DNA of 64,000 nucleotides from Deltaproteobacteria bacterium (GTDB lineage Bacteria; Desulfobacterota; Deferrimicrobia; Deferrimicrobiales; Deferrimicrobiaceae), in contig CP070783.1 in NCBI GenBank assembly GCA_020346465.1, positions 1,969,402 through 2,033,401 of the forward strand, given 5' to 3'. A model generated the notes under the pieces. The model did not search any database, had not been told where the DNA came from, and saw only the letters and a program-made list of their open reading frames with translations. Shown here one piece after another: positions 1 through 64,000 of the stretch. A program made the translations under genes and the position numbers. Position 1 is the first letter of the stretch. The number at the start of each line of letters is the position of its first letter.

Positions 1-2
1 AC

Positions 3-173
3 CCCGCCTACGGCGCGAGGCCGCTGCGCCGGGCCATCCAGAAACACCTCCAGGACCCGCTGGCGACCCGCCTCCTCCGGGGGGAATTCCGGGGGGGGGA
101 CACGATCCGGGTGGAGCCGGAGGGGGAGACCGGGTTCCGGTTCGTGCGGGAGGAGCAGACCGTCGCGTCGTAA
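3..173 (+). CDS. clpB: ClpB/Clp ATPase chaperone, C-terminal fragment (5' truncated by window edge)
   Basis: Frame 3 translates to [29 protein letters not shown]...[14 protein letters not shown], matching the conserved Clp/Hsp100 C-terminal motif (YGARPLKRAIQ); stop TAA at 171-173. Confidence 0.8.
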
Positions 174-228
174 CGGGGTCCCGGGGGGCGTCCGCCCCCG
201 GGAAAGCGGCCCGCCCCGCCCGGCGGCC

Positions 229-1146
229 TTGACATCCCGGGGGCCGGACCCTACAGTAATCGAAACGCCGTTTGATCGGGATTCCGCCGTGAACGCATCG
301 GGCTTTGCGACGTTCCTCGCCCCCGCCAAGATCAACCTTTCGCTGCGGGTCTTCGGAAGGCGCCCGGACGGATACCACGAGATCCGCTCGGTGATGGTCC
401 CCCTGTCCCTTCACGACACGGTGTCGGTGGAGGCGACGCAGGGGGGGATCGAGGTCGAGACCGGCGACCCGGAGCTGCCGGGGGACCGGTCGAACACCTG
501 CTTCCGCGCGGCGGAGGCGTTCCGGCAAAGGACCGGCAGGCCCGACGGGGTCCGGATCGTCCTGACGAAGCGGATCCCCCGGGAGGCGGGGCTGGGCGGC
601 GGCTCTTCCGACGCGGCGGCGGTCCTCAAGGGGCTCTCGGCCCTCACCGGCATCGATCTCGCCGGGGAGGGGTGGACGGAGACGGCGGCCTCGGTCGGGG
701 CGGACGTCCCGTTCGTCCTCGGGGGCCGCCCCGCCCTGGCGGAGGGGATCGGGGAGCGGCTCACCCCGGTGGAGTGGCGGCTGCCGTGTTTTGCCGTGAT
801 CGTGAAGCCCCCCTTCGGGAGTTCCACCCGGGAGGGGTACGAACGGCTCCGGCGGGAACCCGGGGGGCCGCCCGCCCCCGTGGATCCCCCCGCCTTCCGC
901 ACGTGGGAGGACGTCGCGGCCTGGGCGGGAAACGACTTCGAGGCGGCCTGGGAGGAGGGTCGCGAGGCGTTCGGGCGGATCCGGGAGGAGATCCGGGCGA
1001 CGGGGGCAAGGGCCTGCGGGATGACGGGGAGCGGGTCGGCCTGGTTCGGCCTGTACGACGACGAGGGGCAGGCGCAGCGGGCGCGGGGGGCGCTGTCCGG
1101 CCGGGGGGACGGCCGGGCGGTCTTTTTCGCCCGCCACATCGCGTGA
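229..1146 (+). CDS. ispE: 4-diphosphocytidyl-2-C-methyl-D-erythritol kinase
   Basis: APAKINLSLRV.GRRPDGYHEIRSV and GLGGGSSDAAA GHMP-kinase motifs typical of IspE; TTG start per ORF track, true start may be slightly downstream. Confidence 0.85.
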   Translation: MTSRGPDPTVIETPFDRDSAVNASGFATFLAPAKINLSLRVFGRRPDGYHEIRSVMVPLSLHDTVSVEATQGGIEVETGDPELPGDRSNTCFRAAEAFRQRTGRPDGVRIVLTKRIPREAGLGGGSSDAAAVLKGLSALTGIDLAGEGWTETAASVGADVPFVLGGRPALAEGIGERLTPVEWRLPCFAVIVKPPFGSSTREGYERLRREPGGPPAPVDPPAFRTWEDVAAWAGNDFEAAWEEGREAFGRIREEIRATGARACGMTGSGSAWFGLYDDEGQAQRARGALSGRGDGRAVFFARHIA

Positions 1147-1163
1147 GGAAGGGGGACGGGGGG

Positions 1164-1442
1164 ATGCAGGTGACGGAGGTGAAGGTGTACCCGGTGCAGG
1201 ACGACGAGAAGCTGAAGGCCTACGCCACCATCGTGTTCGACGGATGCTTCGTCGTCCGGGACCTGAAGATCATCCAGGGGTCGGAGGGGCTGTTCGTCGC
1301 CATGCCCAGCAAGAAGAAGAAGGACGGGACCTACCGGGACGTGGCGCACCCCCTGAACAACGAGACCCGGCGGCGGATCGAGGAGGCGGTCATCGGGGAG
1401 TACGAGCGGGAGCGGATTGACGGGGTGGCGGCCGCCCGGTAG
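1164..1442 (+). CDS. spoVG: septation protein SpoVG
   Basis: MQVTEVKVYPVQDDEKLKAYATIVFDGCFVVRDLKIIQGSEGLFVAMPSKKKKDGTYRDVAHP is near-identical to the SpoVG consensus; ATG at 1164 with GGAAGGGGGA RBS, in frame inside the 672..1442 artefact ORF. Confidence 0.85.
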   Translation: MQVTEVKVYPVQDDEKLKAYATIVFDGCFVVRDLKIIQGSEGLFVAMPSKKKKDGTYRDVAHPLNNETRRRIEEAVIGEYERERIDGVAAAR

Positions 1443-1528
1443 GATGGTCCCGGGAGGCCTCGCCGGGGGGCGAGGGTCGCCCCCCGGCCCGTCCGCGGCC
1501 CCTCTCCGGGGAGGCCTAGGACCCCCGC

Positions 1529-1602
1529 TGGGAGGTCGTCTAATGGCAGGACAGGGGCCTTTGGAGCCTCTAGTGAAGGTTCGACCCCTTCCCTCCCAGC
1601 CA
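1529..1602 (+). tRNA. tRNA-Gln (anticodon UUG)
   Basis: Cloverleaf read directly: acceptor TGGGAGG/CCTCCCA (U1-A72), D arm GTCT-AATGGCA-GGAC, anticodon arm GGGGC-CTTTGGA-GCCTC (U33, UUG, G37), T arm GAAGG-TTCGACC-CCTTC, discriminator G, encoded CCA. ispE-tRNA-Gln-prs order is common. Confidence 0.8.
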
Positions 1603-1690
1603 TTTCCGTTTTCTCCTTGCCAACGGGACGCCAATCGGTATAATAACTCTTTCTTCACTCATCGGATCGTTTTCCGAGCAGAGGAGTGGT

Positions 1691-2626
1691 GTGACCAGGC
1701 TCAAGCTCTTTTCGGGCAACGCAAATATCGATCTGGCCCGGGAGATCTGCGCGTTCCTCTCCGTTCCCCTGGGGGCCGCGGTGGTCAAGCGGTTCAGCGA
1801 CGGGGAGATCAACGTCGACATCGGGGAGAATGTTCGGGGGGCGGACGTCTTCATCGTGCAGCCGACCTGTCCCCCGGTGAACGACCACCTGATCGAGCTT
1901 CTCATCCTCATGGATGCCCTGAAGCGTTCCTCCGCCAAGAGGGTCACGGCGGTCATCCCCTACTACGGGTACGCGCGGCAGGACCGGAAAGTGCTTCCCC
2001 GCGCACCGATCACCGCCAAGCTCGTGGCGGACCTGTTGACGGCGGCCGGCGTCTCCCGGGTGCTCACGATGGATCTGCACGCCGGGCAGATCCAGGGATT
2101 CTTCAACATTCCCGTCGACCACCTGTACGCAGCGCCCGTGATGCTCGACTACATCAAGGAGAACTGGGGCAACGACATCGTGTTCGTCTCCCCCGACGCG
2201 GGGGGCGTGGAACGGGCGCGGGCTTTCGCCAAGCGGCTGAACGCCACGCTGGCGATCATCGACAAGCGCCGGGCGGGGGCCAACGAATCCAAGGTGATGA
2301 ACATCATCGGCGACGTCGAGGGGAAAACCGCGGTTGTCCTCGACGACATGATCGACACGGGAGGGACGATGGTCCAGGGGGCCGACGCGCTGGTGCAGAG
2401 CGGGGCGAAGCGCGTCTTCGCCTGCGCCACCCACCCCGTCCTCTCGGGCCCCGCGATCGAGCGCCTGGAGAACTCCGTGATCGAGCAGCTCGTGGTCACC
2501 AACACGATCCCCCTGGGGTCCAAGGCGGGGTGTAAAAAGATCCGGGTCCTCTCGGTGGCGGGTCTTCTCGGAGAAGCCATCAAGCGGATCCATTTCAACG
2601 ATTCCGTCAGTTCGCTCTTTGTGTAG
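1691..2626 (+). CDS. prs: ribose-phosphate pyrophosphokinase
   Basis: Full-length PRPP synthetase: N-terminal [28 protein letters not shown] and C-terminal [11 protein letters not shown] motifs; GTG start. Confidence 0.9.
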
Positions 2627-2641
2627 CGGGAGGAAAACGAT

Positions 2642-3307
2642 ATGGCCATGATGGAGTTGTCGGCGGTCCGCCGCCGCGGGTCCGGGAAGGAGCTCACCCG
2701 GAAACTGCTTTCCCGGGGGAAGGTCCCGGGGGTGATGTACGGGAAGGGCCTGGAAAGCCGTCCGGTCGAATTCGAACGACGGGATCTGGAAAAGTTCCTG
2801 GGCGTCGCCCGCCGGGGGACCGTCATCGTCCGGCTGAGCGTGCAGGACGGGGACGACCAGAAGGAGTCGTTCGCGGTTCTGAAGGAGACGCAGACGAACC
2901 CCAAAACCGACCGGGTGATCCACGTCGATTTCTACGAGGTCGCCTTCGGGAAGAAGTTCCGCATCGAGGTGCCCATCCGCGTCAAGGGAAAAGCGGCCGG
3001 GATCGAGCAGGGGGGCATCGTCGAGCAGGTGACCCGCAGCCTCGAGGTCGAATGCCTGCCGAAAAATGTGCCGGAGTTCCTGGAGGTGGACGTCACGCCG
3101 CTCGAGATCGGGCACTCGCTCCACCTGAAGGACATCACCTTCCCCGAGGGGGTTGTGCCCCTGGAGAAGGAGATGTCGGCCACCATCGTTTCCGTCCACG
3201 CCCCGAGAGTCGAGGAGGTCGTGACCGTGGTGCCCGAGGAGGAGGCGGCGGCGGCGGAGACGGCGGAAGGCGCCAGTGTGGCGGAACCCGGGGAAAAGGA
3301 GAAGTAG
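2642..3307 (+). CDS. rplY: 50S ribosomal protein L25 / general stress protein Ctc
   Basis: About 221 aa Ctc-form L25 (ELTRKLLSRGKVPGVMYGKG...), acidic C-terminal tail; prs-ctc-pth synteny. Confidence 0.85.
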   Translation: MAMMELSAVRRRGSGKELTRKLLSRGKVPGVMYGKGLESRPVEFERRDLEKFLGVARRGTVIVRLSVQDGDDQKESFAVLKETQTNPKTDRVIHVDFYEVAFGKKFRIEVPIRVKGKAAGIEQGGIVEQVTRSLEVECLPKNVPEFLEVDVTPLEIGHSLHLKDITFPEGVVPLEKEMSATIVSVHAPRVEEVVTVVPEEEAAAAETAEGASVAEPGEKEK

Positions 3308-3896
3308 CTCCGTCCCTTCCCGTCTCGTGTTCGGTCTCGGGAACCCCGGCCGGCGGTACGCGGGAACGTTTCACAACGCGGGGTTCCTGGCGCTGGATCT
3401 TCTGGCGGTCACCTGCGGCATCCGGCTCCGGTCCTCCGGGGAGGCCGAGGTCGGCGTGGGGACGGTGGAGGGAGTGACGGTTCTCCTCGGCAAGCCGAGG
3501 ACGTACATGAACCGGAGCGGACGGGCCGTGGCGCCCGTCTACGGGAGATTCGCGGGGTCTCCCGAAGACCTCGTGGTTCTTCACGACGATCTCGATCTGG
3601 GCCTGGGCGTCGTGAGGCTGAAGCGCGGCGGCGGGATGGGGGGCCACAACGGCCTCCGCTCGCTGGAGGAGGAGCTCGGCACCCGGGACTTCCTCCGGGT
3701 CCGCATCGGGATCGGCCGTCCCCCGGGAGGGGTCGACCCGGCCGATTTCGTTCTCCGACCGGTCCCGGAGGAGGTGCGGGAGCGGTTTCAGGGGGGGATC
3801 TCCTCCGCCGCGGAGGCTGTCGCGGAGATCCTCCGGGAAGGGTTCGACAGGACGATGACGCGGTGGAACGGGCGCCGCGCAGCACCCCCTCCCTGA
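3276..3896 (+). CDS. pth: peptidyl-tRNA hydrolase
   Basis: LVFGLGNPG..Y..TFHNAGF and the HNG/GIGRP motifs of Pth; the ORF-track start (3276) overlaps rplY, so the true start is probably GTG at 3327. Confidence 0.85.
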   Translation: MWRNPGKRRSSSVPSRLVFGLGNPGRRYAGTFHNAGFLALDLLAVTCGIRLRSSGEAEVGVGTVEGVTVLLGKPRTYMNRSGRAVAPVYGRFAGSPEDLVVLHDDLDLGLGVVRLKRGGGMGGHNGLRSLEEELGTRDFLRVRIGIGRPPGGVDPADFVLRPVPEEVRERFQGGISSAAEAVAEILREGFDRTMTRWNGRRAAPPP

Positions 3897-3969
3897 CGTT
3901 GCGGGGGAAGGGGACATACTCCTTGCTCCCGGCGGCCAAGACCGGGGGCTCGATGAGCCGAAAGGAGGC

Positions 3970-4377
3970 TTGGGCACCATGACGAAGTACGAGACCGCCA
4001 TCCTGTTCCACCCGGAACTCCCCGAGGACCGGCGCAAGGAATTTCTCGCAAAGATCGAGGGGATCGTCGCCTCGTTCGGGGGGGAGATCCTCAAGCAGGA
4101 CGACTGGGGGATCCGGAAGCTTGCCTACCCGATCCGGAAGACCCCCAACGCGTTTTACACCTTTCTGATCTACTCCGGCAGGCGCGGCGTGGTCGAGGAG
4201 GTGGAGCGGAACATCAAGATTTTCGACGACGTGATGCGCCACATGACGTCCCGCGTCGAATTCGAGATCAAGCCGGCCGCGGCGGAGCCGGCTCCTGAGG
4301 AGGGTTCCCCCCCGGCGGAGAGCGGCGGGGAGACCCCCGGGACCCCGCTGCCCGCGGACGACGCGCCCCGCGCGTAG
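3970..4377 (+). CDS. rpsF: 30S ribosomal protein S6
   Basis: MTKYETAILFHPELPEDRRKEFLAKIEGI..., S6 fold with acidic C-terminal tail; AAGGAGG RBS 10 nt upstream. Confidence 0.9.
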   Translation: MGTMTKYETAILFHPELPEDRRKEFLAKIEGIVASFGGEILKQDDWGIRKLAYPIRKTPNAFYTFLIYSGRRGVVEEVERNIKIFDDVMRHMTSRVEFEIKPAAAEPAPEEGSPPAESGGETPGTPLPADDAPRA

Positions 4378-4391
4378 GGGAAGGAGGACCG

Positions 4392-4793
4392 ATGGTCGCC
4401 TTTAACCGTGTGATCCTCGCGGGAAACCTGGTCCGCGACCCGGAGATCCGCTACCTCCCCTCCGGCCTGTCGGTGACCAGCTTCGCCATCGCGGTCAACT
4501 CCCGGTACCGGCAGAACAACGAGCTCAAGGAAGAGGTATCCTACTTCGACATCGTCGTCTTCGGGAAGCTGGGGGAAACCTGCGCGGAGTATCTTTCCAA
4601 GGGACGGGCGGTGCTCGTGGAGGGGCGCCTGCGCCAGCGACGCTGGGAATCCGAGGGGACGAAGAGAAGCAAGATCGAGGTGGTTGCCGGGGGGGTCCAG
4701 TTCCTGGGCGGGGGGCCGAGGAGCGGGGCGGCGGCCGAAGGCGACCAGGGCGGCCAGCCGGCGGACGCCCAGGAAGACGACATTCCGTTCTAA
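4392..4793 (+). CDS. ssb: single-stranded DNA-binding protein
   Basis: OB-fold N-terminus (NRVILAGNLVRDPEIRYLPSG), Gly/Gln-rich linker and canonical C-terminal DDIPF tail. Confidence 0.9.
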   Translation: MVAFNRVILAGNLVRDPEIRYLPSGLSVTSFAIAVNSRYRQNNELKEEVSYFDIVVFGKLGETCAEYLSKGRAVLVEGRLRQRRWESEGTKRSKIEVVAGGVQFLGGGPRSGAAAEGDQGGQPADAQEDDIPF

Positions 4794-4826
4794 CGAGACC
4801 ATCCTTCAGGAGGCGACAGGAAAACG

Positions 4827-5117
4827 ATGAGCACCCCAATGAAACCGAGGTCCGGCCCGGGAAGACCCGGGGGGCCCGGAGGCGGCCCGAGAAGACGCTA
4901 CGTCCGGAAAAAATTCTGCCGGTTCTGCGCGGAGAAGGACCTCCGGATCGACTACAAGAACGTGTACCTGCTCAAGCACTTCATCTCCGAGCGGGGCAAG
5001 ATCGTTCCCCGCAGGATTTCGGGAACGTGTGCGACCCATCAGCGCAAGCTGACGGTCGAGATCAAGAAAGCCCGCATCGTGGCGCTGGTGCCGTTCACGG
5101 CGACGCAGGTCAGGTAG
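4827..5117 (+). CDS. rpsR: 30S ribosomal protein S18
   Basis: [49 protein letters not shown] is the S18 signature; rpsF-ssb-rpsR-rplI synteny. Confidence 0.9.
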
Positions 5118-5127
5118 GGGGAGACCG

Positions 5128-5571
5128 ATGAAAGTGATTCTGCAGGAGGATGTCGACACCCTCGGGAAGGCCGGCGACATCGTGAAGGTCGCCGACGGGT
5201 ACGGCCGCAACTATCTCATCCCGAAACGTCTGGCCGTCCCGGCCGACGTGCGGAACCTCAGGGCGCTCGAGCACGACCGCCGGGTCATCGAGGCGCGCTC
5301 GAAGAAGGTCCGCAGGAGCGCGGAGGAGATGGGAGGGAGGTTGTCCTCCCTCTCCCTGACCATTCCGGCGAAGGCGGGCGAGGAGGGAAAACTCTTCGGG
5401 GCGGTCACCTCGCGCGACATCGCTGAGGCGCTCGAACGGGCAGGGGTGGCCGTTGACCGCAGGATGGTGCTCCTGGAGGAGCCGATCAAGCAGGTCGGCG
5501 ACTACAAGGTGAAGATCAAGGCGGGGACGGACATCGTTCCCGAGGTCTCCGTCCGCGTGGTGGCGGAATAG
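5128..5571 (+). CDS. rplI: 50S ribosomal protein L9
   Basis: MKVILQEDVDTLGKAGDIVKVADGYGRNYLIPKRLA is the L9 N-domain signature. Confidence 0.9.
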   Translation: MKVILQEDVDTLGKAGDIVKVADGYGRNYLIPKRLAVPADVRNLRALEHDRRVIEARSKKVRRSAEEMGGRLSSLSLTIPAKAGEEGKLFGAVTSRDIAEALERAGVAVDRRMVLLEEPIKQVGDYKVKIKAGTDIVPEVSVRVVAE

Positions 5572-5599
5572 GGTCCATCCTCCGGGGAAGGGGGGCGAC

Positions 5600-6985
5600 A
5601 TGAACGGTCCGCGGTTGACGACGCACGGAGCGGCGGAAACGTCTCTCCTGAAGATCCCTCCCCACAGTCTCGAGGCGGAGCAGGCCGTGCTCGCCTCGAT
5701 TCTCCTCAACAACGACCTGATGAACGACGTCGTGGAGGTCCTCCGCCCGGACGACTTCTACCAGGGCGCCCACCGGACGCTCTTCTCCACGATGGTGGAT
5801 CTGTACGAGCGCGGCCGTGCGATCGACCAGCTGACGCTCGCCGAGGCCCTCAACACCCGGGGCGTGGCAAACGAGGTGGGGGGCCTGTCCTACCTCTCCG
5901 ATCTCATCCACGACATTCCCACCACCGCGAACGTCGCCGACTACGCCCGGCTGGTCAAGGAGAAGGCGATCCTCCGGAGGATGATCACCGTGGCCCAGCA
6001 GATCACGAATTCCGCGTTCCAGGGCGTGGGCGAGGTCGACGACTTTCTCGACAGGACCGAGCAGGCGATCTTCTCGATCGCCGAGGAGAAGATCAAGCCG
6101 TCCTTCTACTCGATGGCGGAGATGGGAAAGGAGGCGATGCGGGAGATCGAGAAGCTCTACGAGAAGAAGGAGCTGATCACCGGCGTCCCTTCCGGATTCC
6201 GCGACCTCGACCGTCTGACGGCGGGGTTCCAGAAGTCCGACATGATCGTCGTGGCGGCCCGTCCCGGGATGGGGAAGACGGCCTTTTCCCTCAACGTCGC
6301 CCTCCACGCCGCCCTTCGCAGCGGGCTGCCGGTCGCGATCTTCTCGCTGGAGATGAGCCGCCAGCAACTGGCGCTTCGCATGATCTGTTCGGAGGCGCGG
6401 GTCAACTTCCAGCGGCTGCGGACCGGGTACCTGACCCAGGAGGAGATCAACAGGATCGTCGCCGCCGTGGGCAGGCTCTCCGAGGCGCAGATCTACTGCG
6501 ACGACTCCGGCGCGCTGACCGCCCTCGAACTGCGGGCGAAGGCCCGCCGGCTGAAGAAGGACAAGGGGATCGGGATGGTCATCGTCGACTACCTCCAGCT
6601 CATGCGGGGGCCATCGGGGCGCGGCGGCCAGGACAACCGCGTCCAGGAGATCTCCGAGATCTCCCGCTCTCTCAAGGCCCTGGCGAAGGAGATCGACGTC
6701 CCGGTCGTCGCCATATCCCAGCTCAACCGGGGAGTGGAGAGCAGGACCGACAAGCGGCCCCAGATGGCGGACCTGAGAGAGTCGGGCGCAATTGAACAGG
6801 ACAGCGACCTGATCCTGTTCATCTACCGCGAGGAGATGTACAGCAAGGGCGAGGTCCCCGAGGACAAAAAGGGGGTCGCCGAGATCATCATCGGGAAGCA
6901 GCGCAACGGCCCGATGGGCATGGTCGAGCTCACCTTCCTGAACCAGTACACCCGTTTCGAGGACATGGCGCGGGACTACGAGTAG
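5600..6985 (+). CDS. dnaB: replicative DNA helicase DnaB
   Basis: PHSLEAEQAVLASILL N-domain; Walker A GMGKTAF, Walker B IVDYLQLM, SQLNR motif; 461 aa, no intein. Confidence 0.9.
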   Translation: MNGPRLTTHGAAETSLLKIPPHSLEAEQAVLASILLNNDLMNDVVEVLRPDDFYQGAHRTLFSTMVDLYERGRAIDQLTLAEALNTRGVANEVGGLSYLSDLIHDIPTTANVADYARLVKEKAILRRMITVAQQITNSAFQGVGEVDDFLDRTEQAIFSIAEEKIKPSFYSMAEMGKEAMREIEKLYEKKELITGVPSGFRDLDRLTAGFQKSDMIVVAARPGMGKTAFSLNVALHAALRSGLPVAIFSLEMSRQQLALRMICSEARVNFQRLRTGYLTQEEINRIVAAVGRLSEAQIYCDDSGALTALELRAKARRLKKDKGIGMVIVDYLQLMRGPSGRGGQDNRVQEISEISRSLKALAKEIDVPVVAISQLNRGVESRTDKRPQMADLRESGAIEQDSDLILFIYREEMYSKGEVPEDKKGVAEIIIGKQRNGPMGMVELTFLNQYTRFEDMARDYE

Positions 6986-8469
6986 CCCCTTCCCCCGCGG
7001 TGCGGCCGCGAAGGGGCCGGTCCGTCTCTTTCCTGCCGGGACGTTCCCTTTCCGGGGAGGAGGGAGAGGGACGACAGCTTTTTCCGCAGGGTGTTCCGGT
7101 TGATCCCCAGGATCGCCGCGGCCTTCACCTGGTTTCCTCCGGTCACCTCCAGGACGATCTTGATGAGCGGCTTCTCCATCTGCCGGAGGAAGTAGCCGTG
7201 GAGGTCGTCCTCGCTCTCGATCGCCTTCCCCAGGCGCCCCACGAACTCCCGGATCCGCTCCTCGATGACCTGCTCCAGGGGGGCCGTGGACAGGTCGGGC
7301 GCACCGCCCGCCTTGGCCAGCTCCCGCGCCACCTCTTCCCGCCGCAGGAGCTTTCCCGTGGAGAGGACGGCCAGCCTCTGTACGAAGTTCTCGAGCTCCC
7401 GGATGTTCCCTTTCCAGTGATGGGACGCCATCACCTCCAGCGCCTCTTTCGAGAACGACCGGGGGGGCCGGGAGAGGATCGCGCAATACTTCTGGAGGAA
7501 GAAATCCGCGAGAAGGGGAATGTCCTCCCGCCTCTCCGACAGGGGGGGGACGCGGATCGGGAAGACGTTCAGCCGGTCGAAGAGGTCCTCCCGGAACTTG
7601 CCGTCCGCGACCATCCGTCGCAGGTCCCGGTTGGTCGCCGCGATGATGCGCCCCCGGAACTTCCGGTTCTGGTTCGACCCCAGCCTCGAGAATTCCTTTT
7701 CCTGCAGCACGCGGAGAAGCTTCGCCTGGAGGTCGGTCGGGATGTCCCCCACCTCGTCGAGGAAAAGAGTCCCCCCCGAGGCGGCCTCCAGTTTCCCCTC
7801 CCGGGCCGTGTCCGCCCCGGTGAACGCTCCCTTCTCGAAGCCGAACAGCTCCGCCTCCTGCAGGTCCCTCGGAAGGGCGGAGGCATTGACCGCCACGAAA
7901 GGGCCTGCGGGGGTCCCGAGCTCGTGGATGCCGCGGGCGACGAGCTCCTTTCCCACGCCGCGTTCCCCCAGAAGCAGCACGGTGGCGTCGGAGTCCGCCA
8001 CTTTTCCGACGCCCAGGAAGACGTCCAGGATGGCGCGGCTGCGCCCCACGATCCGGCCCGACTTCCAGTCTTCGGCCTCTTCCGTCCGGAACGGCCGCTC
8101 CCGGGAGGCCGACTCCTTCGTGACGTCCCGGAGCAGGCTCTCGATGTGGGCGATGTCGAACGGCTTGGTGATGAACTCCGCGGCCCCCGCGCGGGTGGAG
8201 CGGGCGGCGGCATCCGGCCGGCGGACGGCCGTCATGATGAAGAAGCGGGTCGGGGATTTCCTCGCCTGGATCCTTTCGAGCACCTCGATCCCTTCCATGG
8301 CGGGCATGCGGATGTCGATGAACGCCGCGGCGTAGGTGTTCCGGGTCAGCAGGGCGAGCGCCTTTTCCCCGTCCTCCGCCAGGTCGGGGGCGAACCCCAT
8401 CCCGGAAACCGTCTTCTTGAGGACCCAGCGGATGCTCTCGTCGTCGTCGGCGATGAGGACTTTCTTCAC
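6976..8469 (-). CDS. ntrC: sigma-54-dependent response regulator, NtrC-like (receiver + AAA+ + Fis HTH)
   Basis: Receiver KKVLIADDDESIRWVL...FIDIRMP, sigma-54 domain GERGVGKE / ESELFGFEKGAFTGA, C-terminal HTH AAAILGINRNTLRKKL. GTG start at 8469-8467 overlaps the upstream kinase stop (GTGA). Last gene of a nifR3-ntrB-ntrC-type operon. Confidence 0.75.
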   Translation of the reverse strand: MKKVLIADDDESIRWVLKKTVSGMGFAPDLAEDGEKALALLTRNTYAAAFIDIRMPAMEGIEVLERIQARKSPTRFFIMTAVRRPDAAARSTRAGAAEFITKPFDIAHIESLLRDVTKESASRERPFRTEEAEDWKSGRIVGRSRAILDVFLGVGKVADSDATVLLLGERGVGKELVARGIHELGTPAGPFVAVNASALPRDLQEAELFGFEKGAFTGADTAREGKLEAASGGTLFLDEVGDIPTDLQAKLLRVLQEKEFSRLGSNQNRKFRGRIIAATNRDLRRMVADGKFREDLFDRLNVFPIRVPPLSERREDIPLLADFFLQKYCAILSRPPRSFSKEALEVMASHHWKGNIRELENFVQRLAVLSTGKLLRREEVARELAKAGGAPDLSTAPLEQVIEERIREFVGRLGKAIESEDDLHGYFLRQMEKPLIKIVLEVTGGNQVKAAAILGINRNTLRKKLSSLSLLPGKGTSRQERDGPAPSRPHRGGRGYS

Positions 8470-9587
8470 GTGCCTTTTTTCTTTCCGGAGGTGACTGGAA
8501 GGGATATTGTAACCGTCGTCCCCGTTCCCCGCACGGATTTTATTTCCATCTTCCCGCCGTACCGGGAGATCGACTGCCTTGCCATGACGAGGCCCAGACC
8601 CGTGCCCTTTGCCTTCGTCGTGTAGAAGGGCAGGAACGCTTTTCGCACCTCCTCCTCCGACATCCCGATTCCGTCGTCCGCGATGAAGATGTCCACGAAG
8701 GACCGCGTTCTGCCTCTTGCCCGGCCCCACCGGTAATCGACGTTCATCCGGGTGCGGATGCGCACGGTCCCCCTCCCCGGGATGGACTCCACAGCGTTCT
8801 TGAGGATGTTCACGATCGCCCGGAACACGGTGTCGGGGTGTCCGGAGACGTCGGGAAGGCTCGGGTCGGCGACGATCTCGAACCGGATCTCCTTCCCCCG
8901 GGCGCGCACGTCCGCGAGCATCAGGTCCTGGGCCTCCCGGAGGATCGGGAAGACCGGGAACGCGCGGGCCGGAGGAGGGTTCCTCCCCATCTCGAGCATC
9001 TTCTCCACGAGCCCGTTGATCCTCTCCGCCTCCCGCAGGATCAGCTGCGTTCCTTCCCGCCGCTCCTCCCCGGAGGCTTCCCCCCGAAGCATCCACTGGG
9101 CCGCTCCGCGGATTCCCCCGAGGGGGTTCTTGATCTCGTGCGCGATCCCGTACGCGAGCGTCTGCATCTCCTCCGCGCTCACGGCGGCTCTCTCCTCCTG
9201 CCCGACCAGACTGAGGATCTCGGCGGGCTTGATCGACAGGACGGCGCCGTTCGGCTCCCCGGCGGGGCCGGGCATCGGGGACGCCCCGATGATGACGGGG
9301 AGCGGGGGGGGGGCCTGGCTGTCCTCCGCAGGTGGGCGCCGGGGCATCCTGAGCTCCACGTCGTACCCGGTGACGGCCGTGTTGTCCTCCAGGGCTTTCC
9401 GCAGGATGCGCGCGGGGCCGGGGGAGCCGCGGAACACCGTCCGGTAATGTTTCCCGACGAACGCCCGGGACGACCCGTGGAGGATCTCCTCGGCGGCGGG
9501 GTTGATGTAGACGAGCCTCCCCGTCCCGTCGAACGCGAGGATCCCGATGTTCACGGACTCGAGCGTCTGCTGGAAGAGGTCGCTCAA
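8466..9587 (-). CDS. ntrB: soluble PAS sensor histidine kinase, NtrB-like
   Basis: N-terminal PAS region (LESVNIGILAFDGTGRLVYINPAAEEIL) with no TM segment; H box AYGIAHEIKNPLGGIRG; HATPase N/G boxes (ADDGIGM, GTGLGL). No ATG/GTG available: the only in-frame start is TTG at 9587-9585, overlapping the dusB stop (TTGA). Confidence 0.65.
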   Translation of the reverse strand: MSDLFQQTLESVNIGILAFDGTGRLVYINPAAEEILHGSSRAFVGKHYRTVFRGSPGPARILRKALEDNTAVTGYDVELRMPRRPPAEDSQAPPPLPVIIGASPMPGPAGEPNGAVLSIKPAEILSLVGQEERAAVSAEEMQTLAYGIAHEIKNPLGGIRGAAQWMLRGEASGEERREGTQLILREAERINGLVEKMLEMGRNPPPARAFPVFPILREAQDLMLADVRARGKEIRFEIVADPSLPDVSGHPDTVFRAIVNILKNAVESIPGRGTVRIRTRMNVDYRWGRARGRTRSFVDIFIADDGIGMSEEEVRKAFLPFYTTKAKGTGLGLVMARQSISRYGGKMEIKSVRGTGTTVTISLPVTSGKKKGT

Positions 9588-10537
9588 AAGAACCTCTCGA
9601 CGGCCAGGCGGAATTCGTCGAGGGTCGTCACCCGCACGAGATCGCCCCGGAACGCGGAAGCGCCCGGAATCCCCCGGCTGTACCAGGCGAGGTGCTTCCG
9701 CATCTCCCGGATCCCGGCCTCTCCGCAGCGGCGGTGCATCTCCTCCCCGTGCCTCAGGATCAGCGCCCTGCGCGCGATCCGCGCGGGCCCGTTCCCCGCC
9801 GTCGCCGGGGCGCCCCCCCCCGCGGCAACCCCCTGGCGGATCGCGGAGAATATCCAGGGGTTTCCCAGGGCGGCACGCCCGACCATCACCGCGTCGCACC
9901 CGGTCTCCGAAAGCATGCGGCGCGCGTCCTCCGGACCCGTGACGTCCCCGTTGCCGATCACGACGCGGCCGGGGAACTCCCTTTTCAGCCGGGCGATCTG
10001 TCCCCAGTCGGCCCTGCCGGAGAACATCTGCCCCCGGGTACGGGGGTGGAGGGTGACGGCGGCGGCCCCCGCGCCGAAGACCTCGCGTGCGACCGCGAGG
10101 TACGAGTCGGGCTCCGTGCCGAAGCCGGACCGGATCTTCGCGGTGACGGGGATTCCTGCGGAGGAGACGGCCGCCTGCGCGATTCTTCCCGCGAGGCGCG
10201 GGTTCGAGAGCAGGGCCGCCCCGGCTCCGCCAGCCGTCACCTTGCGGACCGGACACCCCATGTTGATGTCGACGAAGTCGAACCCGAGCCGCCCGATCGC
10301 CGCCGCCGCCTCGGCCATCTCCTCCGGGACCGCCCCGAACAGCTGCGCCCCGATGGGGCGCTCCCCTTCCCCGAACCGGAGGTACCGGTGCGTCCGTCCG
10401 GGCTGCATGAGCAACCCCTTTGCGGACACCATCTCGGTGATCGTCACGTCGGCCCCGTGTTCCCGGCAAAGAAGCCGGAAGGTGGTGTCCGTGATCCCGG
10501 CGAGGGGGGCGAGAATCAGCGTTCCCGTGAACTCCAT
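9584..10537 (-). CDS. dusB: tRNA-dihydrouridine synthase (NifR3 family)
   Basis: LAPLAGITD, FDFVDINMGCP and TAKIRSG TIM-barrel Dus motifs; classic nifR3-ntrB-ntrC arrangement. Confidence 0.85.
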   Translation of the reverse strand: MEFTGTLILAPLAGITDTTFRLLCREHGADVTITEMVSAKGLLMQPGRTHRYLRFGEGERPIGAQLFGAVPEEMAEAAAAIGRLGFDFVDINMGCPVRKVTAGGAGAALLSNPRLAGRIAQAAVSSAGIPVTAKIRSGFGTEPDSYLAVAREVFGAGAAAVTLHPRTRGQMFSGRADWGQIARLKREFPGRVVIGNGDVTGPEDARRMLSETGCDAVMVGRAALGNPWIFSAIRQGVAAGGGAPATAGNGPARIARRALILRHGEEMHRRCGEAGIREMRKHLAWYSRGIPGASAFRGDLVRVTTLDEFRLAVERFF

Positions 10538-10750
10538 GATCCCTTTACTATATCACCCGCAACGGCGGCGGAAACACCGGGAAACCCCGGGGAAAAGGGG
10601 CAGCGCGGCCCTGCGGGCGCCTCGATATGATACAATGCCCGCATCGTGGCAGAAAGGCGATGGGGTTCGCCGTTAACCGCCCGCCCGGGCTGATGACCCC
10701 TGACCGTGGAGATGCGATTCCCGGCCGGGTGCGGCCTTGAGGAAGAGAGA

Positions 10751-10786
10751 GACAGCGCCCGCCGGATTCTCCCGGCGGGCGCTGTC
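10751..10786 (+). promoter_or_regulatory. 15-bp perfect inverted repeat (GACAGCGCCCGCCGG-attctc-CCGGCGGGCGCTGTC) in the leader of the dynamin-like GTPase gene
   Basis: Read directly: 15/15 complementary arms with a 6-nt loop, no downstream U-tract; it sits about 45 nt upstream of the RBS GGAAGGAG and the ATG at 10830. Confidence 0.5.
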
Positions 10787-10829
10787 GTGTCCGGGGCCTT
10801 TGCGCGGCGGGAAGGAGTGTCCTGGCATC

Positions 10830-12491
10830 ATGGCGGGTCACGGAAGGAATCGGGAGGAGGATCAAGGCCGGCTTCTGGAGAGGCTCGTCGAGATCCGGGA
10901 ACGCTACCGGATGGAAAGCCTCGACCCGCAGATCGAGGCGTGCCGGCGGGGGCTCCGGGATGACGGCGTCATCGACGTCGCCGTCCTGGGCCGGTTCAAG
11001 GCGGGGAAAAGTTCCTTTCTGAACTGCGTCGCGGGGCAGGACGTTCTTCCCGTCGGGGCGGTTCCCGTGACCTCCGTCATCACGGTGCTTTGCTTCGGGG
11101 AACGGGAGCAGGCGCGCGTGCGGTTCCTGGACGGCGGGGAAGTCGTCGTCCCCGTCGGGAAGCTGCCGGACTTCGTGACGGAAGAGGAGAATCCGGAGAA
11201 CCGGAAGGGCGTCGACCTGGTGAGCGTGGATCTGCCATCCCTCCGGCGCTACCCGAACACCCGGTTCCTCGACACCCCGGGCCTGGGAAGCGCCTTTCGC
11301 CACAACACCCGGGTGACGATGGAGTGGCTCCCCCGGGCCGCCGCGACCCTGGTCGCCATCAGCGTCGACCAGCCCGTTTCGGAGCAGGACATCGCCCTCC
11401 TGGCGGATCTTGCCCGCCACACCCCCCGGATCGGGATTCTCCTGACGAAGGTGGACCTGCTGGGCGAGTCGGACCTTGCGGCGGTCACCCGGCACGTCCG
11501 GGCCACCCTCGACCGGGAACTGGGGGCCGGGTTCCCCCTGTTCCATTTCTCCTGCCGCGCCGGGTCGGACCGTTGGCGCGGGCAGATCGCGGAGCGCCTC
11601 CTGGATCCGCTTTCGGTCCGGCAGGGGGAAGAGGCCAGGGCCATTCTGTCCCACAAGATGGGCACCCTGATCCGGGAGCAGCGCCAGTATCTTCAGGTCG
11701 CCTGGGAAGCGGCGAGCGCCCACGATTCCGACCGGGAGATCCTTCGCGGGCGGATCCTGAACGAACGCGTGCGGCTCGCGAACGTCCTCGAGGAGATCTC
11801 GCTGGTTGCCGGCAAGTGCCGGGAGGATGTCCGGGTGAGGATCGAGGAGAGGATCCTGCGCCACCAGGGGACGCTCCTCCACGGGACCCGGGAGAAGCTC
11901 GCGGGGGAGATCTCCTCGTGGCGGGGGAATCTCTGGCGGCTGACCCGCCGGTACGAGGGGTGGGCGCAGGGACACTTCGCCCGGGAGATGTCCGCACTTT
12001 CCGAGGCCGAGAAAGAGGGGTTCTGGGCGCTGCTCCGGGATGTGCGGGACCGGATGGAGCGCCTGGTCGAGGGTTTTCAGGGGCGCCTGGCGGAGAACGT
12101 GCGGACGGCCCTGGGGATCGAGTTCGACCGTTCCCGCGTCTCCCTGGACGTCGGCGTCCCCCCCCTGCCCGACACGTCGTGCGGGAGGGTGTTCGACTCG
12201 CACCTCGACATCGTGTGGTTCCTGGTTCCCCCCTCGGTGTTCGGCCCTCTGATCCGGCGCCACTTCCTGCACCACGTCGGCTTCGAGGCCGAGAAGAACC
12301 TGTTCCGCCTGTCGGCCGTCTGGAGGGAGAGCACCGGTGCGGAGATCGCCAGGCTCGCAAGGCAGGCGGAGAAGGCGATCCGGAGCGAACTGTCGACCCT
12401 GGAGGCCCTTCTTGGCCGGCAGGCCGCGGAATCCCCCGGAATTCGCGAGGCGATCGTCGAACTGACCCGCCACATGGAAGCCGTTCCGTAA
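10830..12491 (+). CDS. bacterial dynamin-like GTPase (large GTPase family)
   Basis: G1 GRFKAGKSSFLN, G3 DTPGLGS, G4 LLTKVDLL, followed by about 350 aa of helical stalk. ATG 10830 with RBS GGAAGGAG is preferred over the ORF-track TTG at 10737, which would put the hairpin inside the CDS. Confidence 0.75.
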   Translation: MAGHGRNREEDQGRLLERLVEIRERYRMESLDPQIEACRRGLRDDGVIDVAVLGRFKAGKSSFLNCVAGQDVLPVGAVPVTSVITVLCFGEREQARVRFLDGGEVVVPVGKLPDFVTEEENPENRKGVDLVSVDLPSLRRYPNTRFLDTPGLGSAFRHNTRVTMEWLPRAAATLVAISVDQPVSEQDIALLADLARHTPRIGILLTKVDLLGESDLAAVTRHVRATLDRELGAGFPLFHFSCRAGSDRWRGQIAERLLDPLSVRQGEEARAILSHKMGTLIREQRQYLQVAWEAASAHDSDREILRGRILNERVRLANVLEEISLVAGKCREDVRVRIEERILRHQGTLLHGTREKLAGEISSWRGNLWRLTRRYEGWAQGHFAREMSALSEAEKEGFWALLRDVRDRMERLVEGFQGRLAENVRTALGIEFDRSRVSLDVGVPPLPDTSCGRVFDSHLDIVWFLVPPSVFGPLIRRHFLHHVGFEAEKNLFRLSAVWRESTGAEIARLARQAEKAIRSELSTLEALLGRQAAESPGIREAIVELTRHMEAVP

Positions 12492-12715
12492 CGGCGGTTT
12501 TCCCCCCCCTCGAAGCAGGCAGGGCGCGGTTGCGCGTCCCCGGCCTCCCCCGGTCCGGTTTCCCCTTGACCTGCCCGGGAGTCCATGCTATGTACAATTC
12601 GTTTTGCTCATTGCGCGCGGGTTTGGACCGATCCTTGACGTGAAAGGTGCGGCATGCGATCTGGGTCCCGGCGGTATTCTCGTCACATTTCATATATCCA
12701 GCACAGGGAGGGGTC

Positions 12716-15220
<2,505 letters not shown>

Positions 15221-15252
15221 GAGACGTCGCGGGAGAAGGCAGGCATCCGCTA

Positions 15253-15277
15253 GGGGCCCCCGCGGGGGCCCCTTTTT
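15253..15277 (+). terminator. rho-independent terminator between convergent hppA and ppiD
   Basis: GGGGCCCCC-gcg-GGGGGCCCC GC hairpin followed by TTTTT on the plus strand and an A-tract on the other side, so it could work in both directions. Confidence 0.7.
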
Positions 15278-15301
15278 CGTCCCTTTTTCCGGGGCGTTCG
15301 T

Positions 15302-17170
15302 CTACTTGAGGGCTTCGGGGTTGATCTCCACCTTGACCTGCTTCATGCGCTCGGCGAGGAACGCCGCGACGGCGCCTGTCCGCTTCCGCTCCGCGTATTC
15401 CCGCATGAAGGCATCCTTCCCGGCCTCCCACTCCTTCGGGTCCACGGGCTGCTCCGCGTCGAACGCGACCGCAAGGAATTTCGTCCCGGCGGGGAATACG
15501 ACGGGAGATACGGGGGACTGCGGGGAGAGTTCGATCAGGTCCCTCCGGATCTCCCCGGCTTCCGCGAGAGCCCCGGGGAGGGGGTCGGTGAGCGGGGGGA
15601 AGAAGGGGGTGGTCGTCACGGCCAGGCCGGCCTTCGCCGCGTTCCGTTTCAGGTCGGACGCCGTCTTGGCATCGGCGAGGACGGCTTCGAGCGCCGCCCG
15701 CGCCGCGTCGTTCCGTTTCTCCTTCTCGAGGTCGGCGGCGACCCGGTTGCGCACATCGGACAGGGGCGGGATGCGGGAGTTCTCCTTGGCGGTGACGCGG
15801 AAGAGAAAATGGGTGTCGCCGACCGTTTTGACGGGCCCGATATCGCCCGCCTGGAGCAGCAGCGCCTCCTGGACGACCACGGGGGGGAGGTCAACGCCTT
15901 CCCCGTCGCTCGTCCAGCCCGTCTCCGCAAGGGGGACGCCGAACGGCGCGCACGCCCCCGCGAGATCCCGGGATTCCAGCGCCTTCCCGTGGGCCTCGTA
16001 CGCCCGCAGGACCGCCTCGTCCTTTCCCCTCTCGAGCTTGAGAAGGTCCACCACGCGGTCCCGGACCTTCTCCAGCGGGAGGTCTTCGGGAAACCGGATC
16101 TGGTTGATGCGAACGACGGTGAATCCGTTGCCGGCGTCGATGGGGCCGACGACCCCGTCGACCGGGGCGGAGAAGACGGCGTCGGCAAGCTCGGGCCGCA
16201 GCGTGCGCCGCGTGACCCAGATCGCCCCTCCCTTGTCTTGGGACAGCTTCTTCGCGGCCTTCTCGAAGCGGTCTTTTCCCTCCCTCCCCTCTGCGATCAG
16301 CTCCTCCGCCCTCGTGCGGGCAGCCTCCCTGGTGCCGGTGGCGTACGGTATGACGACGGGGTAGGCCAGGCGGGACTCCTCGGTGCGGAACGCAGCGGGG
16401 TTTCCCTGGTAGAAGGAGAGGATCTCCTGCTCGGAGGGCTCTACCTTGCGGGCGAACGACTCCGGGGAAAACCGCGCAACGGAGAGCTTCACCCGGGCAG
16501 GGATCCGGTAGCTCTCCTTGGTCTGCTCGTACTTTGCCGCCATCTCGCCCTCGGTCGGGGGAGGGATGCCTCGCACCCCGGAGGGATCGGATGTGACCAC
16601 GAGAAGCCGGATCTTCCGGAGCGTCAGGTTGAAGAGGTCCTGCGCTTCGGTCGCGGGGACCCGCGCGGAGGAGAGCAGGAGGTCCTCGATCTTCCGGAGC
16701 GTGATCTCCTCCCGCTGGGAGGTCTCGTACTCCTGCGGGGAAACCCGGTTGTAGGCGAGAATGCTCCGGTACCGGTCCTCGCGGAACGTCCCGTCCACCT
16801 GGAACGCGGGCGTCGCCGCGATCTCCCTCCGGACCTCCTCGCTGGTCGTGGTCAGCCCCATTTTGCCCGCTTCGGCGAGCAGCAGCTTCCGGCGGATGAG
16901 GGCCTCGAGGGCCTGCCGGCGGAGGTCGAGCGCCTTCTCCATTTCCGGCGTGAACGCCTTTCCGTACACGTCGCGGTATGTCTTCTCCAGCCTGGCGTGC
17001 GCCTCGGCAAGCTCCGCCATGGAGACCTTCCCGTCGCCGACGGTCGCGGCGACGTCCTGCTTGCTCTGGGAGTACGAGCCGACTCCCCACCAGATGAAGG
17101 TGAGGGCGATGAACGTGAGGATGCCTTTGATGGCCCAGGAACCGGCGTTCCGGCGAAGGACGTCGAGCAT
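15302..17170 (-). CDS. ppiD: periplasmic chaperone / peptidyl-prolyl isomerase PpiD
   Basis: N-terminal membrane anchor MLDVLRRNAGSWAIKGILTFIALTFIWWG, SurA-like chaperone and parvulin-like regions, 623 codons; ATG at 17170 with GGGAGA RBS. The upstream 580 codons of the track ORF are an artefact overlapping mreB/mreC. Confidence 0.75.
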   Translation of the reverse strand: MLDVLRRNAGSWAIKGILTFIALTFIWWGVGSYSQSKQDVAATVGDGKVSMAELAEAHARLEKTYRDVYGKAFTPEMEKALDLRRQALEALIRRKLLLAEAGKMGLTTTSEEVRREIAATPAFQVDGTFREDRYRSILAYNRVSPQEYETSQREEITLRKIEDLLLSSARVPATEAQDLFNLTLRKIRLLVVTSDPSGVRGIPPPTEGEMAAKYEQTKESYRIPARVKLSVARFSPESFARKVEPSEQEILSFYQGNPAAFRTEESRLAYPVVIPYATGTREAARTRAEELIAEGREGKDRFEKAAKKLSQDKGGAIWVTRRTLRPELADAVFSAPVDGVVGPIDAGNGFTVVRINQIRFPEDLPLEKVRDRVVDLLKLERGKDEAVLRAYEAHGKALESRDLAGACAPFGVPLAETGWTSDGEGVDLPPVVVQEALLLQAGDIGPVKTVGDTHFLFRVTAKENSRIPPLSDVRNRVAADLEKEKRNDAARAALEAVLADAKTASDLKRNAAKAGLAVTTTPFFPPLTDPLPGALAEAGEIRRDLIELSPQSPVSPVVFPAGTKFLAVAFDAEQPVDPKEWEAGKDAFMREYAERKRTGAVAAFLAERMKQVKVEINPEALK

Positions 17171-17332
17171 GACGTTGATTTCTCCCGTCGGGAATGAATG
17201 CGTCAGATGAAAACAGTATACGATACTCCTCTTCCCCCGGGAAATGCAACGGGTTACCCTCTCGGCTTCCATCCGTTTGCATTGGCCGGGTTGCCCTGCT
17301 AAGATACGGCGTTGCACATATGTCCCAAATAG

Positions 17333-18388
<1,056 letters not shown>

Positions 18389-18430
18389 TACCGGCTTGGG
18401 CGTAACCCACGCTGCAAAGATCGGCTGGCC

Positions 18431-19273
18431 GTGGTGAAGTTCCTCAGAACGTGGTGGCGTCTCCTGCTCCTGGTTGCCCTTCTGGCGACGGCGATTCAGC
18501 TCTTCGTCCGCCCCCCGGGATTTTCCCCCAATCGTTTTCTCGGGGAGATCGGGGCGTCCCTCTTCCGGCCCGTCTACGAGTCGATCGATTTCCTCCGGCG
18601 GGGGATCTCCTCCGTGTGGTCGGGGTACTTCCACCTGGTTCACGTCGAGAGGGAAAACGCGGAGCTCCGGAAGGAGGTGGCCGCGCTGCAGGAGAAGCTC
18701 AAGGAGAGCCGTGACGCGGTTCTGGAGAACCGGCGGCTCGAGGAATTGCTGCGGTTCTCGACGGCGGGGGAAACGAGGACGGTCGGCGCCCGCGTCGTGG
18801 GGCACGACGTCTCCCCCTGGTTCCAGGGCATATTCATCCGCGGGGGGGCTGCGGCGGGGATCGAGATGGGGATGGCGGTGGTCACTCCCGCCGGCGCAGT
18901 CGGACGCGTCCACCGGACCTACCCGGACCTTTCGGAAGTCATCCTCCTGACGGACAGCCGCTTTGCCGGAGACGTGATCGTCGAGCGCACCCGCGCCAGG
19001 GCGATCGCCGAGGGGATGGGGGGAAACCTCTGCCGGCTGAAGTACGTCTCCCCGACCGAGGACGTGGTGAGGGGAGACCGGATCCTCTTTTCCGGGTTCG
19101 ACGGGAGCATGCCGAAGGGGACCCTTTTGGGCACCGTCGTGAGCGTGGACCGTCCCCGCGAAGGGCTCTTCCTGAACATCCGGGTGGTGAGCGCCGTGGA
19201 CGCGCTTTCCGTCGAAGAGGTCCTGGTGGTCCTGTCCCGTCCCACGATCCCGTTCCGACGGGGGATGCCGTGA
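18431..19273 (+). CDS. mreC: rod shape-determining protein MreC
   Basis: N-terminal TM segment, coiled coil (ENAELRKEVAALQEKLKE), beta-rich C-domain; GTG start; downstream of mreB. Confidence 0.8.
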   Translation: MVKFLRTWWRLLLLVALLATAIQLFVRPPGFSPNRFLGEIGASLFRPVYESIDFLRRGISSVWSGYFHLVHVERENAELRKEVAALQEKLKESRDAVLENRRLEELLRFSTAGETRTVGARVVGHDVSPWFQGIFIRGGAAAGIEMGMAVVTPAGAVGRVHRTYPDLSEVILLTDSRFAGDVIVERTRARAIAEGMGGNLCRLKYVSPTEDVVRGDRILFSGFDGSMPKGTLLGTVVSVDRPREGLFLNIRVVSAVDALSVEEVLVVLSRPTIPFRRGMP

Positions 19274-19755
19274 GACCCGTTCTCGTGCTGCTCCTGCTGT
19301 CGTTCGCCGGAACCGCGGCGAACGTGTGGCTGCTTTCCGGGCTCCTCCCGTGGTTCCTCCTGCCGGATTTCTCGTTCCTGGCGATCGTATACGCCGGACT
19401 GTTTCTTCCCGGACCGCTCGGTTTCCTCGCCGTCCTCCCCCCCGCGCTCTTCCGCGAGGTGACGATCACCGGCCCTCCCGGGACGTTCTTCCTCGCCTCG
19501 GTGGCGGTCTATTTCACCGCGAGCGAGATCGGCCGCCGGATCTTCCTCCGCGCGGAGATCTTCCTGTTCCTGATCGTCGCGGGACTTCTCGCGGCCGAGT
19601 CCGCTTCCGTCCTCCTTCTGCTCATCATGACGGGAGGCAACCCGTTCTCCTTGCTCCGGGGAGCGGAGGAGGTGGTCCGGATCGCCTGGACGTCTTTTCT
19701 TGCCGTTTTTCTCTTCCTGGACCTCTCCGGCCGGTGGCAGCGGATCCAGGAATGA
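19270..19755 (+). CDS. mreD: rod shape-determining protein MreD
   Basis: 161-aa polytopic membrane protein; GTG start overlaps the mreC stop; position between mreC and mrdA. Confidence 0.7.
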   Translation: MRPVLVLLLLSFAGTAANVWLLSGLLPWFLLPDFSFLAIVYAGLFLPGPLGFLAVLPPALFREVTITGPPGTFFLASVAVYFTASEIGRRIFLRAEIFLFLIVAGLLAAESASVLLLLIMTGGNPFSLLRGAEEVVRIAWTSFLAVFLFLDLSGRWQRIQE

Positions 19756-21593
19756 AGGAGCGCATCCGGAAGCGGGAGCAGGACCCCTGGATCGCGTCGA
19801 GGATCCGCATCCTCCAGGGAATCGGGCTGGCTCTGTTTTTCCTCCTCCTGGGGCGCCTGTACTGGCTGCAGGTTGTGAAGTACGAGGAACTCCGGACGCT
19901 TTCCGAAAACAACAGGATACGGATCCGGGTCGTCCGGGCCCCCCGCGGCGTCATTCTCGACAGGAGAGGGCGGCCGGTCGCCGAGACCCAGGCATCCTTC
20001 GATCTCATCGTCACGCCGGTGGACGTGAAGGCCATCGAGGAGGAGCTGCAGCTGCTCTCCGAGGTGCTGGAGCTCGATGCCGGGGAGATCCGGGAGAAGA
20101 TCATCCGGGGGCAGGATGCGAATCCCTACCGGAGCATCACGATCGCGCGGGACCTGCGGTTCGAGCAGTTGTCGGTGATCGAGTTCAACCGGGAGGCCCT
20201 CCCCGGCTTCTCCGTCCAGGTCGAGGCGAAGCGGAGCTATCCTCTCGGGCCGGAATTCGCCCATGTTCTCGGGTACGTCGGGGAAGCGAGCGAGCAGGAG
20301 CTCGCTGCGGGGCAGGGAAGACGCCTCTTGCTGGGGGACATCGTGGGCAAGTACGGGCTCGAGAAGGCGAGGGACGACGTGCTTCGCGGGGTGAACGGGG
20401 GGCGGCAGGTCGAGGTGGACGCCGCTGGCCGCGACAAGCGTCTGGTGACCGAGGTGCCCCCCCGGACCGGCGCAACCGTCCAGACCACGATCGACGCCGA
20501 CATCCAGAAGGTGGCATACGAAGCGATGGAGAAGAAGGCGGGAACCGTGATCGCGATGGATCCGAAGACCGGAGACATTCTCGCCTTCGTCTCGATGCCG
20601 GCGTTCAATCCGAACTCCTTCTCCCAGGGGATCCGGAAAAACGAATGGGCGGCCCTGGTCGCGAACCCGCGGACTCCCTTGCAGAACAAGGGCCTGCAGG
20701 GAACCTACGCGCCCGGATCCACGGTGAAGCCCTTTCTGGCCCTGACGGCGCTGGAGATGGGGGTCCAGAATCCGAATGCCCGGGTCCTTTGCGAGGGATC
20801 GTTCACGCTGGGGAACCGGACGTTCCGGTGCTGGAAGGAAAAGGGGCACGGGATGGTGGACATGTACAAGGCCATCGTGCAGTCCTGCGACGTCTATTTC
20901 TACACCCTCGGCCTGAAGCTCGACCCGGACCGGCTTGCCTCGTTGGAGCGCGGGGCCGGCCTCGGCGTCCTGACCGGCGTCGAATTGCCCGGAGAGAAAT
21001 CCGGTCTCATTCCCGATACCTACTGGAAGCAGGAAGTGATGAAGGGGCGGTGGTACAGTTACGAGAGCGTTCTGCTCGGCATCGGGCAGGGGGCGATCCA
21101 CGTCACGCCGCTGGGGATGCTGTCGTCCTACGCGGCGATTGCGACGGGGGGACAGGTGATGCGCCCCCGCCTGGTGAGCCGGGTGGTCCATGGGGACGGG
21201 ACGGCGCAGGATCTCCCCCCGGTCGTGGAGAGGGATCTGTCCTGGAACCCCGCAAATGTGGCTTTCATCCGCCGGACCCTTGCGGGAGTGGTCAACGATT
21301 ACGGGACCGGGGGGGCGGCCCGGCTCCCCGGGGTCGAGGTCGGAGGGAAGACCGGGACGGCGCAGATCGTCACGGTGAAGGGGAAGATGATCAAATCCGA
21401 GGATCTTCCCTACGATATCCGGGACCACGCGTGGTTCGTCGGCTTTGCCCCCGTTCCGGATCCCGAGATCTGCGTCGTGGTGATGGTGGAGCACGGGGGG
21501 CACGGGGGGTCGGCGGCCGCCCCCGTGGTCAAGGCGGTGATGCAGGAGTATTTCCGACGGAAGCAGGTTGACGGGAAAGGAGGGGGGGCGTGA
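19752..21593 (+). CDS. mrdA: penicillin-binding protein 2 (elongasome transpeptidase)
   Basis: N-terminal anchor, PBP dimerisation domain, transpeptidase motifs STVKP, SCD and KTGTA; ATG overlaps the mreD stop (ATGA). Confidence 0.85.
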   Translation: MKERIRKREQDPWIASRIRILQGIGLALFFLLLGRLYWLQVVKYEELRTLSENNRIRIRVVRAPRGVILDRRGRPVAETQASFDLIVTPVDVKAIEEELQLLSEVLELDAGEIREKIIRGQDANPYRSITIARDLRFEQLSVIEFNREALPGFSVQVEAKRSYPLGPEFAHVLGYVGEASEQELAAGQGRRLLLGDIVGKYGLEKARDDVLRGVNGGRQVEVDAAGRDKRLVTEVPPRTGATVQTTIDADIQKVAYEAMEKKAGTVIAMDPKTGDILAFVSMPAFNPNSFSQGIRKNEWAALVANPRTPLQNKGLQGTYAPGSTVKPFLALTALEMGVQNPNARVLCEGSFTLGNRTFRCWKEKGHGMVDMYKAIVQSCDVYFYTLGLKLDPDRLASLERGAGLGVLTGVELPGEKSGLIPDTYWKQEVMKGRWYSYESVLLGIGQGAIHVTPLGMLSSYAAIATGGQVMRPRLVSRVVHGDGTAQDLPPVVERDLSWNPANVAFIRRTLAGVVNDYGTGGAARLPGVEVGGKTGTAQIVTVKGKMIKSEDLPYDIRDHAWFVGFAPVPDPEICVVVMVEHGGHGGSAAAPVVKAVMQEYFRRKQVDGKGGGA

Positions 21594-22699
21594 GCGCACG
21601 AAAGAGGTTCGCCCGGGTGGACTGGCCCGTTTTCCTCCTGGTTCTCGGCTTGTGCGGGGTGGGACTGCTGAACGTATACAGCGGGACGAGGGTGCTCCCG
21701 TCTCCCGGAATCCCCCTGTTTTTCAAGCAGATCGTCTGGATCCTCCTCGGCGTGGGCGTCTTCCTCCTCCTCTGCTTCATGGGGGGCGGCCTGATCGAGG
21801 AGTGGGCCCCGCACCTTTTTCTCGCCGCCGTCGCGATCCTCCTGTTCGTCCTTCTCGCCGGCAAGATCCGGGGCGGCGCCCAGCGGTGGCTTTCCCTCGG
21901 ATTCTTCAATGTCCAGCCTTCGGAGTTCGCCAAGATCGCCCTCGTGCTTGCGCTGGCGCGGTACTTCTCCGGGCGGTACACCTACGAAGGGATCGGGTTC
22001 CGCGACCTGCTGCCGGCCCTGGGGATCACCCTGGTTCCGTTCCTGCTCGTGGCGCTGCAGCCCGATCTGGGGACCGCGGGAGTCTTTCTGATCATCCTGG
22101 CCGCGATGATGATGATCGCCTGCCTCCGGTTGAGGGTGTTCCTCCTCGTCGGCGCGGCGGGGGCGGCGCTGGTTCCCGGTCTCTGGTTCGTGATGAAGGA
22201 TTACCAGAAGCAGCGCGTGCTGACGTTTCTCGATCCGGGACGGGACCCCCTGGGCGCGGGATACCACGTCATCCAGTCCAAGATCGCCGTGGGGTCGGGG
22301 GGGGTCTTCGGGAAGGGGTATCTCCGGGGGACGCAGGGTTCGCTCCGGTTTCTCCCGGAGCAGCACACGGATTTCGCCTTTGCCATCTTCTCGGAGGAGT
22401 GGGGCTTCGCCGGTTCGGTGGTCCTGCTCCTCCTGTTTCTCGCGCTGGTCTACCGGATGTTCTATCTCGCCTCCCAGTCCCAGGACCGGTTCGCCTCCTT
22501 CGCGTGCGGGGGGATCGCCTCCTATTTCCTCGCGCACATCGTGATCAACATCGCGATGGTGTGCGGTCTGTTCCCGGTGGTCGGGATACCGCTTCCCTTC
22601 GTCAGCTACGGCGGGTCCTCGATGCTCACGAACATGATCTCCCTGGGGATTCTCGCCAACCTTTCCCGGACGCGGTTCACGTTCCAGCCGGGAGAGTAG
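21590..22699 (+). CDS. rodA: SEDS peptidoglycan glycosyltransferase RodA
   Basis: SEDS family signatures (QPSEFAKI, GVFGKGY, PFVSYGGSS), 10 TM segments; GTG overlaps the mrdA stop (GTGA). Confidence 0.85.
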   Translation: MSARKRFARVDWPVFLLVLGLCGVGLLNVYSGTRVLPSPGIPLFFKQIVWILLGVGVFLLLCFMGGGLIEEWAPHLFLAAVAILLFVLLAGKIRGGAQRWLSLGFFNVQPSEFAKIALVLALARYFSGRYTYEGIGFRDLLPALGITLVPFLLVALQPDLGTAGVFLIILAAMMMIACLRLRVFLLVGAAGAALVPGLWFVMKDYQKQRVLTFLDPGRDPLGAGYHVIQSKIAVGSGGVFGKGYLRGTQGSLRFLPEQHTDFAFAIFSEEWGFAGSVVLLLLFLALVYRMFYLASQSQDRFASFACGGIASYFLAHIVINIAMVCGLFPVVGIPLPFVSYGGSSMLTNMISLGILANLSRTRFTFQPGE

Positions 22700-23294
22700 A
22701 TCCCGTCCTCCGTCCGACCTCCTCCGCCAGCGAATCGCGCAGGGAGGGCGAATGGCCGGTCCAGCGCTTTTCTACCGTGCCGCCTTTGTCCAGGAGCAGG
22801 ATGACGGGAACCTGGTCGATCCGGAACTGTTTCCGGAACGGTCCGGGCAGCGCCGTGAGGGTCGTCACCCGAACGCGGGTCGCATCGGAGGAGGCGGAGA
22901 GTGTGCCCGGTGTGGCCTCCGGATGGAGGGGGGGGACATCCCGGACACCCCCCTCCCCGTGGATCCTTTCCCGGTCGAACAGGATCCGGACCACGTGAAC
23001 GGAGTCCGGCGGAAACGTCGACGATGCGGATCCGAGAGCGTTCCAGGCATCGCTGCACGGGGGGCACCAGGGGGAGTCGATGAACACCAGGCGGATCGGT
23101 TCGGGCGAGGGGGGGAGGCCCGCCGTCTCTTTCCCCCCTTCGGCCAGGAACACCGGTTTCTCCGCGGGAAAGGGGATGGAGCCGACGGCGAAGCTCTTCC
23201 CTCCGCACCCTGCGAACAGGGAAAGGGCCGCCGCAAGGGCGAGGGCGTTCGCCGCATTCCTGCGTCCCGCCAGCGGGCAGCCTGTTCCGGTCAC
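22677..23294 (-). CDS. thioredoxin-fold lipoprotein, TlpA/ResA-like thiol-disulfide oxidoreductase
   Basis: Lipobox LSLFAGC, WCPPC active site; its 3' end overlaps the convergent rodA 3' end by 23 nt. Confidence 0.65.
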   Translation of the reverse strand: MTGTGCPLAGRRNAANALALAAALSLFAGCGGKSFAVGSIPFPAEKPVFLAEGGKETAGLPPSPEPIRLVFIDSPWCPPCSDAWNALGSASSTFPPDSVHVVRILFDRERIHGEGGVRDVPPLHPEATPGTLSASSDATRVRVTTLTALPGPFRKQFRIDQVPVILLLDKGGTVEKRWTGHSPSLRDSLAEEVGRRTGSTLPAGT

Positions 23295-23295
23295 A

Positions 23296-23634
23296 TCAAA
23301 GGTTTTTCTGGATCAGCTGGACGATGCTGTTCTTGGGATTGACCCCGACCATCTGCCCCTTGATCTGTCCTTCCTTGAACAGGATCAGGGTGGGGATTCC
23401 GCGAACCCCGAACTGCGACGCGATGTCCGGGCTGTCGTCCACGTTCAGCTTGCCCACCCGCACCTTCCCCTCGAATTCCTTCGCCACCTCTTCGAGAATG
23501 GGCGCGATCACCCGGCACGGGCCGCACCAGGGGGCCCAGAAATCGACCAGCACCGGGGTGGGGCCGGTTTCGATCGTCGTCTTGAAATTTCCGCTGTTGA
23601 GTTCCACTATGCTTCCGGCCATCGTTTCCTCCAT
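23296..23634 (-). CDS. trxA: thioredoxin
   Basis: VLVDFWAPWCGPCRVIAPILEE classic thioredoxin; start at 23634 or the internal ATG at 23622. Confidence 0.85.
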   Translation of the reverse strand: MEETMAGSIVELNSGNFKTTIETGPTPVLVDFWAPWCGPCRVIAPILEEVAKEFEGKVRVGKLNVDDSPDIASQFGVRGIPTLILFKEGQIKGQMVGVNPKNSIVQLIQKNL

Positions 23635-23676
23635 GCGCCCCCTTTCCGCGCCGAAGAGCCGGGACGCTCGGTTCGA

Positions 23677-24087
23677 TTATCTTCCCCGCCTTGCGAGCTC
23701 CTTCTTCACGCAGCGGTCCATCACCACCGGAATTCCCGCCGCGGCGAGCTCCTTCCGGGCCCGCTCGCTCACGATGCCCTCCTGCATCCAGAAGGACTTT
23801 GCCCCGATCCGGATTGCCTCCGAAGCGATCCCGGGCACGAACTCGGGCTTCCGGAACACGTCGACCAGGTCGACCGCGCCCGGAATCTCCGCCAGGGATC
23901 CGTACGATGGTTCTCCCAGCACCTCGCGGACATTCGGGTTGACCGGGATGATCCTGTACCCCCTCTTCTGGAGGTAGCGCGCCACGTCGTGGCTCGGCCG
24001 GTCGGGCCTGTCCGAAAGCCCAACAACGGCTACGGTTTTCGTCTCGGCCAGAATCCGGCCGATTACGTCTTCCAAGCGGGAGTCCAT
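23677..24087 (-). CDS. CoA-binding domain protein (YccU/YneT-like)
   Basis: TVAVVGLSDRPDRPSHDVARYLQKRGYRIIPVNP is a CoA-binding Rossmann-like signature. Confidence 0.65.
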   Translation of the reverse strand: MDSRLEDVIGRILAETKTVAVVGLSDRPDRPSHDVARYLQKRGYRIIPVNPNVREVLGEPSYGSLAEIPGAVDLVDVFRKPEFVPGIASEAIRIGAKSFWMQEGIVSERARKELAAAGIPVVMDRCVKKELARRGR

Positions 24088-24160
24088 TCCTGCCGACTTC
24101 AGATGCGTTTCATGCTACATCGGTTCCTTCCGAAAAGAAAGGTGGGCGGTTCGAGGTTTC

Positions 24161-24189
24161 TTGACACTCCGGGGAAAAAGCGGTTCAAT
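24161..24189 (+). promoter_or_regulatory. sigma-70-like promoter upstream of gmhA
   Basis: TTGACA at 24161-24166, 17-nt spacer, TTCAAT at 24184-24189, about 30 nt upstream of the GTG start. Confidence 0.4.
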
Positions 24190-24218
24190 TCTCTCTACCA
24201 TTCCCGGGGGGATTCCAC

Positions 24219-24800
24219 GTGAAGGAAGCGATCGCGAAGATGCTGAAGGAGGGGGCGGACCTGCGCCTCCGGATGATCGAAACGATGACCGGCGACATCC
24301 TGGACGCGGCGAAGACGATCGCCGAGGCCTTCAAGGCGGGGCGGAAGATTCTTCTCTTCGGCAACGGCGGGAGCGCCGCCGACGCCCAGCACATCGCGGC
24401 CGAGTTCATGAACCGCTTCCTGATCGAGCGGCCGCCCCTGCCCGCCATCGCCCTGACCACGGACACCTCCATTCTCACCAGCATCTCGAACGACTACTCC
24501 TTCGACGAGGTGTTCAGCAAGCAGATCAAGGCCCTCGGGAAGAAGGGGGACATCGCGTTCGGGATCAGCACGAGCGGGAACTCCCAGAACGTGCTCAAGG
24601 CGTTCCGGGTGGCAAAAAAGCAGGGGATGGTCACGATCGCGCTCTTGGGGGATGGGGGGAAGGCGGCTTCCCTCGCGGAAATCGCGCTCTGCGTTCCCTC
24701 CAAGATCACCCCGAGGATCCAGGAGGCGCACGTGGTGGTGGGACACATCCTGTGCGACCTCACGGACACCCTGCTGTTCCGCGAGGTCGGGAAGCGATGA
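24219..24800 (+). CDS. gmhA: phosphoheptose isomerase (SIS domain)
   Basis: SIS-domain motifs LLFGNGGSAADAQH, GISTSGNS and the QE.H glutamate/histidine pair typical of GmhA. Confidence 0.8.
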   Translation: MKEAIAKMLKEGADLRLRMIETMTGDILDAAKTIAEAFKAGRKILLFGNGGSAADAQHIAAEFMNRFLIERPPLPAIALTTDTSILTSISNDYSFDEVFSKQIKALGKKGDIAFGISTSGNSQNVLKAFRVAKKQGMVTIALLGDGGKAASLAEIALCVPSKITPRIQEAHVVVGHILCDLTDTLLFREVGKR

Positions 24801-25732
24801 GGGAGCTCGATCTCTCCCGCCTCCGGCGCACCTCCCTCCACGCCAGGAAGAGCAAGGTATCGTTCCGGGGATTCGCGGCCCCCGTCCGGAAAGGGATGTC
24901 CCTCGGCGCGTTTCTCGCCGGGCTCCCCGATTACCTGGCGGCCAGGGATTTCCGCGCGGTGGTGGACGCGGTGGCGCGGGCCAAGCGTCGGGGTGCGCCC
25001 GTTCTCCTCGGGATCGGGGCCCACTTCATCAAGGTGGGGCTTCCCCCGCTCCTTCTCCAGGGCCTGTCGGAACGTCTGTTTGACGGCGTCGCGATGAACG
25101 GCGCGGGGGTGATCCACGACGTGGAGCTTGCCCTGGCGGGAAGGACGTCGGAAGACGTGGCGGAGAGTCTGGAGGACGGCTCCTTCGGGATGGCCCGCGA
25201 GACGGCCCGCTTCATTCACTCGGCACTGGCGTCCGGCGTCGAAGAGGGACTCGGGTTCGGGTCCGCTGTCGGGAAGGCCCTTGCCGCGTCCCGCGCTCCC
25301 CACCGGGGCCGGTCCCTTCTGGCGGGGGCGTGGGAGCGGGGAGTTCCGGTGACGGTCCACGTGTGCATCGGGACGGACATCACCCACATGCACCCCGAGG
25401 CGGACGGCGCGGCGATGGGAGAGGCGTCGCTTCGGGATTTCCGCGCCTTCTGCGGACTGGTCTCCCGCCTGCAGGGGGGGGTCTATCTCAACGTCGGCTC
25501 GGCCGTGGTCCTCCCGGAGGTGTTTCTCAAGGCCGTGTCGGTCGCCCGGAACCTCGGGAAGCCCCTGTCGAGGATCACCACCGTGAACATGGATTTCCAG
25601 AAACTGTACCGCCCGGATGTCAACGTCGTGTCGCGGCCCACGCGCAAAGGCGGGAAAGGGGTCCACCTGATCGGGCCGCACGAGATCCTCTTCCCTCTCC
25701 TGATGGCCGCCGTGGCGGAAAGGATCGGGTGA
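24797..25732 (+). CDS. conserved hypothetical protein (function unknown), translationally coupled to gmhA
   Basis: 311-aa ORF with coding-like composition; ATG overlaps the gmhA stop (ATGA); motifs GIGAHFIKVG and VAMNGAGVIHD do not let me assign a family. Confidence 0.5.
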   Translation: MRELDLSRLRRTSLHARKSKVSFRGFAAPVRKGMSLGAFLAGLPDYLAARDFRAVVDAVARAKRRGAPVLLGIGAHFIKVGLPPLLLQGLSERLFDGVAMNGAGVIHDVELALAGRTSEDVAESLEDGSFGMARETARFIHSALASGVEEGLGFGSAVGKALAASRAPHRGRSLLAGAWERGVPVTVHVCIGTDITHMHPEADGAAMGEASLRDFRAFCGLVSRLQGGVYLNVGSAVVLPEVFLKAVSVARNLGKPLSRITTVNMDFQKLYRPDVNVVSRPTRKGGKGVHLIGPHEILFPLLMAAVAERIG

Positions 25733-25754
25733 TCCCGCCCCCCGTGCCGCGGGG

Positions 25755-26456
25755 TCAGAGGGAAGTCTCCTCCCCGGGGCCGAGGACGACCACCCGCGTC
25801 CCCGGCACGTTCTTCTTCATCTCCGCGACGAAGCGGTCCGCGTTCGGTTCCAGGATCGGGAACGTTCCGAAGTGCATCGGGATGACCGTCTTCGCCTTCA
25901 GCAGGTCGGCCGCCTTCGCCGCCTGGCGGTAATCCATCGTGAACACCGAGCCGATCGGCAGCAGGGCCACGTCGATCGGGTACAGTTCGCCGATGAGCGC
26001 CATGCCGGCGAAAATGCCCGTGTCCCCCGCGTGGTAGACGGTCTTGCCGGAGGGGGTCTGGATGACGTAGCCCACCGGCGAGCCGAGCGTGCAGGAGTGC
26101 CTCGCCTCCGTCATCGTGAAGGAGAAGCCGTCAAGGACCACGGTGCCGCCCACGTTCATTCCGATCCCTCCGTGCAGGAGCCGGGACTCGGGAACGCCTT
26201 TCGCCTTCAGGTCGCCGACCAGCTCGAAGATCCCGACCACGAGGGCGCCCGTCTGTCCGGCGAGCGCGGCGGCGTCGGCCGCGTGGTCGAAGTGGTCGTG
26301 CGTGAGGAGCAGGAACTCCGCGGTTCCCACCTCCTCCGGGCCGCAGGGCGCGGTCGGGTTTCCCTCGAACCACGGGTCGATCAGCACGGTCTTGCCGGAG
26401 GGGTCCTGAAGGGAAAAGCCGGAGTGGCCGAACCAGCGGATCTTGACGGGCGGCAT
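25755..26456 (-). CDS. MBL-fold metal-dependent hydrolase (UPF0173 family)
   Basis: HxHxDH beta-lactamase-fold motif (LLLTHDHFDH), 233 aa. Confidence 0.7.
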   Translation of the reverse strand: MPPVKIRWFGHSGFSLQDPSGKTVLIDPWFEGNPTAPCGPEEVGTAEFLLLTHDHFDHAADAAALAGQTGALVVGIFELVGDLKAKGVPESRLLHGGIGMNVGGTVVLDGFSFTMTEARHSCTLGSPVGYVIQTPSGKTVYHAGDTGIFAGMALIGELYPIDVALLPIGSVFTMDYRQAAKAADLLKAKTVIPMHFGTFPILEPNADRFVAEMKKNVPGTRVVVLGPGEETSL

Positions 26457-26615
26457 CGGAACCTCCTGTCCGAAGGTGTGCGGTGCGGGCGTCCTGTCCT
26501 ACAACTTTATACAGGCCCCGCCGCACCGCCGTAAAGGAAGAAATGACGTCTTCCTCTTCCTTGCACGCCGTGTAAGATAAAGCAAAGAACGACGCATTGC
26601 GCGGGAAGGGATCCG

Positions 26616-27671
26616 ATGGCCGAACCCAGATCTCCGGGAGGGGAGCCGCTGGTCCATGTGGTGGTTCCCAACCGGGTCGACCTTGCGGGCGGGACTCTCG
26701 ACATCTTTCCCCTCTATCTTCTCGTTCCGGGCGCGATGACCGTCAACGCGGCGATCCGCATGGAGAGCATCGTCTCGGTCCGCCCCGTTGGCGGCCCTTC
26801 CCGCCTCGTTTCCGATTCCTTCTCCCGCCGTTCGGAGGCCCCGGACACGCACGGCTTCCCGACGAGAGGGGAGTTCGGCCTGGTCGCTGCGGCCCTTCGG
26901 CGCTTCCCGCCCCGGGCCGGGATCGAACTCCGGTTCCGCAACGAGGCGCCCGTCGGATCCGGGATCGGGGCGTCGTCCTCCCTTCTGGTCGCGGTGATGC
27001 TGGCGATGAACTGCCTGTCGGGGGGGCGGAAGACATGGAGGGAAGCGGCGCGGGAGGCGATGGAGATCGAGGGCGCCTATCTCCGGAATCTCACCGGCAC
27101 CCAGGATCATATCGCCGCGCTGCGCGGCGGGATCCAGGGGATCCGGTACCACCCGGGCCGGACGGAGGCGGAGAGGATCGGGCCGGGAAGCCCCGCCGGG
27201 CGAACGCTCGAGGCGCACGGGTTTCTGGCGGGCACGGGGAAGTCCCACTTCTCCGCGGGGCTGAACTGGCGGATGATCCGGGGGGCGATCGACGGGAATC
27301 CCGAGGTGCTCAGGAGATTCCGCGGGATCGCGGCGGCCGCGCGGGATGCGTGGGAGGCCGTCTCCGGGGGAGAGATCCTCCGGGTCGGGAAGGCCGTCGA
27401 TCGGGAGTGGGCGATCCGCAGGACGCTCGCCCGGGGCATCTCCACGAGGTCGGTGGATGGACTGTTCTCCTCCCCCGAATTCCGGGGGCGGGTGTCGGGG
27501 GCGAAGCTTTGCGGCGCCGGGGGGGGAGGGATGGTGTTCGGCCTGCTCCGCGACCCGGGGGACCGGGAGGAGGTGGATCGGATGCTCGCCCGCCGCGGAT
27601 TCCCCCCCGTTCCGTTCCGGATCTCCGCGGGCCCGCGGGTCACGGTCGCGGGAGGAACCGGTGTCCGCTGA
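26616..27671 (+). CDS. GHMP-family sugar kinase (possibly heptose-7-phosphate kinase HddA-like)
   Basis: GHMP ATP-binding motif PVGSGIGASSSLLVAV; C-terminal GAKLCGAGGGG; near gmhA. Confidence 0.7.
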   Translation: MAEPRSPGGEPLVHVVVPNRVDLAGGTLDIFPLYLLVPGAMTVNAAIRMESIVSVRPVGGPSRLVSDSFSRRSEAPDTHGFPTRGEFGLVAAALRRFPPRAGIELRFRNEAPVGSGIGASSSLLVAVMLAMNCLSGGRKTWREAAREAMEIEGAYLRNLTGTQDHIAALRGGIQGIRYHPGRTEAERIGPGSPAGRTLEAHGFLAGTGKSHFSAGLNWRMIRGAIDGNPEVLRRFRGIAAAARDAWEAVSGGEILRVGKAVDREWAIRRTLARGISTRSVDGLFSSPEFRGRVSGAKLCGAGGGGMVFGLLRDPGDREEVDRMLARRGFPPVPFRISAGPRVTVAGGTGVR

Positions 27672-29037
27672 GCGGTCGGCCGTCTGGGACGCCGTCATCG
27701 TCGGGGCGGGGCCCGCCGGCCTGTTCGCGGCAAGGGCGCTTGCCGGGAAGCTGCGCGTTCTTGTCCTGGAGGAGAAGGGCCGCACCGGCGGCGCGGGGGC
27801 CATGACCGACGGCAAGCTGAACCTCTCCCCGCACATCGGTCTCGACCTCTCCGAGCTGGGCATGACGGAGGCCGAGGCCGAGGAGCGGATCGCGAGGGTC
27901 GACGAGGTGTTTCTGGAGCACGGGGCCGACCGCACCCTGTACGGGGTGGACGCCGAGCGGATCGGCTGGTGGCTGGACCGGGTCTCCTGGGTGCGGCACC
28001 GGACCGCCAAGGGGTTCTGGGACATCACGCTTCTTCCCGCGCGGCAGAGGCACATGGGGACCGACCTCGCCCACCGCGTCGTCGCCCGGATGACCGAGGC
28101 GTTCCGGGGGAAGGGGGTCGCGTTCTCGCTCCGCACGCGGGTCACGGACATCCGGCGATGCGACGACGGGCGGTTCCTCGTGCGAAGCGCGAAGGGGGAG
28201 TTCCTCTCCCGGTACGTGCTGGCGGCCCCGGGCAGGGAGGGCGCCTACTGGTTCCGGGAGGTCGCCCGCGCGATCGGGGCCAGGACGCGGTACGGAGCCA
28301 TCGACATCGGGTGCCGTGTCGAAGTGGCGCAGGCGGTGTACGACGAGATCACGCAGGTCCTGTACGACCCCAAGTTCCTCTTCGTCACGCCCACCCACGG
28401 CGACCGGACCCGTACCTTCTGCACCAATCCCGGCGGGAGGGTCCGGGTGGAAATGAGGAACGGGTACCGGCTGGTGAACGGGGACGCGCTGAAACGGAGA
28501 AAGACGCCGAACAGCAATTTCGCGATCCTCAACACCGTCTCGATGACCGAGCCGATCCAGGACACGACGGAGATGGGCCGCAAGGTGATGGAGTTCGCGA
28601 ACTTCTGGGGCGGCGGGGACAGCCTGGTCGTCCAGCGCTGGGGGGACCTCACGGCGGGAAGGCGCTCCCGGCCCGAGACGTTCCACTCGGCCGCCCTCGG
28701 GTACGACAAGATGGTTCCGACCCTTTCCCCCGGACCGGGGGTGACGCCGGGGGACATCTCCTACGCCTACCCGGGGCGGATCGTCGACAACCTGAGGGAC
28801 AGCCTGCTTCTTCTCTCGCGCGTCATCCCGGGCGTGGCGCACCCCTCCACGACGGTGTACGTCCCCGAGATCAAGTTCTACGACACGAAGTACGAAACCG
28901 ACCGGTACCTCGAGACCAACGTCCCGAACCTCTTCGTGTCCGGGGACGGCGTGGGGAAGTCCCGGGGAATCGTGGGCGCCGCGCTCAACGGCATGCTCGC
29001 CGCGGAGGGGATTCTGCGGAAGGAGGGGAAAGGGTAG
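27661..29037 (+). CDS. FAD-dependent oxidoreductase (COG2509-like uncharacterised FAD dehydrogenase)
   Basis: N-terminal dinucleotide fold DAVIVGAGPAGLFAA; GTG start overlaps the kinase stop. Confidence 0.65.
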   Translation: MSAERSAVWDAVIVGAGPAGLFAARALAGKLRVLVLEEKGRTGGAGAMTDGKLNLSPHIGLDLSELGMTEAEAEERIARVDEVFLEHGADRTLYGVDAERIGWWLDRVSWVRHRTAKGFWDITLLPARQRHMGTDLAHRVVARMTEAFRGKGVAFSLRTRVTDIRRCDDGRFLVRSAKGEFLSRYVLAAPGREGAYWFREVARAIGARTRYGAIDIGCRVEVAQAVYDEITQVLYDPKFLFVTPTHGDRTRTFCTNPGGRVRVEMRNGYRLVNGDALKRRKTPNSNFAILNTVSMTEPIQDTTEMGRKVMEFANFWGGGDSLVVQRWGDLTAGRRSRPETFHSAALGYDKMVPTLSPGPGVTPGDISYAYPGRIVDNLRDSLLLLSRVIPGVAHPSTTVYVPEIKFYDTKYETDRYLETNVPNLFVSGDGVGKSRGIVGAALNGMLAAEGILRKEGKG

Positions 29038-29056
29038 ATCGGCCGGACGGGGGAGA

Positions 29057-30061
29057 TCATCTCCCCACGGTCAGCACGCCCGTTCCCTGGAGCTTGTCGG
29101 CTTTCAGCAGCTGGAGCGCCCGGTTGGCCTCTTCGAGCGGGAACAGGGCGATCTCCGGGCGGAGGGGGATCTCCGCCGCCTCCCGGAGCAGCTCCTCCCC
29201 GTCCTGCCGCGTGTTGGCCGTGACGCTCCGGACGTTCTTCTCGTAGAAGAGGCACTCCTCGTACCGCATCGACGGGATGTCGCTCATGTGGATGCCGGCG
29301 AGCGACAGGGTTCCCCCCTTTTTCAGCTTCCTCAGCGCCTTGGGGACCAGTTCCCCCGCCGGGGCGAAGAGGATCGCCGAGTCGGCGGGCGCCGGCATCT
29401 CCTCGGGATTCTCGCCCGCCCAGGAAGCACCCATCCGTTTTGCGAGTTCCCGGTGCTTCTCGCTGCGGGTGCAGACGAGGACCTCGCACCCCCGGTGCAG
29501 GGCGATCTGGATCACGATGTGGGCGGACGACCCGAAGCCGTAGATCGCCAGCGTTCCCCCCCGGGGGAGGTCGGCCCTGCGCAGCGCGCGGAACCCGATG
29601 ATCCCCGCGCACAGAAGCGGGGCGGCCTCGGCGTCCCGAAAGGCGGAGGGAAGAGGATAGGCGAACGCCTCCGGAACGACCGCGTACTCGGCGAAGCCGC
29701 CGTCGCGGTGATACCCCGTGAACACCGGCCGGTCGCACAGGTTTTCCCTGCCCGCCGCGCAGAACGCGCATTCCCCGCAGGTCCGCGCAAGCCACGCGAT
29801 GCCCACCCGGGCCCCGCGCGGGAACCGGGACGCCCCGGCCCCGGCGGCATCCACCGTTCCCACCGCCTGGTGCCCCGGAATCAGCGGCATACGGCGGACC
29901 GGCAGGTCCCCTTCGATGACGTGAAGATCCGTCCGGCAGATCGCGCAGGCGGAAACCTTCACCCGGATCTCTCCGGGGCCGGGAGCCGGGTCCGGGAGGT
30001 CCGTCAGGAGGAGGGGGGAGGTTTCGACCGGCCCCCTCTCCGGAAGCAGCATCGCTCTCAT
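29057..30061 (-). CDS. zinc-dependent alcohol dehydrogenase
   Basis: Catalytic Zn ligands CAICRTDLHV and structural Zn CxxCxxC (CGECAFCAAGRENLC), Rossmann GFGSSAH. Confidence 0.8.
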   Translation of the reverse strand: MRAMLLPERGPVETSPLLLTDLPDPAPGPGEIRVKVSACAICRTDLHVIEGDLPVRRMPLIPGHQAVGTVDAAGAGASRFPRGARVGIAWLARTCGECAFCAAGRENLCDRPVFTGYHRDGGFAEYAVVPEAFAYPLPSAFRDAEAAPLLCAGIIGFRALRRADLPRGGTLAIYGFGSSAHIVIQIALHRGCEVLVCTRSEKHRELAKRMGASWAGENPEEMPAPADSAILFAPAGELVPKALRKLKKGGTLSLAGIHMSDIPSMRYEECLFYEKNVRSVTANTRQDGEELLREAAEIPLRPEIALFPLEEANRALQLLKADKLQGTGVLTVGR

Positions 30062-30717
30062 TCCCGGAAGTCCGCGGGATTGAGGATCCGGTACCCCGCC
30101 TTCTGGATGGCCTTCCGGATCGGTTCCACGTGGAGGGTCGCGATCCGGAAGAAGACGGCCCGGGTGCCCGGCTCGGTGTGGCCGGTCGTCAGGACGCTCG
30201 TGACGTTCACGTGGAAGGATTTGATGATGGTCATGACCTCGGCCAGGGAGCCCGGGACGTCGGGGACCACGACTTCCAGACGGCTGCTGATCTCGCCGAT
30301 CCCCAGCGCCTCGATGAACGCCTTGAGGACGTCCGTCCTCGTGATGATCCCGGCCACGGTTCCCTCGTCGTCTACAACCGGGAGGGCGTTGACCCGGAAA
30401 TCGTGCAGGAGGACGATCGCATCCTCGAGGGAGTCGTTGACCGTTGCGGTGACCACCTTCCGGGTCATGACCTTCTCCACGGTGGTGCTTGCCAGCATCT
30501 CCTCCATCTCCTTCTCCGAGGAGCCGGGAAGGAGCCCCACGGGAAGGGTCGCCTCCCGGATGTCCCTGTCCGACAGGATGCCGACGAGCTTGTTCCCCTC
30601 GCCGGTGACCGGGAGCTGGCGCACGTTTTGCCCGCGCATCAGGCGGCGCGCCTCCTGGAGGGAGGCGGAGGGGGAAATCGTTGCGACGGCCCGCTGCATT
30701 CTTCGGGTGATGAACAT
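30058..30717 (-). CDS. CBS-pair plus ACT domain protein (AcuB-like)
   Basis: Two CBS motifs (VRQLPVTGEGNKLVGILSDRDI; ALPVVDDEGTVAGIITRTDV) followed by an ACT-like C-terminal domain; start overlaps the ADH gene. Confidence 0.7.
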   Translation of the reverse strand: MFITRRMQRAVATISPSASLQEARRLMRGQNVRQLPVTGEGNKLVGILSDRDIREATLPVGLLPGSSEKEMEEMLASTTVEKVMTRKVVTATVNDSLEDAIVLLHDFRVNALPVVDDEGTVAGIITRTDVLKAFIEALGIGEISSRLEVVVPDVPGSLAEVMTIIKSFHVNVTSVLTTGHTEPGTRAVFFRIATLHVEPIRKAIQKAGYRILNPADFRE

Positions 30718-30742
30718 GAGAGCGTCCTCCGGTTTGCCGGGT

Positions 30743-31693
30743 TCAGTCCTTCTGGAGTTCCCGGATGTGGATTTCCGTGCAATGCGTGAGAGACTCCGTT
30801 TCGTACCCTCCCTCGAGCAGGGAGACGATCTTTCCGCCGCAGTACCGGTTCGCGAGCTCGACGGCGAACCTCGACAGGAACCGGAACCCCTCTCCCGTGA
30901 GCTGGATGTCGGCCATCGGGTCGTCGCGGTGCGCGTCGAACCCGGAGGAGATCACGAGGAACTCCGGGCGGAAGCTCTCCGCCGCGGGGGCGAGCATCTG
31001 CTCGAACGTCTGCCGGTACTCCTCATCCCCTGCGCCCGGCGCCATCGGGGCGTTGAGGGTCGTCCCCTCCCCCTCCCCCTTCCCCGTCTCCCACCGCCGC
31101 CCCGTGCCGGGGTAGAGGAAGGCGGGGTTCTCGTGGATGCTGAAGAAGAACACCGACGGGTCCTCCCAGAAGATGGCCTGGGTCCCGTTCCCGTGGTGGA
31201 CATCCCAGTCGATGATCATCACCTTGGAGACGCCATGGTTCGCCTGGAGGAAGCGGGCGGTGATCGCCGCGTTGTTGAGGAGGCAGAACCCCATCCCCTC
31301 GGATCGTCCGGCGTGATGCCCGGGGGGACGCACGGCGCAGAACGCCCGGTCGGCGTTCCCGGTTGCGACGGCCTCGGCCCCCGCGATGGCTCCCGCCGCC
31401 GAAAGGAGGGCGATCAGGTAGGAGTGCTTGTTCAGGTAGGTGTCCTCGGTGTCGAGAAAGATGTCCCCCCGGCGGCACGACATTTCCAGCCTCCGCAGAT
31501 ACTCGGGGTCGTGAACGCGAAGAATGACGCCGTCTCCCGGGTATTCCGGGGCGATCGGCGAAAGCGTCTCGAGGAGCCCGACGCGCTGGAGATGGTCGTT
31601 GATCGCGATCAGGCGGCCGGGGGATTCCGGGTGTTCGAAGGGCGGGGCGTGCAGCAGATAATCCGGATGGTAGACATACGCGACGTTTTTCAT
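30743..31693 (-). CDS. histone deacetylase-family amidohydrolase (AcuC-like)
   Basis: HDAC motifs AFCAVRPPGHHAG, IIDWDVHHGNGTQ and EGGY; start chosen at MKNVAYVYHPDY (31693) because the further upstream ORF-track extension runs through an AT-rich promoter island. Confidence 0.8.
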   Translation of the reverse strand: MKNVAYVYHPDYLLHAPPFEHPESPGRLIAINDHLQRVGLLETLSPIAPEYPGDGVILRVHDPEYLRRLEMSCRRGDIFLDTEDTYLNKHSYLIALLSAAGAIAGAEAVATGNADRAFCAVRPPGHHAGRSEGMGFCLLNNAAITARFLQANHGVSKVMIIDWDVHHGNGTQAIFWEDPSVFFFSIHENPAFLYPGTGRRWETGKGEGEGTTLNAPMAPGAGDEEYRQTFEQMLAPAAESFRPEFLVISSGFDAHRDDPMADIQLTGEGFRFLSRFAVELANRYCGGKIVSLLEGGYETESLTHCTEIHIRELQKD

Positions 31694-31739
31694 CGGAACC
31701 CCGGCGCATAATTTTATCACATCGGATATATTGATAGGC

Positions 31740-33017
31740 ATGTGGATCCCTCTGGCCTGGGCGCTCGCGGCGCTCCTGCTCGCCGCGGGCGGCGCCGCGG
31801 TGACGGCGCTGCGATCCTCCCTTCTCATCGTGGGGGAGGAGGGGCTGGCGGAGGATGCGTCCGCCGGGGAGGAGATCGCCGGCCTGCTGCTCGCCGCCAT
31901 CCGGGCGCCCGAGGTGCGGCACCCCTTCGCCCTCTATGCGGCCGGGCTGGCGTGCAAGTCGGCCGCGGCACTCTGCGCCGGCGCGGCGGCCTTCTCCCTC
32001 TTCGACCGCCTGCGGGGGTGGGCGGGGGCGGCGTCGACGGCCGGCTGGGTTCTTCTCTTCCTACTCCTCCTCTTTGCCCTCGAGAACCTCGCGACGCGGG
32101 GCGCGATGAGCCACCCCCGACGGATCCTTCGGCGGGGAGGAAGGGTCGGCCTGCGCGCGCTCAGGGGGGCCGCCGGTCCCGCGAGGCTGCTGGATCGCCT
32201 GGGGCGGTTCCTGTTCGGGGAGCGGTATGTTCCCGAAGCCCTCATGGACATCCGCTTCGGGTCGGAGGAGGGGATCCTCGATGTGATCGAGGAGGGGGCG
32301 GAGCACGGCACGATCGATCACGCGGAAGGGATGATGATCGAGGGGATCCTCCGGTTCGGGGAGACCGTGGTGAGCGAGGTGATGACCCCGTGGTCCGACG
32401 TCGTGTGCCTGCGGAAAGGGATGGCGCACGCGGACGCGGCGGCCATCGTCGGGGAGACCGGCTTCTCGCGGTTCCCCGTGCTGGGCCGCGGCGGACAGGA
32501 CATCGACGGGATCGTCGCCTCCCGGAGCTTCTTCCGGCCGGGGGCGGCCGAACAGTGGGAGCCGTTCATCGAGAAGCCGGTCTATGTCCCCGAATCGATG
32601 AAGGTGTCGGACCTGCTCCGGCAGTTCCAGCGGACGAGGGTCCACATGGCCGTCGTCATCGACGAGCACGGCAAGCTTTGCGGCGTCATCACGATCCACG
32701 ACCTTCTCGAGGAGATCGTGGGGAGGCTGGCGGAGGGTGCGGAACCCCCCGAGCTCCCGGAGTGGGAGAAAGACGGGGCGCTCTCGGTCCCCGCCGCGAC
32801 CCCGGTCCGGCTCCTCCGCGACGAGTACGGCATCGACATCCCCCTGGGGGACACCTACGAGACCGCGGGAGGGTTCGCGCTGGACTGCCTCCAGGGCGTT
32901 CCGGAAGGGGTGGTCACGTTCCTCGCCTACGGGTACCGGGTCACCGTCGCCGAAACCGAGCGGTTCCGGATCAAGCGTCTCCGGTTCGAGAAAACGGGCC
33001 CTACCGGAAATCCGTGA
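31740..33017 (+). CDS. CNNM/CorC-HlyC family protein (DUF21 TM domain + CBS pair + CorC_HlyC)
   Basis: N-terminal 4-TM domain, CBS pair (SEVMTPWSDVVCL; HMAVVIDEHGKLCGVITIHDLLEEIVG), C-terminal transporter-associated domain. Confidence 0.75.
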   Translation: MWIPLAWALAALLLAAGGAAVTALRSSLLIVGEEGLAEDASAGEEIAGLLLAAIRAPEVRHPFALYAAGLACKSAAALCAGAAAFSLFDRLRGWAGAASTAGWVLLFLLLLFALENLATRGAMSHPRRILRRGGRVGLRALRGAAGPARLLDRLGRFLFGERYVPEALMDIRFGSEEGILDVIEEGAEHGTIDHAEGMMIEGILRFGETVVSEVMTPWSDVVCLRKGMAHADAAAIVGETGFSRFPVLGRGGQDIDGIVASRSFFRPGAAEQWEPFIEKPVYVPESMKVSDLLRQFQRTRVHMAVVIDEHGKLCGVITIHDLLEEIVGRLAEGAEPPELPEWEKDGALSVPAATPVRLLRDEYGIDIPLGDTYETAGGFALDCLQGVPEGVVTFLAYGYRVTVAETERFRIKRLRFEKTGPTGNP

Positions 33018-33639
33018 TCTCCTCCGGCGGCCTCCGGGGCGGCTTCGGAGGGGGCGAGTCCGGGACCCCCAGGGCGATCACCGCGAGGAGTTCCTCGGGG
33101 GGACGGATGGAGAGGGCGGACTCGAGCTCCGGTTTGGCCACGAGCGGGCCGGTCATCCAGCACGTGCCGTAGCCCAGCGAGTACGCCGCCAGGAGAAACT
33201 GGGTGATGGCCGAGGCGACGCTCTGGAGGCCGGCGTTCACCTGGTAGCGGCGCATCCGGTGCCTCTCCGGGTCTTTCTCCCGCAGGTTGCGGTCCGTCGC
33301 CGATTCGTACGGTTTCCCGACCACGCAGACCGCGGCGGGCGCTGCGGCGAAGAGGTTGTGGTAGTTGATCTTGTCGGGGGGGACCTCTTTCCCCGTGATC
33401 CGGGAAAGAAGGTTGTCCACGATCCCCTTCATCCGGGCGAGAAGGGCGGGATCCTCCACGACGAGGAATCTTGCGTTCTGGGCGTTCCCCGCGGACGGCG
33501 CCCAGGTGGCCGCCTCGACCATCCGCAGGATCTTGTCGTGCGGCACCGGATCCTTCCGGAACCTCCGGATGCTTTGCCGCCCCTTCATGCTGTCGAAGAC
33601 GTCCATCCTGTCCGTCCCTCCTCGTGGAAATAGGTGCAA
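33001..33639 (-). CDS. nitroreductase-family protein
   Basis: RQSIRRF..PVP, APSAGNAQ and GYGTCWM nitroreductase signatures. Confidence 0.75.
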   Translation of the reverse strand: MHLFPRGGTDRMDVFDSMKGRQSIRRFRKDPVPHDKILRMVEAATWAPSAGNAQNARFLVVEDPALLARMKGIVDNLLSRITGKEVPPDKINYHNLFAAAPAAVCVVGKPYESATDRNLREKDPERHRMRRYQVNAGLQSVASAITQFLLAAYSLGYGTCWMTGPLVAKPELESALSIRPPEELLAVIALGVPDSPPPKPPRRPPEEITDFR

Positions 33640-33679
33640 TCCGCCCGCGCGGCCCCCGGCAGCCGGAGGCCCGTCCCGT

Positions 33680-34600
33680 TCAGGGGATGACGAGCAGCAG
33701 CTCGGTCTCCCGGTCCGTGCTTCCGGCGCTGGCCGACACCCGATCCCGGCTCACCGAGTGCTCCTTCGTCAGCAGGGCCAGGATCTCGTCGGTCTTCGAC
33801 TTCCCCTTTGCCGTGACGAGGATCGCCGCCGCGGGAAATTCCGACGCCGCTTTCCCCATCTCCCCGATCACTTTCTTTCCGGCATCCGTCAGGGTCGATT
33901 TCCCTTTCGAGAAGAGAACCGTGTCGGGCACGCGGACGCGCATGGCGGGGCCGACCGGCGACGCCGCGATCTCGGGGGAGATTCCGGAGAACGTTTCCGC
34001 GAGCTCCGCGAACCGGAGGTCCCTGCGTCTTCCCTCCAGGAGGCGATCCTCGCGGATGCGCTCGACGCGGCCGAGCAGGATGTCCCGCTCCCGCCGGAGG
34101 GATTCCATGTCGGGGGTTTCCGCAACCCGCTCTTCCAGCCCGGAGATGGCCGCCTCCTGGTCGGCGACGCTCTTCCTGAGAATTTCCCTTTCCCGATCGC
34201 ATGCCTGCGCCAGTTCGCTCAGCTCCTGGATCCTTTTGCCGGTCGCCTTCTCCTTTTCCAGGAGTTCCGAGATCAGCTCTTCCCGGGTGATCCGGGTACC
34301 CTCGAATTTTCTGCCGATCGAGGCGAGATCCTCCTTGGCCTTCCGGAGCTCCTTTTCCTGCTCCCCGGCCCGTGCGGAAAGGGCCGCGTTCGCCTCCGTC
34401 TCGTCGGCAAGCTGTTTCTGGGTCGCCGTATATTTCGCCTCGAGGATGGCGTGCTCCTTGTTGGTCACCGCCAGGGCATCCCGGAGCGAGTCGGCTTCTT
34501 TCGTCTTTGCGTCGTATTGGGAAGCGGTGACGAGGCATCCTCCCGTTCCCAGGGTGATCGCCAGAACGGGGACGACCAGCCAAAATCCCTTTGTCCGCAA
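33680..34600 (-). CDS. coiled-coil lipoprotein with OmpA-like C-terminal domain
   Basis: TTG start gives the signal MRTKGFWLVVPVLAITLGTGGC; about 200 aa of heptad-rich coiled coil; C-terminal TVLFSKGKSTLTDAGKKVIGEM... resembles OmpA/MotB peptidoglycan-binding domains. The alternative ATG at 34702 would give an implausibly long n-region. Confidence 0.55.
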   Translation of the reverse strand: MRTKGFWLVVPVLAITLGTGGCLVTASQYDAKTKEADSLRDALAVTNKEHAILEAKYTATQKQLADETEANAALSARAGEQEKELRKAKEDLASIGRKFEGTRITREELISELLEKEKATGKRIQELSELAQACDREREILRKSVADQEAAISGLEERVAETPDMESLRRERDILLGRVERIREDRLLEGRRRDLRFAELAETFSGISPEIAASPVGPAMRVRVPDTVLFSKGKSTLTDAGKKVIGEMGKAASEFPAAAILVTAKGKSKTDEILALLTKEHSVSRDRVSASAGSTDRETELLLVIP

Positions 34601-34727
34601 CCGTTTCCTCCGGATCTTTCCGTCTGTCCCAGGTATGAAACATTTTACTTTCCCACCCCTTTTTAATAAAGTTCTAAATAAACCGGTCTCCCCGAACATC
34701 CCGGGCGGTTGCGGAAAGGCGGGCGTC

Positions 34728-36398
34728 GTGCGTGGTTCCCAGACCGAACTCCTCGACACGTTCCTGAAGCTCGGGTTCCTCTCTCCCGAGGCGCTGAAGG
34801 CCCTGAAGGCGCGAGGGGCCGGGAAGGGAATCCCGGTGATGGAGGCGGCGATCGTCTCCGGCATCCTCCACGCCGACGCGAAAGGATGGGTCCTGGCGAA
34901 TACGTTGGGGATTCCGTTCCTCGAGGTGGATCCGGACGCCGTGCCGCTTTCCTTCTCCGAGATCCTCCCCGAGACGGTGGCGCGCGAGAACCTGGCGGTC
35001 CCCGTCTCCCGGGAGGAGGGGCGTCTTACCCTCGCGGTCGTCGACCCGTTCCGGAACGACGCGTTCTCCCGGATCGAGGAAATGACCGGCCTGGGCGTCA
35101 CGCTCGTCGTCTGTCCCGTCCGCACGATCACGCGCATCCTCGAACGCTTCTACCCCGATCCCCTTTCGCTTTCCCCCGGGGAGGCGATGGCCGGCGCGAT
35201 CGGCCCTGACGAGGCACGGGAGTGGATTGCCCGCGGCCGTGGCCGGAGGCTGGCGGAAAACGTTCTTCTCCACGCGGCGAAGGCCGGAATCGGCACCGTC
35301 CGGATCTACCCCTCCGGCCGGAGCGTGGCGGTCTCCGGGGACTCGGGGAGAGGGAAATCGCTCCTGCTCTCCTTCCCCCTCCGTTTCCGGGGGGCCCTCG
35401 TGGACGCCTTCGCGGAGCTGGCGGGACTTCCCGCGGGCCGCGCACCGGTGGAGGAGTCCATCGTCCAGCTGGAGACGGCGACCGGCATCCGCGCCTTCCG
35501 GATCAGCATTCTCCGCGGCCTCTCCGGAGAGGAGGCGGTCGTGAAGGTTCTCCCGGACCTGAAGTCGGTCATCGCCCTGGACTCGATCGGGTTCCACCCG
35601 GACCAGACGGAAGTCACCCGGCGTCTCCTTTCGTCGGCGGACGGCCTCTGCCTCGTCTCCTCCCCGGGGGAGGGGGGCGTGGCGACGACGATCTTCGCGA
35701 TGCTCCGGGAGGCGCACTTGCCGGGCAGGCGCGTCGTCACCGTCGAGGAGACCCACCGGTTCCGCAACGACGGGTACATCCAGCTGGAGCGCCGGGAGGT
35801 CGAGAATCGGTTCGGGGGGACATGGGGGCGGCTTGCCGAGACGCTCGAGCCGGATGCGCTGGCGATCGAGCGCGTGGCTGGCCGGGAAGAGCTTCTCGAT
35901 CTGGTCCACATCGCAAGGAGAGGGATCCCCGTGTTCTGCGGGATGCAGGGAATCGACCTCCGCCGGACGCTTTTGACCCTGTTCTCCCTGGAGGTCGACC
36001 CGTTCCTTCTCGCGCGGGTCGTCCGGCTTGTCATGCACCAGCGGCTCGTCGATCTTCTCTGTTCCGATTGCCGGAGGGCGGTTCCGGCCGTGCCGCCCCT
36101 GCGGCTTGCGGGGGAGCGCCACCGGGAACGTCTGGAAACGCTGGTTCGGGAGGTCTCCTTCCACGTCCCCGGCGGGTGCCCCCGGTGCCAGGGCGCGGGG
36201 TATTCGGGGAAAATGGCCCTGTTCGATCTGCTCCCCTTCACCCCCGGCGTCCAGAACACCTTGCTGTCCGGCGCCTCCCTCGAGGAGAGGATGGAGCGGA
36301 TCCTCGGGGAGAATCTCCTGTCCGCCTTCCCCTCGGCGGAAGACCTTCTGCGGAGGGGGATGGTGACGTTCGACGATGTTCTGCCGTTTTTCCAATAG
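34728..36398 (+). CDS. GspE/PilB-like protein with degenerate ATPase core (pseudo-ATPase) and intact N1 domain and Zn finger
   Basis: N-terminal T2SSE_N-like region (LGFLSPEALKALKA...GIPFLEVDP); Walker A position reads SPGEGGVATT instead of GPTGSGKTT (Lys lost); Asp box VEETHR; Walker B DALAIERVAG; His box GMQGID; tetracysteine CSDC...CPRC...GYSGKMALFDLL is retained. GTG 34728 with GGAAAGG RBS preferred over ATG 34635, which lies inside the AT-rich island. Confidence 0.75.
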   Translation: MRGSQTELLDTFLKLGFLSPEALKALKARGAGKGIPVMEAAIVSGILHADAKGWVLANTLGIPFLEVDPDAVPLSFSEILPETVARENLAVPVSREEGRLTLAVVDPFRNDAFSRIEEMTGLGVTLVVCPVRTITRILERFYPDPLSLSPGEAMAGAIGPDEAREWIARGRGRRLAENVLLHAAKAGIGTVRIYPSGRSVAVSGDSGRGKSLLLSFPLRFRGALVDAFAELAGLPAGRAPVEESIVQLETATGIRAFRISILRGLSGEEAVVKVLPDLKSVIALDSIGFHPDQTEVTRRLLSSADGLCLVSSPGEGGVATTIFAMLREAHLPGRRVVTVEETHRFRNDGYIQLERREVENRFGGTWGRLAETLEPDALAIERVAGREELLDLVHIARRGIPVFCGMQGIDLRRTLLTLFSLEVDPFLLARVVRLVMHQRLVDLLCSDCRRAVPAVPPLRLAGERHRERLETLVREVSFHVPGGCPRCQGAGYSGKMALFDLLPFTPGVQNTLLSGASLEERMERILGENLLSAFPSAEDLLRRGMVTFDDVLPFFQ

Positions 36399-36428
36399 GG
36401 AGAGGGGTTCCCGGAGGGATCCCCGGAG

Positions 36429-38228
36429 GTGGCAATGAAAGAACGAACGCTGAACCGGATGTTCCTGAACCGGATCGAGGAGGGGGGCGACTCCGTCCGG
36501 TACCTCGTCCCGCGCGACGGGAAGTGGGATCCGATGACGTACCGGGAGGTCGGAAGCGCTGTCCGGGAGATGGCGAACGGGATGATGGCGCTCGGCCTCT
36601 CCCGGGGGGACAAGGTGGCGATCCTCTCCTCCACGCGCGTGGAGTGGTGCCTGGCCGACATCGCCATCATCCTCGGAGGATTCATCCCGGTTCCGATCTA
36701 CCCCTCCAACCTCCCCGATCAGGTCGAATACATCCTGGCCCACTCGCAGGCCCGCGTCGTCTTCGTCGAGGACGAGATCCAGTGGAACAAGGTCGCCGGG
36801 GTCTGGAAGAACCTCCCCGACCTGACCGCTGCGGTCCTGTTCTCCGGCCCGCCGGAAGGCAAGGAGAGGACGGTCGATCTTCCCGCTCTTCGCTCGCGGG
36901 GGATCGCACACGAGGCAGCCGACCCGGAGGCGCTTTCCCGCAGGACGGAGGAGATTCGGCCCGAGGACGACCTGACACTCATCTACACCTCCGGGACCAC
37001 CGGGCCCCCGAAGGGGGTGGTGACCCGGCACGGCAACTACGTCTTCATCGTCACCTCCGCTCTCCAGGCCTGCACGGTTATGCGGGGCGAAACCTTTCTC
37101 CAGTTCCTTCCCCTGGCGCATTCGCTGGGCAGGCTCGAGCATTTCCTCACGTTCGACGCCATGGCGGTCTCCGCCTTCGCCCGGGACATCCAGACGGTAG
37201 GCGAAGACCTGGCGCTGGTGCGTCCCGAGATCATGGTGAGCGTCCCCCGGCTCTACGAGAAGTTCTATGCCCGGGTGCTCGCCAAGGTGGAGGAGGACGG
37301 GGGATCGAAGAAGGCGATCTTCGACTGGGCGATCGGCGTCGGACGCGAGGTCTCCCGCCGCCTTCAGCGGAAGGAGAAGGCCGGCGGCCTCCTCGCCCTC
37401 AAGGCCGCGATCGCGGAGCGGCTCGTATTCCGGAAAATCCGGGAACGGATGGGGGGAAGGTTCCGGTTTGCCATCTCCGGGGGCGCGCCCCTCTCCTCGG
37501 AGATCGCGGAGTTCCTCCATGCACTGGGCGTCCTGATCCTCGAGGGGTACGGGCTGACGGAAGACTCCACCGTGACCGCGGTCAACCGCTACGACGACTA
37601 CAAGTTCGGGACGGTCGGAAAGGCCCTGCCGGGGACCGAGATCCGGATCGCCCCGGACGGGGAGATTCTCGTCCGCGGGCCCCACGTGTTCAAGGAGTAC
37701 TTCCGGGAGCCGGAGGCGACGCGGGAGGCGGTCGACGCGGAAGGGTGGCTGCACACCGGCGATATCGGGGAAATGGACTCTGCCGGGTTCCTCCGCATCA
37801 CGGACCGGAAGAAAGACATCATCGTGACGTCGGGGGGGAAGAACATCGCTCCCCAGAACGTGGAGAACCTGCTGAAGAACGACCGGTTCGTGAGCCAGGC
37901 GTTCGTCTACGGCGACCGGCGGAAGTACCTCACCGCTCTCCTGACCCTGGCGCCCGAGGAGATCGTGAAGTGGGCGGAGCAGAACGGCATCCCGGACAGG
38001 GATCCGGCCCTTCTCGCCGTCAACCCCGCGGTGGAGTCGATGATGCGCGCCCGCGTCGAGGAGATCAACCGCCAGCTGGCCTCCTTCGAGCAGGTGAAGA
38101 AGTTCGTCCTGCTCGGCACCGACTTCTCCCAGGAGACGGGGGAGCTCACCCCCACCCTCAAGGTGAAGCGCAAGGTGGTCATCAAGAAATACGGGCACCT
38201 GCTCGACTCCCTCTATGGGAAAGAATGA
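36429..38228 (+). CDS. long-chain fatty-acid--CoA ligase (AMP-dependent synthetase)
   Basis: AMP-binding motif IYTSGTTGPPKGV, GYGLTE, and the TGDIGEMD...DRKKD motif. Confidence 0.85.
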   Translation: MAMKERTLNRMFLNRIEEGGDSVRYLVPRDGKWDPMTYREVGSAVREMANGMMALGLSRGDKVAILSSTRVEWCLADIAIILGGFIPVPIYPSNLPDQVEYILAHSQARVVFVEDEIQWNKVAGVWKNLPDLTAAVLFSGPPEGKERTVDLPALRSRGIAHEAADPEALSRRTEEIRPEDDLTLIYTSGTTGPPKGVVTRHGNYVFIVTSALQACTVMRGETFLQFLPLAHSLGRLEHFLTFDAMAVSAFARDIQTVGEDLALVRPEIMVSVPRLYEKFYARVLAKVEEDGGSKKAIFDWAIGVGREVSRRLQRKEKAGGLLALKAAIAERLVFRKIRERMGGRFRFAISGGAPLSSEIAEFLHALGVLILEGYGLTEDSTVTAVNRYDDYKFGTVGKALPGTEIRIAPDGEILVRGPHVFKEYFREPEATREAVDAEGWLHTGDIGEMDSAGFLRITDRKKDIIVTSGGKNIAPQNVENLLKNDRFVSQAFVYGDRRKYLTALLTLAPEEIVKWAEQNGIPDRDPALLAVNPAVESMMRARVEEINRQLASFEQVKKFVLLGTDFSQETGELTPTLKVKRKVVIKKYGHLLDSLYGKE

Positions 38229-39022
38229 CGGTTCCGTTGCCCACCTCGGTTTACGAAATCAACAGCATGCCGGAACGGGAGAGGGAATCGCTCCTCTCCG
38301 TTCTCATCCCGCGGCGCTTCCTGGAGATGTTTGCGATCGACCCGGAGACGTTCCGGAACGACGAAGGAGTCCGGTGCGTCCGGTTCGTCTGCCCCGAGAA
38401 GATGCCTTTTTTCCAGGTCGAGCTGCGCCGCGATCCGGGCGACCGGGACGCGGCGTATTTCCTCGACGTCTCCTCCACGGCGTTCGGACAGATGGAGATC
38501 TCCTTCGTCATCGTGAACGACCCCGACGGCGACCGGTTCGACATCGACGTGGATGAGCACGGGCAGGACACCTATTTCGGGATGGCGCGCCGGAACATCG
38601 CCGAGGAGATCCGGGCGATGAAGGCGGGGCTGGCGCCCGGGCAGGTCCGGCGCGGCATGAAGGCGATGAAGGAGATCGTCGCGGGCTGGGAGGCGTTCTT
38701 CGGGCGCCTCGGGCACCGCTTCTTCTTCCTGGAGCCGCTGACGTACAACAGCGCGGTCCTGTACGAGCGATCCGGGTTCCAGTACCTGCACGGAGGCGAG
38801 GAGATGCGGGAGATCGACCGGGGGTTCCGCCCGGGCGGGGCCCTCCTTCCCAGGCTCGACGGAAGCACGCCGTTCCGGATGCCCGGGCAGGAGAAGACGG
38901 TGAGGGGGAGGAGCTGGGCGATCCACGACGGGATCCTGGACAGGCCGTGGGAGAGCCCGAAGATGGTCAAGACGATCGGGGTCCACGCGGGGGTGTATAC
39001 TTTCACGGGGGAGGGGTATTGA
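38225..39022 (+). CDS. hypothetical protein (possible GNAT-like fold), translationally coupled to the acyl-CoA ligase
   Basis: ATG overlaps the ligase stop (ATGA); 265 aa; C-terminal HRFFFLEPLTYNSAVLYERSGFQY loosely resembles acyltransferase folds; no confident family. Confidence 0.5.
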   Translation: MTVPLPTSVYEINSMPERERESLLSVLIPRRFLEMFAIDPETFRNDEGVRCVRFVCPEKMPFFQVELRRDPGDRDAAYFLDVSSTAFGQMEISFVIVNDPDGDRFDIDVDEHGQDTYFGMARRNIAEEIRAMKAGLAPGQVRRGMKAMKEIVAGWEAFFGRLGHRFFFLEPLTYNSAVLYERSGFQYLHGGEEMREIDRGFRPGGALLPRLDGSTPFRMPGQEKTVRGRSWAIHDGILDRPWESPKMVKTIGVHAGVYTFTGEGY

Positions 39023-40836
39023 TGGTCCGGTTCGCGGCAGTCGTCCTGGCGCTTCTCCTGGCGGCCTCCGGCTCCCGGGGGGACGAGGGGGAGCGCCCCA
39101 GGATCTTCCTCGAGAAGAAGATCTTCTCGGAGACCTCGACGGGGCGGAAGAGCTTCTACGAGGTGCACACGGTGTCGAAGGGGGAGAGCCTCTGGAAGAT
39201 CCTGAGCAGGAAGTCCGCGCTCTTCCCGGAGGATTATCCCTCCCTGCTCCGGGAGTTCCGCCGGGCCAACCCGGACGTGAAGGATCCGGGAAAACTCTTT
39301 CCCGGCAGGAAGATCCTGGTCCCGACCGGCATCGGCATGAAAACAACCCGGCTGGTGGAGACGGGCAAGGCGGTCGCCTACCGGATCCGGAAGGGGGAGA
39401 CCCTGTCGGGGATCCTGACCTCCCGGGGAGTCGGGCGCGAGGATCTTGCCCGCTACATGGACGCCGCAAAGGAGCTGAACGACTCCGTTCGCGACGTGCA
39501 CAGGATCTACGCCGGGAAGACCATCCTCGTTCCCACCGGGACGTACTTCGAAAAGGCCGGGGAGATGCCGGTGCCGGAGCCTTCCGCGGTTGCGCTGACG
39601 CGGGATGTACCGCCGCAGCCCGAAGGGGAAGCTCTCCCGGCGGCGAAACCGGAGTCCCAGGTGGCGGTTTCCGCCGCGCCGCCGCCGGAATCGGCCGCCG
39701 TGTTGACGGGACAGAAGACGGAAGAGCCGGCGCTTCCTCCGCTTCCCCGGCCGAAGTCCGCCTACCGCGGCCTGCTGTCGGACCTGGTCGGCGGACTGGG
39801 GGAGAAGTGGGTGGACCGCGGGACGCTCTACCTTCCGATCCCCTCGGGCGGAGAGGTCGTCCTCAATCTCGAGGAGTACCCCGTCGTGCGGTTCTCCGGG
39901 GGGATCCATGCGCTGATCGACTTCCAGGGCGCCCTGCCGGAAGAAGTGCGCCGGGTGATCACGGAGACATGGAAGAATTACCGCGTGGTCCCGATGGACG
40001 GAGCGCAAGGCGCGCTGGACATGATCGGCCGGCTTCTCGGCGCCTCCGGGTACTATTCCGTCAAGGAAGGGTTTGCCCACCCGCCGGTCATCGGCGAGGA
40101 ACTGTCGGTGACCCTCCCCGCCCGGTGGGTCGTCCTCCGGACGAGCCAGAGTCTGCTCAACGGGGAGATCATCCTCGTCAAGGAGGTTCCGGAGAAGCCC
40201 GGGCGGGACCTCTCCGCGGTCCTGCGATTCGCCGAACGGGTCGGGATGCGGGTGCTGCCGTTTGCCCATGACCCCGCCGCCTACGAAGGGTTTCTCGTTG
40301 GGCTCGACCCCGTGGAGGGCGGGGGGGAGGAGGGGACCGGAACCGTCCTGCCGCAGGGAGGCCTCGAGGCGCTGGATTTCTCCCTCGCGCTGCTGGGCAT
40401 TCCGACGCTGGACGAGAAGGGGATCCAGATCGGCGGCGGCGGGGGATCCTTTCTCCTGACGGTCCAGCCGGAGAGGATGTTCGAGGCGGGGGGGAAGCGG
40501 TTCGTGGTGGACACCGGGGGGATGTCCCCCGCAGTCCGGGACATCATCCGGACCTCGGGGTACCGCGTGTTCCGCCTGGACAAGGGCGAGTCCGGACGGT
40601 CGATTTTCGAGAGAGTCCTGGCCGATTCCGGCATCCCCTTCGAGGCGAGGAAGGGGTACCTCCTCGCCGGGGGGAAGGAGGAGGGCTTCGAGGTGCGCGC
40701 GACAGGGACGTTTCTCACCTCCCGCGACTGGCTCGAGGCCAGGAAGGTCCGGGAGGCGGTTCTCGTCCGGGAGAAGGTGCACACCGCCACGAGGGCCCTG
40801 ATGAGAGAAATCGGTGTGGAAATCGTGGGGCGGTAG
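39022..40836 (+). CDS. secreted protein with two N-terminal LysM domains and a large uncharacterised C-terminal domain
   Basis: Signal peptide MVRFAAVVLALLLAASGS; LysM repeats (YEVHTVSKGESLWKIL...ILVP; AYRIRKGETLSGIL...ILVP); ATG overlaps the upstream stop (TGATG). Confidence 0.7.
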   Translation: MVRFAAVVLALLLAASGSRGDEGERPRIFLEKKIFSETSTGRKSFYEVHTVSKGESLWKILSRKSALFPEDYPSLLREFRRANPDVKDPGKLFPGRKILVPTGIGMKTTRLVETGKAVAYRIRKGETLSGILTSRGVGREDLARYMDAAKELNDSVRDVHRIYAGKTILVPTGTYFEKAGEMPVPEPSAVALTRDVPPQPEGEALPAAKPESQVAVSAAPPPESAAVLTGQKTEEPALPPLPRPKSAYRGLLSDLVGGLGEKWVDRGTLYLPIPSGGEVVLNLEEYPVVRFSGGIHALIDFQGALPEEVRRVITETWKNYRVVPMDGAQGALDMIGRLLGASGYYSVKEGFAHPPVIGEELSVTLPARWVVLRTSQSLLNGEIILVKEVPEKPGRDLSAVLRFAERVGMRVLPFAHDPAAYEGFLVGLDPVEGGGEEGTGTVLPQGGLEALDFSLALLGIPTLDEKGIQIGGGGGSFLLTVQPERMFEAGGKRFVVDTGGMSPAVRDIIRTSGYRVFRLDKGESGRSIFERVLADSGIPFEARKGYLLAGGKEEGFEVRATGTFLTSRDWLEARKVREAVLVREKVHTATRALMREIGVEIVGR

Positions 40837-40854
40837 CCGTACGATGGAAATGGG

Positions 40855-41478
40855 GTGAACGTTCTTCGGGTGCCGGGGGCCGCGGGAATGGTCGGATCGA
40901 ATGAGGAGAACCCGGGGAGGCGGACCCCCGAGAAAACGTCCCTCCTGGGCCTGGTCAGTTTCCAGCCGCGCCTGGCAATCGTCCTGTTCTTCCTGACGGT
41001 TACGGTCGTCGTCGTGGGAGTCCGGATATCGCGGGATTCGGGGATCCGGCGGGTGGACACCCTGGTGCGGGATGCCCAGCGGGCGTTCGCGGTCCCCCGG
41101 AAGGGGGACGCGCGGCCCCTGGATCCGGCGGACGTGGAGGCGCGCATCCGGGAGTGGACGGGCGCCAAAGTCATCCTCCCCCGCGATGAGGAGTCCTTCG
41201 CGTACACCGGGGTTTCCCGGGAGAAGATCGGACGGCAGGTGGCGGCGGTGGTCCGCCTCTCCTTCTCGGGGGATCCGTACCTCCTCCTCGTCGTGCGGAA
41301 AGAGATGATCGGGAGGAGGGGGTCCCAGGGGGCCCTGTTTTCCCGGTCGGGATTCCTCTCCGGGGAAGTGGAGGGAAAGGCGTACGTGTTCTGGGAGCGC
41401 GAGGGGGTCTCGTACCTGGTCGTGACGAATGCGGAGCTGGAGCGGGCATTTGATCTTGTCCGGCGGTACTTCACCTGA
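40855..41478 (+). CDS. hypothetical single-pass membrane protein (anti-sigma-factor-like topology)
   Basis: One TM helix (LAIVLFFLTVTVVVVGV) followed by a roughly 140-aa extracytoplasmic domain; no confident family. Confidence 0.45.
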   Translation: MNVLRVPGAAGMVGSNEENPGRRTPEKTSLLGLVSFQPRLAIVLFFLTVTVVVVGVRISRDSGIRRVDTLVRDAQRAFAVPRKGDARPLDPADVEARIREWTGAKVILPRDEESFAYTGVSREKIGRQVAAVVRLSFSGDPYLLLVVRKEMIGRRGSQGALFSRSGFLSGEVEGKAYVFWEREGVSYLVVTNAELERAFDLVRRYFT

Positions 41479-41486
41479 CAGGGATC

Positions 41487-42143
41487 GTGACGGGAGGGCC
41501 AGCGATGATTGTCGCCAAGAGGATGATGCGGAACCCGGTGGTCGTGGACGAGAACGACTCGATGAAGAAAGCGATGGACATCCTGAAGGAGCGGGAGATC
41601 CGCCACCTTCCGGTGCTGCGGGGAGGGGACAAGCTCGTGGGGATCGTGACCGAGGAGGACATCAAGCAGGCATCCCCCTCTCCCGCCACTGCCCTCGAGA
41701 TCCGCGAGATCTTCTATCTGCTCGACAAGATCCGGGTGAAGCAGATCATGACGCGAAGGGTGTACACGGTCTCCCCGACAGCCCCCATCGAGGAGGCCGC
41801 CGCGGTCATGCGGGAAAAGAAGATCGGGTGCCTCCCCGTCGTGGAGAAGGGGAGGCTCGTCGGCATCCTGACCGAGACCGACATCCTCGATGCGTTTCTC
41901 GAATCGATGGGGGTCCACGGGCCCGGGTACCGGGTCGAACTGGGCGTGCCGGACAGTCCCGAGGTGCTCCTCGAGGTGGTCCGGTTCTTCCATGGTCTCG
42001 ACGCGAGCATCGTCTCCCTGGCCACCGTTTCCCACGAAGACCCGAAGAGGAAGGTCCTCGTCCTGCGGGTCGAGACGAACAGCTACAAGGTCCTCAAGGC
42101 AGCCATCAAGAAGAGCGGCTACGAACTTCTTACGGCCGATTGA
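41487..42143 (+). CDS. CBS-pair plus ACT domain protein (paralog of 30058..30717)
   Basis: Two CBS motifs (IRHLPVLRGGDKLVGIVTEEDI; CLPVVEKGRLVGILTETDIL) and a C-terminal ACT-like domain. Confidence 0.7.
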   Translation: MTGGPAMIVAKRMMRNPVVVDENDSMKKAMDILKEREIRHLPVLRGGDKLVGIVTEEDIKQASPSPATALEIREIFYLLDKIRVKQIMTRRVYTVSPTAPIEEAAAVMREKKIGCLPVVEKGRLVGILTETDILDAFLESMGVHGPGYRVELGVPDSPEVLLEVVRFFHGLDASIVSLATVSHEDPKRKVLVLRVETNSYKVLKAAIKKSGYELLTAD

Positions 42144-42188
42144 CCGGCGTCAAGGAACGATCGGGAAGGACGAGGCATCTTATAGATA

Positions 42189-42437
42189 ATGGGCTTTTTC
42201 GCGGGAGGAGGTGTGGACATGAGAACGGATGTAGAGAGGGTCCTGGAGAAGATTCGCCCGGCCCTGCAGGCGGACGGGGGCGACGTGGAACTCGTCGACG
42301 TCGAAGGGGGCGTGGTGAAGGTGCGACTGACCGGCGCGTGCGGGGGCTGTCCCATGGCGACCGTCACGCTGAAGCACGGGATCGAGGCGACGCTGAAAGA
42401 GGAGATTCCCTCGGTAGACCGGGTGGAATCCGTTTAG
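42189..42437 (+). CDS. NifU-domain (Nfu-type) Fe-S cluster carrier protein
   Basis: [40 protein letters not shown] is the Nfu/NifU C-terminal domain CxxC signature; likely start at the internal ATG at 42219. Confidence 0.7.
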
Positions 42438-42463
42438 CCGGACCACCGGACGGAGGCGACAGG

Positions 42464-42600
42464 GCGTACAGGATCAACGACGAGTGCATCGCGGAGGGGG
42501 AGCCGACCTGCTCCGTCGATGCGGGCAGGTGGACGGATTGCGCTGCCTGCGCGGCGGTTTGCCCGACCGCGTCGTGCGTGCCGGCCTGGCCGGGCGCTCG
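42464..42600 (+). pseudogene. ferredoxin-like coding remnant without a start codon (degenerate first cluster motif)
   Basis: Frame 2 reads AYRINDECIAEGEPTCSVDAGRWTDCAACAAVCPTA, compared with the 2[4Fe-4S] ferredoxin consensus AYxInDeCIaCGaCepeCPvdAI...DCgaCadvCP; first CxxCxxC lost, second half retained; no ATG/GTG/TTG upstream in frame. Confidence 0.25.
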
Positions 42601-42734
42601 CGGGTTGTCCGGTCGACCCGCTGCGCCGGGTCGAGCCCGGCAGCAATGCGGAAAACGGGACGGGGAAGCGGAACGGTGTTCCTCCGCTTCCCCGTCGTTC
42701 CTTCCCGGTCCCCGGCGGACCCCGCCGGCCCGTC

Positions 42735-43280
42735 CTAGAGAAGCTTCTTCACCTCGCTGTCGAAGGCGTCCCGGTCCAGATACCCCACGTGGACGTTTCG
42801 GATCGTGCCGTCCTTCCCGATGAAGACGGTGGTCGGCAGGGAGGAGACGCCCCCGTAGGCCCTCGTGGTGGCGAGGTCCCCCAGGAGGATCCGGTACTCG
42901 ATCCCGTAATTCATGACGAAGGCCGGGAGTTCCTGCCGGGTGTCGGTGTCGAGGGATATCCCCACGAGCTCGAACCCCCTGTCCCGGTACTTGTTGTAGA
43001 CGTCCACGAATCCCGGGATCTCCTCCACGCAGGCGGGGCACCACGTGGCGAAGAAGTTGATCACGGTGGGTTTTCCCAGGAAACGGGAGGAGTGGACGAC
43101 GTTGCCGCTCACGTCCTTCAGGGAGAAGGTCGGTGCGGTCGCGCCCGCGGAAAGCGCGGCTCCGACCGTCGCCCCCCCCCCGTCGCCCGGATCCCTGTAC
43201 GGCGAGTTCGAGGAGAGCAGAACGGCCCCCGTGAACGACAGGACCAGGACCGCCACCAGCAGGAAGTGGGCGGGTTTCAT
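42735..43280 (-). CDS. TlpA-family thiol-disulfide oxidoreductase (periplasmic thioredoxin-like)
   Basis: Signal/anchor MKPAHFLLVAVLVL, active site FFATWCPACVEEIP. Confidence 0.75.
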   Translation of the reverse strand: MKPAHFLLVAVLVLSFTGAVLLSSNSPYRDPGDGGGATVGAALSAGATAPTFSLKDVSGNVVHSSRFLGKPTVINFFATWCPACVEEIPGFVDVYNKYRDRGFELVGISLDTDTRQELPAFVMNYGIEYRILLGDLATTRAYGGVSSLPTTVFIGKDGTIRNVHVGYLDRDAFDSEVKKLL

Positions 43281-43479
43281 CCGGAACCTCCCGCGGGTTC
43301 CGATCCCTCCCGATTCGTCTGGCTCTTTCCCCCGGAGTTGTGCATCCTGTTATTGTAAAGAGATAAAGATGAAACGAAAAGCCCGCTCTCCTAATCGTAC
43401 AGGGTAGGAACATCCATGCCGCGGGAGGCGGGCCGCACGAGGCGGGAAGATCGGCAGGCCCTGACCGGGAGGACGCGCG

Positions 43480-43677
43480 ATGGCAGAGTGGACGATGGAA
43501 GAGGTGCTGCGCCTGGCGCTCCGGCACGAGACGGAGAATTTCGCGGAATACAAGAAGGCCTCGGAAGAAGCGCAGAACCCGGCGATCCGGGCGATGTTCC
43601 AGTTTCTGGCGGATGAGGAGCGGGGTCACATCAAGCTGATCCGGGACAAGATGGCCGAGTTCCAGGTGAAGGAGTAG
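43480..43677 (+). CDS. small rubrerythrin/ferritin-like half-domain protein (65 aa)
   Basis: Two-helix unit with E..E..Y (ALRHETENFAEY) and ExxH (ADEERGHIKL) diiron-ligand spacing; sits upstream of nifS. Confidence 0.55.
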   Translation: MAEWTMEEVLRLALRHETENFAEYKKASEEAQNPAIRAMFQFLADEERGHIKLIRDKMAEFQVKE

Positions 43678-43685
43678 GCGGGGGG

Positions 43686-44903
43686 TTGCCGTTGGCGCAC
43701 ATCTTCTTCGACCATATCTCCACAACGCCTCTCGACCCGCGGGTGCTCGCGGCGATGATGCCGTATTTCACCGAGCGATACGGAAACCCGTCGTCGCACA
43801 TTCACGACCAGGGACAGGCGGCGGTGAAGGCGGTGGACGCCGCCCGGGCGGATGTCGCCGCGCTCGTCCGCGCGAAGCCCCAGGAAATCGTCTTCACCTC
43901 CGGCGCGACCGAGGCGAACAACCTGGCGATCAAGGGCGCGGCGGAAGGCAGCGGGAAGAAGGGGAAGCACCTGGTGGTCTCCGAGGTGGAGCACTTCTCC
44001 GTGCTGAACGCGCTCCGGCCTCTTCGCAACCGGGGATACGAGGTCACGACCGTGCGGGCCGACTCCGACGGAAAGGTCGATCCGTCCGACGTGCGAAGGG
44101 CCATTCGTCCCGACACCGTTCTCGTCTCGGTGATGCACGCCAACGCCGAGATCGGGACCGTCGAGCCCATCGAGGAGATCGGGCGCATCGCAAGGGAGCG
44201 GGAGGTCCTGTTCCACACGGACGCGACCGCGTCGGCGGGGCACATCCCGCTCGATGTCCGGGCGGCGGGGGCGGACCTGGTCACGCTGTCGGCGCACCAT
44301 TTCTACGGTCCCAAGGGAACCGGGGCCCTCGTGGTGCGGGAGGGGGTGTCGCTCGAATCCCAGATCGACGGCGGGTTCCAGGAGATGGGCTTCCGTGCCG
44401 GGACGGAAAACGTGCCCGGGATCGCAGGGATGGGCCAGGCGGCGCGCATCGCCTCCGAGGAGATGGGACAGTGGGCGGCGCACCTGGGCCGGCTCGGAAA
44501 CCGTCTGCGCGACGGCATCGCCTCCTCGATCGGGCACCTCCACTTCACCGGCCATCCCACGGACCGGCTCCCGGGTCACGTGAGCTTCTGGGTCGAGTTC
44601 GCGGAGGGCGAGTCGCTCCTGCTGTTCCTCAACGTCCGCGGCGTGATGGCGGCGTCGGGATCGGCGTGCAGCTCGAACCTGAAAGGCCGGGACGAGGAGG
44701 ACCTGGTCGCCTCCCACGTGCTCCGGGCGATCGGGGTCCCGAGCGACATCTGCACGGGATCGATCACCTTCAGCATGGGCAAGGGGAACACCGAGCAGGA
44801 GGTGGACCACGTCCTGTCGGTCCTGCCGGATATCGTCCGGCGGCTGTGGGAGATGTCGCCCACCTATCTCGACTACCAGAAGAAGATCCCGCAGGGAGGG
44901 TAA
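43686..44903 (+). CDS. nifS: cysteine desulfurase (NifS/IscS class I)
   Basis: PLP-fold motifs IVFTSGATEANN, SAHHFYGPKG (PLP lysine) and active-site loop SGSACSS; TTG start. Confidence 0.85.
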   Translation: MPLAHIFFDHISTTPLDPRVLAAMMPYFTERYGNPSSHIHDQGQAAVKAVDAARADVAALVRAKPQEIVFTSGATEANNLAIKGAAEGSGKKGKHLVVSEVEHFSVLNALRPLRNRGYEVTTVRADSDGKVDPSDVRRAIRPDTVLVSVMHANAEIGTVEPIEEIGRIAREREVLFHTDATASAGHIPLDVRAAGADLVTLSAHHFYGPKGTGALVVREGVSLESQIDGGFQEMGFRAGTENVPGIAGMGQAARIASEEMGQWAAHLGRLGNRLRDGIASSIGHLHFTGHPTDRLPGHVSFWVEFAEGESLLLFLNVRGVMAASGSACSSNLKGRDEEDLVASHVLRAIGVPSDICTGSITFSMGKGNTEQEVDHVLSVLPDIVRRLWEMSPTYLDYQKKIPQGG

Positions 44904-44909
44904 GCGGCG

Positions 44910-45293
44910 ATGGCGAGCGGACCATACAGCGAGAAGGTGATGGATCACTTCATGAACCCGAGAAACGTCGGCGAGATCGAGGACGCCAGCGGGGTCGGCG
45001 AGGTCGGGAATCCGGCCTGCGGGGACATGATGCGCCTCTATCTCAAGGTCGAGGGCGGGAAGGTCGTGGACGCGAAGTTCCGCACCTTCGGCTGCGGGGC
45101 CGCCATCGCCTCCAGCTCCATGCTGACGGAGATGATCAGGGGGAAGACGATCGAGGAGGCGCAGGCCATCACGAACCAGCACGTCGCCGACGCACTCGAC
45201 GGCCTGCCGGCCGTGAAGATCCACTGCTCGGTCATGGCCGAGGAGGCGGTGAAGGCGGCTCTGGACGACTACCGGAAGAAGAATCCCGCCTGA
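44910..45293 (+). CDS. nifU: Fe-S cluster assembly scaffold (IscU/NifU N-terminal type)
   Basis: [29 protein letters not shown] and HCS scaffold cysteines. Confidence 0.85.
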
Positions 45294-45313
45294 CCCGGGA
45301 GGGTTGCCCGGCG

Positions 45314-45775
45314 ATGCTGGACCTGAACGAGATCGAGATCCTGCAGGTTGCCCTGGCGCACGAGCGGCAGGCGCGGATCTTTTACGAGCGGCTGGCCCGG
45401 CGGCAGGGAGACACCCCGGCGGGAGACCTGTTCCACTTCCTCGCGGCAGAGGAGGAGGGACACATCCGCAAGCTGTCCGCGATGCACGGGATCCCCGCGT
45501 ACGAGGCCGGATGGGAGGAGAAGTACCTGCCGTACATGATCGACCTGGACCGCCTCGCCTGGGAGGAAGGGGTCGAGGCGGGGGGCGCCGAAGGGCCCGA
45601 CGCGCAGCGGAAGGGGCTCTCCGTGGCGCGGAAGGCGGAATCGCATGCCGTCGCCTTCTACCATCAGGCCTCGAAGAGCGTCGAGGATGACCGCATGCGG
45701 AACCTGCTCGCCGGGCTGGAGGACGAGGAAAGGATCCATCTCGCGAAGATCGACGCGTTTCTGAAGGACCTGTAG
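45314..45775 (+). CDS. rubrerythrin/ferritin-like four-helix-bundle protein (153 aa, two E..ExxH half-sites)
   Basis: First half ALAHERQARIFYERLA...AAEEEGHIRKL, second half ARKAESHAVAFYHQAS...LEDEERIHLAKI; diiron-carboxylate ligand pattern. Confidence 0.6.
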   Translation: MLDLNEIEILQVALAHERQARIFYERLARRQGDTPAGDLFHFLAAEEEGHIRKLSAMHGIPAYEAGWEEKYLPYMIDLDRLAWEEGVEAGGAEGPDAQRKGLSVARKAESHAVAFYHQASKSVEDDRMRNLLAGLEDEERIHLAKIDAFLKDL

Positions 45776-45812
45776 GAGCCCCGCGGGGCAATCATCCCTT
45801 CCGGAGGCAGGC

Positions 45813-46013
45813 ATGAAGACTTCGAATCCCGTGGACGTGATGCGGATGGCGCTGGAGCGCGAGAAGGCGGCGGTCCGGGACTACTCGGAATTCGCGAAGA
45901 CGGCCAAGGAGCCGTCGATCCGGGAGATGTTCCTCTACCTGGTGCAGGAGGAGGAAAAGCACGTGAAACTCCTGCAGGACGAGATTGACCGGGAGGTCAA
46001 TCAGGAGATGTAG
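45813..46013 (+). CDS. small rubrerythrin/ferritin-like half-domain protein (66 aa), paralog of 43480..43677
   Basis: MALEREKAAVRDYSEFA...LVQEEEKHVKLLQDEI has the same E..E..Y / ExxH pattern. Confidence 0.55.
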   Translation: MKTSNPVDVMRMALEREKAAVRDYSEFAKTAKEPSIREMFLYLVQEEEKHVKLLQDEIDREVNQEM

Positions 46014-46021
46014 GGGGGGCG

Positions 46022-47446
46022 ATGCTTTCCCTCTACGACACCGTTTCCCGGAAGAAGGTCCCGCTCGTTCCCCTCCGGCCGGACCGGGTCGGGATATACA
46101 CCTGCGGCCCCACCGTGTACCGCTACGTCCACATCGGAAACCTGCGGACCTATCTGCTGACGGACCTTCTCCTGCGGGCCGTCCGGTTCGACGGACTCGC
46201 CCCGTTCTCCGTCCAGAACATCACCGACATGGGACACATGCACCAGGAGCAGCTCGCGCAGACGGAGGACAAGGTCATCGCCGCCGCCCGGGCCGCGGGG
46301 AAGACGGCGAAGGAGATCGCGGAGTTCTTCACCGGGGCGTTCTTCCGGGATTGCCGGAGGATGAATTTCCTCCCTTCCGACGTCTACCCGCGCGCGTCGA
46401 CCCACGTCCCCGAGATGATCGCGATGGCGAAGGAGCTGGAGGGGAAGGGAGTGACGTACGGCGAGGGCGGCTACCTCTATTTCGACGTGACGAAGGCGAA
46501 GGGGTACGGGGAGCTGTCCGGCGCGGTCCTGGGGGAAGGGGAGACGGCCGGCCGGACGGACGAATCGATCCATCGCCGGAAGAATCGCCCGGAGGATTTC
46601 TCGCTCTGGCTCGCGGCCGATCCCGGGAGGGAGTTTCTCTGGGAGAGCCCGTGGGGGCTCGGCTGGCCCGGCTGGCACATCGAGTGCGCGGCGATGGCGG
46701 AAAAGTACCTCGGCAGGGAGTTCGACATCCACGTCGGGGGGGTGGACCTGCGGTTCCCCCACCATGAGAACTCCCGGGCGATGGCGATGACGGCCACCGG
46801 CGGGCGGTTCGCCCTTCTCTGGGTGCACGCGGCGCACCTGCTCGTCGACGGGCGCAAGATGTCCAAGTCGCTTTCGAACGAGTACACGCTCGACGACCTC
46901 GAGTCCCGGGGCGTGAGCCCGATGGACTTCCGGTACCACTGCCTCACGCTCCATTACCGGACGCCGATGAACTTCACCTGGGCGGCGCAGGGGGCGTCCG
47001 CGAAGGCGCTCGCGAGACTGCGCGAGGCGTTTTCCGGGAAGGGGGAGACGGGCGCAGGGGGCGGCCGGGCGGACGGGGCGGAAGGGTTCCGGCGCCGTTT
47101 CCGGGAGGCGATCGGGGACGACCTGAACGCTCCCAGGGCGCTTGCCGTCGTGCACGAGGCGGCCCGGTCGGACCTTCCGGGAGATGTCGTGAGGGAGCTG
47201 GCCCGGGAGTGGGACGCGGTGCTGGGCGTGGGACTTCTGGGGGAGGTCTCCGGGGAAGGGGCCGGGGAAAGTGCGCCGGGGGGGGAGGCCGCCCCGGCGG
47301 AGGTGGTCGGCCTCGCGCGTAGCCGCGACAGGTGCCGGCGGGAGCGCAGGTTCGCCGAGGCGGACGCCCTGCGCGAGAGGATCCGGGAAGCCGGGTACGA
47401 TGTCGTCGACGGGAAGGACGGAGCCGGGAGGGTGCGGAAGAGATGA
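46022..47446 (+). CDS. cysS: cysteinyl-tRNA synthetase
   Basis: Class I HIGH (YTCGPTVYRYVHIGN) and KMSKS (KMSKSLSN) motifs. Confidence 0.9.
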   Translation: MLSLYDTVSRKKVPLVPLRPDRVGIYTCGPTVYRYVHIGNLRTYLLTDLLLRAVRFDGLAPFSVQNITDMGHMHQEQLAQTEDKVIAAARAAGKTAKEIAEFFTGAFFRDCRRMNFLPSDVYPRASTHVPEMIAMAKELEGKGVTYGEGGYLYFDVTKAKGYGELSGAVLGEGETAGRTDESIHRRKNRPEDFSLWLAADPGREFLWESPWGLGWPGWHIECAAMAEKYLGREFDIHVGGVDLRFPHHENSRAMAMTATGGRFALLWVHAAHLLVDGRKMSKSLSNEYTLDDLESRGVSPMDFRYHCLTLHYRTPMNFTWAAQGASAKALARLREAFSGKGETGAGGGRADGAEGFRRRFREAIGDDLNAPRALAVVHEAARSDLPGDVVRELAREWDAVLGVGLLGEVSGEGAGESAPGGEAAPAEVVGLARSRDRCRRERRFAEADALRERIREAGYDVVDGKDGAGRVRKR

Positions 47447-48441
47447 AATCCCTGAAGAAGGAGCCTGTCGTGCGCGTGAAGACGATCGACGACATCATGG
47501 GGATGGCCCACGGGTACCAGCGTTCCATGGCACTGTTCGCGGCCCTCGACCTCGGGGTCTTCTCCGCTCTTGCAAAGGGTCCCGCGGACGCTGCCCGGCT
47601 CGCCCGGGACCTTTCCGCCGATCCCCGACGGCTCTCCATCCTGCTGAACGCTCTCGTGGGGGTGGGGCTTCTCGGGAAACAAGGGAATACCTACCGGAAC
47701 GGGGAGCTTGCCGGCCGTTTCCTCGCGGACGGGCCGCACTCGAAGGCGTCCATCCTCCTGCACCACCTCGACTGCTGGCCGGAGTGGACGTCCCTTGCGG
47801 GCAGGATCCGGACCGGCCGGAGAGCCCCCGGAAAGGGGAAGGGGTACCAGGAGAACTTCATCCGGGGGATGGAGGACAACTCCCGGGAGCGCGCCGTCTC
47901 CGTGGCGACGCAGAATCCCCTGCGGGACGGGGAGCGGGTTCTCGACCTGGGGGGAGGCCCCGGGACCTACGCGGTCGAATGGGCGAAGCGGTACCCCGGC
48001 GCGCATGTGACGGTCTTCGACCTGCCGGAAACGCTTGCGGTCACGAGAAAAATCCTCAAGGAGAAAGGCGCGTCCCGGCTGGTCGCCCTGCGGGAGGGCG
48101 ATTTCCTGCGCGACCGGCTGGGGGGGCCGTACGACTTCGTCTGGATCTCCCAGATCCTCCACGCCTTCTCGGAAAAGGAGTGCCTCTTCCTGCTGCGCAA
48201 GGTGCGCAGGGCGATCGCCCCGGGGGGGCGCGCCGCCGTCCAGGAGTTCCTTCTGGAGCGCGGCGGAACCTTCCCCCCCGGCCCGGCGTTCTTCTCCGTT
48301 CACATGGTCGCGGTGACCGAGGGGGGGAAGGCGTACACTTCGGGGGAGATCGCCGCGATCTTCCGGTCCGCGGGGTTCCGGCGCGTCAAGAGGGGCAGGC
48401 CGGACATCCGGGGGGTGGGGGTGGTCTGGGCGTTCGTCTGA
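47443..48441 (+). CDS. class I SAM-dependent O-methyltransferase (plant-type OMT / dimerisation domain family)
   Basis: N-terminal winged-helix dimerisation region, SAM motif VLDLGGGPGTYA and the acidic DFLRD; ATG overlaps the cysS stop (ATGA). Confidence 0.75.
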   Translation: MKSLKKEPVVRVKTIDDIMGMAHGYQRSMALFAALDLGVFSALAKGPADAARLARDLSADPRRLSILLNALVGVGLLGKQGNTYRNGELAGRFLADGPHSKASILLHHLDCWPEWTSLAGRIRTGRRAPGKGKGYQENFIRGMEDNSRERAVSVATQNPLRDGERVLDLGGGPGTYAVEWAKRYPGAHVTVFDLPETLAVTRKILKEKGASRLVALREGDFLRDRLGGPYDFVWISQILHAFSEKECLFLLRKVRRAIAPGGRAAVQEFLLERGGTFPPGPAFFSVHMVAVTEGGKAYTSGEIAAIFRSAGFRRVKRGRPDIRGVGVVWAFV

Positions 48442-48501
48442 CGGGACGGGATGCCCGAAAGGAGAAACGGGAGGCCGTCCCGGCCTCCCGGCTCCTGTCG
48501 A

Positions 48502-48576
48502 TGGTGGGCGCTACAGGATTTGAACCTGTGACTTCCACCGTGTGAAGGTGGCACTCTACCGCTGAGTTAAGCGCCC
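48502..48576 (-). tRNA. tRNA-Val (anticodon CAC)
   Basis: Reverse complement GGGCGCTTAACTCAGCGGTAGAGTGCCACCTTCACACGGTGG...GGTTCAAATCC...AGCGCCCACCA has a 7-bp acceptor, anticodon loop UUCACAC and the T-loop; the 48300..48554 track ORF is this tRNA read as protein. Confidence 0.85.
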
Positions 48577-48700
48577 GCGGGACCTCCTATTCTACCTTTC
48601 CCCGCGGGCGCATCAAGAGAATTTTCTCCCGTCCTTCCCTCCCCCCGGCGGGCAGGAGAGGGAGACGCCGCTGGCCGTGCCTCCTTTTCCCCCGGTTGCT

Positions 48701-48708
48701 GGTATAAT
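48701..48708 (+). promoter_or_regulatory. extended -10 promoter element TGgTATAAT
   Basis: Perfect TATAAT hexamer (48703-48708) preceded by TG at -15/-16; about 40 nt upstream of a basic micro-ORF and about 210 nt upstream of tRNA-Sec. Confidence 0.4.
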
Positions 48709-48747
48709 GTCCGCGCGATTCCGACACGGAGGACCGAGGGAGCGGAA

Positions 48748-48840
48748 ATGACGACGGAACGGAAGCGGGAGATCCGGCGCCGAAGGAAGAGAAAGGAAAA
48801 ATCCAGGAAGCGCCAGCGGAAAGAGGCGGAAAAGAAGTAG
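48748..48840 (+). CDS. candidate 30-aa ultra-basic micro-ORF (MTTERKREIRRRRKRKEKSRKRQRKEAEKK)
   Basis: ATG preceded by the GGAGGACCGAGGGAGCGGAA SD-like tract; 19 of 30 residues are R/K; lies between the extended -10 promoter and selC. Confidence 0.25.
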   Translation: MTTERKREIRRRRKRKEKSRKRQRKEAEKK

Positions 48841-48915
48841 ACGCCGCCCGCCCCGCGGACGCCCGGGGGATATCGACGCCCCGGCCCCCGCGATGGCGGC
48901 GGACACCTTTCGGAC

Positions 48916-49011
48916 GGAAGCGGATGGGGCGCTGGTGGCCCCCCCGGACTTCAAATCCGGTCGGGAGGCAGCAATGTCTCCGGTGGGTTCGATTCCCTCA
49001 CGCTTCCGCCA
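48916..49011 (+). tRNA. selC: tRNA-Sec (selC), anticodon UCA
   Basis: 96-nt tRNA: 5' GGAAGCGG ... 3' CGCTTCC-G-CCA, long acceptor (7-8 bp), anticodon arm CCGGA-CUUCAAA-UCCGG (U33, UCA, A37), long stem-loop variable arm, T-loop GGTTCGATTCC, discriminator G. Start and end residues are like E. coli selC (GGAAG...CTTCCGCCA). Confidence 0.7.
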
Positions 49012-49568
49012 CGTTTGATCGAATATCGGCACCCGCAGTAGTTCTGCCGGTAGATGCCGAGCCGCTTCGCGGTCTCCACGCTCTTGCGGAACCCGTCCCG
49101 TTTCTTCAGGTCCGCCTCGAGGAAGAAGACGCCGGCCTTCTCCCCCTCCTCGCGGCCGATGCGGTTCACCATCGCGGCATCCTTTTTCGGGCTCACCGTC
49201 AGGACCGTGGAAAACGCCGGAATCCCGAGGGACTTTGCCTCGCTCGCGGTCCGCGCGAGACGCATCCGGATGCACGCCTCGCAGCGCTTTCCCCGCTCCG
49301 GCTCGGCCTCGAGCCCCCGGACCGCCTCCTCCCATTCCTCTTCCCCTCCCCGGGCGACCTCGAGGGGGAACGGAACGGGGCCCGCAAGCTCCCGGGTCGC
49401 GGCAAGCCGCCGGTCGTACTCCTCCCCCGGCTGGATGTTCGGGTTGAAGAAGAACCCGGTGACCCGGGAACGCTCCTGCATCGCCGGGACGCCGTGCGAG
49501 GCGTCGGGCGCGCAGCAGATGTGGAGCAGGACGTGGTCCCCCCCGGGGGGCGGCTCTTTCGGCCTCAT
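48951..49568 (-). CDS. queH: epoxyqueuosine reductase QueH (DUF208)
   Basis: LLHICCAPDAS, FFFNPNIQPGEEY, CEACIRMRL and YRQNYCGCRYS QueH signatures; the last 20 codons run antisense through selC and the ORF stops at TGA = reverse complement of the Sec anticodon. Confidence 0.75.
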   Translation of the reverse strand: MRPKEPPPGGDHVLLHICCAPDASHGVPAMQERSRVTGFFFNPNIQPGEEYDRRLAATRELAGPVPFPLEVARGGEEEWEEAVRGLEAEPERGKRCEACIRMRLARTASEAKSLGIPAFSTVLTVSPKKDAAMVNRIGREEGEKAGVFFLEADLKKRDGFRKSVETAKRLGIYRQNYCGCRYSIKRGGSVRESNPPETLLPPDRI

Positions 49569-49600
49569 CGACGAAACCCCACCTTCCGTTTCCGGTATCT

Positions 49601-49606
49601 TATAAT
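49601..49606 (+). promoter_or_regulatory. TATAAT -10 hexamer in the queH / M50-protease divergent intergenic region
   Basis: GGTATCTTATAATTG about 30 nt upstream of the protease GTG start (RBS AAGAGGAGGG). Confidence 0.3.
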
Positions 49607-49635
49607 TGAACCGGGAGAAAAGAGGAGGGAAACCT

Positions 49636-50451
49636 GTGATCGTCAACGCGGTTCTGTTTGCCCTGACGTTTGTCACGACGCTCTTCGCGGGGTCGTTTCT
49701 CGCCGGCGGGAACCCCCTTGCGTCCCCCCGGGACCTGCTGCTCGGGTTCATGTTCTCCGTTCCCCTCCTGTCCATCCTCGGGGTCCACGAACTGGGCCAT
49801 TACGCGGCGGCCAGGCGGCACGACGTCTCGGTGACCCCTCCGTACTTCATCCCCGCGCCGTCGTTCATCGGGACGTTCGGCGCCTTCATCAAGATCCGGT
49901 CGCCCGTCCCGAACCGGAACGCCCTGATGGACATCGGGGCGGCCGGGCCGATCGCCGGCGCGATCGTCTCCGTCCCCGTCCTCCTCGTCGGCCTCGCCTT
50001 ATCCTCCGTGCGCGATTCCGCCGGGATCGCGGCGGGGATCCCCCTCGGGGAGTCGCTCCTCTTCCGGGCGGCGGCATACGCCGTGCTCGGCCCCGTCCCC
50101 GACGGGTACGACGTGGTCCTGCACCCCGTGGCGTTCGCCGGGTGGATCGGTCTGCTCGTGACGGCCCTGAACCTGCTCCCTTCGGGGCAGCTCGACGGCG
50201 GCCACATCGCCTACGCGCTGTTCGGCGGCGGCTACACCCGGGTTGCGCGCGCCGTCCCGTTCCTCCTTCTCCCTCTCGGGCTCCTCTGGGGGGGGTGGAT
50301 CATCTGGTCCTTCCTGCTGCTGATTCTGGGGACGAAGCACCCGCGGTCCCTCTACGACGAGGTCCCCCTGACCCCCGGCAGGAAACGGATCGGCATCGCG
50401 GCGGCCGTCCTGTTCCTGCTCTGCTTCACCCCCAATCCGGTACCGATCTAG
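49636..50451 (+). CDS. site-2 protease family (M50) membrane metalloprotease
   Basis: HELGHY zinc motif and NLLPSGQLDGGH second motif; GTG start with AAGAGGAGGG RBS. Confidence 0.8.
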   Translation: MIVNAVLFALTFVTTLFAGSFLAGGNPLASPRDLLLGFMFSVPLLSILGVHELGHYAAARRHDVSVTPPYFIPAPSFIGTFGAFIKIRSPVPNRNALMDIGAAGPIAGAIVSVPVLLVGLALSSVRDSAGIAAGIPLGESLLFRAAAYAVLGPVPDGYDVVLHPVAFAGWIGLLVTALNLLPSGQLDGGHIAYALFGGGYTRVARAVPFLLLPLGLLWGGWIIWSFLLLILGTKHPRSLYDEVPLTPGRKRIGIAAAVLFLLCFTPNPVPI

Positions 50452-50574
50452 GGGGGGGCGGTCATCCGCGATCTTCTCTCCCTGCGCCCCTACCTCGGCC
50501 GCCACCGGTCGGCGTATTTTTGGTGCGCCGCCGTTCTGCTCGTATCCAGCCTCTTCGGCCTTCTCGTCCCGTGG

Positions 50575-52212
50575 ATGATCCGGGAGGCGATCGACGGGAT
50601 CTCCGCGCCGGACGGGAGGGGGCGGGTCGTCCGGGCCGTCTCCTGGATGGTCCTGTTCGCCTTCCTTCACGGGGGGTTCCGGTATTTCGGCCGGAGGGGG
50701 ATGCTCGTCACGGCCCGCCGGGTGGAGATGCGCCTCCGCCGGGATCTCTTCGCCCACGTGATCCGCCTTCCCCTCTCCTTCTTCGGCAGGACGCCCACCG
50801 GGGACGTCATGTCCCGGATGACGAACGACATCTCGGCGGTCTGGCTGCTGCTCGGCCCCGGCGTGCTCACCCTCGTCGGAACGGCGATCACCTACATCCT
50901 CGGCCTCCTCTTCATGGCCCGGATCAGCGTCGCGCTGACGCTCGTCGCTCTCGCGGTGGCGCCCGTGATCGTGGTCGCGTCGCGGGAGTACGGGAAGGCG
51001 TTCCACCGCACCCACCGGAAGGCCCAGGAGTCCCTCGCCGCGATGAACGCCGCGATCCAGGAGAACGTCGCCGGCATCCGGCTGGTCAAGGCCTACGGGC
51101 TCGAGGCGCAGGAGGAGGGAAGGTTCCGCGCCGCCAGCCGGGACTACTACCGGCAGAACGTCTCCGTCGCGAGGACCTCCGCGGCCTTCCACGGGGCGAT
51201 CGGCCTCCTGGCGGGGCTGGGAGTGACGCTCGTCCTCCTGTTGGGGGGGTGGCTCGTGATCCGGGGGAGGCTGACGCTGGGAGGCTTCGTCGCCTTCAAC
51301 GCCTATCTCGCGATGCTCTCCTTCCCGACGATGGCGCTCGGCTGGGTGATCAACCTCGTCCAGCGGGGCGGCAGCGCGATGGGGCGGATCAACGAGTTCC
51401 TGGAGACCCCCGCCGAGCCGCGGGAGCCGCTCCTGGTGCCGCCGCGGAAGGTCCCGGACGCCCCGTTCCTCGAGGTCCGGGATCTCTCGTTCGGCTACGG
51501 AGGGGGGGACCGGGGCGAGGCGCTCCGGGGGGTCTCCTTCTCCCTCCGGAAGGGGGAGATCGCGGGCCTCGTGGGGCAGACGGGGAGCGGGAAGAGCACC
51601 CTCTTCTCCCTGCTGCTGCGGCTGTATCCGGTCCCGCCGGGGACGGTCTTCCTCGAGGGGAGGGATGCCGGCGGACTCCCGCTGGAGGAGGTCCGGCGCA
51701 CGGTGAGCCTCGTGGGCCAGGACCCGTTCCTCTTCTCCGACACGATCCTGGCGAACGTCTGTTTCGGGCGGGACCTCCCGGACGAGCAGGAAGCCCGCCG
51801 CGCCGTCTCCATGGCCCGGTTCCTGGCGGAGGTCGAGGAGATGCCGGACGGCATGCGCACGGTGATCGGGGAGAGGGGGGTCTCGCTGTCCGGCGGGCAG
51901 AAGCAGAGGGCGACGATCGCCCGGGCTCTCTGCGCGGGAGGGGAGCTTCTCCTTCTCGACGACGCCCTCTCCGCGGTCGACTCGGAGACGGAGCAGGAGA
52001 TCTTCCGGCAGATCCTCTCCGCCCGCGGCGGCAGGACGGTCCTGTTCAGCACGCACCGGATGGCGTCCCTGTCCCGGTGCGACAGGATCCTGGTCCTGGT
52101 GGAAGGAAGGATCGTGGAGGAGGGGACGCACGACGAGCTGCTCTCCCGCAGGGGGGCGTATTTCGACCTCTATTCCCGGCAGATGATCGCCCGGGAGCTG
52201 GAGGCGACGTGA
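50575..52212 (+). CDS. ABC exporter, fused permease/ATPase subunit 1 of a heterodimeric pair (N-terminus probably extends upstream to about 50464)
   Basis: TMD plus NBD: Walker A GQTGSGKST, signature LSGGQKQR, Walker B LLLLDDALSAVD, H-loop. The first ATG (50575) lies after TM1; the upstream in-frame sequence VIRDLLSLRPYLGRHRSAYFWCAAVLLVSSLFGLLVPW encodes the canonical N-terminus and TM1 but has no ATG/GTG/TTG. Confidence 0.8.
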   Translation: MIREAIDGISAPDGRGRVVRAVSWMVLFAFLHGGFRYFGRRGMLVTARRVEMRLRRDLFAHVIRLPLSFFGRTPTGDVMSRMTNDISAVWLLLGPGVLTLVGTAITYILGLLFMARISVALTLVALAVAPVIVVASREYGKAFHRTHRKAQESLAAMNAAIQENVAGIRLVKAYGLEAQEEGRFRAASRDYYRQNVSVARTSAAFHGAIGLLAGLGVTLVLLLGGWLVIRGRLTLGGFVAFNAYLAMLSFPTMALGWVINLVQRGGSAMGRINEFLETPAEPREPLLVPPRKVPDAPFLEVRDLSFGYGGGDRGEALRGVSFSLRKGEIAGLVGQTGSGKSTLFSLLLRLYPVPPGTVFLEGRDAGGLPLEEVRRTVSLVGQDPFLFSDTILANVCFGRDLPDEQEARRAVSMARFLAEVEEMPDGMRTVIGERGVSLSGGQKQRATIARALCAGGELLLLDDALSAVDSETEQEIFRQILSARGGRTVLFSTHRMASLSRCDRILVLVEGRIVEEGTHDELLSRRGAYFDLYSRQMIARELEAT

Positions 52213-54041
52213 GCAACGGGGCGGAGTTCTACTTCACCGAGGACCGGGTGGAGACCCGGGGGATGGACGTGAGGCTCCTGCGCCGCCTCCTTTCGTACCT
52301 GTCCCCCCACAGGGGGCTCCTCGCGGCGGCCCTCGGGGCCCTGGTGCTCGGCACGGCCTGCCAGCTGGCCGGGCCCTACATCATCAAGCTGGTCATCGAC
52401 CGGAACATCACCCCCCGCGTTCTCGACGGGCTCGCCGGGCGGGTCGCCCTCTTCCTCGCGGCGCTCGCCGGCGGGATGGGGTTCCTCTACCTCCAGATGT
52501 TCGCGGTGTCCATCATCGGGCAGAGGGTCATCCTCCAGATCCGCGCCGAGATGTTCGGCAGGCTCCAGCGCCTCCCGGTCTCCTTCTTCGACCGCACCCC
52601 CACGGGCCGGGTGATGACACGCCTCACGTCGGACGTGGAGGCGCTCCAGGAGCTGATCTCCTCGGGGCTGGTCTCCACCGTCGGTTCCGTGACGATCCTG
52701 GTCGGGATCGCCGCGGTCCTGTTCTGGATGGACGCCCGGCTGACCATCGTCACCTTCGCCGTCCTCCCGTTCCTCGTCCTGTTCGTCGAGCTGCTGAAGA
52801 AGTTCATCCGGGAGGCGAACCGGGAGATGAGACGGAAGCTCGCCCGGCTCAACGCGTTTCTCCAGGAGCACGTGACCGGCGTGGACGTCGTGAAGGCCTT
52901 CGTCCAGGAGGAGAAATCGGGCCGGGAATTCGACGTCCACAACGACGCATACTCCGCGGAGAGCATCCGCCTGACGAACTTCTACTCCGTGTACTTCCCC
53001 GGCGTGGAGCTGTTCGCGTCCGTCGCGGTGGGCCTCCTTCTCTGGCAGGGGGGGGTCCGGGTGATCGCCGGGGCCGTCACCTTCGGGACCCTGGTGGCCT
53101 TCCTCGAGTACGCCCAGAAGTTCTTCGCCCCCATCAAGGACGTCAGCGACAAGTACAACATCCTCCAGTCGGCCCTCGCCTCGAGCGAACGGATCTTCCA
53201 GATCCTCGACACGGAGGTCTCCCCGGAATACCGGCCGCTTCCCTCCGGCGGGAAGAGCCCTCCCCGCCCGGCGGAGGAGCGGGGCAGGGAACGCGCGGCG
53301 CGGCTTCCCCCGCCTGCGATCGAGTTCCGGGACGTCTGGTTCTCCTACCCGAAGGGGGACGGGGGACAGGGGGAGACGGTCCTCCGGGGCGTCTCCTTCA
53401 CGCTCCACGAGGGCGAGACGGGGGCGATCGTGGGCGCCACCGGCGCGGGGAAGACGACGGTCCTCAACCTGCTCTGCCGCTTCTACGAGATCTCCCGGGG
53501 CGAGATCCGGCTCTTCGGAAGGGACGTGCGGGAGATCCCCCGGGAGGAGCTGCGCGGGATGATCTCGCTCGTCCTCCAGGACCCGTTTCTCTTCTCCGGC
53601 ACGATCCGGGAGAACGTGGAGGCGGGCGGGGCGGAGCCCGGCCGGGCCCTGGAGGTGTCAGGCGTGTCGCGGTTCGCCGGGGCCTGGGAGAGCGGCCTTG
53701 CCACGCAGGTGGGGGAGCGGGGCGGGAGGCTTTCCGTCGGCCAGCGGCAGCTCGTGTCGTTCGCGCGGGCGCTGGCCCGGGACCCGGAGGTCCTCGTCCT
53801 GGACGAGGCGACCTCCAGCGTGGACCCGGTCACCGAGCACGAGGTCCAGGCGGCCCTCGGGAAGATCCTGACCGGAAGAACGTCCCTGGTGGTCGCCCAC
53901 CGCCTCTCCACCATCCTCTCGGCCGACCGGATCCTCGTGATGCACCGGGGGAAGGTCCGGGAGACCGGGACCCACCGGGAGCTCCTGGCGGCCCGCGGGA
54001 TCTACCACAGGCTCTACACCCTCCAGTTCGAAACGCCGTAA
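52209..54041 (+). CDS. ABC exporter, fused permease/ATPase subunit 2 of a heterodimeric pair
   Basis: Walker A GATGAGKTT, signature LSVGQRQL, Walker B VLVLDEATSSVD; GTG overlaps the subunit-1 stop (GTGA). Confidence 0.8.
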   Translation: MSNGAEFYFTEDRVETRGMDVRLLRRLLSYLSPHRGLLAAALGALVLGTACQLAGPYIIKLVIDRNITPRVLDGLAGRVALFLAALAGGMGFLYLQMFAVSIIGQRVILQIRAEMFGRLQRLPVSFFDRTPTGRVMTRLTSDVEALQELISSGLVSTVGSVTILVGIAAVLFWMDARLTIVTFAVLPFLVLFVELLKKFIREANREMRRKLARLNAFLQEHVTGVDVVKAFVQEEKSGREFDVHNDAYSAESIRLTNFYSVYFPGVELFASVAVGLLLWQGGVRVIAGAVTFGTLVAFLEYAQKFFAPIKDVSDKYNILQSALASSERIFQILDTEVSPEYRPLPSGGKSPPRPAEERGRERAARLPPPAIEFRDVWFSYPKGDGGQGETVLRGVSFTLHEGETGAIVGATGAGKTTVLNLLCRFYEISRGEIRLFGRDVREIPREELRGMISLVLQDPFLFSGTIRENVEAGGAEPGRALEVSGVSRFAGAWESGLATQVGERGGRLSVGQRQLVSFARALARDPEVLVLDEATSSVDPVTEHEVQAALGKILTGRTSLVVAHRLSTILSADRILVMHRGKVRETGTHRELLAARGIYHRLYTLQFETP

Positions 54042-54161
54042 CTTTCAAAAACGGGGACGTTCTTAAACTTTTTCATCCCGAACAACCTCTCCGGAATATG
54101 TGTACCTCCGACCGTCTCTGTATTACGATATTCTCTTTACCATTCCCCGGAGGCGGCGTGC

Positions 54162-55058
54162 ATGGCTCAGCAGGCGGTTGTCGAGACGAATCTTCCCGGC
54201 CTGTCCCTGATCGGACGGGGCAAGGTGAGGGACATCTACGAGGTGAACGGCAAGCTGCTGCTGGTGGCGTCCGACCGGCTCTCCGCGTTCGACGTGGTGA
54301 TGCCGGACGGGATCCCCGACAAGGGGAAGGTGCTCACCCAGATCTCCGCGTTCTGGTTCCAGAAGCTCGCGGACATCGTTCCCAACCACATGATCTCGGT
54401 CGACGTGATGGACTATCCGATCGCGACGAGAGAGCACGAGGAGACGATCGCGGGGCGCTCGATGCTCTGCCGGAAGGCCCGGCCGCTTCCCGTCGAGTGC
54501 GTCGTCCGCGGGTACCTGGCCGGCTCCGGATGGGCGGAATACCGCGAGCGGGGAGAGGTCTGCGGGATCCCGGTCCCCGGCGGGCTGACCGAATCGGCCA
54601 GGCTCCCGGAGCCGATCTTCACCCCCGCCACCAAGGAGGAGAAGGGGAAGCACGACGTGAACATCCCGTTCGCGAAGATGGTCGAGATCGTCGGGAAGGA
54701 GACGGCCGAGAGGATGCGGGCTTTCTCGCTGGAGATCTACCGGCGGGCGGCCGATTACGCCCGCGGGAGGGGGATCATCATCGCCGACACCAAGTTCGAG
54801 TTCGGGGTGGAGGAGGGGAAGCTTCTCCTCATCGACGAGGTGCTCACGCCCGACTCCTCGCGGTTCTGGCCCTCGGAGGGCTATTCCCCCGGGGGGGCGC
54901 AGAAGAGCTTCGACAAGCAGTTCGTCCGCGACTACCTCCTGACGCTTCCGTGGAACAAGACCGCGCCCGGCCCGAAGCTTCCCCCCGACGTGATCGGGAA
55001 GACGGCGGAGAAGTACCGGGAGGCGCTGAAGATCCTGACCGGCAGGGATATCGCGTAA
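54162..55058 (+). CDS. purC: phosphoribosylaminoimidazole-succinocarboxamide synthase (SAICAR synthetase)
   Basis: GKVRDIY...[13 protein letters not shown] and [10 protein letters not shown] motifs of long-form PurC. Confidence 0.9.
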
Positions 55059-55059
55059 G

Positions 55060-56505
55060 GTGAGCCCGCCCGTCTTCCGCAAGATCTTCATCGCCAACCG
55101 GGGGGAGATCGCCTGCCGCGCGGTCCGCCCCTGCCGGGAGCTCGGCATCCGGTCCGTCGTGGGGTACTCGGACTGCGACGAGCTCTCCCTCCACGTGAAG
55201 CTGGCCGACGAGGCGGTCCGCCTCGGGCCCTCCCCGGCCAGCATGAGCTACCTCGACATCGACGCGGTCCTTCGCGCCGCCCGGGACTCCGGGTGCGACG
55301 CCGTCTTCCCCGGCTACGGGTTCCTCGCGGAAAACCCGGATTTCGCCGAGGCGGTCGAGCGGGAGGGGATGGTCTTCATCGGGCCCCCCGCGCGGGTGAT
55401 GCGGATCCTGGGGGACAAGATCGCCGCGCGAAGGGCCCTCTCCGCCTCCGGGGTCCCCGTGACGCCGGGCCTCGAGGACGTGGAGAACGCGGAGCAGATC
55501 GTCGCGTTCGGGAAGCGCGTCGGCTGGCCGCTGATCATCAAGGCGACCGCCGGCGGCGGGGGGAAGGGAATGCGGAAGGTCTCCTCCCCGCACGAGGTGG
55601 AGGAGGGCCTCCAGGCGGCGCGCTCCGTGGCGGAGAAGGCCTTCGGGAAGGCGTCGGTGTACGTGGAGAAGTTCATCGAGGGGGCGCGGCACATCGAGTT
55701 CCAGTTCCTGGCCGACCGGCACGGGAACGTCATCCACCTGGGCGAGCGGGAGTGCTCCATCCAGCGGCAGCACCAGAAGCTCGTGGAGGAGGCGCCGAGC
55801 TCGCTCCTGACGCCGGAGGTCCGCAAGCGGATGGGGGCGGTCGTGGTCCGGGCCATGAAGGAGGTGGGATACGAGACCGCGGGAACGCTCGAGTTCCTCG
55901 TCGACCGGAAGGGGAAGTTTTTCGCGCTGGAGGTCAACACCCGGATCCAGGTCGAGCACACCGTGACGGAAATGATCAGCGGGTTCGACATCATCCGCAA
56001 GATGTTCAAGATCGCCGGAGGGGAAAGGCTGTCGCTCACCCAGGGGGACGTCCTCCTCCGGGGGCACGCCATCCAGTGCCGGATCAACGCGGAGGATCCG
56101 AAGCACGGCTTCGCCCCCTCCTTCGGGCGCATCACCTTCCTGCGGCAGATCAGCGGCCCCTTCGTGCGGACGGAGTCGGGCATCTACCAGGGGTGGCAGG
56201 TCCCGCCGTATTACGACTCCCTCCTCTCCAAGATCTGCGCCGTGGGCAAGGACCGGGACACCGCCATCGAGCGGATGCGGCGGGCCCTCCGGGAGTTCGA
56301 GATCTGGGGGGTCAAGACCACGGTCCGGCTCCTGAAGGAGATCTTAAGCCACCCGGACTTCGTCTCGGGGGACATCCACACGGGGTTCATCGAGGAGAAC
56401 ATCGCGCATCTGACCGAGTACGAGGACCTGGAGGAGGAGATCTTCAAGGTGGCCAAATTCGTCGCCGAGGTCTCCGCCCTCGGGGGCAACGTGCACGGCG
56501 CGTAG
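55060..56505 (+). CDS. pycA: biotin carboxylase subunit (two-subunit pyruvate carboxylase A / AccC-like)
   Basis: IFIANRGEIACR, GGGGKGMR and EVNTRIQVEHTVTE ATP-grasp biotin carboxylase motifs; followed by a carboxyltransferase+BCCP gene, so PycA is preferred over AccC. Confidence 0.75.
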   Translation: MSPPVFRKIFIANRGEIACRAVRPCRELGIRSVVGYSDCDELSLHVKLADEAVRLGPSPASMSYLDIDAVLRAARDSGCDAVFPGYGFLAENPDFAEAVEREGMVFIGPPARVMRILGDKIAARRALSASGVPVTPGLEDVENAEQIVAFGKRVGWPLIIKATAGGGGKGMRKVSSPHEVEEGLQAARSVAEKAFGKASVYVEKFIEGARHIEFQFLADRHGNVIHLGERECSIQRQHQKLVEEAPSSLLTPEVRKRMGAVVVRAMKEVGYETAGTLEFLVDRKGKFFALEVNTRIQVEHTVTEMISGFDIIRKMFKIAGGERLSLTQGDVLLRGHAIQCRINAEDPKHGFAPSFGRITFLRQISGPFVRTESGIYQGWQVPPYYDSLLSKICAVGKDRDTAIERMRRALREFEIWGVKTTVRLLKEILSHPDFVSGDIHTGFIEENIAHLTEYEDLEEEIFKVAKFVAEVSALGGNVHGA

Positions 56506-56514
56506 GGGTGACGG

Positions 56515-58548
56515 ATGCGGGGGGGACTGCGCGGGAAGTCCGCGAAACGAATCGTCAAGGCGATCCGCGACAGCGGGGAGATCTGGCTCACGAACACGGG
56601 GCCCCGGGACACCTCCCAGAGCGACTACAAGAACCGGTTCACCCTCCACGACATGTCCCGGCTGATCCCCGTCTACAACGAGAGCGGATACTTCTCCGTG
56701 GAGGTACACGGCGGCGCCCGCCTGCACCAGAACATGCTCAACAACAAGATCGACCCGTTCCGCGAGGTGCAACTGTGGGCGTCGGGGTCGTCCCGCGTTT
56801 TGATCCAGACCCTCATCCGGGCGACGAACGTGTGGGGGTACCGGATGTACCCGCGCAACGTCGTGAAGCTCGCCGTGCGGTCCTTCCTCGAGACGGTCGA
56901 CGTGTGGCGCTGCTTCGACTTCCTCAACTACGTGCCGAACATGGCGCCGGTCGCGGAGGAGGTGCTCAAAGGGGGGAGGATCTTCCAGCCCGCCATCTCC
57001 TTCAACGAGTCGCCCGACTGCTCCGACGCGTACTTCCTCCGGGTGGTCAAGGAGATCGTTGCCCTGTGCGGGGGGACCGACGGCATCATCCTGTGCGTCA
57101 AGGACATGGCGGGGCTGGGCAGCCCCGACCGGATCCGGCGGCTGATCGACGCGATCCTGCAGAAGCACCCGGACCTCCTCATCCTCTACCACCGGCACGC
57201 GACCGACGGGCTCGTGATCCCCGCCATGGCCGCCGCCGCGCAGGCGGGGGCGCGGCTGTTCGACGTGACCGATGACGCCTTCTCCCGCTTCTACGGGCAT
57301 CCGCCGGTCCGCCCCCTGGTGCGGTACCTGCGCGAGCTCGGCTTCTCCGTCCGCCTCGACATGGAGAAGGCGGGCGAGGCGACCGACATCATCCGGGGGT
57401 TCATCCGGGGCTACGAGATGTACGAGTCCCCGTACAAGGGGTTCTCCCACGACGTCGTGACGCACCGGATGCCGGGAGGCGCCTTTCCCTCCTCCTTCGA
57501 GCAGGCCGAAAAGGGCGGCTTCCTGGACCTCATGCCCGACATCCTTAAGGGGATGGCCTACGGCAACCGGATCATCAAGTACTTCGACGTGACCCCCGGG
57601 TCCCAGATCACGTGGACGACCTGGGCCGGCATCGTCCAGCGCGTGCAGAAGGAAGGCGGGGAATCCGGCGTGCGGAAGCTCTTCCAGGCCCTCGAGAAAT
57701 ACTTCCAGGCGGGGGAGCGGATGGAGGCGCTTTCGCCGGCGGAGGAGAGCATCCTCCTGGGCCTGTATGCGAGAGCGACCGACGACCTGAAGAATCTCCT
57801 GCTGGGCAAGCTGGGCCCCCTGCCGTTCGGCTGGCCGAAGGACTGGGTGTACCGGAGTGCCTTCGGGGAGGAATGGCGGGAGCGGGTCGCGGCCGATCGT
57901 CTCGAATCCTCCCCGCTTTCCCATCTGCCGGAGGAGGATCTCGGCAGGGCCCGGGAAACGATGGAGGCGGAGCTGGGCCGACCGCCGACGGACGAGGAGT
58001 TTGTCCTGTACCTCATGCACCCCAAGGCGGCGACCGATTTCCTGAAGTTCCGGCAGATGTACGGGGATACGACCGTTCTTCCGACCGCGGTCTGGTTTTA
58101 CGGCCTGAAAAGCCCCGGAGACTCCGTGCTGGTCACCCTTTCCGGGAAGCCCCACGTCATCTCGCTCGTCTCGATCGGCGAGGGGGTCGGCGGGATCAAG
58201 CAGGTCGTCCTGTCCGTCGACAACATCATGCATGTATTCCCCGTGGAGCTTCCCGGGGCGGCGCACGCGCGCAAGACCGTCCGGAAGGCGAACCCCGCCG
58301 TGAAGGGGGAAGTCGGCTCCTCGATGCGGGGAACGGTCTGGCGGATCGGGACGAAGGACCGCGTCCTGAAGGAGGGGGATCGTCTCCGGAAAGGGGAGGA
58401 GATCATGAACATCGAGGTGATGAAGACGGAGAACGCCGTCAAGTCCCCCGTCGAGGGGGTGATCCGGGAGCTGTGCGTCGCAGTGAACGAGACCGTCGAG
58501 GTGGGGCAGTTGCTTGCGGTAATCGGGCCGGAACCTGATTTACAATAG
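56515..58548 (+). CDS. pycB: carboxyltransferase (5S-type) plus biotinyl-carrier domain subunit (pyruvate carboxylase B / oxaloacetate decarboxylase alpha-like)
   Basis: TIM-barrel pyruvate carboxyltransferase region (TNTGPRDTSQS...HRHATDG) and C-terminal biotinyl domain with the EIMNIEVMKTENAV lysine. Confidence 0.7.
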   Translation: MRGGLRGKSAKRIVKAIRDSGEIWLTNTGPRDTSQSDYKNRFTLHDMSRLIPVYNESGYFSVEVHGGARLHQNMLNNKIDPFREVQLWASGSSRVLIQTLIRATNVWGYRMYPRNVVKLAVRSFLETVDVWRCFDFLNYVPNMAPVAEEVLKGGRIFQPAISFNESPDCSDAYFLRVVKEIVALCGGTDGIILCVKDMAGLGSPDRIRRLIDAILQKHPDLLILYHRHATDGLVIPAMAAAAQAGARLFDVTDDAFSRFYGHPPVRPLVRYLRELGFSVRLDMEKAGEATDIIRGFIRGYEMYESPYKGFSHDVVTHRMPGGAFPSSFEQAEKGGFLDLMPDILKGMAYGNRIIKYFDVTPGSQITWTTWAGIVQRVQKEGGESGVRKLFQALEKYFQAGERMEALSPAEESILLGLYARATDDLKNLLLGKLGPLPFGWPKDWVYRSAFGEEWRERVAADRLESSPLSHLPEEDLGRARETMEAELGRPPTDEEFVLYLMHPKAATDFLKFRQMYGDTTVLPTAVWFYGLKSPGDSVLVTLSGKPHVISLVSIGEGVGGIKQVVLSVDNIMHVFPVELPGAAHARKTVRKANPAVKGEVGSSMRGTVWRIGTKDRVLKEGDRLRKGEEIMNIEVMKTENAVKSPVEGVIRELCVAVNETVEVGQLLAVIGPEPDLQ

Positions 58549-58563
58549 CCCCGGGGAGAGAGA

Positions 58564-59835
58564 ATGGACAGCGGAGACATTCGGGGCAGGACGGTGGCGA
58601 TCATCGGCGGCGGGCCATCGGGCTGTGCGGCCGCCATCCGTCTTGCCCGGCTCTCGCGCGAGCAAAGCCTCGGCGTGCGGATCGTTCTCTACGAGGGGAA
58701 GGACTTCGAGTTCCATTACAACCAGTGCGCCGGCGTCCTCTCCCCCCCCATCGACGAGCTCCTCCAGTGCCGCCTGGACGTTGAGCTCCCCTACGACATC
58801 TTCAAGCGCCAGATCTTCGGCTACCGCCTCCACGCCGGGAAGAAGGAGATCCTCCTGGTCGGCGAGCCCAAGACGGGCGCCACCTACGCCGTGCGCAGGG
58901 TCGTGTTCGACCGGTTCCTGCTCGGCTGCGCGAAAAAGGAGGGGGTGGAGGTTTCCCGGAGCCGCGTGACGGCGATCGATTTTCCCAAGAAGGGGCGGAA
59001 CAGCGTCTTCCTGTACTCGGAGGAGGGGATGCTCAAGGCGGACGTCGTCGTGGGGGCCTTCGGGCTGGACGACGGGATGATGAGCGTCTTCGAGACGGGC
59101 ACGAGGGGGAAGTACCAACGGCCGGGCAACTACATGCACACCTTCGTGGTGAAGATCCCCTCGGACCGCACCTTCATCGAGAAGAACCTCGGCAGCATCA
59201 TCTACGCCTACCTCTTCCCCCCGGGGATCCCCAATCTGGATTTCGGCGCGGTCACCCCCAAGGCGGACCACATCATCGCCAACGTGGCGGGGCGGCGCGC
59301 CACGGTGGAGGACATGTTCGATTTCCTGTCGCTTCCCATCGTGCGGAAACATCTCCCCCCGATCGACCGGGACCGCCTGGAGGTGTTCCGGGGGAAGTTC
59401 CCCGGCAAGCCCGCGCGCGGGGCGACGGGCGACCGGTATCTGGTGGTGGGCGACGCCACCGGGTGGATGCGCCCCTTCAAGGGGAAAGGGATCAACATGG
59501 CGATCCACACCGGCATCCAGGCGGCCGAGACGATGGTGGAGAACGGGATCGGCGCCGCATCGTTCCGGCACTACGAGGAGCGGACCCGGAAACTCCGCGA
59601 GGATTACCTCTACGGGTCGTGGATGCGCCACCTGTGCAAGGTGGGAGAGGTCACGGGGATGCTCGGAACGGTCGTTTCGATGGCGAAGGTGAACCAGGAC
59701 GTGCACGACGCCCTGTTCAGCGCGGTGTCCGGTCACGGGTCCTTCCGGGAGATGTTCAACCGGTACGCCCGTCCCCGGGTTCTTGCGGAAGTGGTCCGGA
59801 ACTACGTGACGGACCGCAGGAGGAGGAGAGGATGA
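58564..59835 (+). CDS. FAD-dependent oxidoreductase, geranylgeranyl-reductase-like
   Basis: VAIIGGGPSGCAAA dinucleotide motif, GD box VVGDATGWMRP. Confidence 0.7.
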   Translation: MDSGDIRGRTVAIIGGGPSGCAAAIRLARLSREQSLGVRIVLYEGKDFEFHYNQCAGVLSPPIDELLQCRLDVELPYDIFKRQIFGYRLHAGKKEILLVGEPKTGATYAVRRVVFDRFLLGCAKKEGVEVSRSRVTAIDFPKKGRNSVFLYSEEGMLKADVVVGAFGLDDGMMSVFETGTRGKYQRPGNYMHTFVVKIPSDRTFIEKNLGSIIYAYLFPPGIPNLDFGAVTPKADHIIANVAGRRATVEDMFDFLSLPIVRKHLPPIDRDRLEVFRGKFPGKPARGATGDRYLVVGDATGWMRPFKGKGINMAIHTGIQAAETMVENGIGAASFRHYEERTRKLREDYLYGSWMRHLCKVGEVTGMLGTVVSMAKVNQDVHDALFSAVSGHGSFREMFNRYARPRVLAEVVRNYVTDRRRRRG

Positions 59836-60275
59836 ACATCACGGTGCGGAGGATGCGGACCCAGGACGCGGATGCGGTCCTTCGAATCGACGAGAAGATC
59901 ACCGGGACGCCGCACGAGGCCCAGTGGGAGTCCCGGATCATCGACCAGTTGACGCGGAATCCCCTGGGATGCCTGGTGGCGGAGATGAAAGGAAAGGTGG
60001 TCGGCTTCATCTTCGGGGAAATCCGGGGGTGGGAGTTCGCCATCCCCAAGACCGGCTGGATCGAGATCGTCGGCGTCGATCCGGAGTACCAGGGGAAGGG
60101 CGTCGCCCGTGCCCTCATCGAGAAACTCCACGTCTATTTCCGGAATCACAACATCGACAGGGTGATGACGATGGTGAACTGGAACGACGCGGGTCTCGTC
60201 TCCTTTTTCTGCGCCCTGGGGTTCGAGCGGTCCGAGTTCATCATCCTGGACAAAGAGGTCGAATCCGGCGGATGA
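59832..60275 (+). CDS. GNAT-family N-acetyltransferase
   Basis: VGVDPEYQGKGVARALIEKL acetyl-CoA-binding motif; ATG overlaps the upstream stop (ATGA). Confidence 0.7.
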   Translation: MNITVRRMRTQDADAVLRIDEKITGTPHEAQWESRIIDQLTRNPLGCLVAEMKGKVVGFIFGEIRGWEFAIPKTGWIEIVGVDPEYQGKGVARALIEKLHVYFRNHNIDRVMTMVNWNDAGLVSFFCALGFERSEFIILDKEVESGG

Positions 60276-60284
60276 GGTACCGGG

Positions 60285-60905
60285 ATGGGGATGGAACCGG
60301 CTGATCTGTTGTTCGAACACCTGAGGAGCGTTCTCTTTCCCCACGGCCCTCCCCCGGAGACCCCGAATGGCTTGAGGCCGGCGGGGGTCATGGTCCCCCT
60401 GTGCCTGCGGGACGGAAAGGTGACGGTCATTCTCGCGCGGCGGACCGAGCGCGTCCCCCACCACAAGGGGCAGGTCTGCTTCCCGGGGGGCAGCCAGGAC
60501 CCCGGGGACGCGGACCTGTTCGCGACCGCGCTGCGGGAGGCGGGGGAGGAGCTCGGGATCCCGGAAGGAAGCGTCGATCTCCTGGGTGCGATGGAGCCGG
60601 TCCCGACGGTGACGGGATTCTTCATCCAGCCCTACGTCGTGCGGATCCCGGGGGAGACGCGCTTCTCCCTGGACGACTTCGAAATGGCGGAGGTCTTCGA
60701 GGTTCCCCTGTCGGTCTTTGCGGAGTACGGCCGGTACCGGTGCGCCGAAACCACCTTCCTGGGCGAGGGCTACAAGGTCTACTTCTTCGATTACGGGCCG
60801 CACACGATCTGGGGCGCCACGGCCAGGATCCTCCACCGGCTGGCGGAGCTGGCGGAGGGGCATCTGCCTTCCATTGACACGGTCTATTCCGCCGGAATAA
60901 GATAA
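60285..60905 (+). CDS. NUDIX hydrolase, CoA pyrophosphatase-like
   Basis: Nudix box GQVCFPGGSQDPGDADLFATALREAGEELGI and the upstream LARRTERVPHHKG motif typical of the CoAse subfamily. Confidence 0.75.
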   Translation: MGMEPADLLFEHLRSVLFPHGPPPETPNGLRPAGVMVPLCLRDGKVTVILARRTERVPHHKGQVCFPGGSQDPGDADLFATALREAGEELGIPEGSVDLLGAMEPVPTVTGFFIQPYVVRIPGETRFSLDDFEMAEVFEVPLSVFAEYGRYRCAETTFLGEGYKVYFFDYGPHTIWGATARILHRLAELAEGHLPSIDTVYSAGIR

Positions 60906-60959
60906 AAAATTACAATTTCTTCGTGGAAGGGATGCCGGAAGGCAAGGGGGGGAAACACG

Positions 60960-62132
60960 GTGCCCCACAGGAAGGATCCAGGCTCCGTCGGCCTGGTCCA
61001 GAAACAGTTCTACACCTTTTGCGAGCCGCCCCACGAGATGGAGCTCACCTCCGGGGCGAAGCTGGGGCCGATCACGCTCGCCTACGAGACCTACGGGCGC
61101 CTGAACAGCGACCGGTCGAACGCCATCCTGATCCTCCACGCGCTCTCGGGCGACTCGCACGCCGCGGGGAGGTACGCGGAGGACGACAAGCACCCGGGCT
61201 GGTGGGACAACACGATCGGGCCGGGAAAGGCGTTCGACACCGAGAAATATTTCGTCATCTGCTCGAACGTCGTCGGCGGGTGCCAGGGGAGCACCGGGCC
61301 GGCCTCGATCAATCCCGCGACGGGAAAGGAGTACGGCCTCTCCTTCCCGATGATCACGGTCCACGACATGGTGCGCGCCCAGGTGCGCCTGGTCGACCAC
61401 CTCGGGATCGACAGGCTCCTGGCCGTCACGGGCGGGTCGATGGGGGGGATGCAGGCGCTGCGGTGGGCGGTCTCCTACCCGGACCGCGTGATCGCGTCGA
61501 TCCCCATCGCCACGACGTCGAAGCTCTCCCCCCAGGGGATCGCCTTCAACGAGGTGGGCCGGGTGGCGATCATGGCGGACCCCAACTTCCACGGCGGGGA
61601 CTATTACGGCAGGCCGGCCCCCCGGGAGGGTCTCGCCCTCGCCCGGATGATCGGCCACATCACCTACCTCTCCGACGACTCGATGCACGAGAAGTTCGGG
61701 CGGAAGCTCAGGGGAAAGAAGGCGTTCGGGTACAACTTCAACGTCGACTTCGAGGTGGAGAGCTACCTGCGGTACAAGGGGGACACCTTCGTCCACCGCT
61801 TCGACGCCAACTCGTACCTCTACATCACCAAGGCGATCGACTACTTCGACCTGTCGCTTCCGGACGGCTCGCTGGTCAAGACGGTCGAGCATGTGAAGGC
61901 GAAGTTCCTCATCATCTCCTTCAAGTCCGACTGGCTCTATCCCCCCTACCAGGCCCGGGAGATCGTCAAGGCGCTGATGGTCAACGGGGTCGACGTGACC
62001 TACTGCGAGATCGACTCGCGGTACGGACACGACGCGTTTCTGCTCGACGAGGGGGAGATGTCCAAGATCATCACGAACTTCCTCGCCAACGTCGCGGAGC
62101 GGAACGGCATCCGGGAGGCTGCGTCCTCGTGA
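60960..62132 (+). CDS. metX: homoserine O-acetyltransferase
   Basis: Alpha/beta-hydrolase MetX signatures ([13 protein letters not shown], nucleophile elbow [18 protein letters not shown]); GTG start. Confidence 0.85.
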
Positions 62133-62749
62133 TGGCCGAGGGTGCCCGGATCGACCACAGCGTCATCCTCGATTTCATTCCGGCAGGGACCAAGGTTCTC
62201 GATCTGGGCTGCGGCGACGGGTCGCTCCTGGTCAAGCTCGTCCGCCAGAAGGGGGTGACCGGCCGCGGCATCGAGATCTCCGAGGAGGGGGTCCGCGCCT
62301 GCATCGCCAAGGGGCTCACCGTCATGCAGGGCGACATCGACAAGGGGCTGCGCGACTACCCGGACAACTCGTTCGACTACGTCGTCCTCAACCAGACGCT
62401 CCAGGCGGTGAAGAAACCCGACGTCGTCCTCTCGGAGATCCTGCGCGTGGGGAAGAAGGGGATCGTGGGGTTTCCCAACTTCGCCTACTGGAAGATGCGG
62501 TTCTACCTGTTCACCTACGGCCGGATGCCCAAGACCGAGTTTCTCCCCTACGAGTGGTACGACACGCCGAACATCCACTTCTGCTCGATCCTGGACTTCC
62601 GGGAGTATTGCGCGAAGAACGGGGTGACGATCGAGAAGACCGTCTACCTGACCGCCGACCGGGGAGGCCGGGTCCTGCGGGGGGTCCGGCCGAACATGTT
62701 CGCGGAGAACGCGGTCTACCTTCTCTCGGCCGGGGAGAAACCCCGGTAA
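62132..62749 (+). CDS. metW: methionine biosynthesis protein MetW
   Basis: VLDLGCGDGSLL methyltransferase-like fold immediately downstream of metX and overlapping it (TGATG). Confidence 0.8.
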   Translation: MAEGARIDHSVILDFIPAGTKVLDLGCGDGSLLVKLVRQKGVTGRGIEISEEGVRACIAKGLTVMQGDIDKGLRDYPDNSFDYVVLNQTLQAVKKPDVVLSEILRVGKKGIVGFPNFAYWKMRFYLFTYGRMPKTEFLPYEWYDTPNIHFCSILDFREYCAKNGVTIEKTVYLTADRGGRVLRGVRPNMFAENAVYLLSAGEKPR

Positions 62750-62930
62750 TGGAATCTTGACGATCCGCCCCGGGCTTGGAAGAATGGGTGCGTTCCGGAA
62801 GCCCGATGTCCGCCCCGGTCGGGGAGGACGGACAAACCGTGAAGACGCACGACGCCTTGACGGACCGGCCCGCGGCCGGGTTCGAGGCGCGGACCGCGGA
62901 AATCCCCTGCGCGCCTGAAAGAGGGACACC

Positions 62931-64000
62931 ATGAGCCGAACGATCAATTTCAACGCCGGACCCGCCGCCCTTCCCCTCCCGGCCCTCGAGCGGGCCCGGG
63001 ACGAGCTCCTCGATTTCGCCGGCAGCGGCATGTCGGTGATGGAGCACAGCCACCGCGGAAAGGAGTACGAGGGAGTCCACGACGAGGCGATCGCCCTCGT
63101 CCGCGAGCTCCTCGCCGTGCCGGCGAGCCACGAGGTCCTGTTCCTCCAGGGGGGCGCCACGTCGCTCTTCGCCGAGATCCCCATGAACCTCCTGGAGAAG
63201 GGGAAGACCGCCCAGTACCTCGTCACCGGGGCCTGGGGAGAGAAGGCGCTCGGCGAGGCGAAGGTCGTCTCGGCCCTGTTCGGGGCCAGCGTGGCGGTCC
63301 AGAGCACGGGCGTCGGCGAAGGCAAGGAGAAGAGCTACACCCGCGTTCCTGCCGGCGCCCAGGTTGCCGTCGACCCCGGGGCGGCCTATCTGCACATCAC
63401 CTCCAACGAGACGATCCACGGGGTGCAGTTCAACGTCGACGCCTCCCGTCCCTTTCCCGACACCGGCTCCGTGCCGCTTATCGCCGACATGTCGAGCGAT
63501 TTCCTCTGGCGTCCCTTCGACGTGACGAAGTTCGGCCTGGCCTACGCCGGTGCCCAGAAGAACGTCGGCCCCTCGGGGGTGGTGGTGGCGGTGGTGTCGA
63601 AGGAGGTGCTCGACCGGGGGCGCAAGGACATCCCCAAGATCTTCCAGTTCCGCACCCACGCCGAGAACAAGTCGCTCTACAACACCCCGCCCACCTTCGG
63701 GGTCTACATGGTCCGGAACGTCCTCGCGTGGCTCAAGGGCCAGGGGGGGCTGGCGAAGGTCGAGGAGGCGAACCGCAAGAAGGCGGGGCGCCTCTACGGC
63801 GTCATCGACAAGAATCCGCAGTTCTTCCGGTCGCCGGTGGAGAAGGAGAGCCGGTCGGTGATGAACGTGGTCTTCCGGCTCCCGAGCGAGGAGCTCGAGG
63901 CGCAGTTCATCGCCGACGCGAAGAAAAAGGGGATGGTCGGCCTGAAAGGCCACCGCTCCGTGGGCGGGATCCGCGCCTCCATCTACAACGCGGCGTCGTA
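62931..64000 (+). CDS. serC: phosphoserine aminotransferase (3' truncated by window edge)
   Basis: [15 protein letters not shown]...GGATSLF... and the PLP-lysine region [12 protein letters not shown]; runs off the window end. Confidence 0.85.

What the first reader, a model, noticed from the sequence alone, without database searches (positions are those of the whole stretch)
34728..36398. GspE/PilB-family secretion ATPase homolog that is catalytically dead, outside any T2SS/T4P locus
The ORF aligns end to end with type II secretion / type IV pilus ATPases. The N-terminal T2SSE_N-like domain is intact and carries LG..L..E.L..AL repeats reminiscent of c-di-GMP-binding MshEN domains. The tetracysteine zinc motif and its flanking GYxG.....F.LL are also intact. 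Every ATPase element is degenerate: Walker A GPTGSGKT has become SPGEGGVA (Lys lost), the Asp box reads VEETHR, Walker B reads DALAIERVAG and the His box reads GMQGID. No GspF/PilC, secretin or pilin genes are nearby; the neighbours are an OmpA-like coiled-coil lipoprotein on the other strand and an acyl-CoA ligase / LysM operon downstream. This looks like a pseudo-ATPase retained as a sensor, adaptor or scaffold.
Basis: partly seen in the sequence, partly recalled or inferred. Interest (0 to 1): 0.75.

Follow-up and report, generated by a model that had tools for sequence, protein, structure and literature searches.

The report
Dead PilB-like ATPase conserved across MBNT15
This gene encodes a full-length relative of the motor that builds bacterial type IV pili, but it has lost every ATP-handling residue and has still been kept by selection across a whole uncultured phylum, so it is a repurposed non-enzyme whose job is unknown.

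Summary
Window 34728-36398 (+) encodes a 556-aa protein with a MshEN/GSPII N-domain and a T2SSE core. Its predicted fold matches GspE and PilB. HMMER alignments to solved PilB/PilF show that Walker A, the Asp box, Walker B, the His box and the N2 arginine motif are all replaced. The tetracysteine site is intact. It is not a pseudogene: orthologues of about 556 aa occur in 45 GTDB species of MBNT15/Deferrimicrobiota, none has the P-loop lysine, and dN/dS is 0.22-0.29, like the neighbouring genes. A sister clade at 27-31% identity shares the Lys-to-Val loss and the same locus. The c-di-GMP-sensor idea is not supported: 0 of 124 family members match even the relaxed MshEN binding motif. The gene is the first cistron behind a promoter-like element that is conserved in every lineage examined. 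Downstream lie an acyl-CoA ligase, a GNAT-like protein and a LysM protein. One lineage keeps the promoter and the operon but lacks this gene, so it is accessory to that operon. No pilus or secretion genes occur in the 64 kb. The most likely reading is a nucleotide-independent scaffold or regulator. I rate it a new variant of a known kind, of moderate interest.

The parts
34728..36398 (+). pseudo-PilB ORF (556 aa, GTG start, stop included)
   Evidence: Translation. Pfam MshEN + T2SSE. Orthologues of the same length.
34728..35165 (+). N1 domain (GSPII/MshEN fold): four-helix bundle (residues about 5-60) plus alpha/beta subdomain. The c-di-GMP motifs are degenerate.
   Evidence: Pfam MshEN E 2e-17. 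AF2 secondary structure. Motif test 0/124.
35436..35465 (+). Relic of the N2 'R-PQDGR' arginine motif (GRAPVEESIV)
   Evidence: Alignment with canonical PilB-like proteins. Coordinates.
35661..35690 (+). Relic Walker A: SPGEGGVATT (Lys replaced by Val)
   Evidence: HMMER alignment to PilB/PilF. Residue at the Lys position in the family: V 67, I 17, G 16, A 7, M 2, R 1, never K.
35739..35762 (+). Relic Asp box: TVEETHRF (canonical T-EDPVE-)
35847..35882 (+). Relic Walker B: EPDALAIERVAG (canonical DPDIIMVGEIRD). An invariant Glu sits at the Gly position.
35934..35957 (+). Relic His box: FCGMQGID (canonical LSTLHTND)
36060..36188 (+). Tetracysteine (zinc) module: CSDC ... CPRC
   Evidence: Invariant in A1. 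Present in 118/118 relatives.
34641..34672 (+). Conserved bipartite promoter-like element (-35-like TTTACT, 17 nt, -10-like TAAAGT) between the lipoprotein gene and the pseudo-PilB gene
   Evidence: Unique in the window. Exact 32-mer in 14 loci. ATTTTAC...TTTWATAAAGT found upstream of the gene in every lineage examined, including the sister clades, and upstream of the ligase gene in L052, which lacks pseudo-PilB.
34713..34719 (+). Shine-Dalgarno-like GGAAAGG, 8 nt before the GTG start
   Evidence: Sequence. The AAGGCGG core is invariant in the alignment of upstream regions; flanking positions vary in L012, L013 and L015.
33680..34600 (-). Divergently transcribed coiled-coil lipoprotein (TTG start, lipobox LGTGGC). 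It is kept next to the gene in the deep clades but absent in about half of the MBNT15 loci.
36429..38228 (+). Downstream cistron: FadD11-like long-chain acyl-CoA ligase, 30 nt after the pseudo-PilB stop
   Evidence: Pfam AMP-binding. NCBIfam FadD11 E 4e-118, below the curated cut-off. Synteny.
38225..39022 (+). Downstream cistron: 265-aa protein of a large family without a Pfam model, GNAT-like fold. Its start overlaps the ligase stop (ATGA).
39022..40836 (+). Downstream cistron: secreted LysM-domain protein (604 aa)
40855..41478 (+). Downstream cistron: 207-aa protein with one hydrophobic segment read by eye as a transmembrane helix (bitopic membrane protein by inspection only), no family hit
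41487..42143 (+). Downstream cistron: CBS-CBS-ACT protein

Best explanation
The gene encodes a non-catalytic paralogue of the type IVa pilus extension ATPase PilB, here called pseudo-PilB. It is specific to the uncultured phylum MBNT15/Deferrimicrobiota and its near relatives.

Shown: it keeps the three-domain PilB/GspE fold, the zinc-binding tetracysteine module and the GSPII N-domain. It has lost every residue that binds or hydrolyses ATP, and it is maintained by purifying selection.

Inferred: it works without nucleotide turnover, as a protein-binding scaffold or regulator. It would use the surfaces that remain conserved: the alpha/beta half of N1, the CTD core around the former pocket, the zinc module and the C-terminal tail.

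The most likely targets, by homology only, are partners that PilB/GspE normally contact (PilM/GspL-type, PilC-type, PilZ-type proteins, or PilB itself). The type IV pilus machinery is reported to be encoded elsewhere in MBNT15 genomes. The gene is transcribed as the first cistron of an operon (acyl-CoA ligase, GNAT-like protein, LysM protein, a putative single-pass membrane protein, CBS-ACT protein) from a deeply conserved promoter. This couples its level to that envelope/lipid module without making it an obligatory part of it.
For: Family and fold. Pfam MshEN + T2SSE. PDB sequence hits to PilF/PilB at E about 1e-33. AF2 model with pLDDT 79.7, whose best Foldseek hits are GspE 4pht, PilF 5oiu and PilB 5tsh at E 1e-27 to 1e-29. 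The best NCBIfam model is PilB rather than GspE.

Dead site. Walker A, Asp box, Walker B, His box and the N2 Arg motif are all replaced in un-shifted alignments. No member has Lys at the P-loop position.

Retained. 45 of 45 GTDB species loci carry the relic P-loop. Nearly all proteins are 556 aa. NG86 dN/dS is 0.22-0.29, against 0.13-0.53 for the neighbours. The relic Walker A and Asp-box segments are more conserved (0.85, 0.87) than the protein average of about 0.70. The tetracysteine is invariant.

Ancient loss. Sister clades at 27-31% identity (P0123, P0126, P0271) have the same Lys-to-Val change and the same locus.

Operon and promoter..

Dispensability. Locus L052 has the same promoter, lipoprotein gene and ligase operon but no pseudo-PilB.

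T4P in the phylum. PMC9386147 reports a type IV pilus gene set in Ca. Deferrimicrobium borealis.

Precedent for ATP-independent signalling. A Walker A mutant of M. xanthus PilB still regulates EPS production (review PMC11656802).
Against: No direct evidence links it to pili. No T4P/T2SS gene lies within 64 kb, and I could not test co-occurrence with pilus genes across genomes. Partner identity, oligomeric state and nucleotide binding are inferred from sequence only. High conservation of the relic P-loop region could mean a new ligand is bound there, not just fold maintenance. The protein diverges about as fast as the envelope proteins of the operon and much faster than its cytoplasmic enzymes: 29% identity between clades, against 54-56% for the ligase. 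This would also fit a role tied to the envelope proteins.
Confidence: 0.6

Rival explanations
1. It is a structural or regulatory component of the system encoded by its own operon and neighbours, not of pili. That system comprises the coiled-coil lipoprotein, a tetraheme cytochrome c (in other lineages), the acyl-CoA ligase plus GNAT-like acyltransferase, the LysM protein and the putative single-pass membrane protein. On this view a motor fold has been exapted as the cytoplasmic scaffold of an envelope module.
For: The same locus is used in all clades down to 27% identity. It shares a conserved promoter with the operon. In the sister clades its stop overlaps, or lies 3-36 nt before, the start of a tetraheme cytochrome gene that is also present in 7 MBNT15 loci. 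Its evolutionary rate resembles that of the lipoprotein and the LysM protein.
Against: L052 keeps the promoter, lipoprotein gene and ligase operon without pseudo-PilB or the cytochrome. The lipoprotein gene is missing from about half of the MBNT15 loci, and the cytochrome from most of them, including this window. The whole 20-kb block of unrelated housekeeping genes is also syntenic, so adjacency alone is weak evidence.
Confidence: 0.2
2. It is a c-di-GMP receptor: the MshEN N-domain senses the nucleotide and the dead ATPase body transmits the signal.
For: The Pfam MshEN domain is present. The 24+5+24 spacing of the helical bundle is preserved. MshEN domains are fused to many output domains (PMC5013675).
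Against: 0 of 124 family members match the relaxed published motif, against 28 of 82 canonical relatives with at least one copy. The key Arg, Gly, Leu and Gln positions are replaced in both repeats. The bundle is the least conserved part of N1. Small deviations from the motif already abolish binding in PilF GSPII-A (PMC12002112).
Confidence: 0.07
3. It is still an ATPase or NTP-binding switch that uses non-canonical or relocated residues.
For: The relic P-loop and Asp-box segments are the best conserved parts of the protein. An invariant Glu (E381) sits one position before the canonical Walker B Glu. The window protein has a GDSGRGKS string.
Against: All five nucleotide-contacting motifs are lost at once. 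The Lys position is V/I/G/A/M in all but one member (one Arg), and none has Lys. The GDSGRGKS string is in a predicted beta-hairpin of N2 and is not conserved even at 88% identity.
Confidence: 0.05
4. It is a decaying pseudogene or a mis-assembled or frameshifted pilB.
For: None beyond the degenerate motifs.
Against: Intact ORFs of the same length in 45 species and more than 120 protein clusters. dN/dS is about 0.25. The predicted fold is confident.
Confidence: 0.01

Closest known systems
PilB / PilF, type IVa pilus extension ATPases (e.g. Geobacter metallireducens PilB 5TSH, Thermus thermophilus PilF 5OIU/6F8L)
   Same: Same three-domain architecture: GSPII/MshEN N1, N2, and a CTD with a tetracysteine zinc module. 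Alignable end to end at 21-24% identity. These are the best sequence and fold matches.
   Different: Walker A Lys, Asp box, Walker B Glu, His box and the N2 arginines are all replaced. It scores 122 bits against the 676-bit PilB equivalog cut-off. It is not next to pilC/pilM-Q/pilT.
GspE, type II secretion ATPase (Vibrio EpsE/GspE 1P9R, 4PHT)
   Same: Same core fold and zinc module. It is the top Foldseek hit.
   Different: The N-domain is of the PilB/MshE type. It scores 105 bits against the 630-bit GspE cut-off. No gsp genes are nearby.
MshE / MshEN c-di-GMP receptor domain (V. cholerae, PMC5013675)
   Same: Pfam MshEN fold with two helical hairpins in 24+5+24 register.
   Different: Both binding motifs are degenerate. 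The behaviour expected is that of the non-binding GSPII-A domain of PilF (PMC12002112).
Non-catalytic use of PilB in Myxococcus xanthus EPS regulation (summarised in PMC11656802)
   Same: A PilB that cannot bind or hydrolyse ATP (Walker A K327A) still has a signalling output. This shows the fold can act without catalysis.
   Different: There it is a mutant state of the active motor. Here the inactive state is fixed in a separate paralogue.
Other degenerate PilB-like lineages in metagenomes (P0138, P0174, P0205, P0207, P0214/P0243/P0267)
   Same: Full-length MshEN+T2SSE proteins that lack a canonical Walker A, and usually Walker B and the His box.
   Different: These are independent lineages with other substitutions (for example GSGRTT, Lys to Arg). 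P0138 sits next to a 352-aa T2SSE-domain gene, presumably PilT-like. None is characterised as far as I could find.

Membership tests
Functional PilB/GspE-type secretion ATPase | Walker A GxxGxGK[ST] with the catalytic Lys at the P-loop | tested here: not met
   SPGEGGVA is aligned to GPTGSGKT. No family member has Lys there. The GDSGRGKS string at residues 204-211 is a non-conserved decoy in N2.
Functional PilB/GspE-type secretion ATPase | Asp box (EDPxE) and atypical Walker B (hhhhGE) with the catalytic Glu | tested here: not met
   EETHR and ALAIER. The family consensus is TVEExHRFR and LMIEx.
Functional PilB/GspE-type secretion ATPase | His box (hhTLHTN) | tested here: not met
   CGMQGID. 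The family consensus is CGIRRFNF.
Functional PilB/GspE-type secretion ATPase | N2-domain arginines (R-PQDGR) that contact the nucleotide | tested here: not met
   APVEES is aligned to RLPQDG.
Functional PilB/GspE-type secretion ATPase | Tetracysteine zinc module in the CTD | tested here: met
   C445, C448, C484 and C487 are invariant; present in 118/118 relatives.
Functional PilB/GspE-type secretion ATPase | Score above the curated equivalog cut-off (NCBIfam TIGR02538 PilB, TIGR02533 GspE) | tested here: not met
   122 bits against 675.65, and 104.7 bits against 630.25.
Functional PilB/GspE-type secretion ATPase | Encoded with platform, alignment, secretin or pilin genes | tested here: not met
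   None in the 64-kb window or in the +/-10 kb flanks of 45 orthologous loci.
Functional PilB/GspE-type secretion ATPase | ATP hydrolysis and hexamer formation | not testable with these tools
   Needs purified protein.
T2SSE homology superfamily (Pfam PF00437) with MshEN/GSPII N-domain (PF05157) | Significant profile match above the gathering threshold, and matching fold | tested here: met
   T2SSE 80.9 bits (cut-off 24.9). MshEN 63.2 bits (cut-off 23.1). Foldseek E about 1e-29.
MshEN-type c-di-GMP receptor | Two tandem 24-residue motifs RLGxx(L/V/I)(L/V/I)xxG(L/V/I)(L/V/I)xxxxLxxxLxxQ separated by 5 residues | tested here: not met
   Strict and relaxed regular expressions match 0 of 124 family members. 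The anchored comparison shows the Arg, Gly, Leu and Gln positions lost.
MshEN-type c-di-GMP receptor | Measured c-di-GMP binding | not testable with these tools
   Needs ITC or DRaCALA on residues 1-146.

The most novel reading that the evidence does not exclude
Pseudo-PilB is not a pilus regulator at all. It is the cytoplasmic scaffold of an undescribed envelope module of iron-reducing MBNT15 bacteria, made of the coiled-coil lipoprotein, a tetraheme cytochrome c, the LysM protein, the putative single-pass membrane protein and an acyl-CoA ligase/GNAT pair. That would be the first case of a type IV filament motor fold exapted as a non-motor part outside any type IV filament system. Its former nucleotide pocket, still the best conserved segment, would bind a new ligand or partner.
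Probability: 0.1. Interest if true: 0.75.

Novelty: new variant of a known kind. Interest (0 to 1): 0.45.

Why it matters
PilB/GspE-family ATPases are treated as obligate motors, and automatic annotation calls this protein 'type IV pilus assembly protein PilB' or 'ATPase, T2SS/T4P/T4SS family'. Metabolic and motility reconstructions of MBNT15 genomes therefore over-count pilus motors. A paralogue that lost all catalytic residues at once, yet is conserved across a phylum, is a natural experiment. It shows which surfaces of the motor matter without ATP: the zinc module, the alpha/beta half of the GSPII domain and the CTD core. The survey also shows several other independent 'dead PilB' lineages in metagenomes, so non-catalytic members may be a recurrent and overlooked branch of this family. 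No mechanism can be derived here, and the organisms are uncultured, which limits immediate impact.

Tried and rejected
(1) Frameshift or pseudogene: rejected by ORF length conservation and dN/dS.

(2) Shifted hand alignment: rejected. HMMER and MAFFT alignments give the same motif correspondences.

(3) A hidden Walker A: the GDSGRGKS string at residues 204-211 was checked and rejected as a lineage-specific decoy in a beta-hairpin.

(4) c-di-GMP binding: the motif test was negative.

(5) A riboswitch or other known RNA in the leader: Rfam found nothing near the gene.

(6) The sigma-70 and terminator consensus scan found nothing useful. The conserved promoter-like element was found only by comparative alignment.

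(7) OmpA-like domain in the lipoprotein: not detectable with Pfam, NCBIfam or PDB sequence searches.

(8) Literature searches for a characterised catalytically dead PilB/GspE found none. Absence from this library is not proof of absence.

(10) A search of the AFDB fold library was not available.

(11) Contexts of other degenerate lineages were mostly on contigs too short to be informative.

(12) I could not test co-occurrence with canonical pilus genes genome-wide, because only +/-10 kb around each locus is accessible.
Full report
**1. What is in the sequence**

The window has about 67% G+C. ORF 34728-36398 (+) starts with GTG, and a GGAAAGG lies 8 nt upstream. It encodes 556 aa. Pfam finds MshEN (residues 60-146, E 2e-17) and T2SSE (residues 245-551, E 1e-22).

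phmmer against all PDB chains aligns residues 10-552 with T. thermophilus PilF and Geobacter PilB (E about 1e-33 to 1e-34), and the C-terminal two thirds with GspE/EpsE.

An AlphaFold2 model built on 24 family sequences has mean pLDDT 79.7. The secondary structure is as expected: a four-helix bundle plus an alpha/beta N1, a flexible linker at residues 144-155, then N2 and the CTD. Its best Foldseek matches in the PDB are GspE 4pht, PilF 5oiu and PilB 5tsh/5zfr (E 1e-27 to 1e-29).

**2. The catalytic site is gone**

In the un-gapped HMMER alignments the substitutions are:

| Canonical motif | This protein |
|---|---|
| GPTGSGKT (Walker A) | SPGEGGVA |
| EDPVE (Asp box) | EETHR |
| DPDIIMIGEIRD (Walker B) | EPDALAIERVAG |
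| TLHTND (His box) | GMQGID |

Two independent MAFFT alignments with about 90 canonical relatives give the same result. They also show that the N2 motif R-PQDGR has become APVEES.

One trap exists. The window protein contains GDSGRGKS (residues 204-211), which fits the Walker A regular expression. It lies in a predicted beta-hairpin of N2. It is already GDSGKGRA in the 88%-identical relative and is absent from the rest of the family. It is a decoy.

The tetracysteine site (C445, C448, C484, C487) is intact. The protein scores 122 bits against NCBIfam PilB (cut-off 676) and 105 bits against GspE (cut-off 630).

**3. It is a conserved gene family, not a relic**

A search of 5.8 billion proteins returned more than 120 clusters at 50-99% identity, almost all of 556 aa. 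Those with names come from Candidatus Deferrimicrobiaceae or 'Deltaproteobacteria' MAGs.

A scan of one genome per GTDB species found 47 loci. 45 are full or near-full orthologues, and all 45 carry the relic P-loop S[ST]PxxxGxxTT. Across 110 family members the residue at the lysine position is V 67, I 17, G 16, A 7, M 2 and R 1, never K. The tetracysteine is present in 118 of 118.

Nei-Gojobori dN/dS against five orthologues is 0.22-0.29, within the range of the neighbouring genes (0.13-0.53).

The relic Walker A and Asp-box segments (mean column conservation 0.85 and 0.87) are more conserved than the protein as a whole (about 0.70). The first 45 residues, which form the helical bundle that binds c-di-GMP in MshE, are the least conserved part of N1 (0.59-0.62).

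An exhaustive HMMER search of 1.84 billion cluster representatives shows a sharp drop after this family. One clade at 27-31% identity follows (P0123, P0126, later P0271), and then generic PilB/GspE at 170 bits or less. That clade has the same Lys-to-Val change (ASPDYSGVTTT) and equally degenerate Asp, Walker B and His boxes. Catalysis was therefore lost before these lineages split.

The lineage is candidate phylum MBNT15/Deferrimicrobiota. These are small genomes, predicted to be iron reducers, without flagella but with a type IV pilus gene set (PMC9386147). The closest genome locus (96% protein identity) is from MAG UBA11853.

**4. The c-di-GMP idea**

The published motif is two copies of RLGxx(L/V/I)(L/V/I)xxG(L/V/I)(L/V/I)xxxxLxxxLxxQ with a 5-residue spacer. 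A relaxed search form is also published (PMC5013675).

Anchored on the conserved LGIPF, the two repeats of the target are ELLDTFLKLGFLSPEALKALKARG and PVMEAAIVSGILHADAKGWVLANT. The 'RLG' Arg and Gly, one of the two Leu, and in repeat 1 the Gln are lost. Neither the strict nor the relaxed pattern matches any of the 124 family and sister-clade proteins. By contrast, 28 of 82 canonical relatives have at least one relaxed copy.

Small deviations from the motif already abolish binding in the GSPII-A domain of PilF (PMC12002112). The fold is MshEN-like, but the canonical binding mode is not supported.

**5. Surroundings**

The window is a core chromosomal region. Genes identified include prs, L25, pth, S6, ssb, L9, dnaB, dus, a dynamin-like GTPase, an H+-pyrophosphatase, mreB, mreC, PBP2, rodA, thioredoxin, nifS/nifU, cysS, queH, purC and pyruvate carboxylase. 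No PilC/GspF, PilM-Q, secretin or PilT was found. No prepilin leader motif occurs in any frame.

Upstream and divergent lies a lipoprotein gene (33680-34600, TTG start, lipobox LGTGGC) with a long coiled coil. Its 'OmpA-like' nature could not be confirmed.

The genes downstream are tightly packed:
- A FadD11-like acyl-CoA ligase (36429-38228) starts 30 nt after the stop.
- A secreted LysM protein (39022-40836).
- A 207-aa protein with one hydrophobic segment that I read by eye as a transmembrane helix (40855-41478).
- A CBS-ACT protein (41487-42143).

This order, and that of the genes further upstream (CBS-ACT, deacetylase, CorC, nitroreductase), is conserved in essentially all 45 loci. It is also conserved in the sister clades at 27-31% identity.

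In the sister clades and in 7 MBNT15 loci a 255-263-aa tetraheme cytochrome c (four CxxCH) sits between pseudo-PilB and the ligase. In two sister-clade loci its start overlaps the pseudo-PilB stop. It is absent from this window.

**6. A conserved promoter, and a natural deletion**

Aligning the intergenic region of 11 loci revealed an invariant block at window 34641-34672: CATTTTACTTTCCCnCCCCTTTTTWATAAAGT. It is unique in the window and exact in 14 loci.

Its two ends, ATTTTAC[T/A] and TTTWATAAAGT, are found at constant spacing upstream of the gene in every lineage examined, including the sister clades. The spacer sequence varies. This is the pattern of a promoter: -35-like TTTACT/TTTACA, 17 nt, -10-like TAAAGT. 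It scores 8 of 12 and therefore fell below the threshold of the consensus scanner.

Locus L052 is a related lineage; its ligase is 54% and its 265-aa protein 57% identical to those of the window. It has the lipoprotein gene, the same promoter element and the ligase operon. It has no pseudo-PilB and no cytochrome: the element sits directly upstream of the ligase start.

So the promoter belongs to the operon. Pseudo-PilB is an accessory first cistron, either inserted or lost as a unit.

Between clades pseudo-PilB is 29% identical. The ligase is 54-56% and the 265-aa protein 57-64%, while the LysM protein is 26-30% and the lipoprotein 25-36%. Pseudo-PilB thus evolves as fast as the envelope proteins of the locus.

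**7. Interpretation**

*Shown:* a PilB-type protein that keeps the fold, the zinc site and the N-domain, has lost every ATP-contacting motif, and is under purifying selection across a phylum.

*Inferred:* it acts without nucleotide turnover, through protein contacts.

I favour a scaffold or regulator that binds partners of the PilB/GspE type. My confidence is about 0.6 for the general statement and roughly 0.3 for pili specifically. Three points support this. The conserved surfaces are those used for partner binding in active homologues. The phylum is reported to encode pili. A PilB unable to use ATP is known to retain a signalling output in M. xanthus (PMC11656802).

The main rival (about 0.2) is a role within its own operon or envelope module. 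Locus conservation, the shared promoter, the cytochrome coupling and the similar evolutionary rate all favour it. The L052 deletion and the patchy presence of the lipoprotein and cytochrome genes weaken it.

c-di-GMP sensing (about 0.07), residual ATPase activity (about 0.05) and pseudogene status (about 0.01) are unlikely.

**8. Novelty**

I found no description of a naturally dead PilB/GspE paralogue in the searchable literature. Databases label these proteins PilB, 'ATPase T2SS/T4P/T4SS family', TadA or hypothetical.

Among the 100 closest full-length representatives, several other independent lineages also lack a canonical Walker A: P0138, P0174, P0205, P0207 and P0214/P0243/P0267. One of them lies next to a 352-aa T2SSE-domain gene, presumably PilT-like. 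So this is a recurrent and unstudied phenomenon.

It is a new variant of a known kind. It is interesting to pilus and secretion specialists and useful for annotation. It has no derivable mechanism and occurs in uncultured organisms. I rate interest at 0.45.

Noticed in passing
window 34641-34672 (and L052 7031-7070): A bipartite promoter-like element (ATTTTAC[T/A], variable spacer, TTTWATAAAGT) is conserved more deeply than the protein it precedes. In a lineage lacking pseudo-PilB the same element directly precedes the acyl-CoA ligase gene. It may also carry the divergent promoter of the lipoprotein gene or an operator.
   Followed up: partly
window 35337-35360: GDSGRGKS (residues 204-211) fits the Walker A pattern GxxGxGK[ST]. 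It lies in a predicted N2 beta-hairpin and is found only in this protein and its 99% relative. A motif scanner would wrongly report an intact P-loop.
   Followed up: yes
L013 11722-12513; L050 8034-8801; L051 3337-4104; L053 5925-6689; L055 9708-10457: A 249-263-aa tetraheme cytochrome c (four CxxCH, with a C-terminal domain predicted from sequence to be beta-rich) lies between pseudo-PilB and the ligase in 7 MBNT15 loci and in all sister-clade loci. In two loci (L050, L051) its start overlaps the pseudo-PilB stop. It is better conserved between clades (about 55%) than pseudo-PilB (about 29%) and is absent from this window.
   Followed up: partly
[not shown]
   Followed up: partly
window 10647-10709 (+): A fluoride riboswitch (Rfam RF01734, 52.9 bits) lies immediately upstream of a dynamin-family GTPase ORF (10704-12491), which is followed by an H+-pyrophosphatase (12644-15220). 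This is an unusual downstream gene for the riboswitch.
   Followed up: no
window 48916-49011 (+): A tRNA-Sec gene (anticodon TCA) lies next to tRNA-Val (48502-48576, minus strand). The organism therefore uses selenocysteine.
   Followed up: no
proteins P0138, P0174, P0205, P0207, P0214, P0243, P0267 (metagenomic); L054 576-2231: Several other independent full-length MshEN+T2SSE proteins lack a canonical Walker A and usually Walker B and the His box (for example GSGRTT). P0138 is followed by a 352-aa T2SSE-domain gene, presumably PilT-like. Dead PilB-like proteins seem recurrent.
   Followed up: partly
proteins P0132, P0134, P0135, P0136, P0139 and others: About 1000-aa proteins with two to four separate stretches matching the query, possibly tandem ATPase or multi-GSPII architectures.
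   Followed up: no
window 30058-30717 (-) and 41487-42143 (+): Two paralogous CBS-CBS-ACT proteins (about 30-35% identical) bracket the locus. Both are conserved in all orthologous loci.
   Followed up: no
window 6976-9096 (-): A sigma-54-dependent response regulator (receiver + AAA+ + Fis HTH; NtrC/PilR type) lies 26 kb from the finding. No link to it was examined.
   Followed up: no
window 15300-17300 and 52170-54000: Stretches with long ORFs that gave no Pfam hit. Their coding status was not resolved.
   Followed up: no
L008, L017, L048 (record titles): Orthologous loci are labelled Limnocylindria, Actinomycetota or Syntrophorhabdaceae in their MAG titles although gene content and synteny are MBNT15-like. 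This is probably mis-binning or mis-labelling.
   Followed up: no

Follow-up and report, generated by a model that had tools for sequence, protein, structure and literature searches.

Three small ferritin-like genes share a conserved Deferrimicrobiaceae operon with nifU and a nifS homolog whose product lacks the PLP lysine

On comparative sequence evidence, A-nifS*-nifU-B-C-cysS is a real operon that so far is confined to the uncultured Deferrimicrobiaceae/MBNT15 lineage and seems to represent a hitherto undescribed means of supplying or protecting Fe-S cluster assembly. A, B, and C are ferritin-like, and nifS* (product NifS*) denotes the lysine-less NifS homolog of this operon. The locus lies in a 64,000-nucleotide stretch of DNA (the window). 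The initial annotation had described two ~65-aa ORFs and a 153-aa ORF that bracket nifS-nifU, and all five ORFs were found in their places. Its remark that ferritin-like genes are unusual companions of an Fe-S module also agrees with the literature, in which searches turned up no nifSU or iscSU operon with ferritin-like or rubrerythrin-like genes. The features of the locus are as follows.

42189..42437, + strand: Nfu-type Fe-S carrier (NifU C-terminal domain; PF01106, 8.9e-32)
42461..42589, + strand: ferredoxin pseudogene (56-aa 2x[4Fe-4S] type), from comparison with intact relatives
42735..43280, - strand: TlpA/ResA-like thiol-disulfide oxidoreductase (AhpC-TSA, 1.6e-24)
43338..43398, + strand: candidate promoter and conserved leader block, from the alignment of 25 upstream regions
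43480..43677, + strand: A, a 65-aa two-helix half-ferritin (E17, Y24, E46/E47, H50)
43686..44903, + strand: NifS/IscS-like class-V aminotransferase-fold protein (Aminotran_5)
44910..45293, + strand: NifU, a single-domain U-type scaffold (TIGR03419)
45314..45775, + strand: B, a 153-aa ferritin-like protein, predicted four-helix bundle (Pfam Rubrerythrin and Ferritin_2)
45813..46013, + strand: C, a 66-aa two-helix half-ferritin (Pfam Rubrerythrin)
46022..47446, + strand: CysS, cysteinyl-tRNA synthetase (tRNA-synt_1e, 8e-83)

Of the 23 species genomes that span the locus, all of them Deferrimicrobiaceae/MBNT15, 22 have the genes in the order A-nifS-nifU-B-C-cysS, and the same locus was met on further metagenome contigs. 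Around nifS*-nifU, neither the gene order nor the close spacing changes down to ~58-60% identity. The gaps between genes from A to C are 6-37 nt, and cysS, which is downstream of C in every related locus, starts 8 nt past C; a methyltransferase gene follows the operon. A, B, and C each have a GGAGG ribosome site, and the site before A is conserved in the alignment of upstream regions. These short gaps and ribosome sites indicate a single transcription unit. Word-indexed protein searches fill up with sequences of the same lineage, and the wider view comes from an exhaustive HMM search and a metagenome scan. A full ISC system was not apparent, as the HscAB, IscA, IscX, and IscR families had no matches among the neighboring genes and upstream there are only Nfu and the ferredoxin, here a pseudogene.

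The 66% GC window holds many long spurious ORFs, which is the one point in favor of reading A and C as spurious frames in GC-rich DNA. The combined coding evidence refutes that reading and leaves it with a negligible probability. Both ORFs have Pfam matches above threshold and are fixed at 65-66 aa over 58-98% identity, and their median dN/dS is 0.24 (A) and 0.23 (C). Their GC3 (A, 0.86; C, 0.90) and GC2 (A, 0.30; C, 0.25) values are typical for genes of the same genome, and the ribosome site before A and the conserved synteny complete the picture. The initial annotation had named unconserved ligands as a refutation, along with absence or lack of synteny of the small ORFs as a sign of spurious frames; the ligands are instead invariant and the ORFs syntenic in all but one of the 23 genomes.

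The HMM search that had been suggested gave scores above the gathering score of Pfam Rubrerythrin PF02915 (22.8 bits) for A (30.9 bits), B (34.7 bits), and C (29.9 bits). No cysteine occurs in any of the three translations, and all three proteins are acidic. The description of the 65-aa ORFs as half-ferritins is well supported. E17, Y24, E47, and H50 are invariant across 30 homologs of A and in an alignment of 25 orthologs of C, in which the C-terminal QEM is invariant as well. A is predicted by AF2 to form a single helix-loop-helix hairpin (pLDDT 96.7), with EncB (7s5c/7s5k) as the best PDB fold (TM 0.83-0.88, rmsd 0.6-0.8 Å, 30-36% identical), and its profile matched no solved rubrerythrin chain at E <= 1. 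A and C also match the de novo DF1 peptides, which are of similar size, and are among the smallest natural ferritin-superfamily proteins. The two are paralogs (37% identity, E 1e-12). They are not simply the two halves of B, because they are each other's closest relatives and both are nearer to the N-terminal than to the C-terminal half of B. A seeming 217-aa B-C fusion (P0146) proved to be a frameshifted gene call.

A two-helix subunit like that of A and C is also found in EncFtn, EncB, and EncC (R. rubrum Rru_A0973 and M. xanthus EncB; 5da5, 7s5c, 7s5k), and the E-7-Y-23-E-3-H spacing of EncFtn Glu32/Tyr39/Glu62/His65 is identical in A and C. In EncFtn, two chains together form the di-iron site, by which iron-dependent assembly is driven (PMC5012862). 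Because EncFtn and EncB build their site that way, we infer that A and C would complete a di-iron site, with Glu, Glu-x-x-His, and a second-shell Tyr from each chain, only by pairing. Unlike A and C, EncFtn and EncB are ~100-160 aa long, with a disordered C-terminus and a targeting peptide, and are encapsulin-linked, whereas the genomic partner of A and C is nifS*-nifU with no encapsulin gene nearby. Equivalents of the EncFtn entry-site residues Glu31/Glu34 are not conserved in A and C.

EncB and EncFtn provide both the closest solved structures and NCBIfam models, which would fit A and C as encapsulin cargo with the shell encoded elsewhere in the genome. FLP-TP cargo proteins carry C-terminal targeting peptides of the GSL type, e.g., SLGIGSLK or LTVGSL (PMC11202242), but A (...KMAEFQVKE, no C-terminal extension) and C (...DREVNQEM) end within 5 residues of helix 2 without a targeting peptide. 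The NCBIfam models EncB, EncB_fam, and ferrit_encaps gave 16-31 bits against cut-offs of 90-210 that were not reached (26-31 bits against 90 and 210 for EncB and EncB_fam), and no encapsulin shell gene was found among the 30 window ORFs scanned or in the syntenic loci. Given the missing targeting peptide, the low family scores, and the lack of a shell gene in these loci, we reject the cargo reading as highly improbable. A and C share with the s-FLP class (NE0167, 3k6c) that they are free-standing half-ferritins without a recognized targeting peptide (PMC11202242). NE0167 is among the fold and sequence matches of A, although the profile match is weak (E 0.2); it is 95 aa long compared with 65 aa for A, and it has not been reported in connection with Fe-S genes.

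The 153-aa ORF had been proposed to carry two such halves as a full four-helix bundle, and both its residues and its model bear this out. Its eight ligands (E17, Y24, E47, H50, E109, Y116, E139, and H142) are all invariant in the homolog alignment, and the AF2 model (pLDDT 89.1, pTM 0.86) has four long helices and two short linker helices; B is thus predicted to be a complete, self-contained four-helix di-iron bundle. B has a net charge of -11 and scores 27.3 bits on Pfam Ferritin_2. Its fold and sequence neighbors are TM1526, 2fzf, 2oh3, Dps-like proteins, Bfr, and EncFtn. Those that match B best in fold and profile are uncharacterized proteins of the COG1633 type (TM1526, 1vjx; P. furiosus, 2fzf; M. 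magnetotacticum, 2oh3), which like B are four-helix di-iron-carboxylate proteins, ~150-175 aa long, but share only 18-22% identity with it. The conserved 40-residue linker, WEEKYLPYLIDLDRLAWEEG, is B's own.

Rubrerythrins share the Pfam family and the di-iron four-helix core with A, B, and C, and the characterized members of the Rubrerythrin family are peroxidases. Their ligand set includes an additional Glu, and they carry a C-terminal rubredoxin-type Cys4 domain; B has neither. A20 and A112 of B are invariant, leaving no extra Glu three residues past the first- or third-helix Glu, and, judged by its residues, B has the symmetric E/ExxH x2 ligand set that is also seen in Bfr and EncFtn. The B profile matched no rubrerythrin chain among solved structures at E <= 0.1. 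The initial term "rubrerythrin-like" is therefore apt as a Pfam label, but not for cysteines, a rubredoxin domain, or structure matches, and by its sequence B is not a canonical rubrerythrin. That Rubrerythrin is nonetheless the best Pfam family counts against iron donation.

The NifS-like protein has the class-V aminotransferase fold (Aminotran_5 PF00266, 1.8e-77), but its NCBIfam scores fall under the cut-offs for NifS (443.7 bits versus 530.75) and IscS (383.9 versus 643.2). The PLP Schiff-base lysine is absent: its place is taken by His205 here (SAHH, aligned with SAHK of 9wep_A) and, in all 25 orthologs, by Asn or His (SAHN/SAHH). The positions aligned to the PLP-contacting Q183 and N155 of E. 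coli IscS are replaced as well. The catalytic-loop Cys is kept (SGSAC, invariant in NifS orthologs), and a conserved acidic insertion of 7 residues comes after it. As read from these residues, the nifS product is not a standard cysteine desulfurase, and NifS* is probably desulfurase-inactive. The phrase "minimal NifSU system" in the initial annotation is too simple because the PLP lysine is absent and PLP-contacting positions are changed. NifU scores 211.5 bits on TIGR03419 NifU_clost (cut-off, 187.9), none of its ACGD, GCG, and HC motifs varies among 25 orthologs, and all cluster ligands (three Cys, Asp, and His) are present.

The closest precedent for NifS* is the IscS of Archaeoglobus fulgidus, the second-best PDB family for the protein (E 6e-102). 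In A. fulgidus IscS-IscU (4eb5, 4hvk) and M. acetivorans IscS1, as here, the PLP lysine is missing, the loop Cys is kept, and a U-type scaffold is adjacent. A. fulgidus IscS is inactive and contributes a Cys ligand to the [2Fe-2S] cluster (PMC7585200, PMC8918507). The two differ in that Asp replaces the lysine in the A. fulgidus type and Asn or His does so here, in that the host here is bacterial and without dissimilatory sulfate reduction, and in the acidic insertion of NifS* and the three ferritin-like genes of its operon. CysS was considered as a persulfide-forming sulfur donor compensating for a dead NifS, and this idea found no sequence support: KMSKS is present, and the region where we take the KIIK motif to lie reads DKVIAAAR. 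The presence of cysS in the operon is also a reminder that co-transcription is no proof of a common pathway.

Small acidic accessories of Fe-S operons, IscX and the frataxin CyaY, bind iron weakly and modulate IscS/IscU. IscX, with ~66 aa and a place at the operon end, is like C in size and position, but the IscX and CyaY folds are unrelated to A and C, which have no Pfam match to either. For B, the closest functional analogy is RIC/YtfE, a four-helix bundle with a di-iron site; it binds both IscS and IscU and supplies iron for cluster formation (PMC8117158). RIC is hemerythrin-like in fold and ligands and carries an N-terminal ScdA domain; A, B, and C differ in these respects and have no hemerythrin-like or ScdA_N Pfam match at E <= 0.1.

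Natural variants of the operon, each known from one assembly only, are reciprocal: A and C are lost and B is kept in L025, and B is lost and A and C are kept in L052. These opposite losses suggest that A plus C and B would overlap in function. Outside the Deferrimicrobiaceae/MBNT15, related short proteins are not beside nifSU, and half-ferritins occur in unrelated contexts. A second lineage has a B-like/C-like pair, without nifSU, next to NadA and a TrxB-like flavoprotein of the pyridine-nucleotide-disulfide-oxidoreductase family. This context speaks against iron donation, since a redox or protective enzyme would suit it at least equally well. In two loci, a rubredoxin gene lies ~2 kb from a half-ferritin of the P0340 type. 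The Deferrimicrobiaceae/MBNT15 lineage is predicted to respire Fe(III) (PMC9386147), so Fe(II) flux would be high. In MBNT15 genomes there are genes for aa3, cbb3, and bd oxidases as well as for SOD and catalase (PMC9386147), so these bacteria do meet oxygen.

We tentatively regard iron handling at the NifS*-NifU scaffold as the most likely role of A, B, and C. At their putative di-iron carboxylate sites, Fe(II) would be bound, perhaps oxidized for a short time, and passed on to the NifS*-NifU complex, a task that in other systems falls to CyaY, IscX, or the di-iron RIC/YtfE. NifS* would act chiefly as a structural partner that lends a cysteine ligand, as IscS does with IscU in A. fulgidus. 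Metal binding by the three proteins, the donor role, and the inactivity of NifS* are all read from residues and relatives. A bolder form, rather unlikely as a whole, makes the trio a dedicated protein iron-delivery device that docks a desulfurase-dead NifS-NifU, with "Due Ferri"-like A and C interchangeable with a fused B. A and C would then load Fe(II) at inter-subunit di-iron sites, the acidic loop insertion of NifS* would be a candidate docking or relay element, and the operon would encode iron supply, with sulfur mobilization given up or outsourced; in other lineages, B and C as a pair would work for NadA and other Fe-S enzymes.

Protection from O2 or peroxide is a close rival to iron handling, though somewhat unlikely in its own right. 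A/C dimers and B would act as di-iron oxidoreductases of the rubrerythrin type, using electrons from the neighboring ferredoxin or another donor to reduce H2O2 or O2. They would shield an oxygen-labile NifS*-NifU intermediate, and clusters in transit, in a bacterium that shuttles between oxic and anoxic zones. The best Pfam match, the oxygen exposure implied by the MBNT15 oxidases, SOD, and catalase (PMC9386147), the rubredoxin gene near the P0340-type half-ferritin, and the second-lineage pair with a flavoprotein and NadA, an oxygen-sensitive [4Fe-4S] enzyme, all fit this proposal; in Campylobacter, di-iron hemerythrins are reported to protect Fe-S enzymes (PMC4257069). It sits less well with the lack of Cys and of a rubredoxin domain in all three proteins, with a ligand set that misses the extra Glu found at rubrerythrin sites, with a B profile that matches no rubrerythrin structure at E <= 0.1, with a candidate donor ferredoxin that is a pseudogene in the very genome where A, B, and C are intact, and with a conserved Deferrimicrobiaceae operon that has no reductase gene. 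Still less probable is general iron buffering, in which the trio is the minimal ferroxidase or iron-detoxification set of an iron reducer, merely co-located in a housekeeping operon (cysS, nifSU) with no direct mechanistic link to cluster assembly. An operon that includes cysS and is followed by a methyltransferase, the short half-ferritins in unrelated contexts elsewhere, and the losses of B or of A plus C would agree with buffering. Against it stand the invariant order and tight spacing around nifS*-nifU and the recurrence of the B-like/C-like pair beside the Fe-S enzyme gene nadA, which argues for an Fe-S link; moreover, 65-aa proteins alone cannot enclose a mineral core, and EncFtn requires encapsulin for iron storage (PMC5012862).

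The iron donor in Fe-S cluster biogenesis is a long-standing question, for which frataxin/CyaY, IscX, and RIC are all disputed candidates. An operon conserved across a phylum-level lineage here offers a scaffold, a lysine-less NifS, and three very small, easily expressed ferritin-like proteins, and the natural variants without B or without A and C make it a compact system for separating iron donation from oxidative protection. Inactive IscS paralogs were earlier described in archaea and half-ferritins were earlier tied to encapsulins; a bacterial operon is a new context for both.

Upstream, the Nfu, TlpA, and decayed ferredoxin genes noted initially were all found. Nfu and the divergent TlpA/ResA-like gene, whose ResA subfamily match is under its cut-off, are conserved neighbors in the synteny comparison. 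Related genomes, including the nearest one (L015), carry an intact ferredoxin gene (56 aa); the remnant has lost its start (ATG to AGG), a Cys (to Trp), and its stop, and a 42-bp in-frame deletion between GARTGCATCGC repeats has removed the first CxxCxxCxxxCP motif. The intergenic region common to the A operon and the TlpA gene carries a candidate promoter (TTGTGC, 18 nt, GATAAA) and, after it, the leader block TGAAACGAAAAGCCCGCTCTCCTAATCG, conserved among 25 upstream regions; both assignments are inferred only, from this conservation, and a sigma-70 consensus scan did not pick up the promoter. The Rrf2/IscR-type operator suggested for 43281-43479 did not materialize, as this region has no inverted repeat, its leader RNA fold is no more stable than that of shuffled sequence (z = 0.16), and Rfam gave no match. 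The perfect palindrome TTCCGTTT-G-AAACGGAA before A has no match within the window even at 3 mismatches; its exact copies were found only in four Deferrimicrobium-type loci.

The window DNA is chromosomal, has a GC content of 65-70%, and carries six closely packed genes on the plus strand at 43480-47446. On the 5' side lie genes for a CBS/ACT protein and an Nfu carrier, the remnant of a ferredoxin gene, and, in divergent orientation, a TlpA/ResA-like gene.

Genes of the operon and the ferredoxin remnant on its 5' side
42461-42589, between Nfu and TlpA: ferredoxin pseudogene (intact 56-aa 2x[4Fe-4S] form conserved in relatives)
43480-43677, plus strand: A, 65-aa half-ferritin
43686-44903, plus strand: NifS-like protein (NifS*), TTG start 8 nt past the stop of A
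44910-45293, plus strand: NifU
45314-45775, plus strand: B, 153-aa complete ferritin-like protein
45813-46013, plus strand: C, 66-aa half-ferritin
46022-47446, plus strand: CysS

A, nifS*, nifU, B, and C form a conserved transcription-unit-like cluster. Alongside a canonical NifU and a NifS without its lysine, it encodes three proteins that carry either a complete or a half di-iron site. The literature searched yielded no description of a fixed association of ferritin-like genes with nifSU, of half-ferritins of such minimal size without encapsulin, or of a lysine-less NifS in a bacterium. A, B, and C themselves add new members to superfamilies that are already known; such proteins carry generic names, "ferritin family protein" or "rubrerythrin," in public databases. 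The ferredoxin pseudogene has four lesions: ATG is changed to AGG, a Cys to Trp, and the stop to Trp, and 42 bp between GARTGCATCGC direct repeats are deleted. The gene is intact in the closest genome, UBA11853 (protein identity of 94-98%).

The initial annotation placed three ferritin/rubrerythrin-like ORFs around the nifS-nifU module, and both the layout and the assignment were accurate: all three exceed the Pfam Rubrerythrin gathering score of 22.8 bits (A, 30.9; B, 34.7; C, 29.9), and B additionally clears Ferritin_2. Matches to the encapsulin cargo EncB/EncFtn and the iron exporter MbfA in NCBIfam were weak and subthreshold. The small ORFs A and C are genuine genes, as demonstrated by their homologs, invariant ligands, dN/dS, codon composition, and ribosome site. 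Nearly all of the 88 proteins found with A as the query are exactly 65 aa long (identity of 62-98%), and their database name is "ferritin family protein" of Candidatus Deferrimicrobiaceae. The ligands might have proved variable among homologs, but the opposite was found. E17, Y24, E46, E47, and H50 are invariant in the alignment of A homologs; C orthologs have the same four ligand positions as A plus an invariant C-terminal QEM; and B homologs keep E17, Y24, E47, H50, E109, Y116, E139, and H142, with a strongly conserved linker between the halves. Median pairwise dN/dS was 0.24 for A and 0.23 for C versus 0.09 for NifU, GC3/GC2 values (A, 0.86/0.30; C, 0.90/0.25) match those of other genes in the genome, and a GGAGG ribosome site was present upstream of A in 25 of 25 aligned upstream regions. 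The three proteins contain no cysteines and have net charges of -4 (A and C) and -11 (B). A and C are most similar to each other, and each is closer to the N-terminal than to the C-terminal half of B. An apparent B-C fusion, P0146 (JGI, 217 aa), was rejected as a frameshifted gene call in which the C-terminal half of B is translated in the wrong frame and continues into C.

With its alignment as input, A was predicted to fold as a helix-loop-helix (residues 6 to 30 and 34 to 60, pLDDT 96.7). Its best PDB matches were to Myxococcus xanthus EncB (TM 0.83-0.88, rmsd 0.6-0.8 Å, identity of 30-36%), followed by EncFtn of R. rubrum and H. ochraceum, NE0167, and designed DF1 di-iron peptides, and a profile-to-PDB sequence search with A gave an identical list. 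[quoted passage not shown] A and C share the EncFtn ligand spacing (17, 24, 47, 50), but unlike encapsulin cargo, they end right behind helix 2 and lack GSL-type targeting peptides (tabulated in PMC11202242). No encapsulin family was detected among the 30 window ORFs scanned. We infer that A and C dimerize, as homodimers or an A-C heterodimer, into EncFtn-like sites and that all three proteins bind iron. B is confidently predicted to be a four-helix bundle (pLDDT 89.1, pTM 0.86) whose linker contains two short helices. Its fold and profile neighbors were uncharacterized COG1633-type proteins (TM1526, 2fzf, 2oh3), Dps-like proteins, Bfr, and EncFtn; canonical rubrerythrins were absent among them.

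When the B alignment was used to scan GTDB genomes, one for each species, 27 loci were identified, all of which we take to belong to the Deferrimicrobiaceae/Deferrimicrobium (MBNT15) lineage because the gene order is common to all. A few of these records are labeled Gemmatimonadota, Actinomycetota, or Limnocylindria. The contigs concerned (L025, L035, and L017, from MAGs named Gemmatimonadota, Actinomycetota, and Candidatus Limnocylindria) carry modules that are 60-90% identical, and these names are probably mis-binning or labeling errors. Every sufficiently long contig has the order CBS/ACT, Nfu, ferredoxin, TlpA (minus strand), A, NifS, NifU, B, C, CysS, and methyltransferase, and further metagenome contigs have an identical order. 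Mapping of the window proteins on the loci showed that the small ORFs, far from being absent or nonsyntenic in relatives, belong to a complete set of five core genes in 22 of 23 region-spanning contigs.

Two natural variants have lost members of the set. In L025 (JBLMWX010000185; 380-560, 2600-2740), A is reduced to a 13-codon remnant, MAQRAMAEFQVTG, C is missing, and B is intact, while L043 and L044, with 86-87% nucleotide identity to L025, retain both A and C. In L052 (Ga0210103_1000373; 3843-3926), conversely, B is cleanly deleted, and A and C are retained; over A-NifS-NifU, L052 shares 92-93% identity with L033, L035, and L036. These reciprocal losses, each seen in one assembly, are the pattern expected if A and C cooperate and overlap with B, and they are suggestive of such a relationship.

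An HMM was searched exhaustively against 1.84 billion representatives and gave 2494 matches at E ≤ 0.001. Apart from the A/C clusters, the best 150 of these were almost all 140 to 180 aa long with two profile matches each, and only about 10 were short clusters (65 to 71 aa), indicating that free-standing half-ferritins are uncommon. None of the distant short proteins that could be placed adjoins nifSU; P0285 is located after riboflavin synthase. P0340 and P0469 represent a separate half-ferritin family of about 68 aa ending in REM or LDM (L012 104-2055, L045 4845-7412). NfeD and YdjM follow, and both loci have a rubredoxin gene at a distance of about 2 kb; this may be a split rubrerythrin-like arrangement.

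When short half-ferritins from outside the Deferrimicrobia were used as seeds for a metagenome scan, a second, unrelated lineage was found in contigs of 44-54% GC (L049 2458-4480, L051 3151-5204, L054, L055, L056, L057, L063, and L048). Here, an 81-aa C-like protein, also QEM-ended, is encoded in a cluster with a 166- to 179-aa B-like protein. These loci contain no NifS or NifU. The quinolinate synthase gene nadA lies directly 3' in five loci, so that the pair of full-length and half-ferritins recurs beside another Fe-S-related gene. The clusters often include a flavoprotein of the pyridine-nucleotide-disulfide oxidoreductase family (TrxB-like), a possible electron donor.

NifU is a standard single-domain scaffold that scores above the TIGR03419 cutoff with all ligands invariant. 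NifS*, in contrast, scores under the NCBIfam NifS and IscS cutoffs. Its best PDB match, the cysteine desulfurase 9wep_A, reads SAHK where the window protein reads SAHH, placing His205 of the product at the position of the PLP Schiff-base lysine. Among 25 orthologs, this position is Asn in 21, His in 4, and Lys in none. In E. coli IscS numbering, the orthologs have Ala/Gly at Gln183 and Ala/Ser/Met at Asn155, and there is no variation at Thr76, His104, Asp180, Ser203, His205, or the loop Cys. Near residue 330, the catalytic-loop Cys is followed by a conserved acidic insertion of 7 residues (NLKGRDEEDL). With the lysine gone and the catalytic Cys kept, NifS* is similar to A. fulgidus IscS, an inactive protein in which Asp199 replaces the lysine and PMP is bound; it has no desulfurase activity but contributes a Cys as a ligand of the IscU-bound cluster, and the lysine is also missing from M. 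acetivorans IscS1 (PMC7585200, PMC8918507). Dissimilatory sulfate reduction is missing from MBNT15 genomes, and the ancestral respiration of the group is held to be iron reduction (PMC9386147), so the A. fulgidus sulfide-supply argument is not simply transferable.

The initial annotation proposed that the ferritin-like proteins are iron donors or protect against O2 or peroxide; its observations are confirmed and this interpretation is supported in part. We tentatively favor a role in which A, B, and C would capture iron and deliver it to a NifS*-NifU complex, on the grounds of the fixed operon position, the symmetric ferroxidase-type ligand set, the acidity of all three proteins, the iron-rich lifestyle of the host, and the precedent of RIC/YtfE, a di-iron bundle that binds IscS/IscU and acts as an iron donor (PMC8117158). 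Scavenging of O2 or peroxide is a close, somewhat less likely rival: it fits the Rubrerythrin family label, the flavoprotein and rubredoxin neighbors in other lineages, and a host that meets oxygen, but A, B, and C have no electron-transfer domain, and they are intact in the window genome, where the neighboring ferredoxin has decayed.

A check for an IscR-type operator upstream of A had been suggested, but scans of the A-TlpA intergenic region for inverted repeats, stable RNA folds, Rfam families, and consensus promoters were negative and lend such an operator no support. Two conserved features of the region are a TTGTGC-N17/18-TATAAr-like element and the block TGAAACGAAAAGCCCGCTCTCCTAATCG. 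Upstream of A in some relatives is a perfect palindrome, TTCCGTTT-G-AAACGGAA. Exact copies were found only in four Deferrimicrobium-type loci (L031 4068-4084, L034 4058-4074, L036 4100-4116, and L040 1913-1929); the clade of the window has the right half only (TGAAACGAAAAG) and a conserved CTCCTAATCG block (window 43369-43398). The palindrome could be a lineage-specific operator for a putative regulator.

About 1.5 kb 3' of the operon, a tRNA-Sec gene (anticodon TCA; 48916-49011, plus strand) neighbors a tRNA-Val gene (48502-48576, minus strand), which indicates that the host is probably a selenoprotein producer. A minus-strand ORF overlapping the tRNA-Sec region (48951-49775) was recognized by eye as QueH/DUF208-like (HICCAPD...CGCRYS).

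Follow-up and report, generated by a model that had tools for sequence, protein, structure and literature searches.

Results

The selC gene and its surroundings

The window, by which we mean the whole 64-kb stretch of DNA analysed, is a housekeeping region with genes for ribosomal proteins, DnaB, MreBCD/PBP2/RodA, an H+-PPase, NifS/NifU and CysRS, and further genes for an O-methyltransferase, an M50 peptidase, two ABC exporters, PurC, pyruvate carboxylase subunits, MetX/MetW and SerC. Within it, two convergent genes share sequence. One is selC, a tRNA-Sec gene on the plus strand (48916..49011), and the other is queH, which encodes the epoxyqueuosine reductase QueH on the minus strand (48951..49568; 205 aa plus stop). 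The shared segment, 48951..49011, is 61 nt long, and in it queH is antisense to tRNA positions 96 to 36. Upstream of selC lie a small Arg/Lys-rich ORF (48748..48840, plus strand) and a divergent tRNA-Val(CAC) gene (48502..48576, minus strand; ARAGORN and Rfam), the latter a conserved synteny anchor. A GC-rich hairpin flanked by U-runs (48468-48490), situated between tRNA-Val and the methyltransferase gene, has the look of a bidirectional terminator. In another part of the window (10647-15220), a fluoride riboswitch (RF01734, 52.9 bits) is located directly 5' of a dynamin-family GTPase ORF (10704-12491), which is followed by the gene for a membrane H+-pyrophosphatase (12644-15220); it is unusual for the first gene behind a fluoride riboswitch to encode a dynamin-like protein.

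ARAGORN called a 96-nt tRNA-SeC at 48916-49011 on the plus strand, with the anticodon tca at tRNA position 36, i.e., at 48951-48953. The Rfam tRNA-Sec model, RF01852, matched 48916-49007 over its full length (1-91) with 74.2 bits and an E value of 2.4e-13. The gathering score of the model is 47, so that the match lies 27 bits above it, and in clan competition the tRNA-Sec model was kept over the general tRNA model. The first-pass annotation had read a Sec tRNA from the UCA anticodon, the discriminator G, the long variable arm and the long acceptor branch; the two programs agree with that reading of a canonical-looking molecule, and the covariance model by which it had proposed to check the call bears it out.

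The gene, GGAAGCGGAUGGGGCGCUGGUGGCCCCCCCGGACUUCAAAUCCGGUCGGGAGGCAGCAAUGUCUCCGGUGGGUUCGAUUCCCUCACGCUUCCGCCA, includes the discriminator G and an encoded CCA. By direct reading, the acceptor helix has eight positions, seven Watson-Crick pairs plus G8.A85, followed by a two-base linker; the first pair is G1:C92, and discriminator G93 (G73) precedes CCA. The D stem is of the extended type expected of tRNA-Sec, having 6 bp (pairs 11-27 to 15-23 and 17-22, with G16 bulged) and a 4-nt loop. The anticodon stem has 5 bp, and the 7-nt loop, CUUCAAA in the Rfam alignment, displays the UCA anticodon. The variable arm, at positions 49-66, has a 6-bp stem and a 6-nt loop, and the five positions of the T stem are a G-C pair, a U69.U83 mismatch and three further G-C pairs. 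Both the long variable arm and G73, which go with SerRS identity, are thus present. tRNA-Sec itself is textbook material. The comparison with the bacterial, E. coli-type 8/5 molecule described by RF01852 is not one of complete identity. The window tRNA shares with it the UCA anticodon, G73, the encoded CCA, the long variable arm, the length of 96 nt, the 6-bp D stem with its 4-nt loop and, in the 8/5 layout, the 8-position acceptor and 5-position T stems. It differs in G8.A85, in U69.U83 and in the bulged D-stem base; further, the gene is not adjacent to selA or selB, and its last 61 nt are shared with a coding gene on the opposite strand.

Across 10 homologous selC genes, a hand-written 8/5 cloverleaf had 93.9 % of its cells paired, and 46-60 % once the 3' partners were slid by 1-3 columns as a control. 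In the 8/5 layout the acceptor/T branch has 11 Watson-Crick pairs plus G8.A85 and U69.U83, and variation among the genes is too low to discriminate this layout from 9+3; the RNAfold minimum preferred a near-equivalent 9+3 branch with a bulged A. Covariation of the cloverleaf is underpowered because selC is nearly invariant across the family, being 98 % identical in 10 related loci at which the QueH proteins show no more than 65-87 % identity with that of the window. The changes that do occur fall in the variable-arm loop, the linker, the two mismatch positions and one compensatory pair, 11-27, which has gone from G-C to A-U in L092. This near-invariance across lineages argues indirectly that the tRNA is functional, and on the structural features given above the window gene is a bona fide bacterial-type selenocysteine tRNA gene.

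Sec machinery and the identity of the tRNA

Essentially all ORFs with a coding-type GC3 signature were annotated against Pfam. No SelA, SelB or SelD domain was found in the major ORFs of the 64-kb window (about 60 ORFs), and a scan of codon-position GC on both sides of every TGA found no credible gene in the window split by an in-frame TGA. The earlier statement that the window has no selA, selB, selD or obvious selenoprotein gene therefore stands. The sole in-frame TGA selenoprotein candidate in the window was rejected, being a shadow frame of a strong plus-strand ORF. The genome paper on Deferrimicrobium/MBNT15 (PMC9386147) makes no mention of selenocysteine; two formate dehydrogenases are mentioned in it.

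The lack of sel and selenoprotein genes within the window would also fit a tRNA that does not work in Sec insertion, namely a selC* tRNA-Cys, an allo-tRNA or a leftover after loss of the Sec machinery. The selC* tRNA-Cys and allo-tRNAs (Mukai et al. 2017, PMC5389517) have U73 and an 8/4 or 9/3 branch, and a CysRS* without the anticodon-binding domain was always found with selC* species carrying A1:U72. The window tRNA resembles these molecules in its tRNA-Sec-like shape, in an anticodon, UCA, that is possible among them, in its anaerobic Deltaproteobacteria-like host and in the cysS gene lying 1.5 kb from selC; in addition, its acceptor/T branch has two mismatches, and the 9+3 minimum-energy fold is like that of some allo-tRNAs. 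It is unlike them in having G73, G1:C92 and, in the 8/5 layout, a 13-position branch. The neighbouring CysRS, for its part, is of ordinary length, 485 aa, with Pfam matches to the catalytic domain and to DALR_2. The margin of 27 bits over the RF01852 threshold also speaks against a tRNA of another kind, and a gene that is 98 % conserved, with its changes in loops and one compensatory pair, does not have the pattern of a decaying relic. We consider a tRNA with a function other than Sec insertion, or with none, very unlikely.

The queH reading frame and its C-terminal tail

The 205-aa QueH product begins at the ATG at 49568 on the minus strand. Residues 13-185 match positions 1-174 of the 175 in Pfam profile PF02677 (E 6.6e-56, 189.6 bits), and the same residues match the Thermotoga maritima structure 7lc5 (E 2.6e-35). 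The cysteine motifs HICCAPD, CEAC and YCGC are all visible in the translation, so that the protein has the full-length domain and the CCAPD, CxxC and CGC motifs of its family (PF02677; 7lc5, 7lc7). In both the Pfam and the PDB alignments the conserved domain ends at about residue 185-186. After ...YRQNYCGCRYSIKR the frame goes on as GGSVRESNPPETLLPPDRI, which includes the peptide GGSVRESNPPETLLPPDR(I), and it stops at TGA 48951-48953. The overlap with selC accordingly consists of the last base of codon R186, codons 187-205 and the stop codon. Because the minus-strand ORF ends at 48951, its TGA is the exact reverse complement of the Sec anticodon, and 48951..48953 is read as TCA on the plus strand and as TGA on the minus strand. 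The first-pass annotation had already noted this identity of stop and anticodon; its overlap of about 60 nt is exactly 61.

That annotation had also suggested that the true C-terminus of QueH may be shorter than called. In favor of a shorter protein, residue 185 is the last of the family domain, and orthologs mostly end at about 186. The best 120 QueH homologs come from MAGs of Deferrimicrobiaceae or "Deltaproteobacteria", and most of them stop 2-4 residues past CGCRYS, typically at 186 aa. In this comparison with orthologs, twelve clusters among the 120 share the tail of the window protein, GGSVRESNPPET[LF][LP]PPDRI; the remaining homologs have unrelated tails of up to 32 residues. Against a shorter protein, reading of the queH frame on the minus strand found no in-frame stop from residue 186 to the TGA at 48951, and a ribosome that reaches the end of queH must therefore translate the 19-residue tail (187-205). 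A shorter product would need termination inside selC, leaving a non-stop mRNA, and no signal for this was found. The identical 205-aa QueH, with selC in the same place, is present in five independent assemblies, which excludes a sequencing or assembly artefact. That the annotated tail is spurious, the real protein ending before selC, is accordingly most improbable. From the reading frame, the 205-aa ORF call is correct and should not be trimmed; as judged from the alignments, the tail is an add-on to the conserved enzyme, which is as much of the original suggestion as holds.

Tails are nothing foreign to QueH. In T. maritima the QueH chain has 192 residues and the alignment ends at chain residue 176; the 16 residues beyond, which like the window tail follow the CGC motif, indicate that C-terminal tails are tolerated. 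The window tail is unlike other QueH tails in being unrelated to them in sequence and set by the antisense tRNA. Between the window and the deep clade of relatives that have the same overlap (see below), the 61 nt of the overlap are 95-97 % identical, as against 72-75 % for the 282 nt of queH just upstream. The differences in the overlap are found only at positions 37, 40 and 42, in the variable-arm loop, where they yield the LL/FP/LP variation of the tail. With the changes confined in this way, the tail sequence is dictated by the tRNA, and by this comparison the conservation of the QueH tail is not due to selection on the protein. Given the variable C-termini in the family and the extra residues of T. 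maritima QueH, a tolerated, near-neutral extension is the simplest reading.

We also considered that the queH UGA might itself be recoded, by Sec insertion or read-through, with a hairpin of the antisense tRNA as a SECIS-like element. An antisense D arm hairpin does follow the UGA, and the frame is open beyond it. The apical loop of the hairpin is ACCA, however, without the G/U expected in bacterial SECIS loops from the bSECIS consensus. Its fold is no better than that of shuffled sequences (z +0.14), and the extension, which would have to be read from the antisense strand of the small ORF and of tRNA-Val, has no homolog among the best 120 QueH proteins. We regard recoding as scarcely credible.

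The queH-selC junction in relatives

On a neighbour-joining tree of the QueH core, 11 of the 12 clusters with the window's tail form one deep monophyletic clade. The remaining one, the window's own cluster, is outside this clade and nested among short forms, and its sister group has the truncated tail GGSVRESPR*. A QueH search of genome contigs gave, among the matches listed, five useful Deferrimicrobium-like loci, the matches being mostly distant Firmicutes QueH. In every Deferrimicrobium-like contig that reaches far enough past queH, selC is found 3' of queH and convergent with it, in the conserved neighbourhood ABC-ABC-M50-queH / selC-...-tRNA-Val-methyltransferase-CysRS. Gene order in these contigs indicates that the tail-to-tail arrangement of selC and queH is conserved across the Deferrimicrobium-like (former MBNT15) bacteria.

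The junction itself comes in several states. The 61-nt overlap is present in L006 and L007, gaps of 51, 68 and 101 nt separate the genes in L009, L092 and L093, respectively, and in L013 the distance is 2.3 kb, with a gene for a secreted repeat protein. The protein, from a Deferrimicrobium MAG (L013 10788-12707), is secreted, has 639 aa and contains a repeat unit of about 90 residues three times in tandem; its gene lies between queH and selC. Several metagenome contigs have similar queH-selC gaps of 2.4-2.7 kb. For L014, the tail obtained by tblastn was discarded as a frame jump, as the translated queH ends 25 nt short of selC.

The 22-nt 3' end of selC was used to scan metagenomes, and 66 of the contigs among the matches listed had both genes. 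In 17 of these 66 the overlap is 61 nt, and the junction peptides are of at least 15 kinds; the CGC-to-tRNA distances are 14, 17, 20 or 26 nt, all in one common frame. Two more of the 66 listed contigs (L102 5380-5450; L112 around 2739-2760, minus strand) have an overlap of 14 nt in another frame. Here the tail is ...RMAEA*, and the stop is a TGA inside GCGTGAGGG, at the acceptor/T-stem junction of the antisense tRNA. In the other contigs listed, queH and selC are 9-2705 nt apart. None of the 66 listed contigs uses the third frame, in which queH would cross the tRNA from end to end in the manner of Shewanella selB.

Repeats of the selC 3' end and a probable origin of the overlap

The 3'-terminal 22 nt of selC (48990..49011), antisense TGGCGGAAGCGTGAGGGAATCG, occur as a direct repeat in L008, L011 and L091. 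In L008, a sister lineage whose QueH is 87 % identical, queH continues into a copy of these 22 nt, followed by CCACGTTAG (giving ...GGSVRESPR*), an insert of about 145 nt and an intact selC that starts with the same 22 nt. Homologous scars with inserts of 326 and 68 nt are present in L011 and L091, respectively, and the left boundary is identical in all three lineages (repeat-flanked inserts of 68-326 nt: L008 5225-5413; L011 4516-4885; L091 2661-2772). Relic and full tails also coexist at similar junctions in the other clade, where LNGVKH-GGSVRESPR* and LNGVKI-GGSVRESNPP... are found among the matches listed. Integration at a tRNA gene classically leaves its mark as foreign DNA bracketed by a direct repeat of the tRNA 3' end. 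One state would be turned into the other either if an overlapping ancestor took up an insert or if the stretch between the repeats was deleted, and this would explain the patchy distribution of the overlap. These junctions suggest that recombination at the 22-nt repeat probably created or removed the overlap.

The inserts themselves yielded only tRNAs in an Rfam search of those beside selC in L008, L011 and L091, and no integrase was seen next to any insert. The L011 insert contains a hairpin of about 90 bp (-210 kcal/mol, z -7.3), and at its right end there is an inverted, degenerate tRNA-Sec 3' fragment. Integrative elements use tRNA 3'-end attachment sites, as do the selC-linked islands of enterobacteria, and the repeats of the selC end flanking inserted DNA in L008, L011 and L091 resemble such sites. 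The inserts are unlike such elements in being only 68-326 nt long, in having no integrase and in the extra inverted tRNA-Sec 3' fragment. A more specific proposal, tentative and in our opinion rather doubtful, is that the last 22 nt of selC act as an active att-like site for small, hairpin-forming inserts that lack an integrase, the queH tails ...NPPET..PPDRI* and ...GGSVRESPR* being the empty and occupied states. If this were true, the coming and going of mobile elements at a tRNA gene would time and again change the C-terminus of a housekeeping enzyme, and the anticodon complement would be a guaranteed backstop stop codon.

Transcription of selC and queH

Directly upstream of selC, the small ORF MTTERKREIRRRRKRKEKSRKRQRKEAEKK (48748..48840, plus strand) encodes 30 aa rich in Arg and Lys. 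Direct reading found an extended -10 promoter-like box, TGGTATAAT (48700..48708, plus strand), upstream of the small ORF and selC. This box was not listed in a -35/-10 consensus scan; a TGnTATAAT or TGnTATACT is present at a constant distance in all loci with the small ORF. Six other lineages share both elements in conserved form, the ORF with synonymous substitutions; the deep overlap clade has neither. Searches of Pfam and NCBIfam gave no family for the ORF, and its exact sequence had no match in the protein collection. Given the conservation of ORF and box, selC is probably in one transcription unit with the 30-aa ORF and probably matures from their common transcript.

In relatives, a 253-255 aa gene without a Pfam family lies between the small ORF and tRNA-Val, and L091 has there an additional MNT/HepT toxin-antitoxin pair (loci with extra genes: L009 10940-11707; L091 3045-4814; L092 3953-4720; L093 3967-4728). 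The window has neither, which makes the space beside selC a variable islet.

A consensus scan for intrinsic terminators of queH or selC found none that was convincing between the two genes on either strand, and for that reason they may transcribe into each other. This lack of a separating terminator would be welcome to a model in which selection maintains the overlap for regulation: queH would be transcribed through selC, and selC through the 3' end of queH, giving mutually antisense RNAs that couple or limit QueH and tRNA-Sec. The overlap is kept in every member of the deep QueH clade and reappears in the window lineage, and Mukai 2021 (PMC8124441) proposes a cis-antisense action for reversed tRNASec overlapping selB, as in Shewanella. 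However, about 70 % of the sampled relatives have the two genes separated, at distances of 9-2705 nt, and close relatives differ in state. The tRNA by itself accounts in full for the tail being conserved. Further, QueH is not known to be linked with tRNA-Sec; Q34 is made on GUN-anticodon tRNAs. As a regulatory device is not needed for any of the observations, we think it unlikely, if less so than a tRNA without a Sec function or a spurious tail.

Discussion

The overlap of queH with selC is, from the comparisons given here, most likely a harmless by-product of gene crowding. What can be held against this reading is the persistence of the overlap through a deep clade, which fits neutrality and fits a selected function equally well. 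In relatives, queH stops 2-4 codons past CGCRYS; in the window lineage neither the spacer nor this normal stop is present, so that queH translation continues into the antisense strand of a genuine selC. The first stop in the resulting frame is the TGA that is the obligatory complement of UCA, and 19 residues (GGSVRESNPPETLLPPDRI) are added. On the reading that we consider likely, the tail would be a selectively near-neutral by-product rather than a functional module, and the overlap would arise from, or interconvert with, the non-overlapping state by recombination at the 22-nt repeat of the selC 3' end. The tRNA gene would be transcribed from the extended -10 promoter together with the small basic ORF, and it would serve in the decoding of UGA as Sec, the sel genes lying in other parts of the genome.

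Overlaps of tRNA-Sec genes with protein-coding genes have been described before. In Shewanella and Ferrimonas, according to Mukai 2021 (PMC8124441), the 3' end of selB overlaps a reversed tRNA-Sec, and selC is nested in, or partly overlaps, selB of Alphaproteobacteria, Dyella/Luteibacter and Nitrospirae. The same work described remnant tRNA-Sec pieces left in the ORF after insertion, and loss of the overlap in close relatives. The window case agrees with these selB cases in several respects. Its queH is open into the selC complement, and the C-terminal extension translated from that complement is conserved among relatives because of the tRNA; some lineages have the overlap and near relatives have lost it, and remnant tRNA-Sec pieces are found in the ORF of relatives with an insert. 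It differs from them in the partner gene, queH, which is outside the Sec pathway, and in frame and extent. The Shewanella selB extension starts with Trp (UGG) and crosses the whole tRNA, whereas the QueH tail starts with GGS and stops at the anticodon complement, so that the overlap is partial (61 nt), with a second variant of 14 nt in another frame. That queH is unrelated to selenium weakens the idea of a Sec-specific regulation and supports an origin as a by-product. The window case thus adds one more example to an arrangement that is known but rare, built on a canonical tRNA gene; it is ordinary and mildly curious.

It provides a second, independent example of a protein tail made from the reverse strand of tRNA-Sec, and for annotation it carries the lesson that a conserved C-terminal "motif" can be the mere shadow of a tRNA. 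The practical consequences are small. The selC sequence marks the organism, a member of the little-known Deferrimicrobia (MBNT15), as a probable user of selenocysteine.
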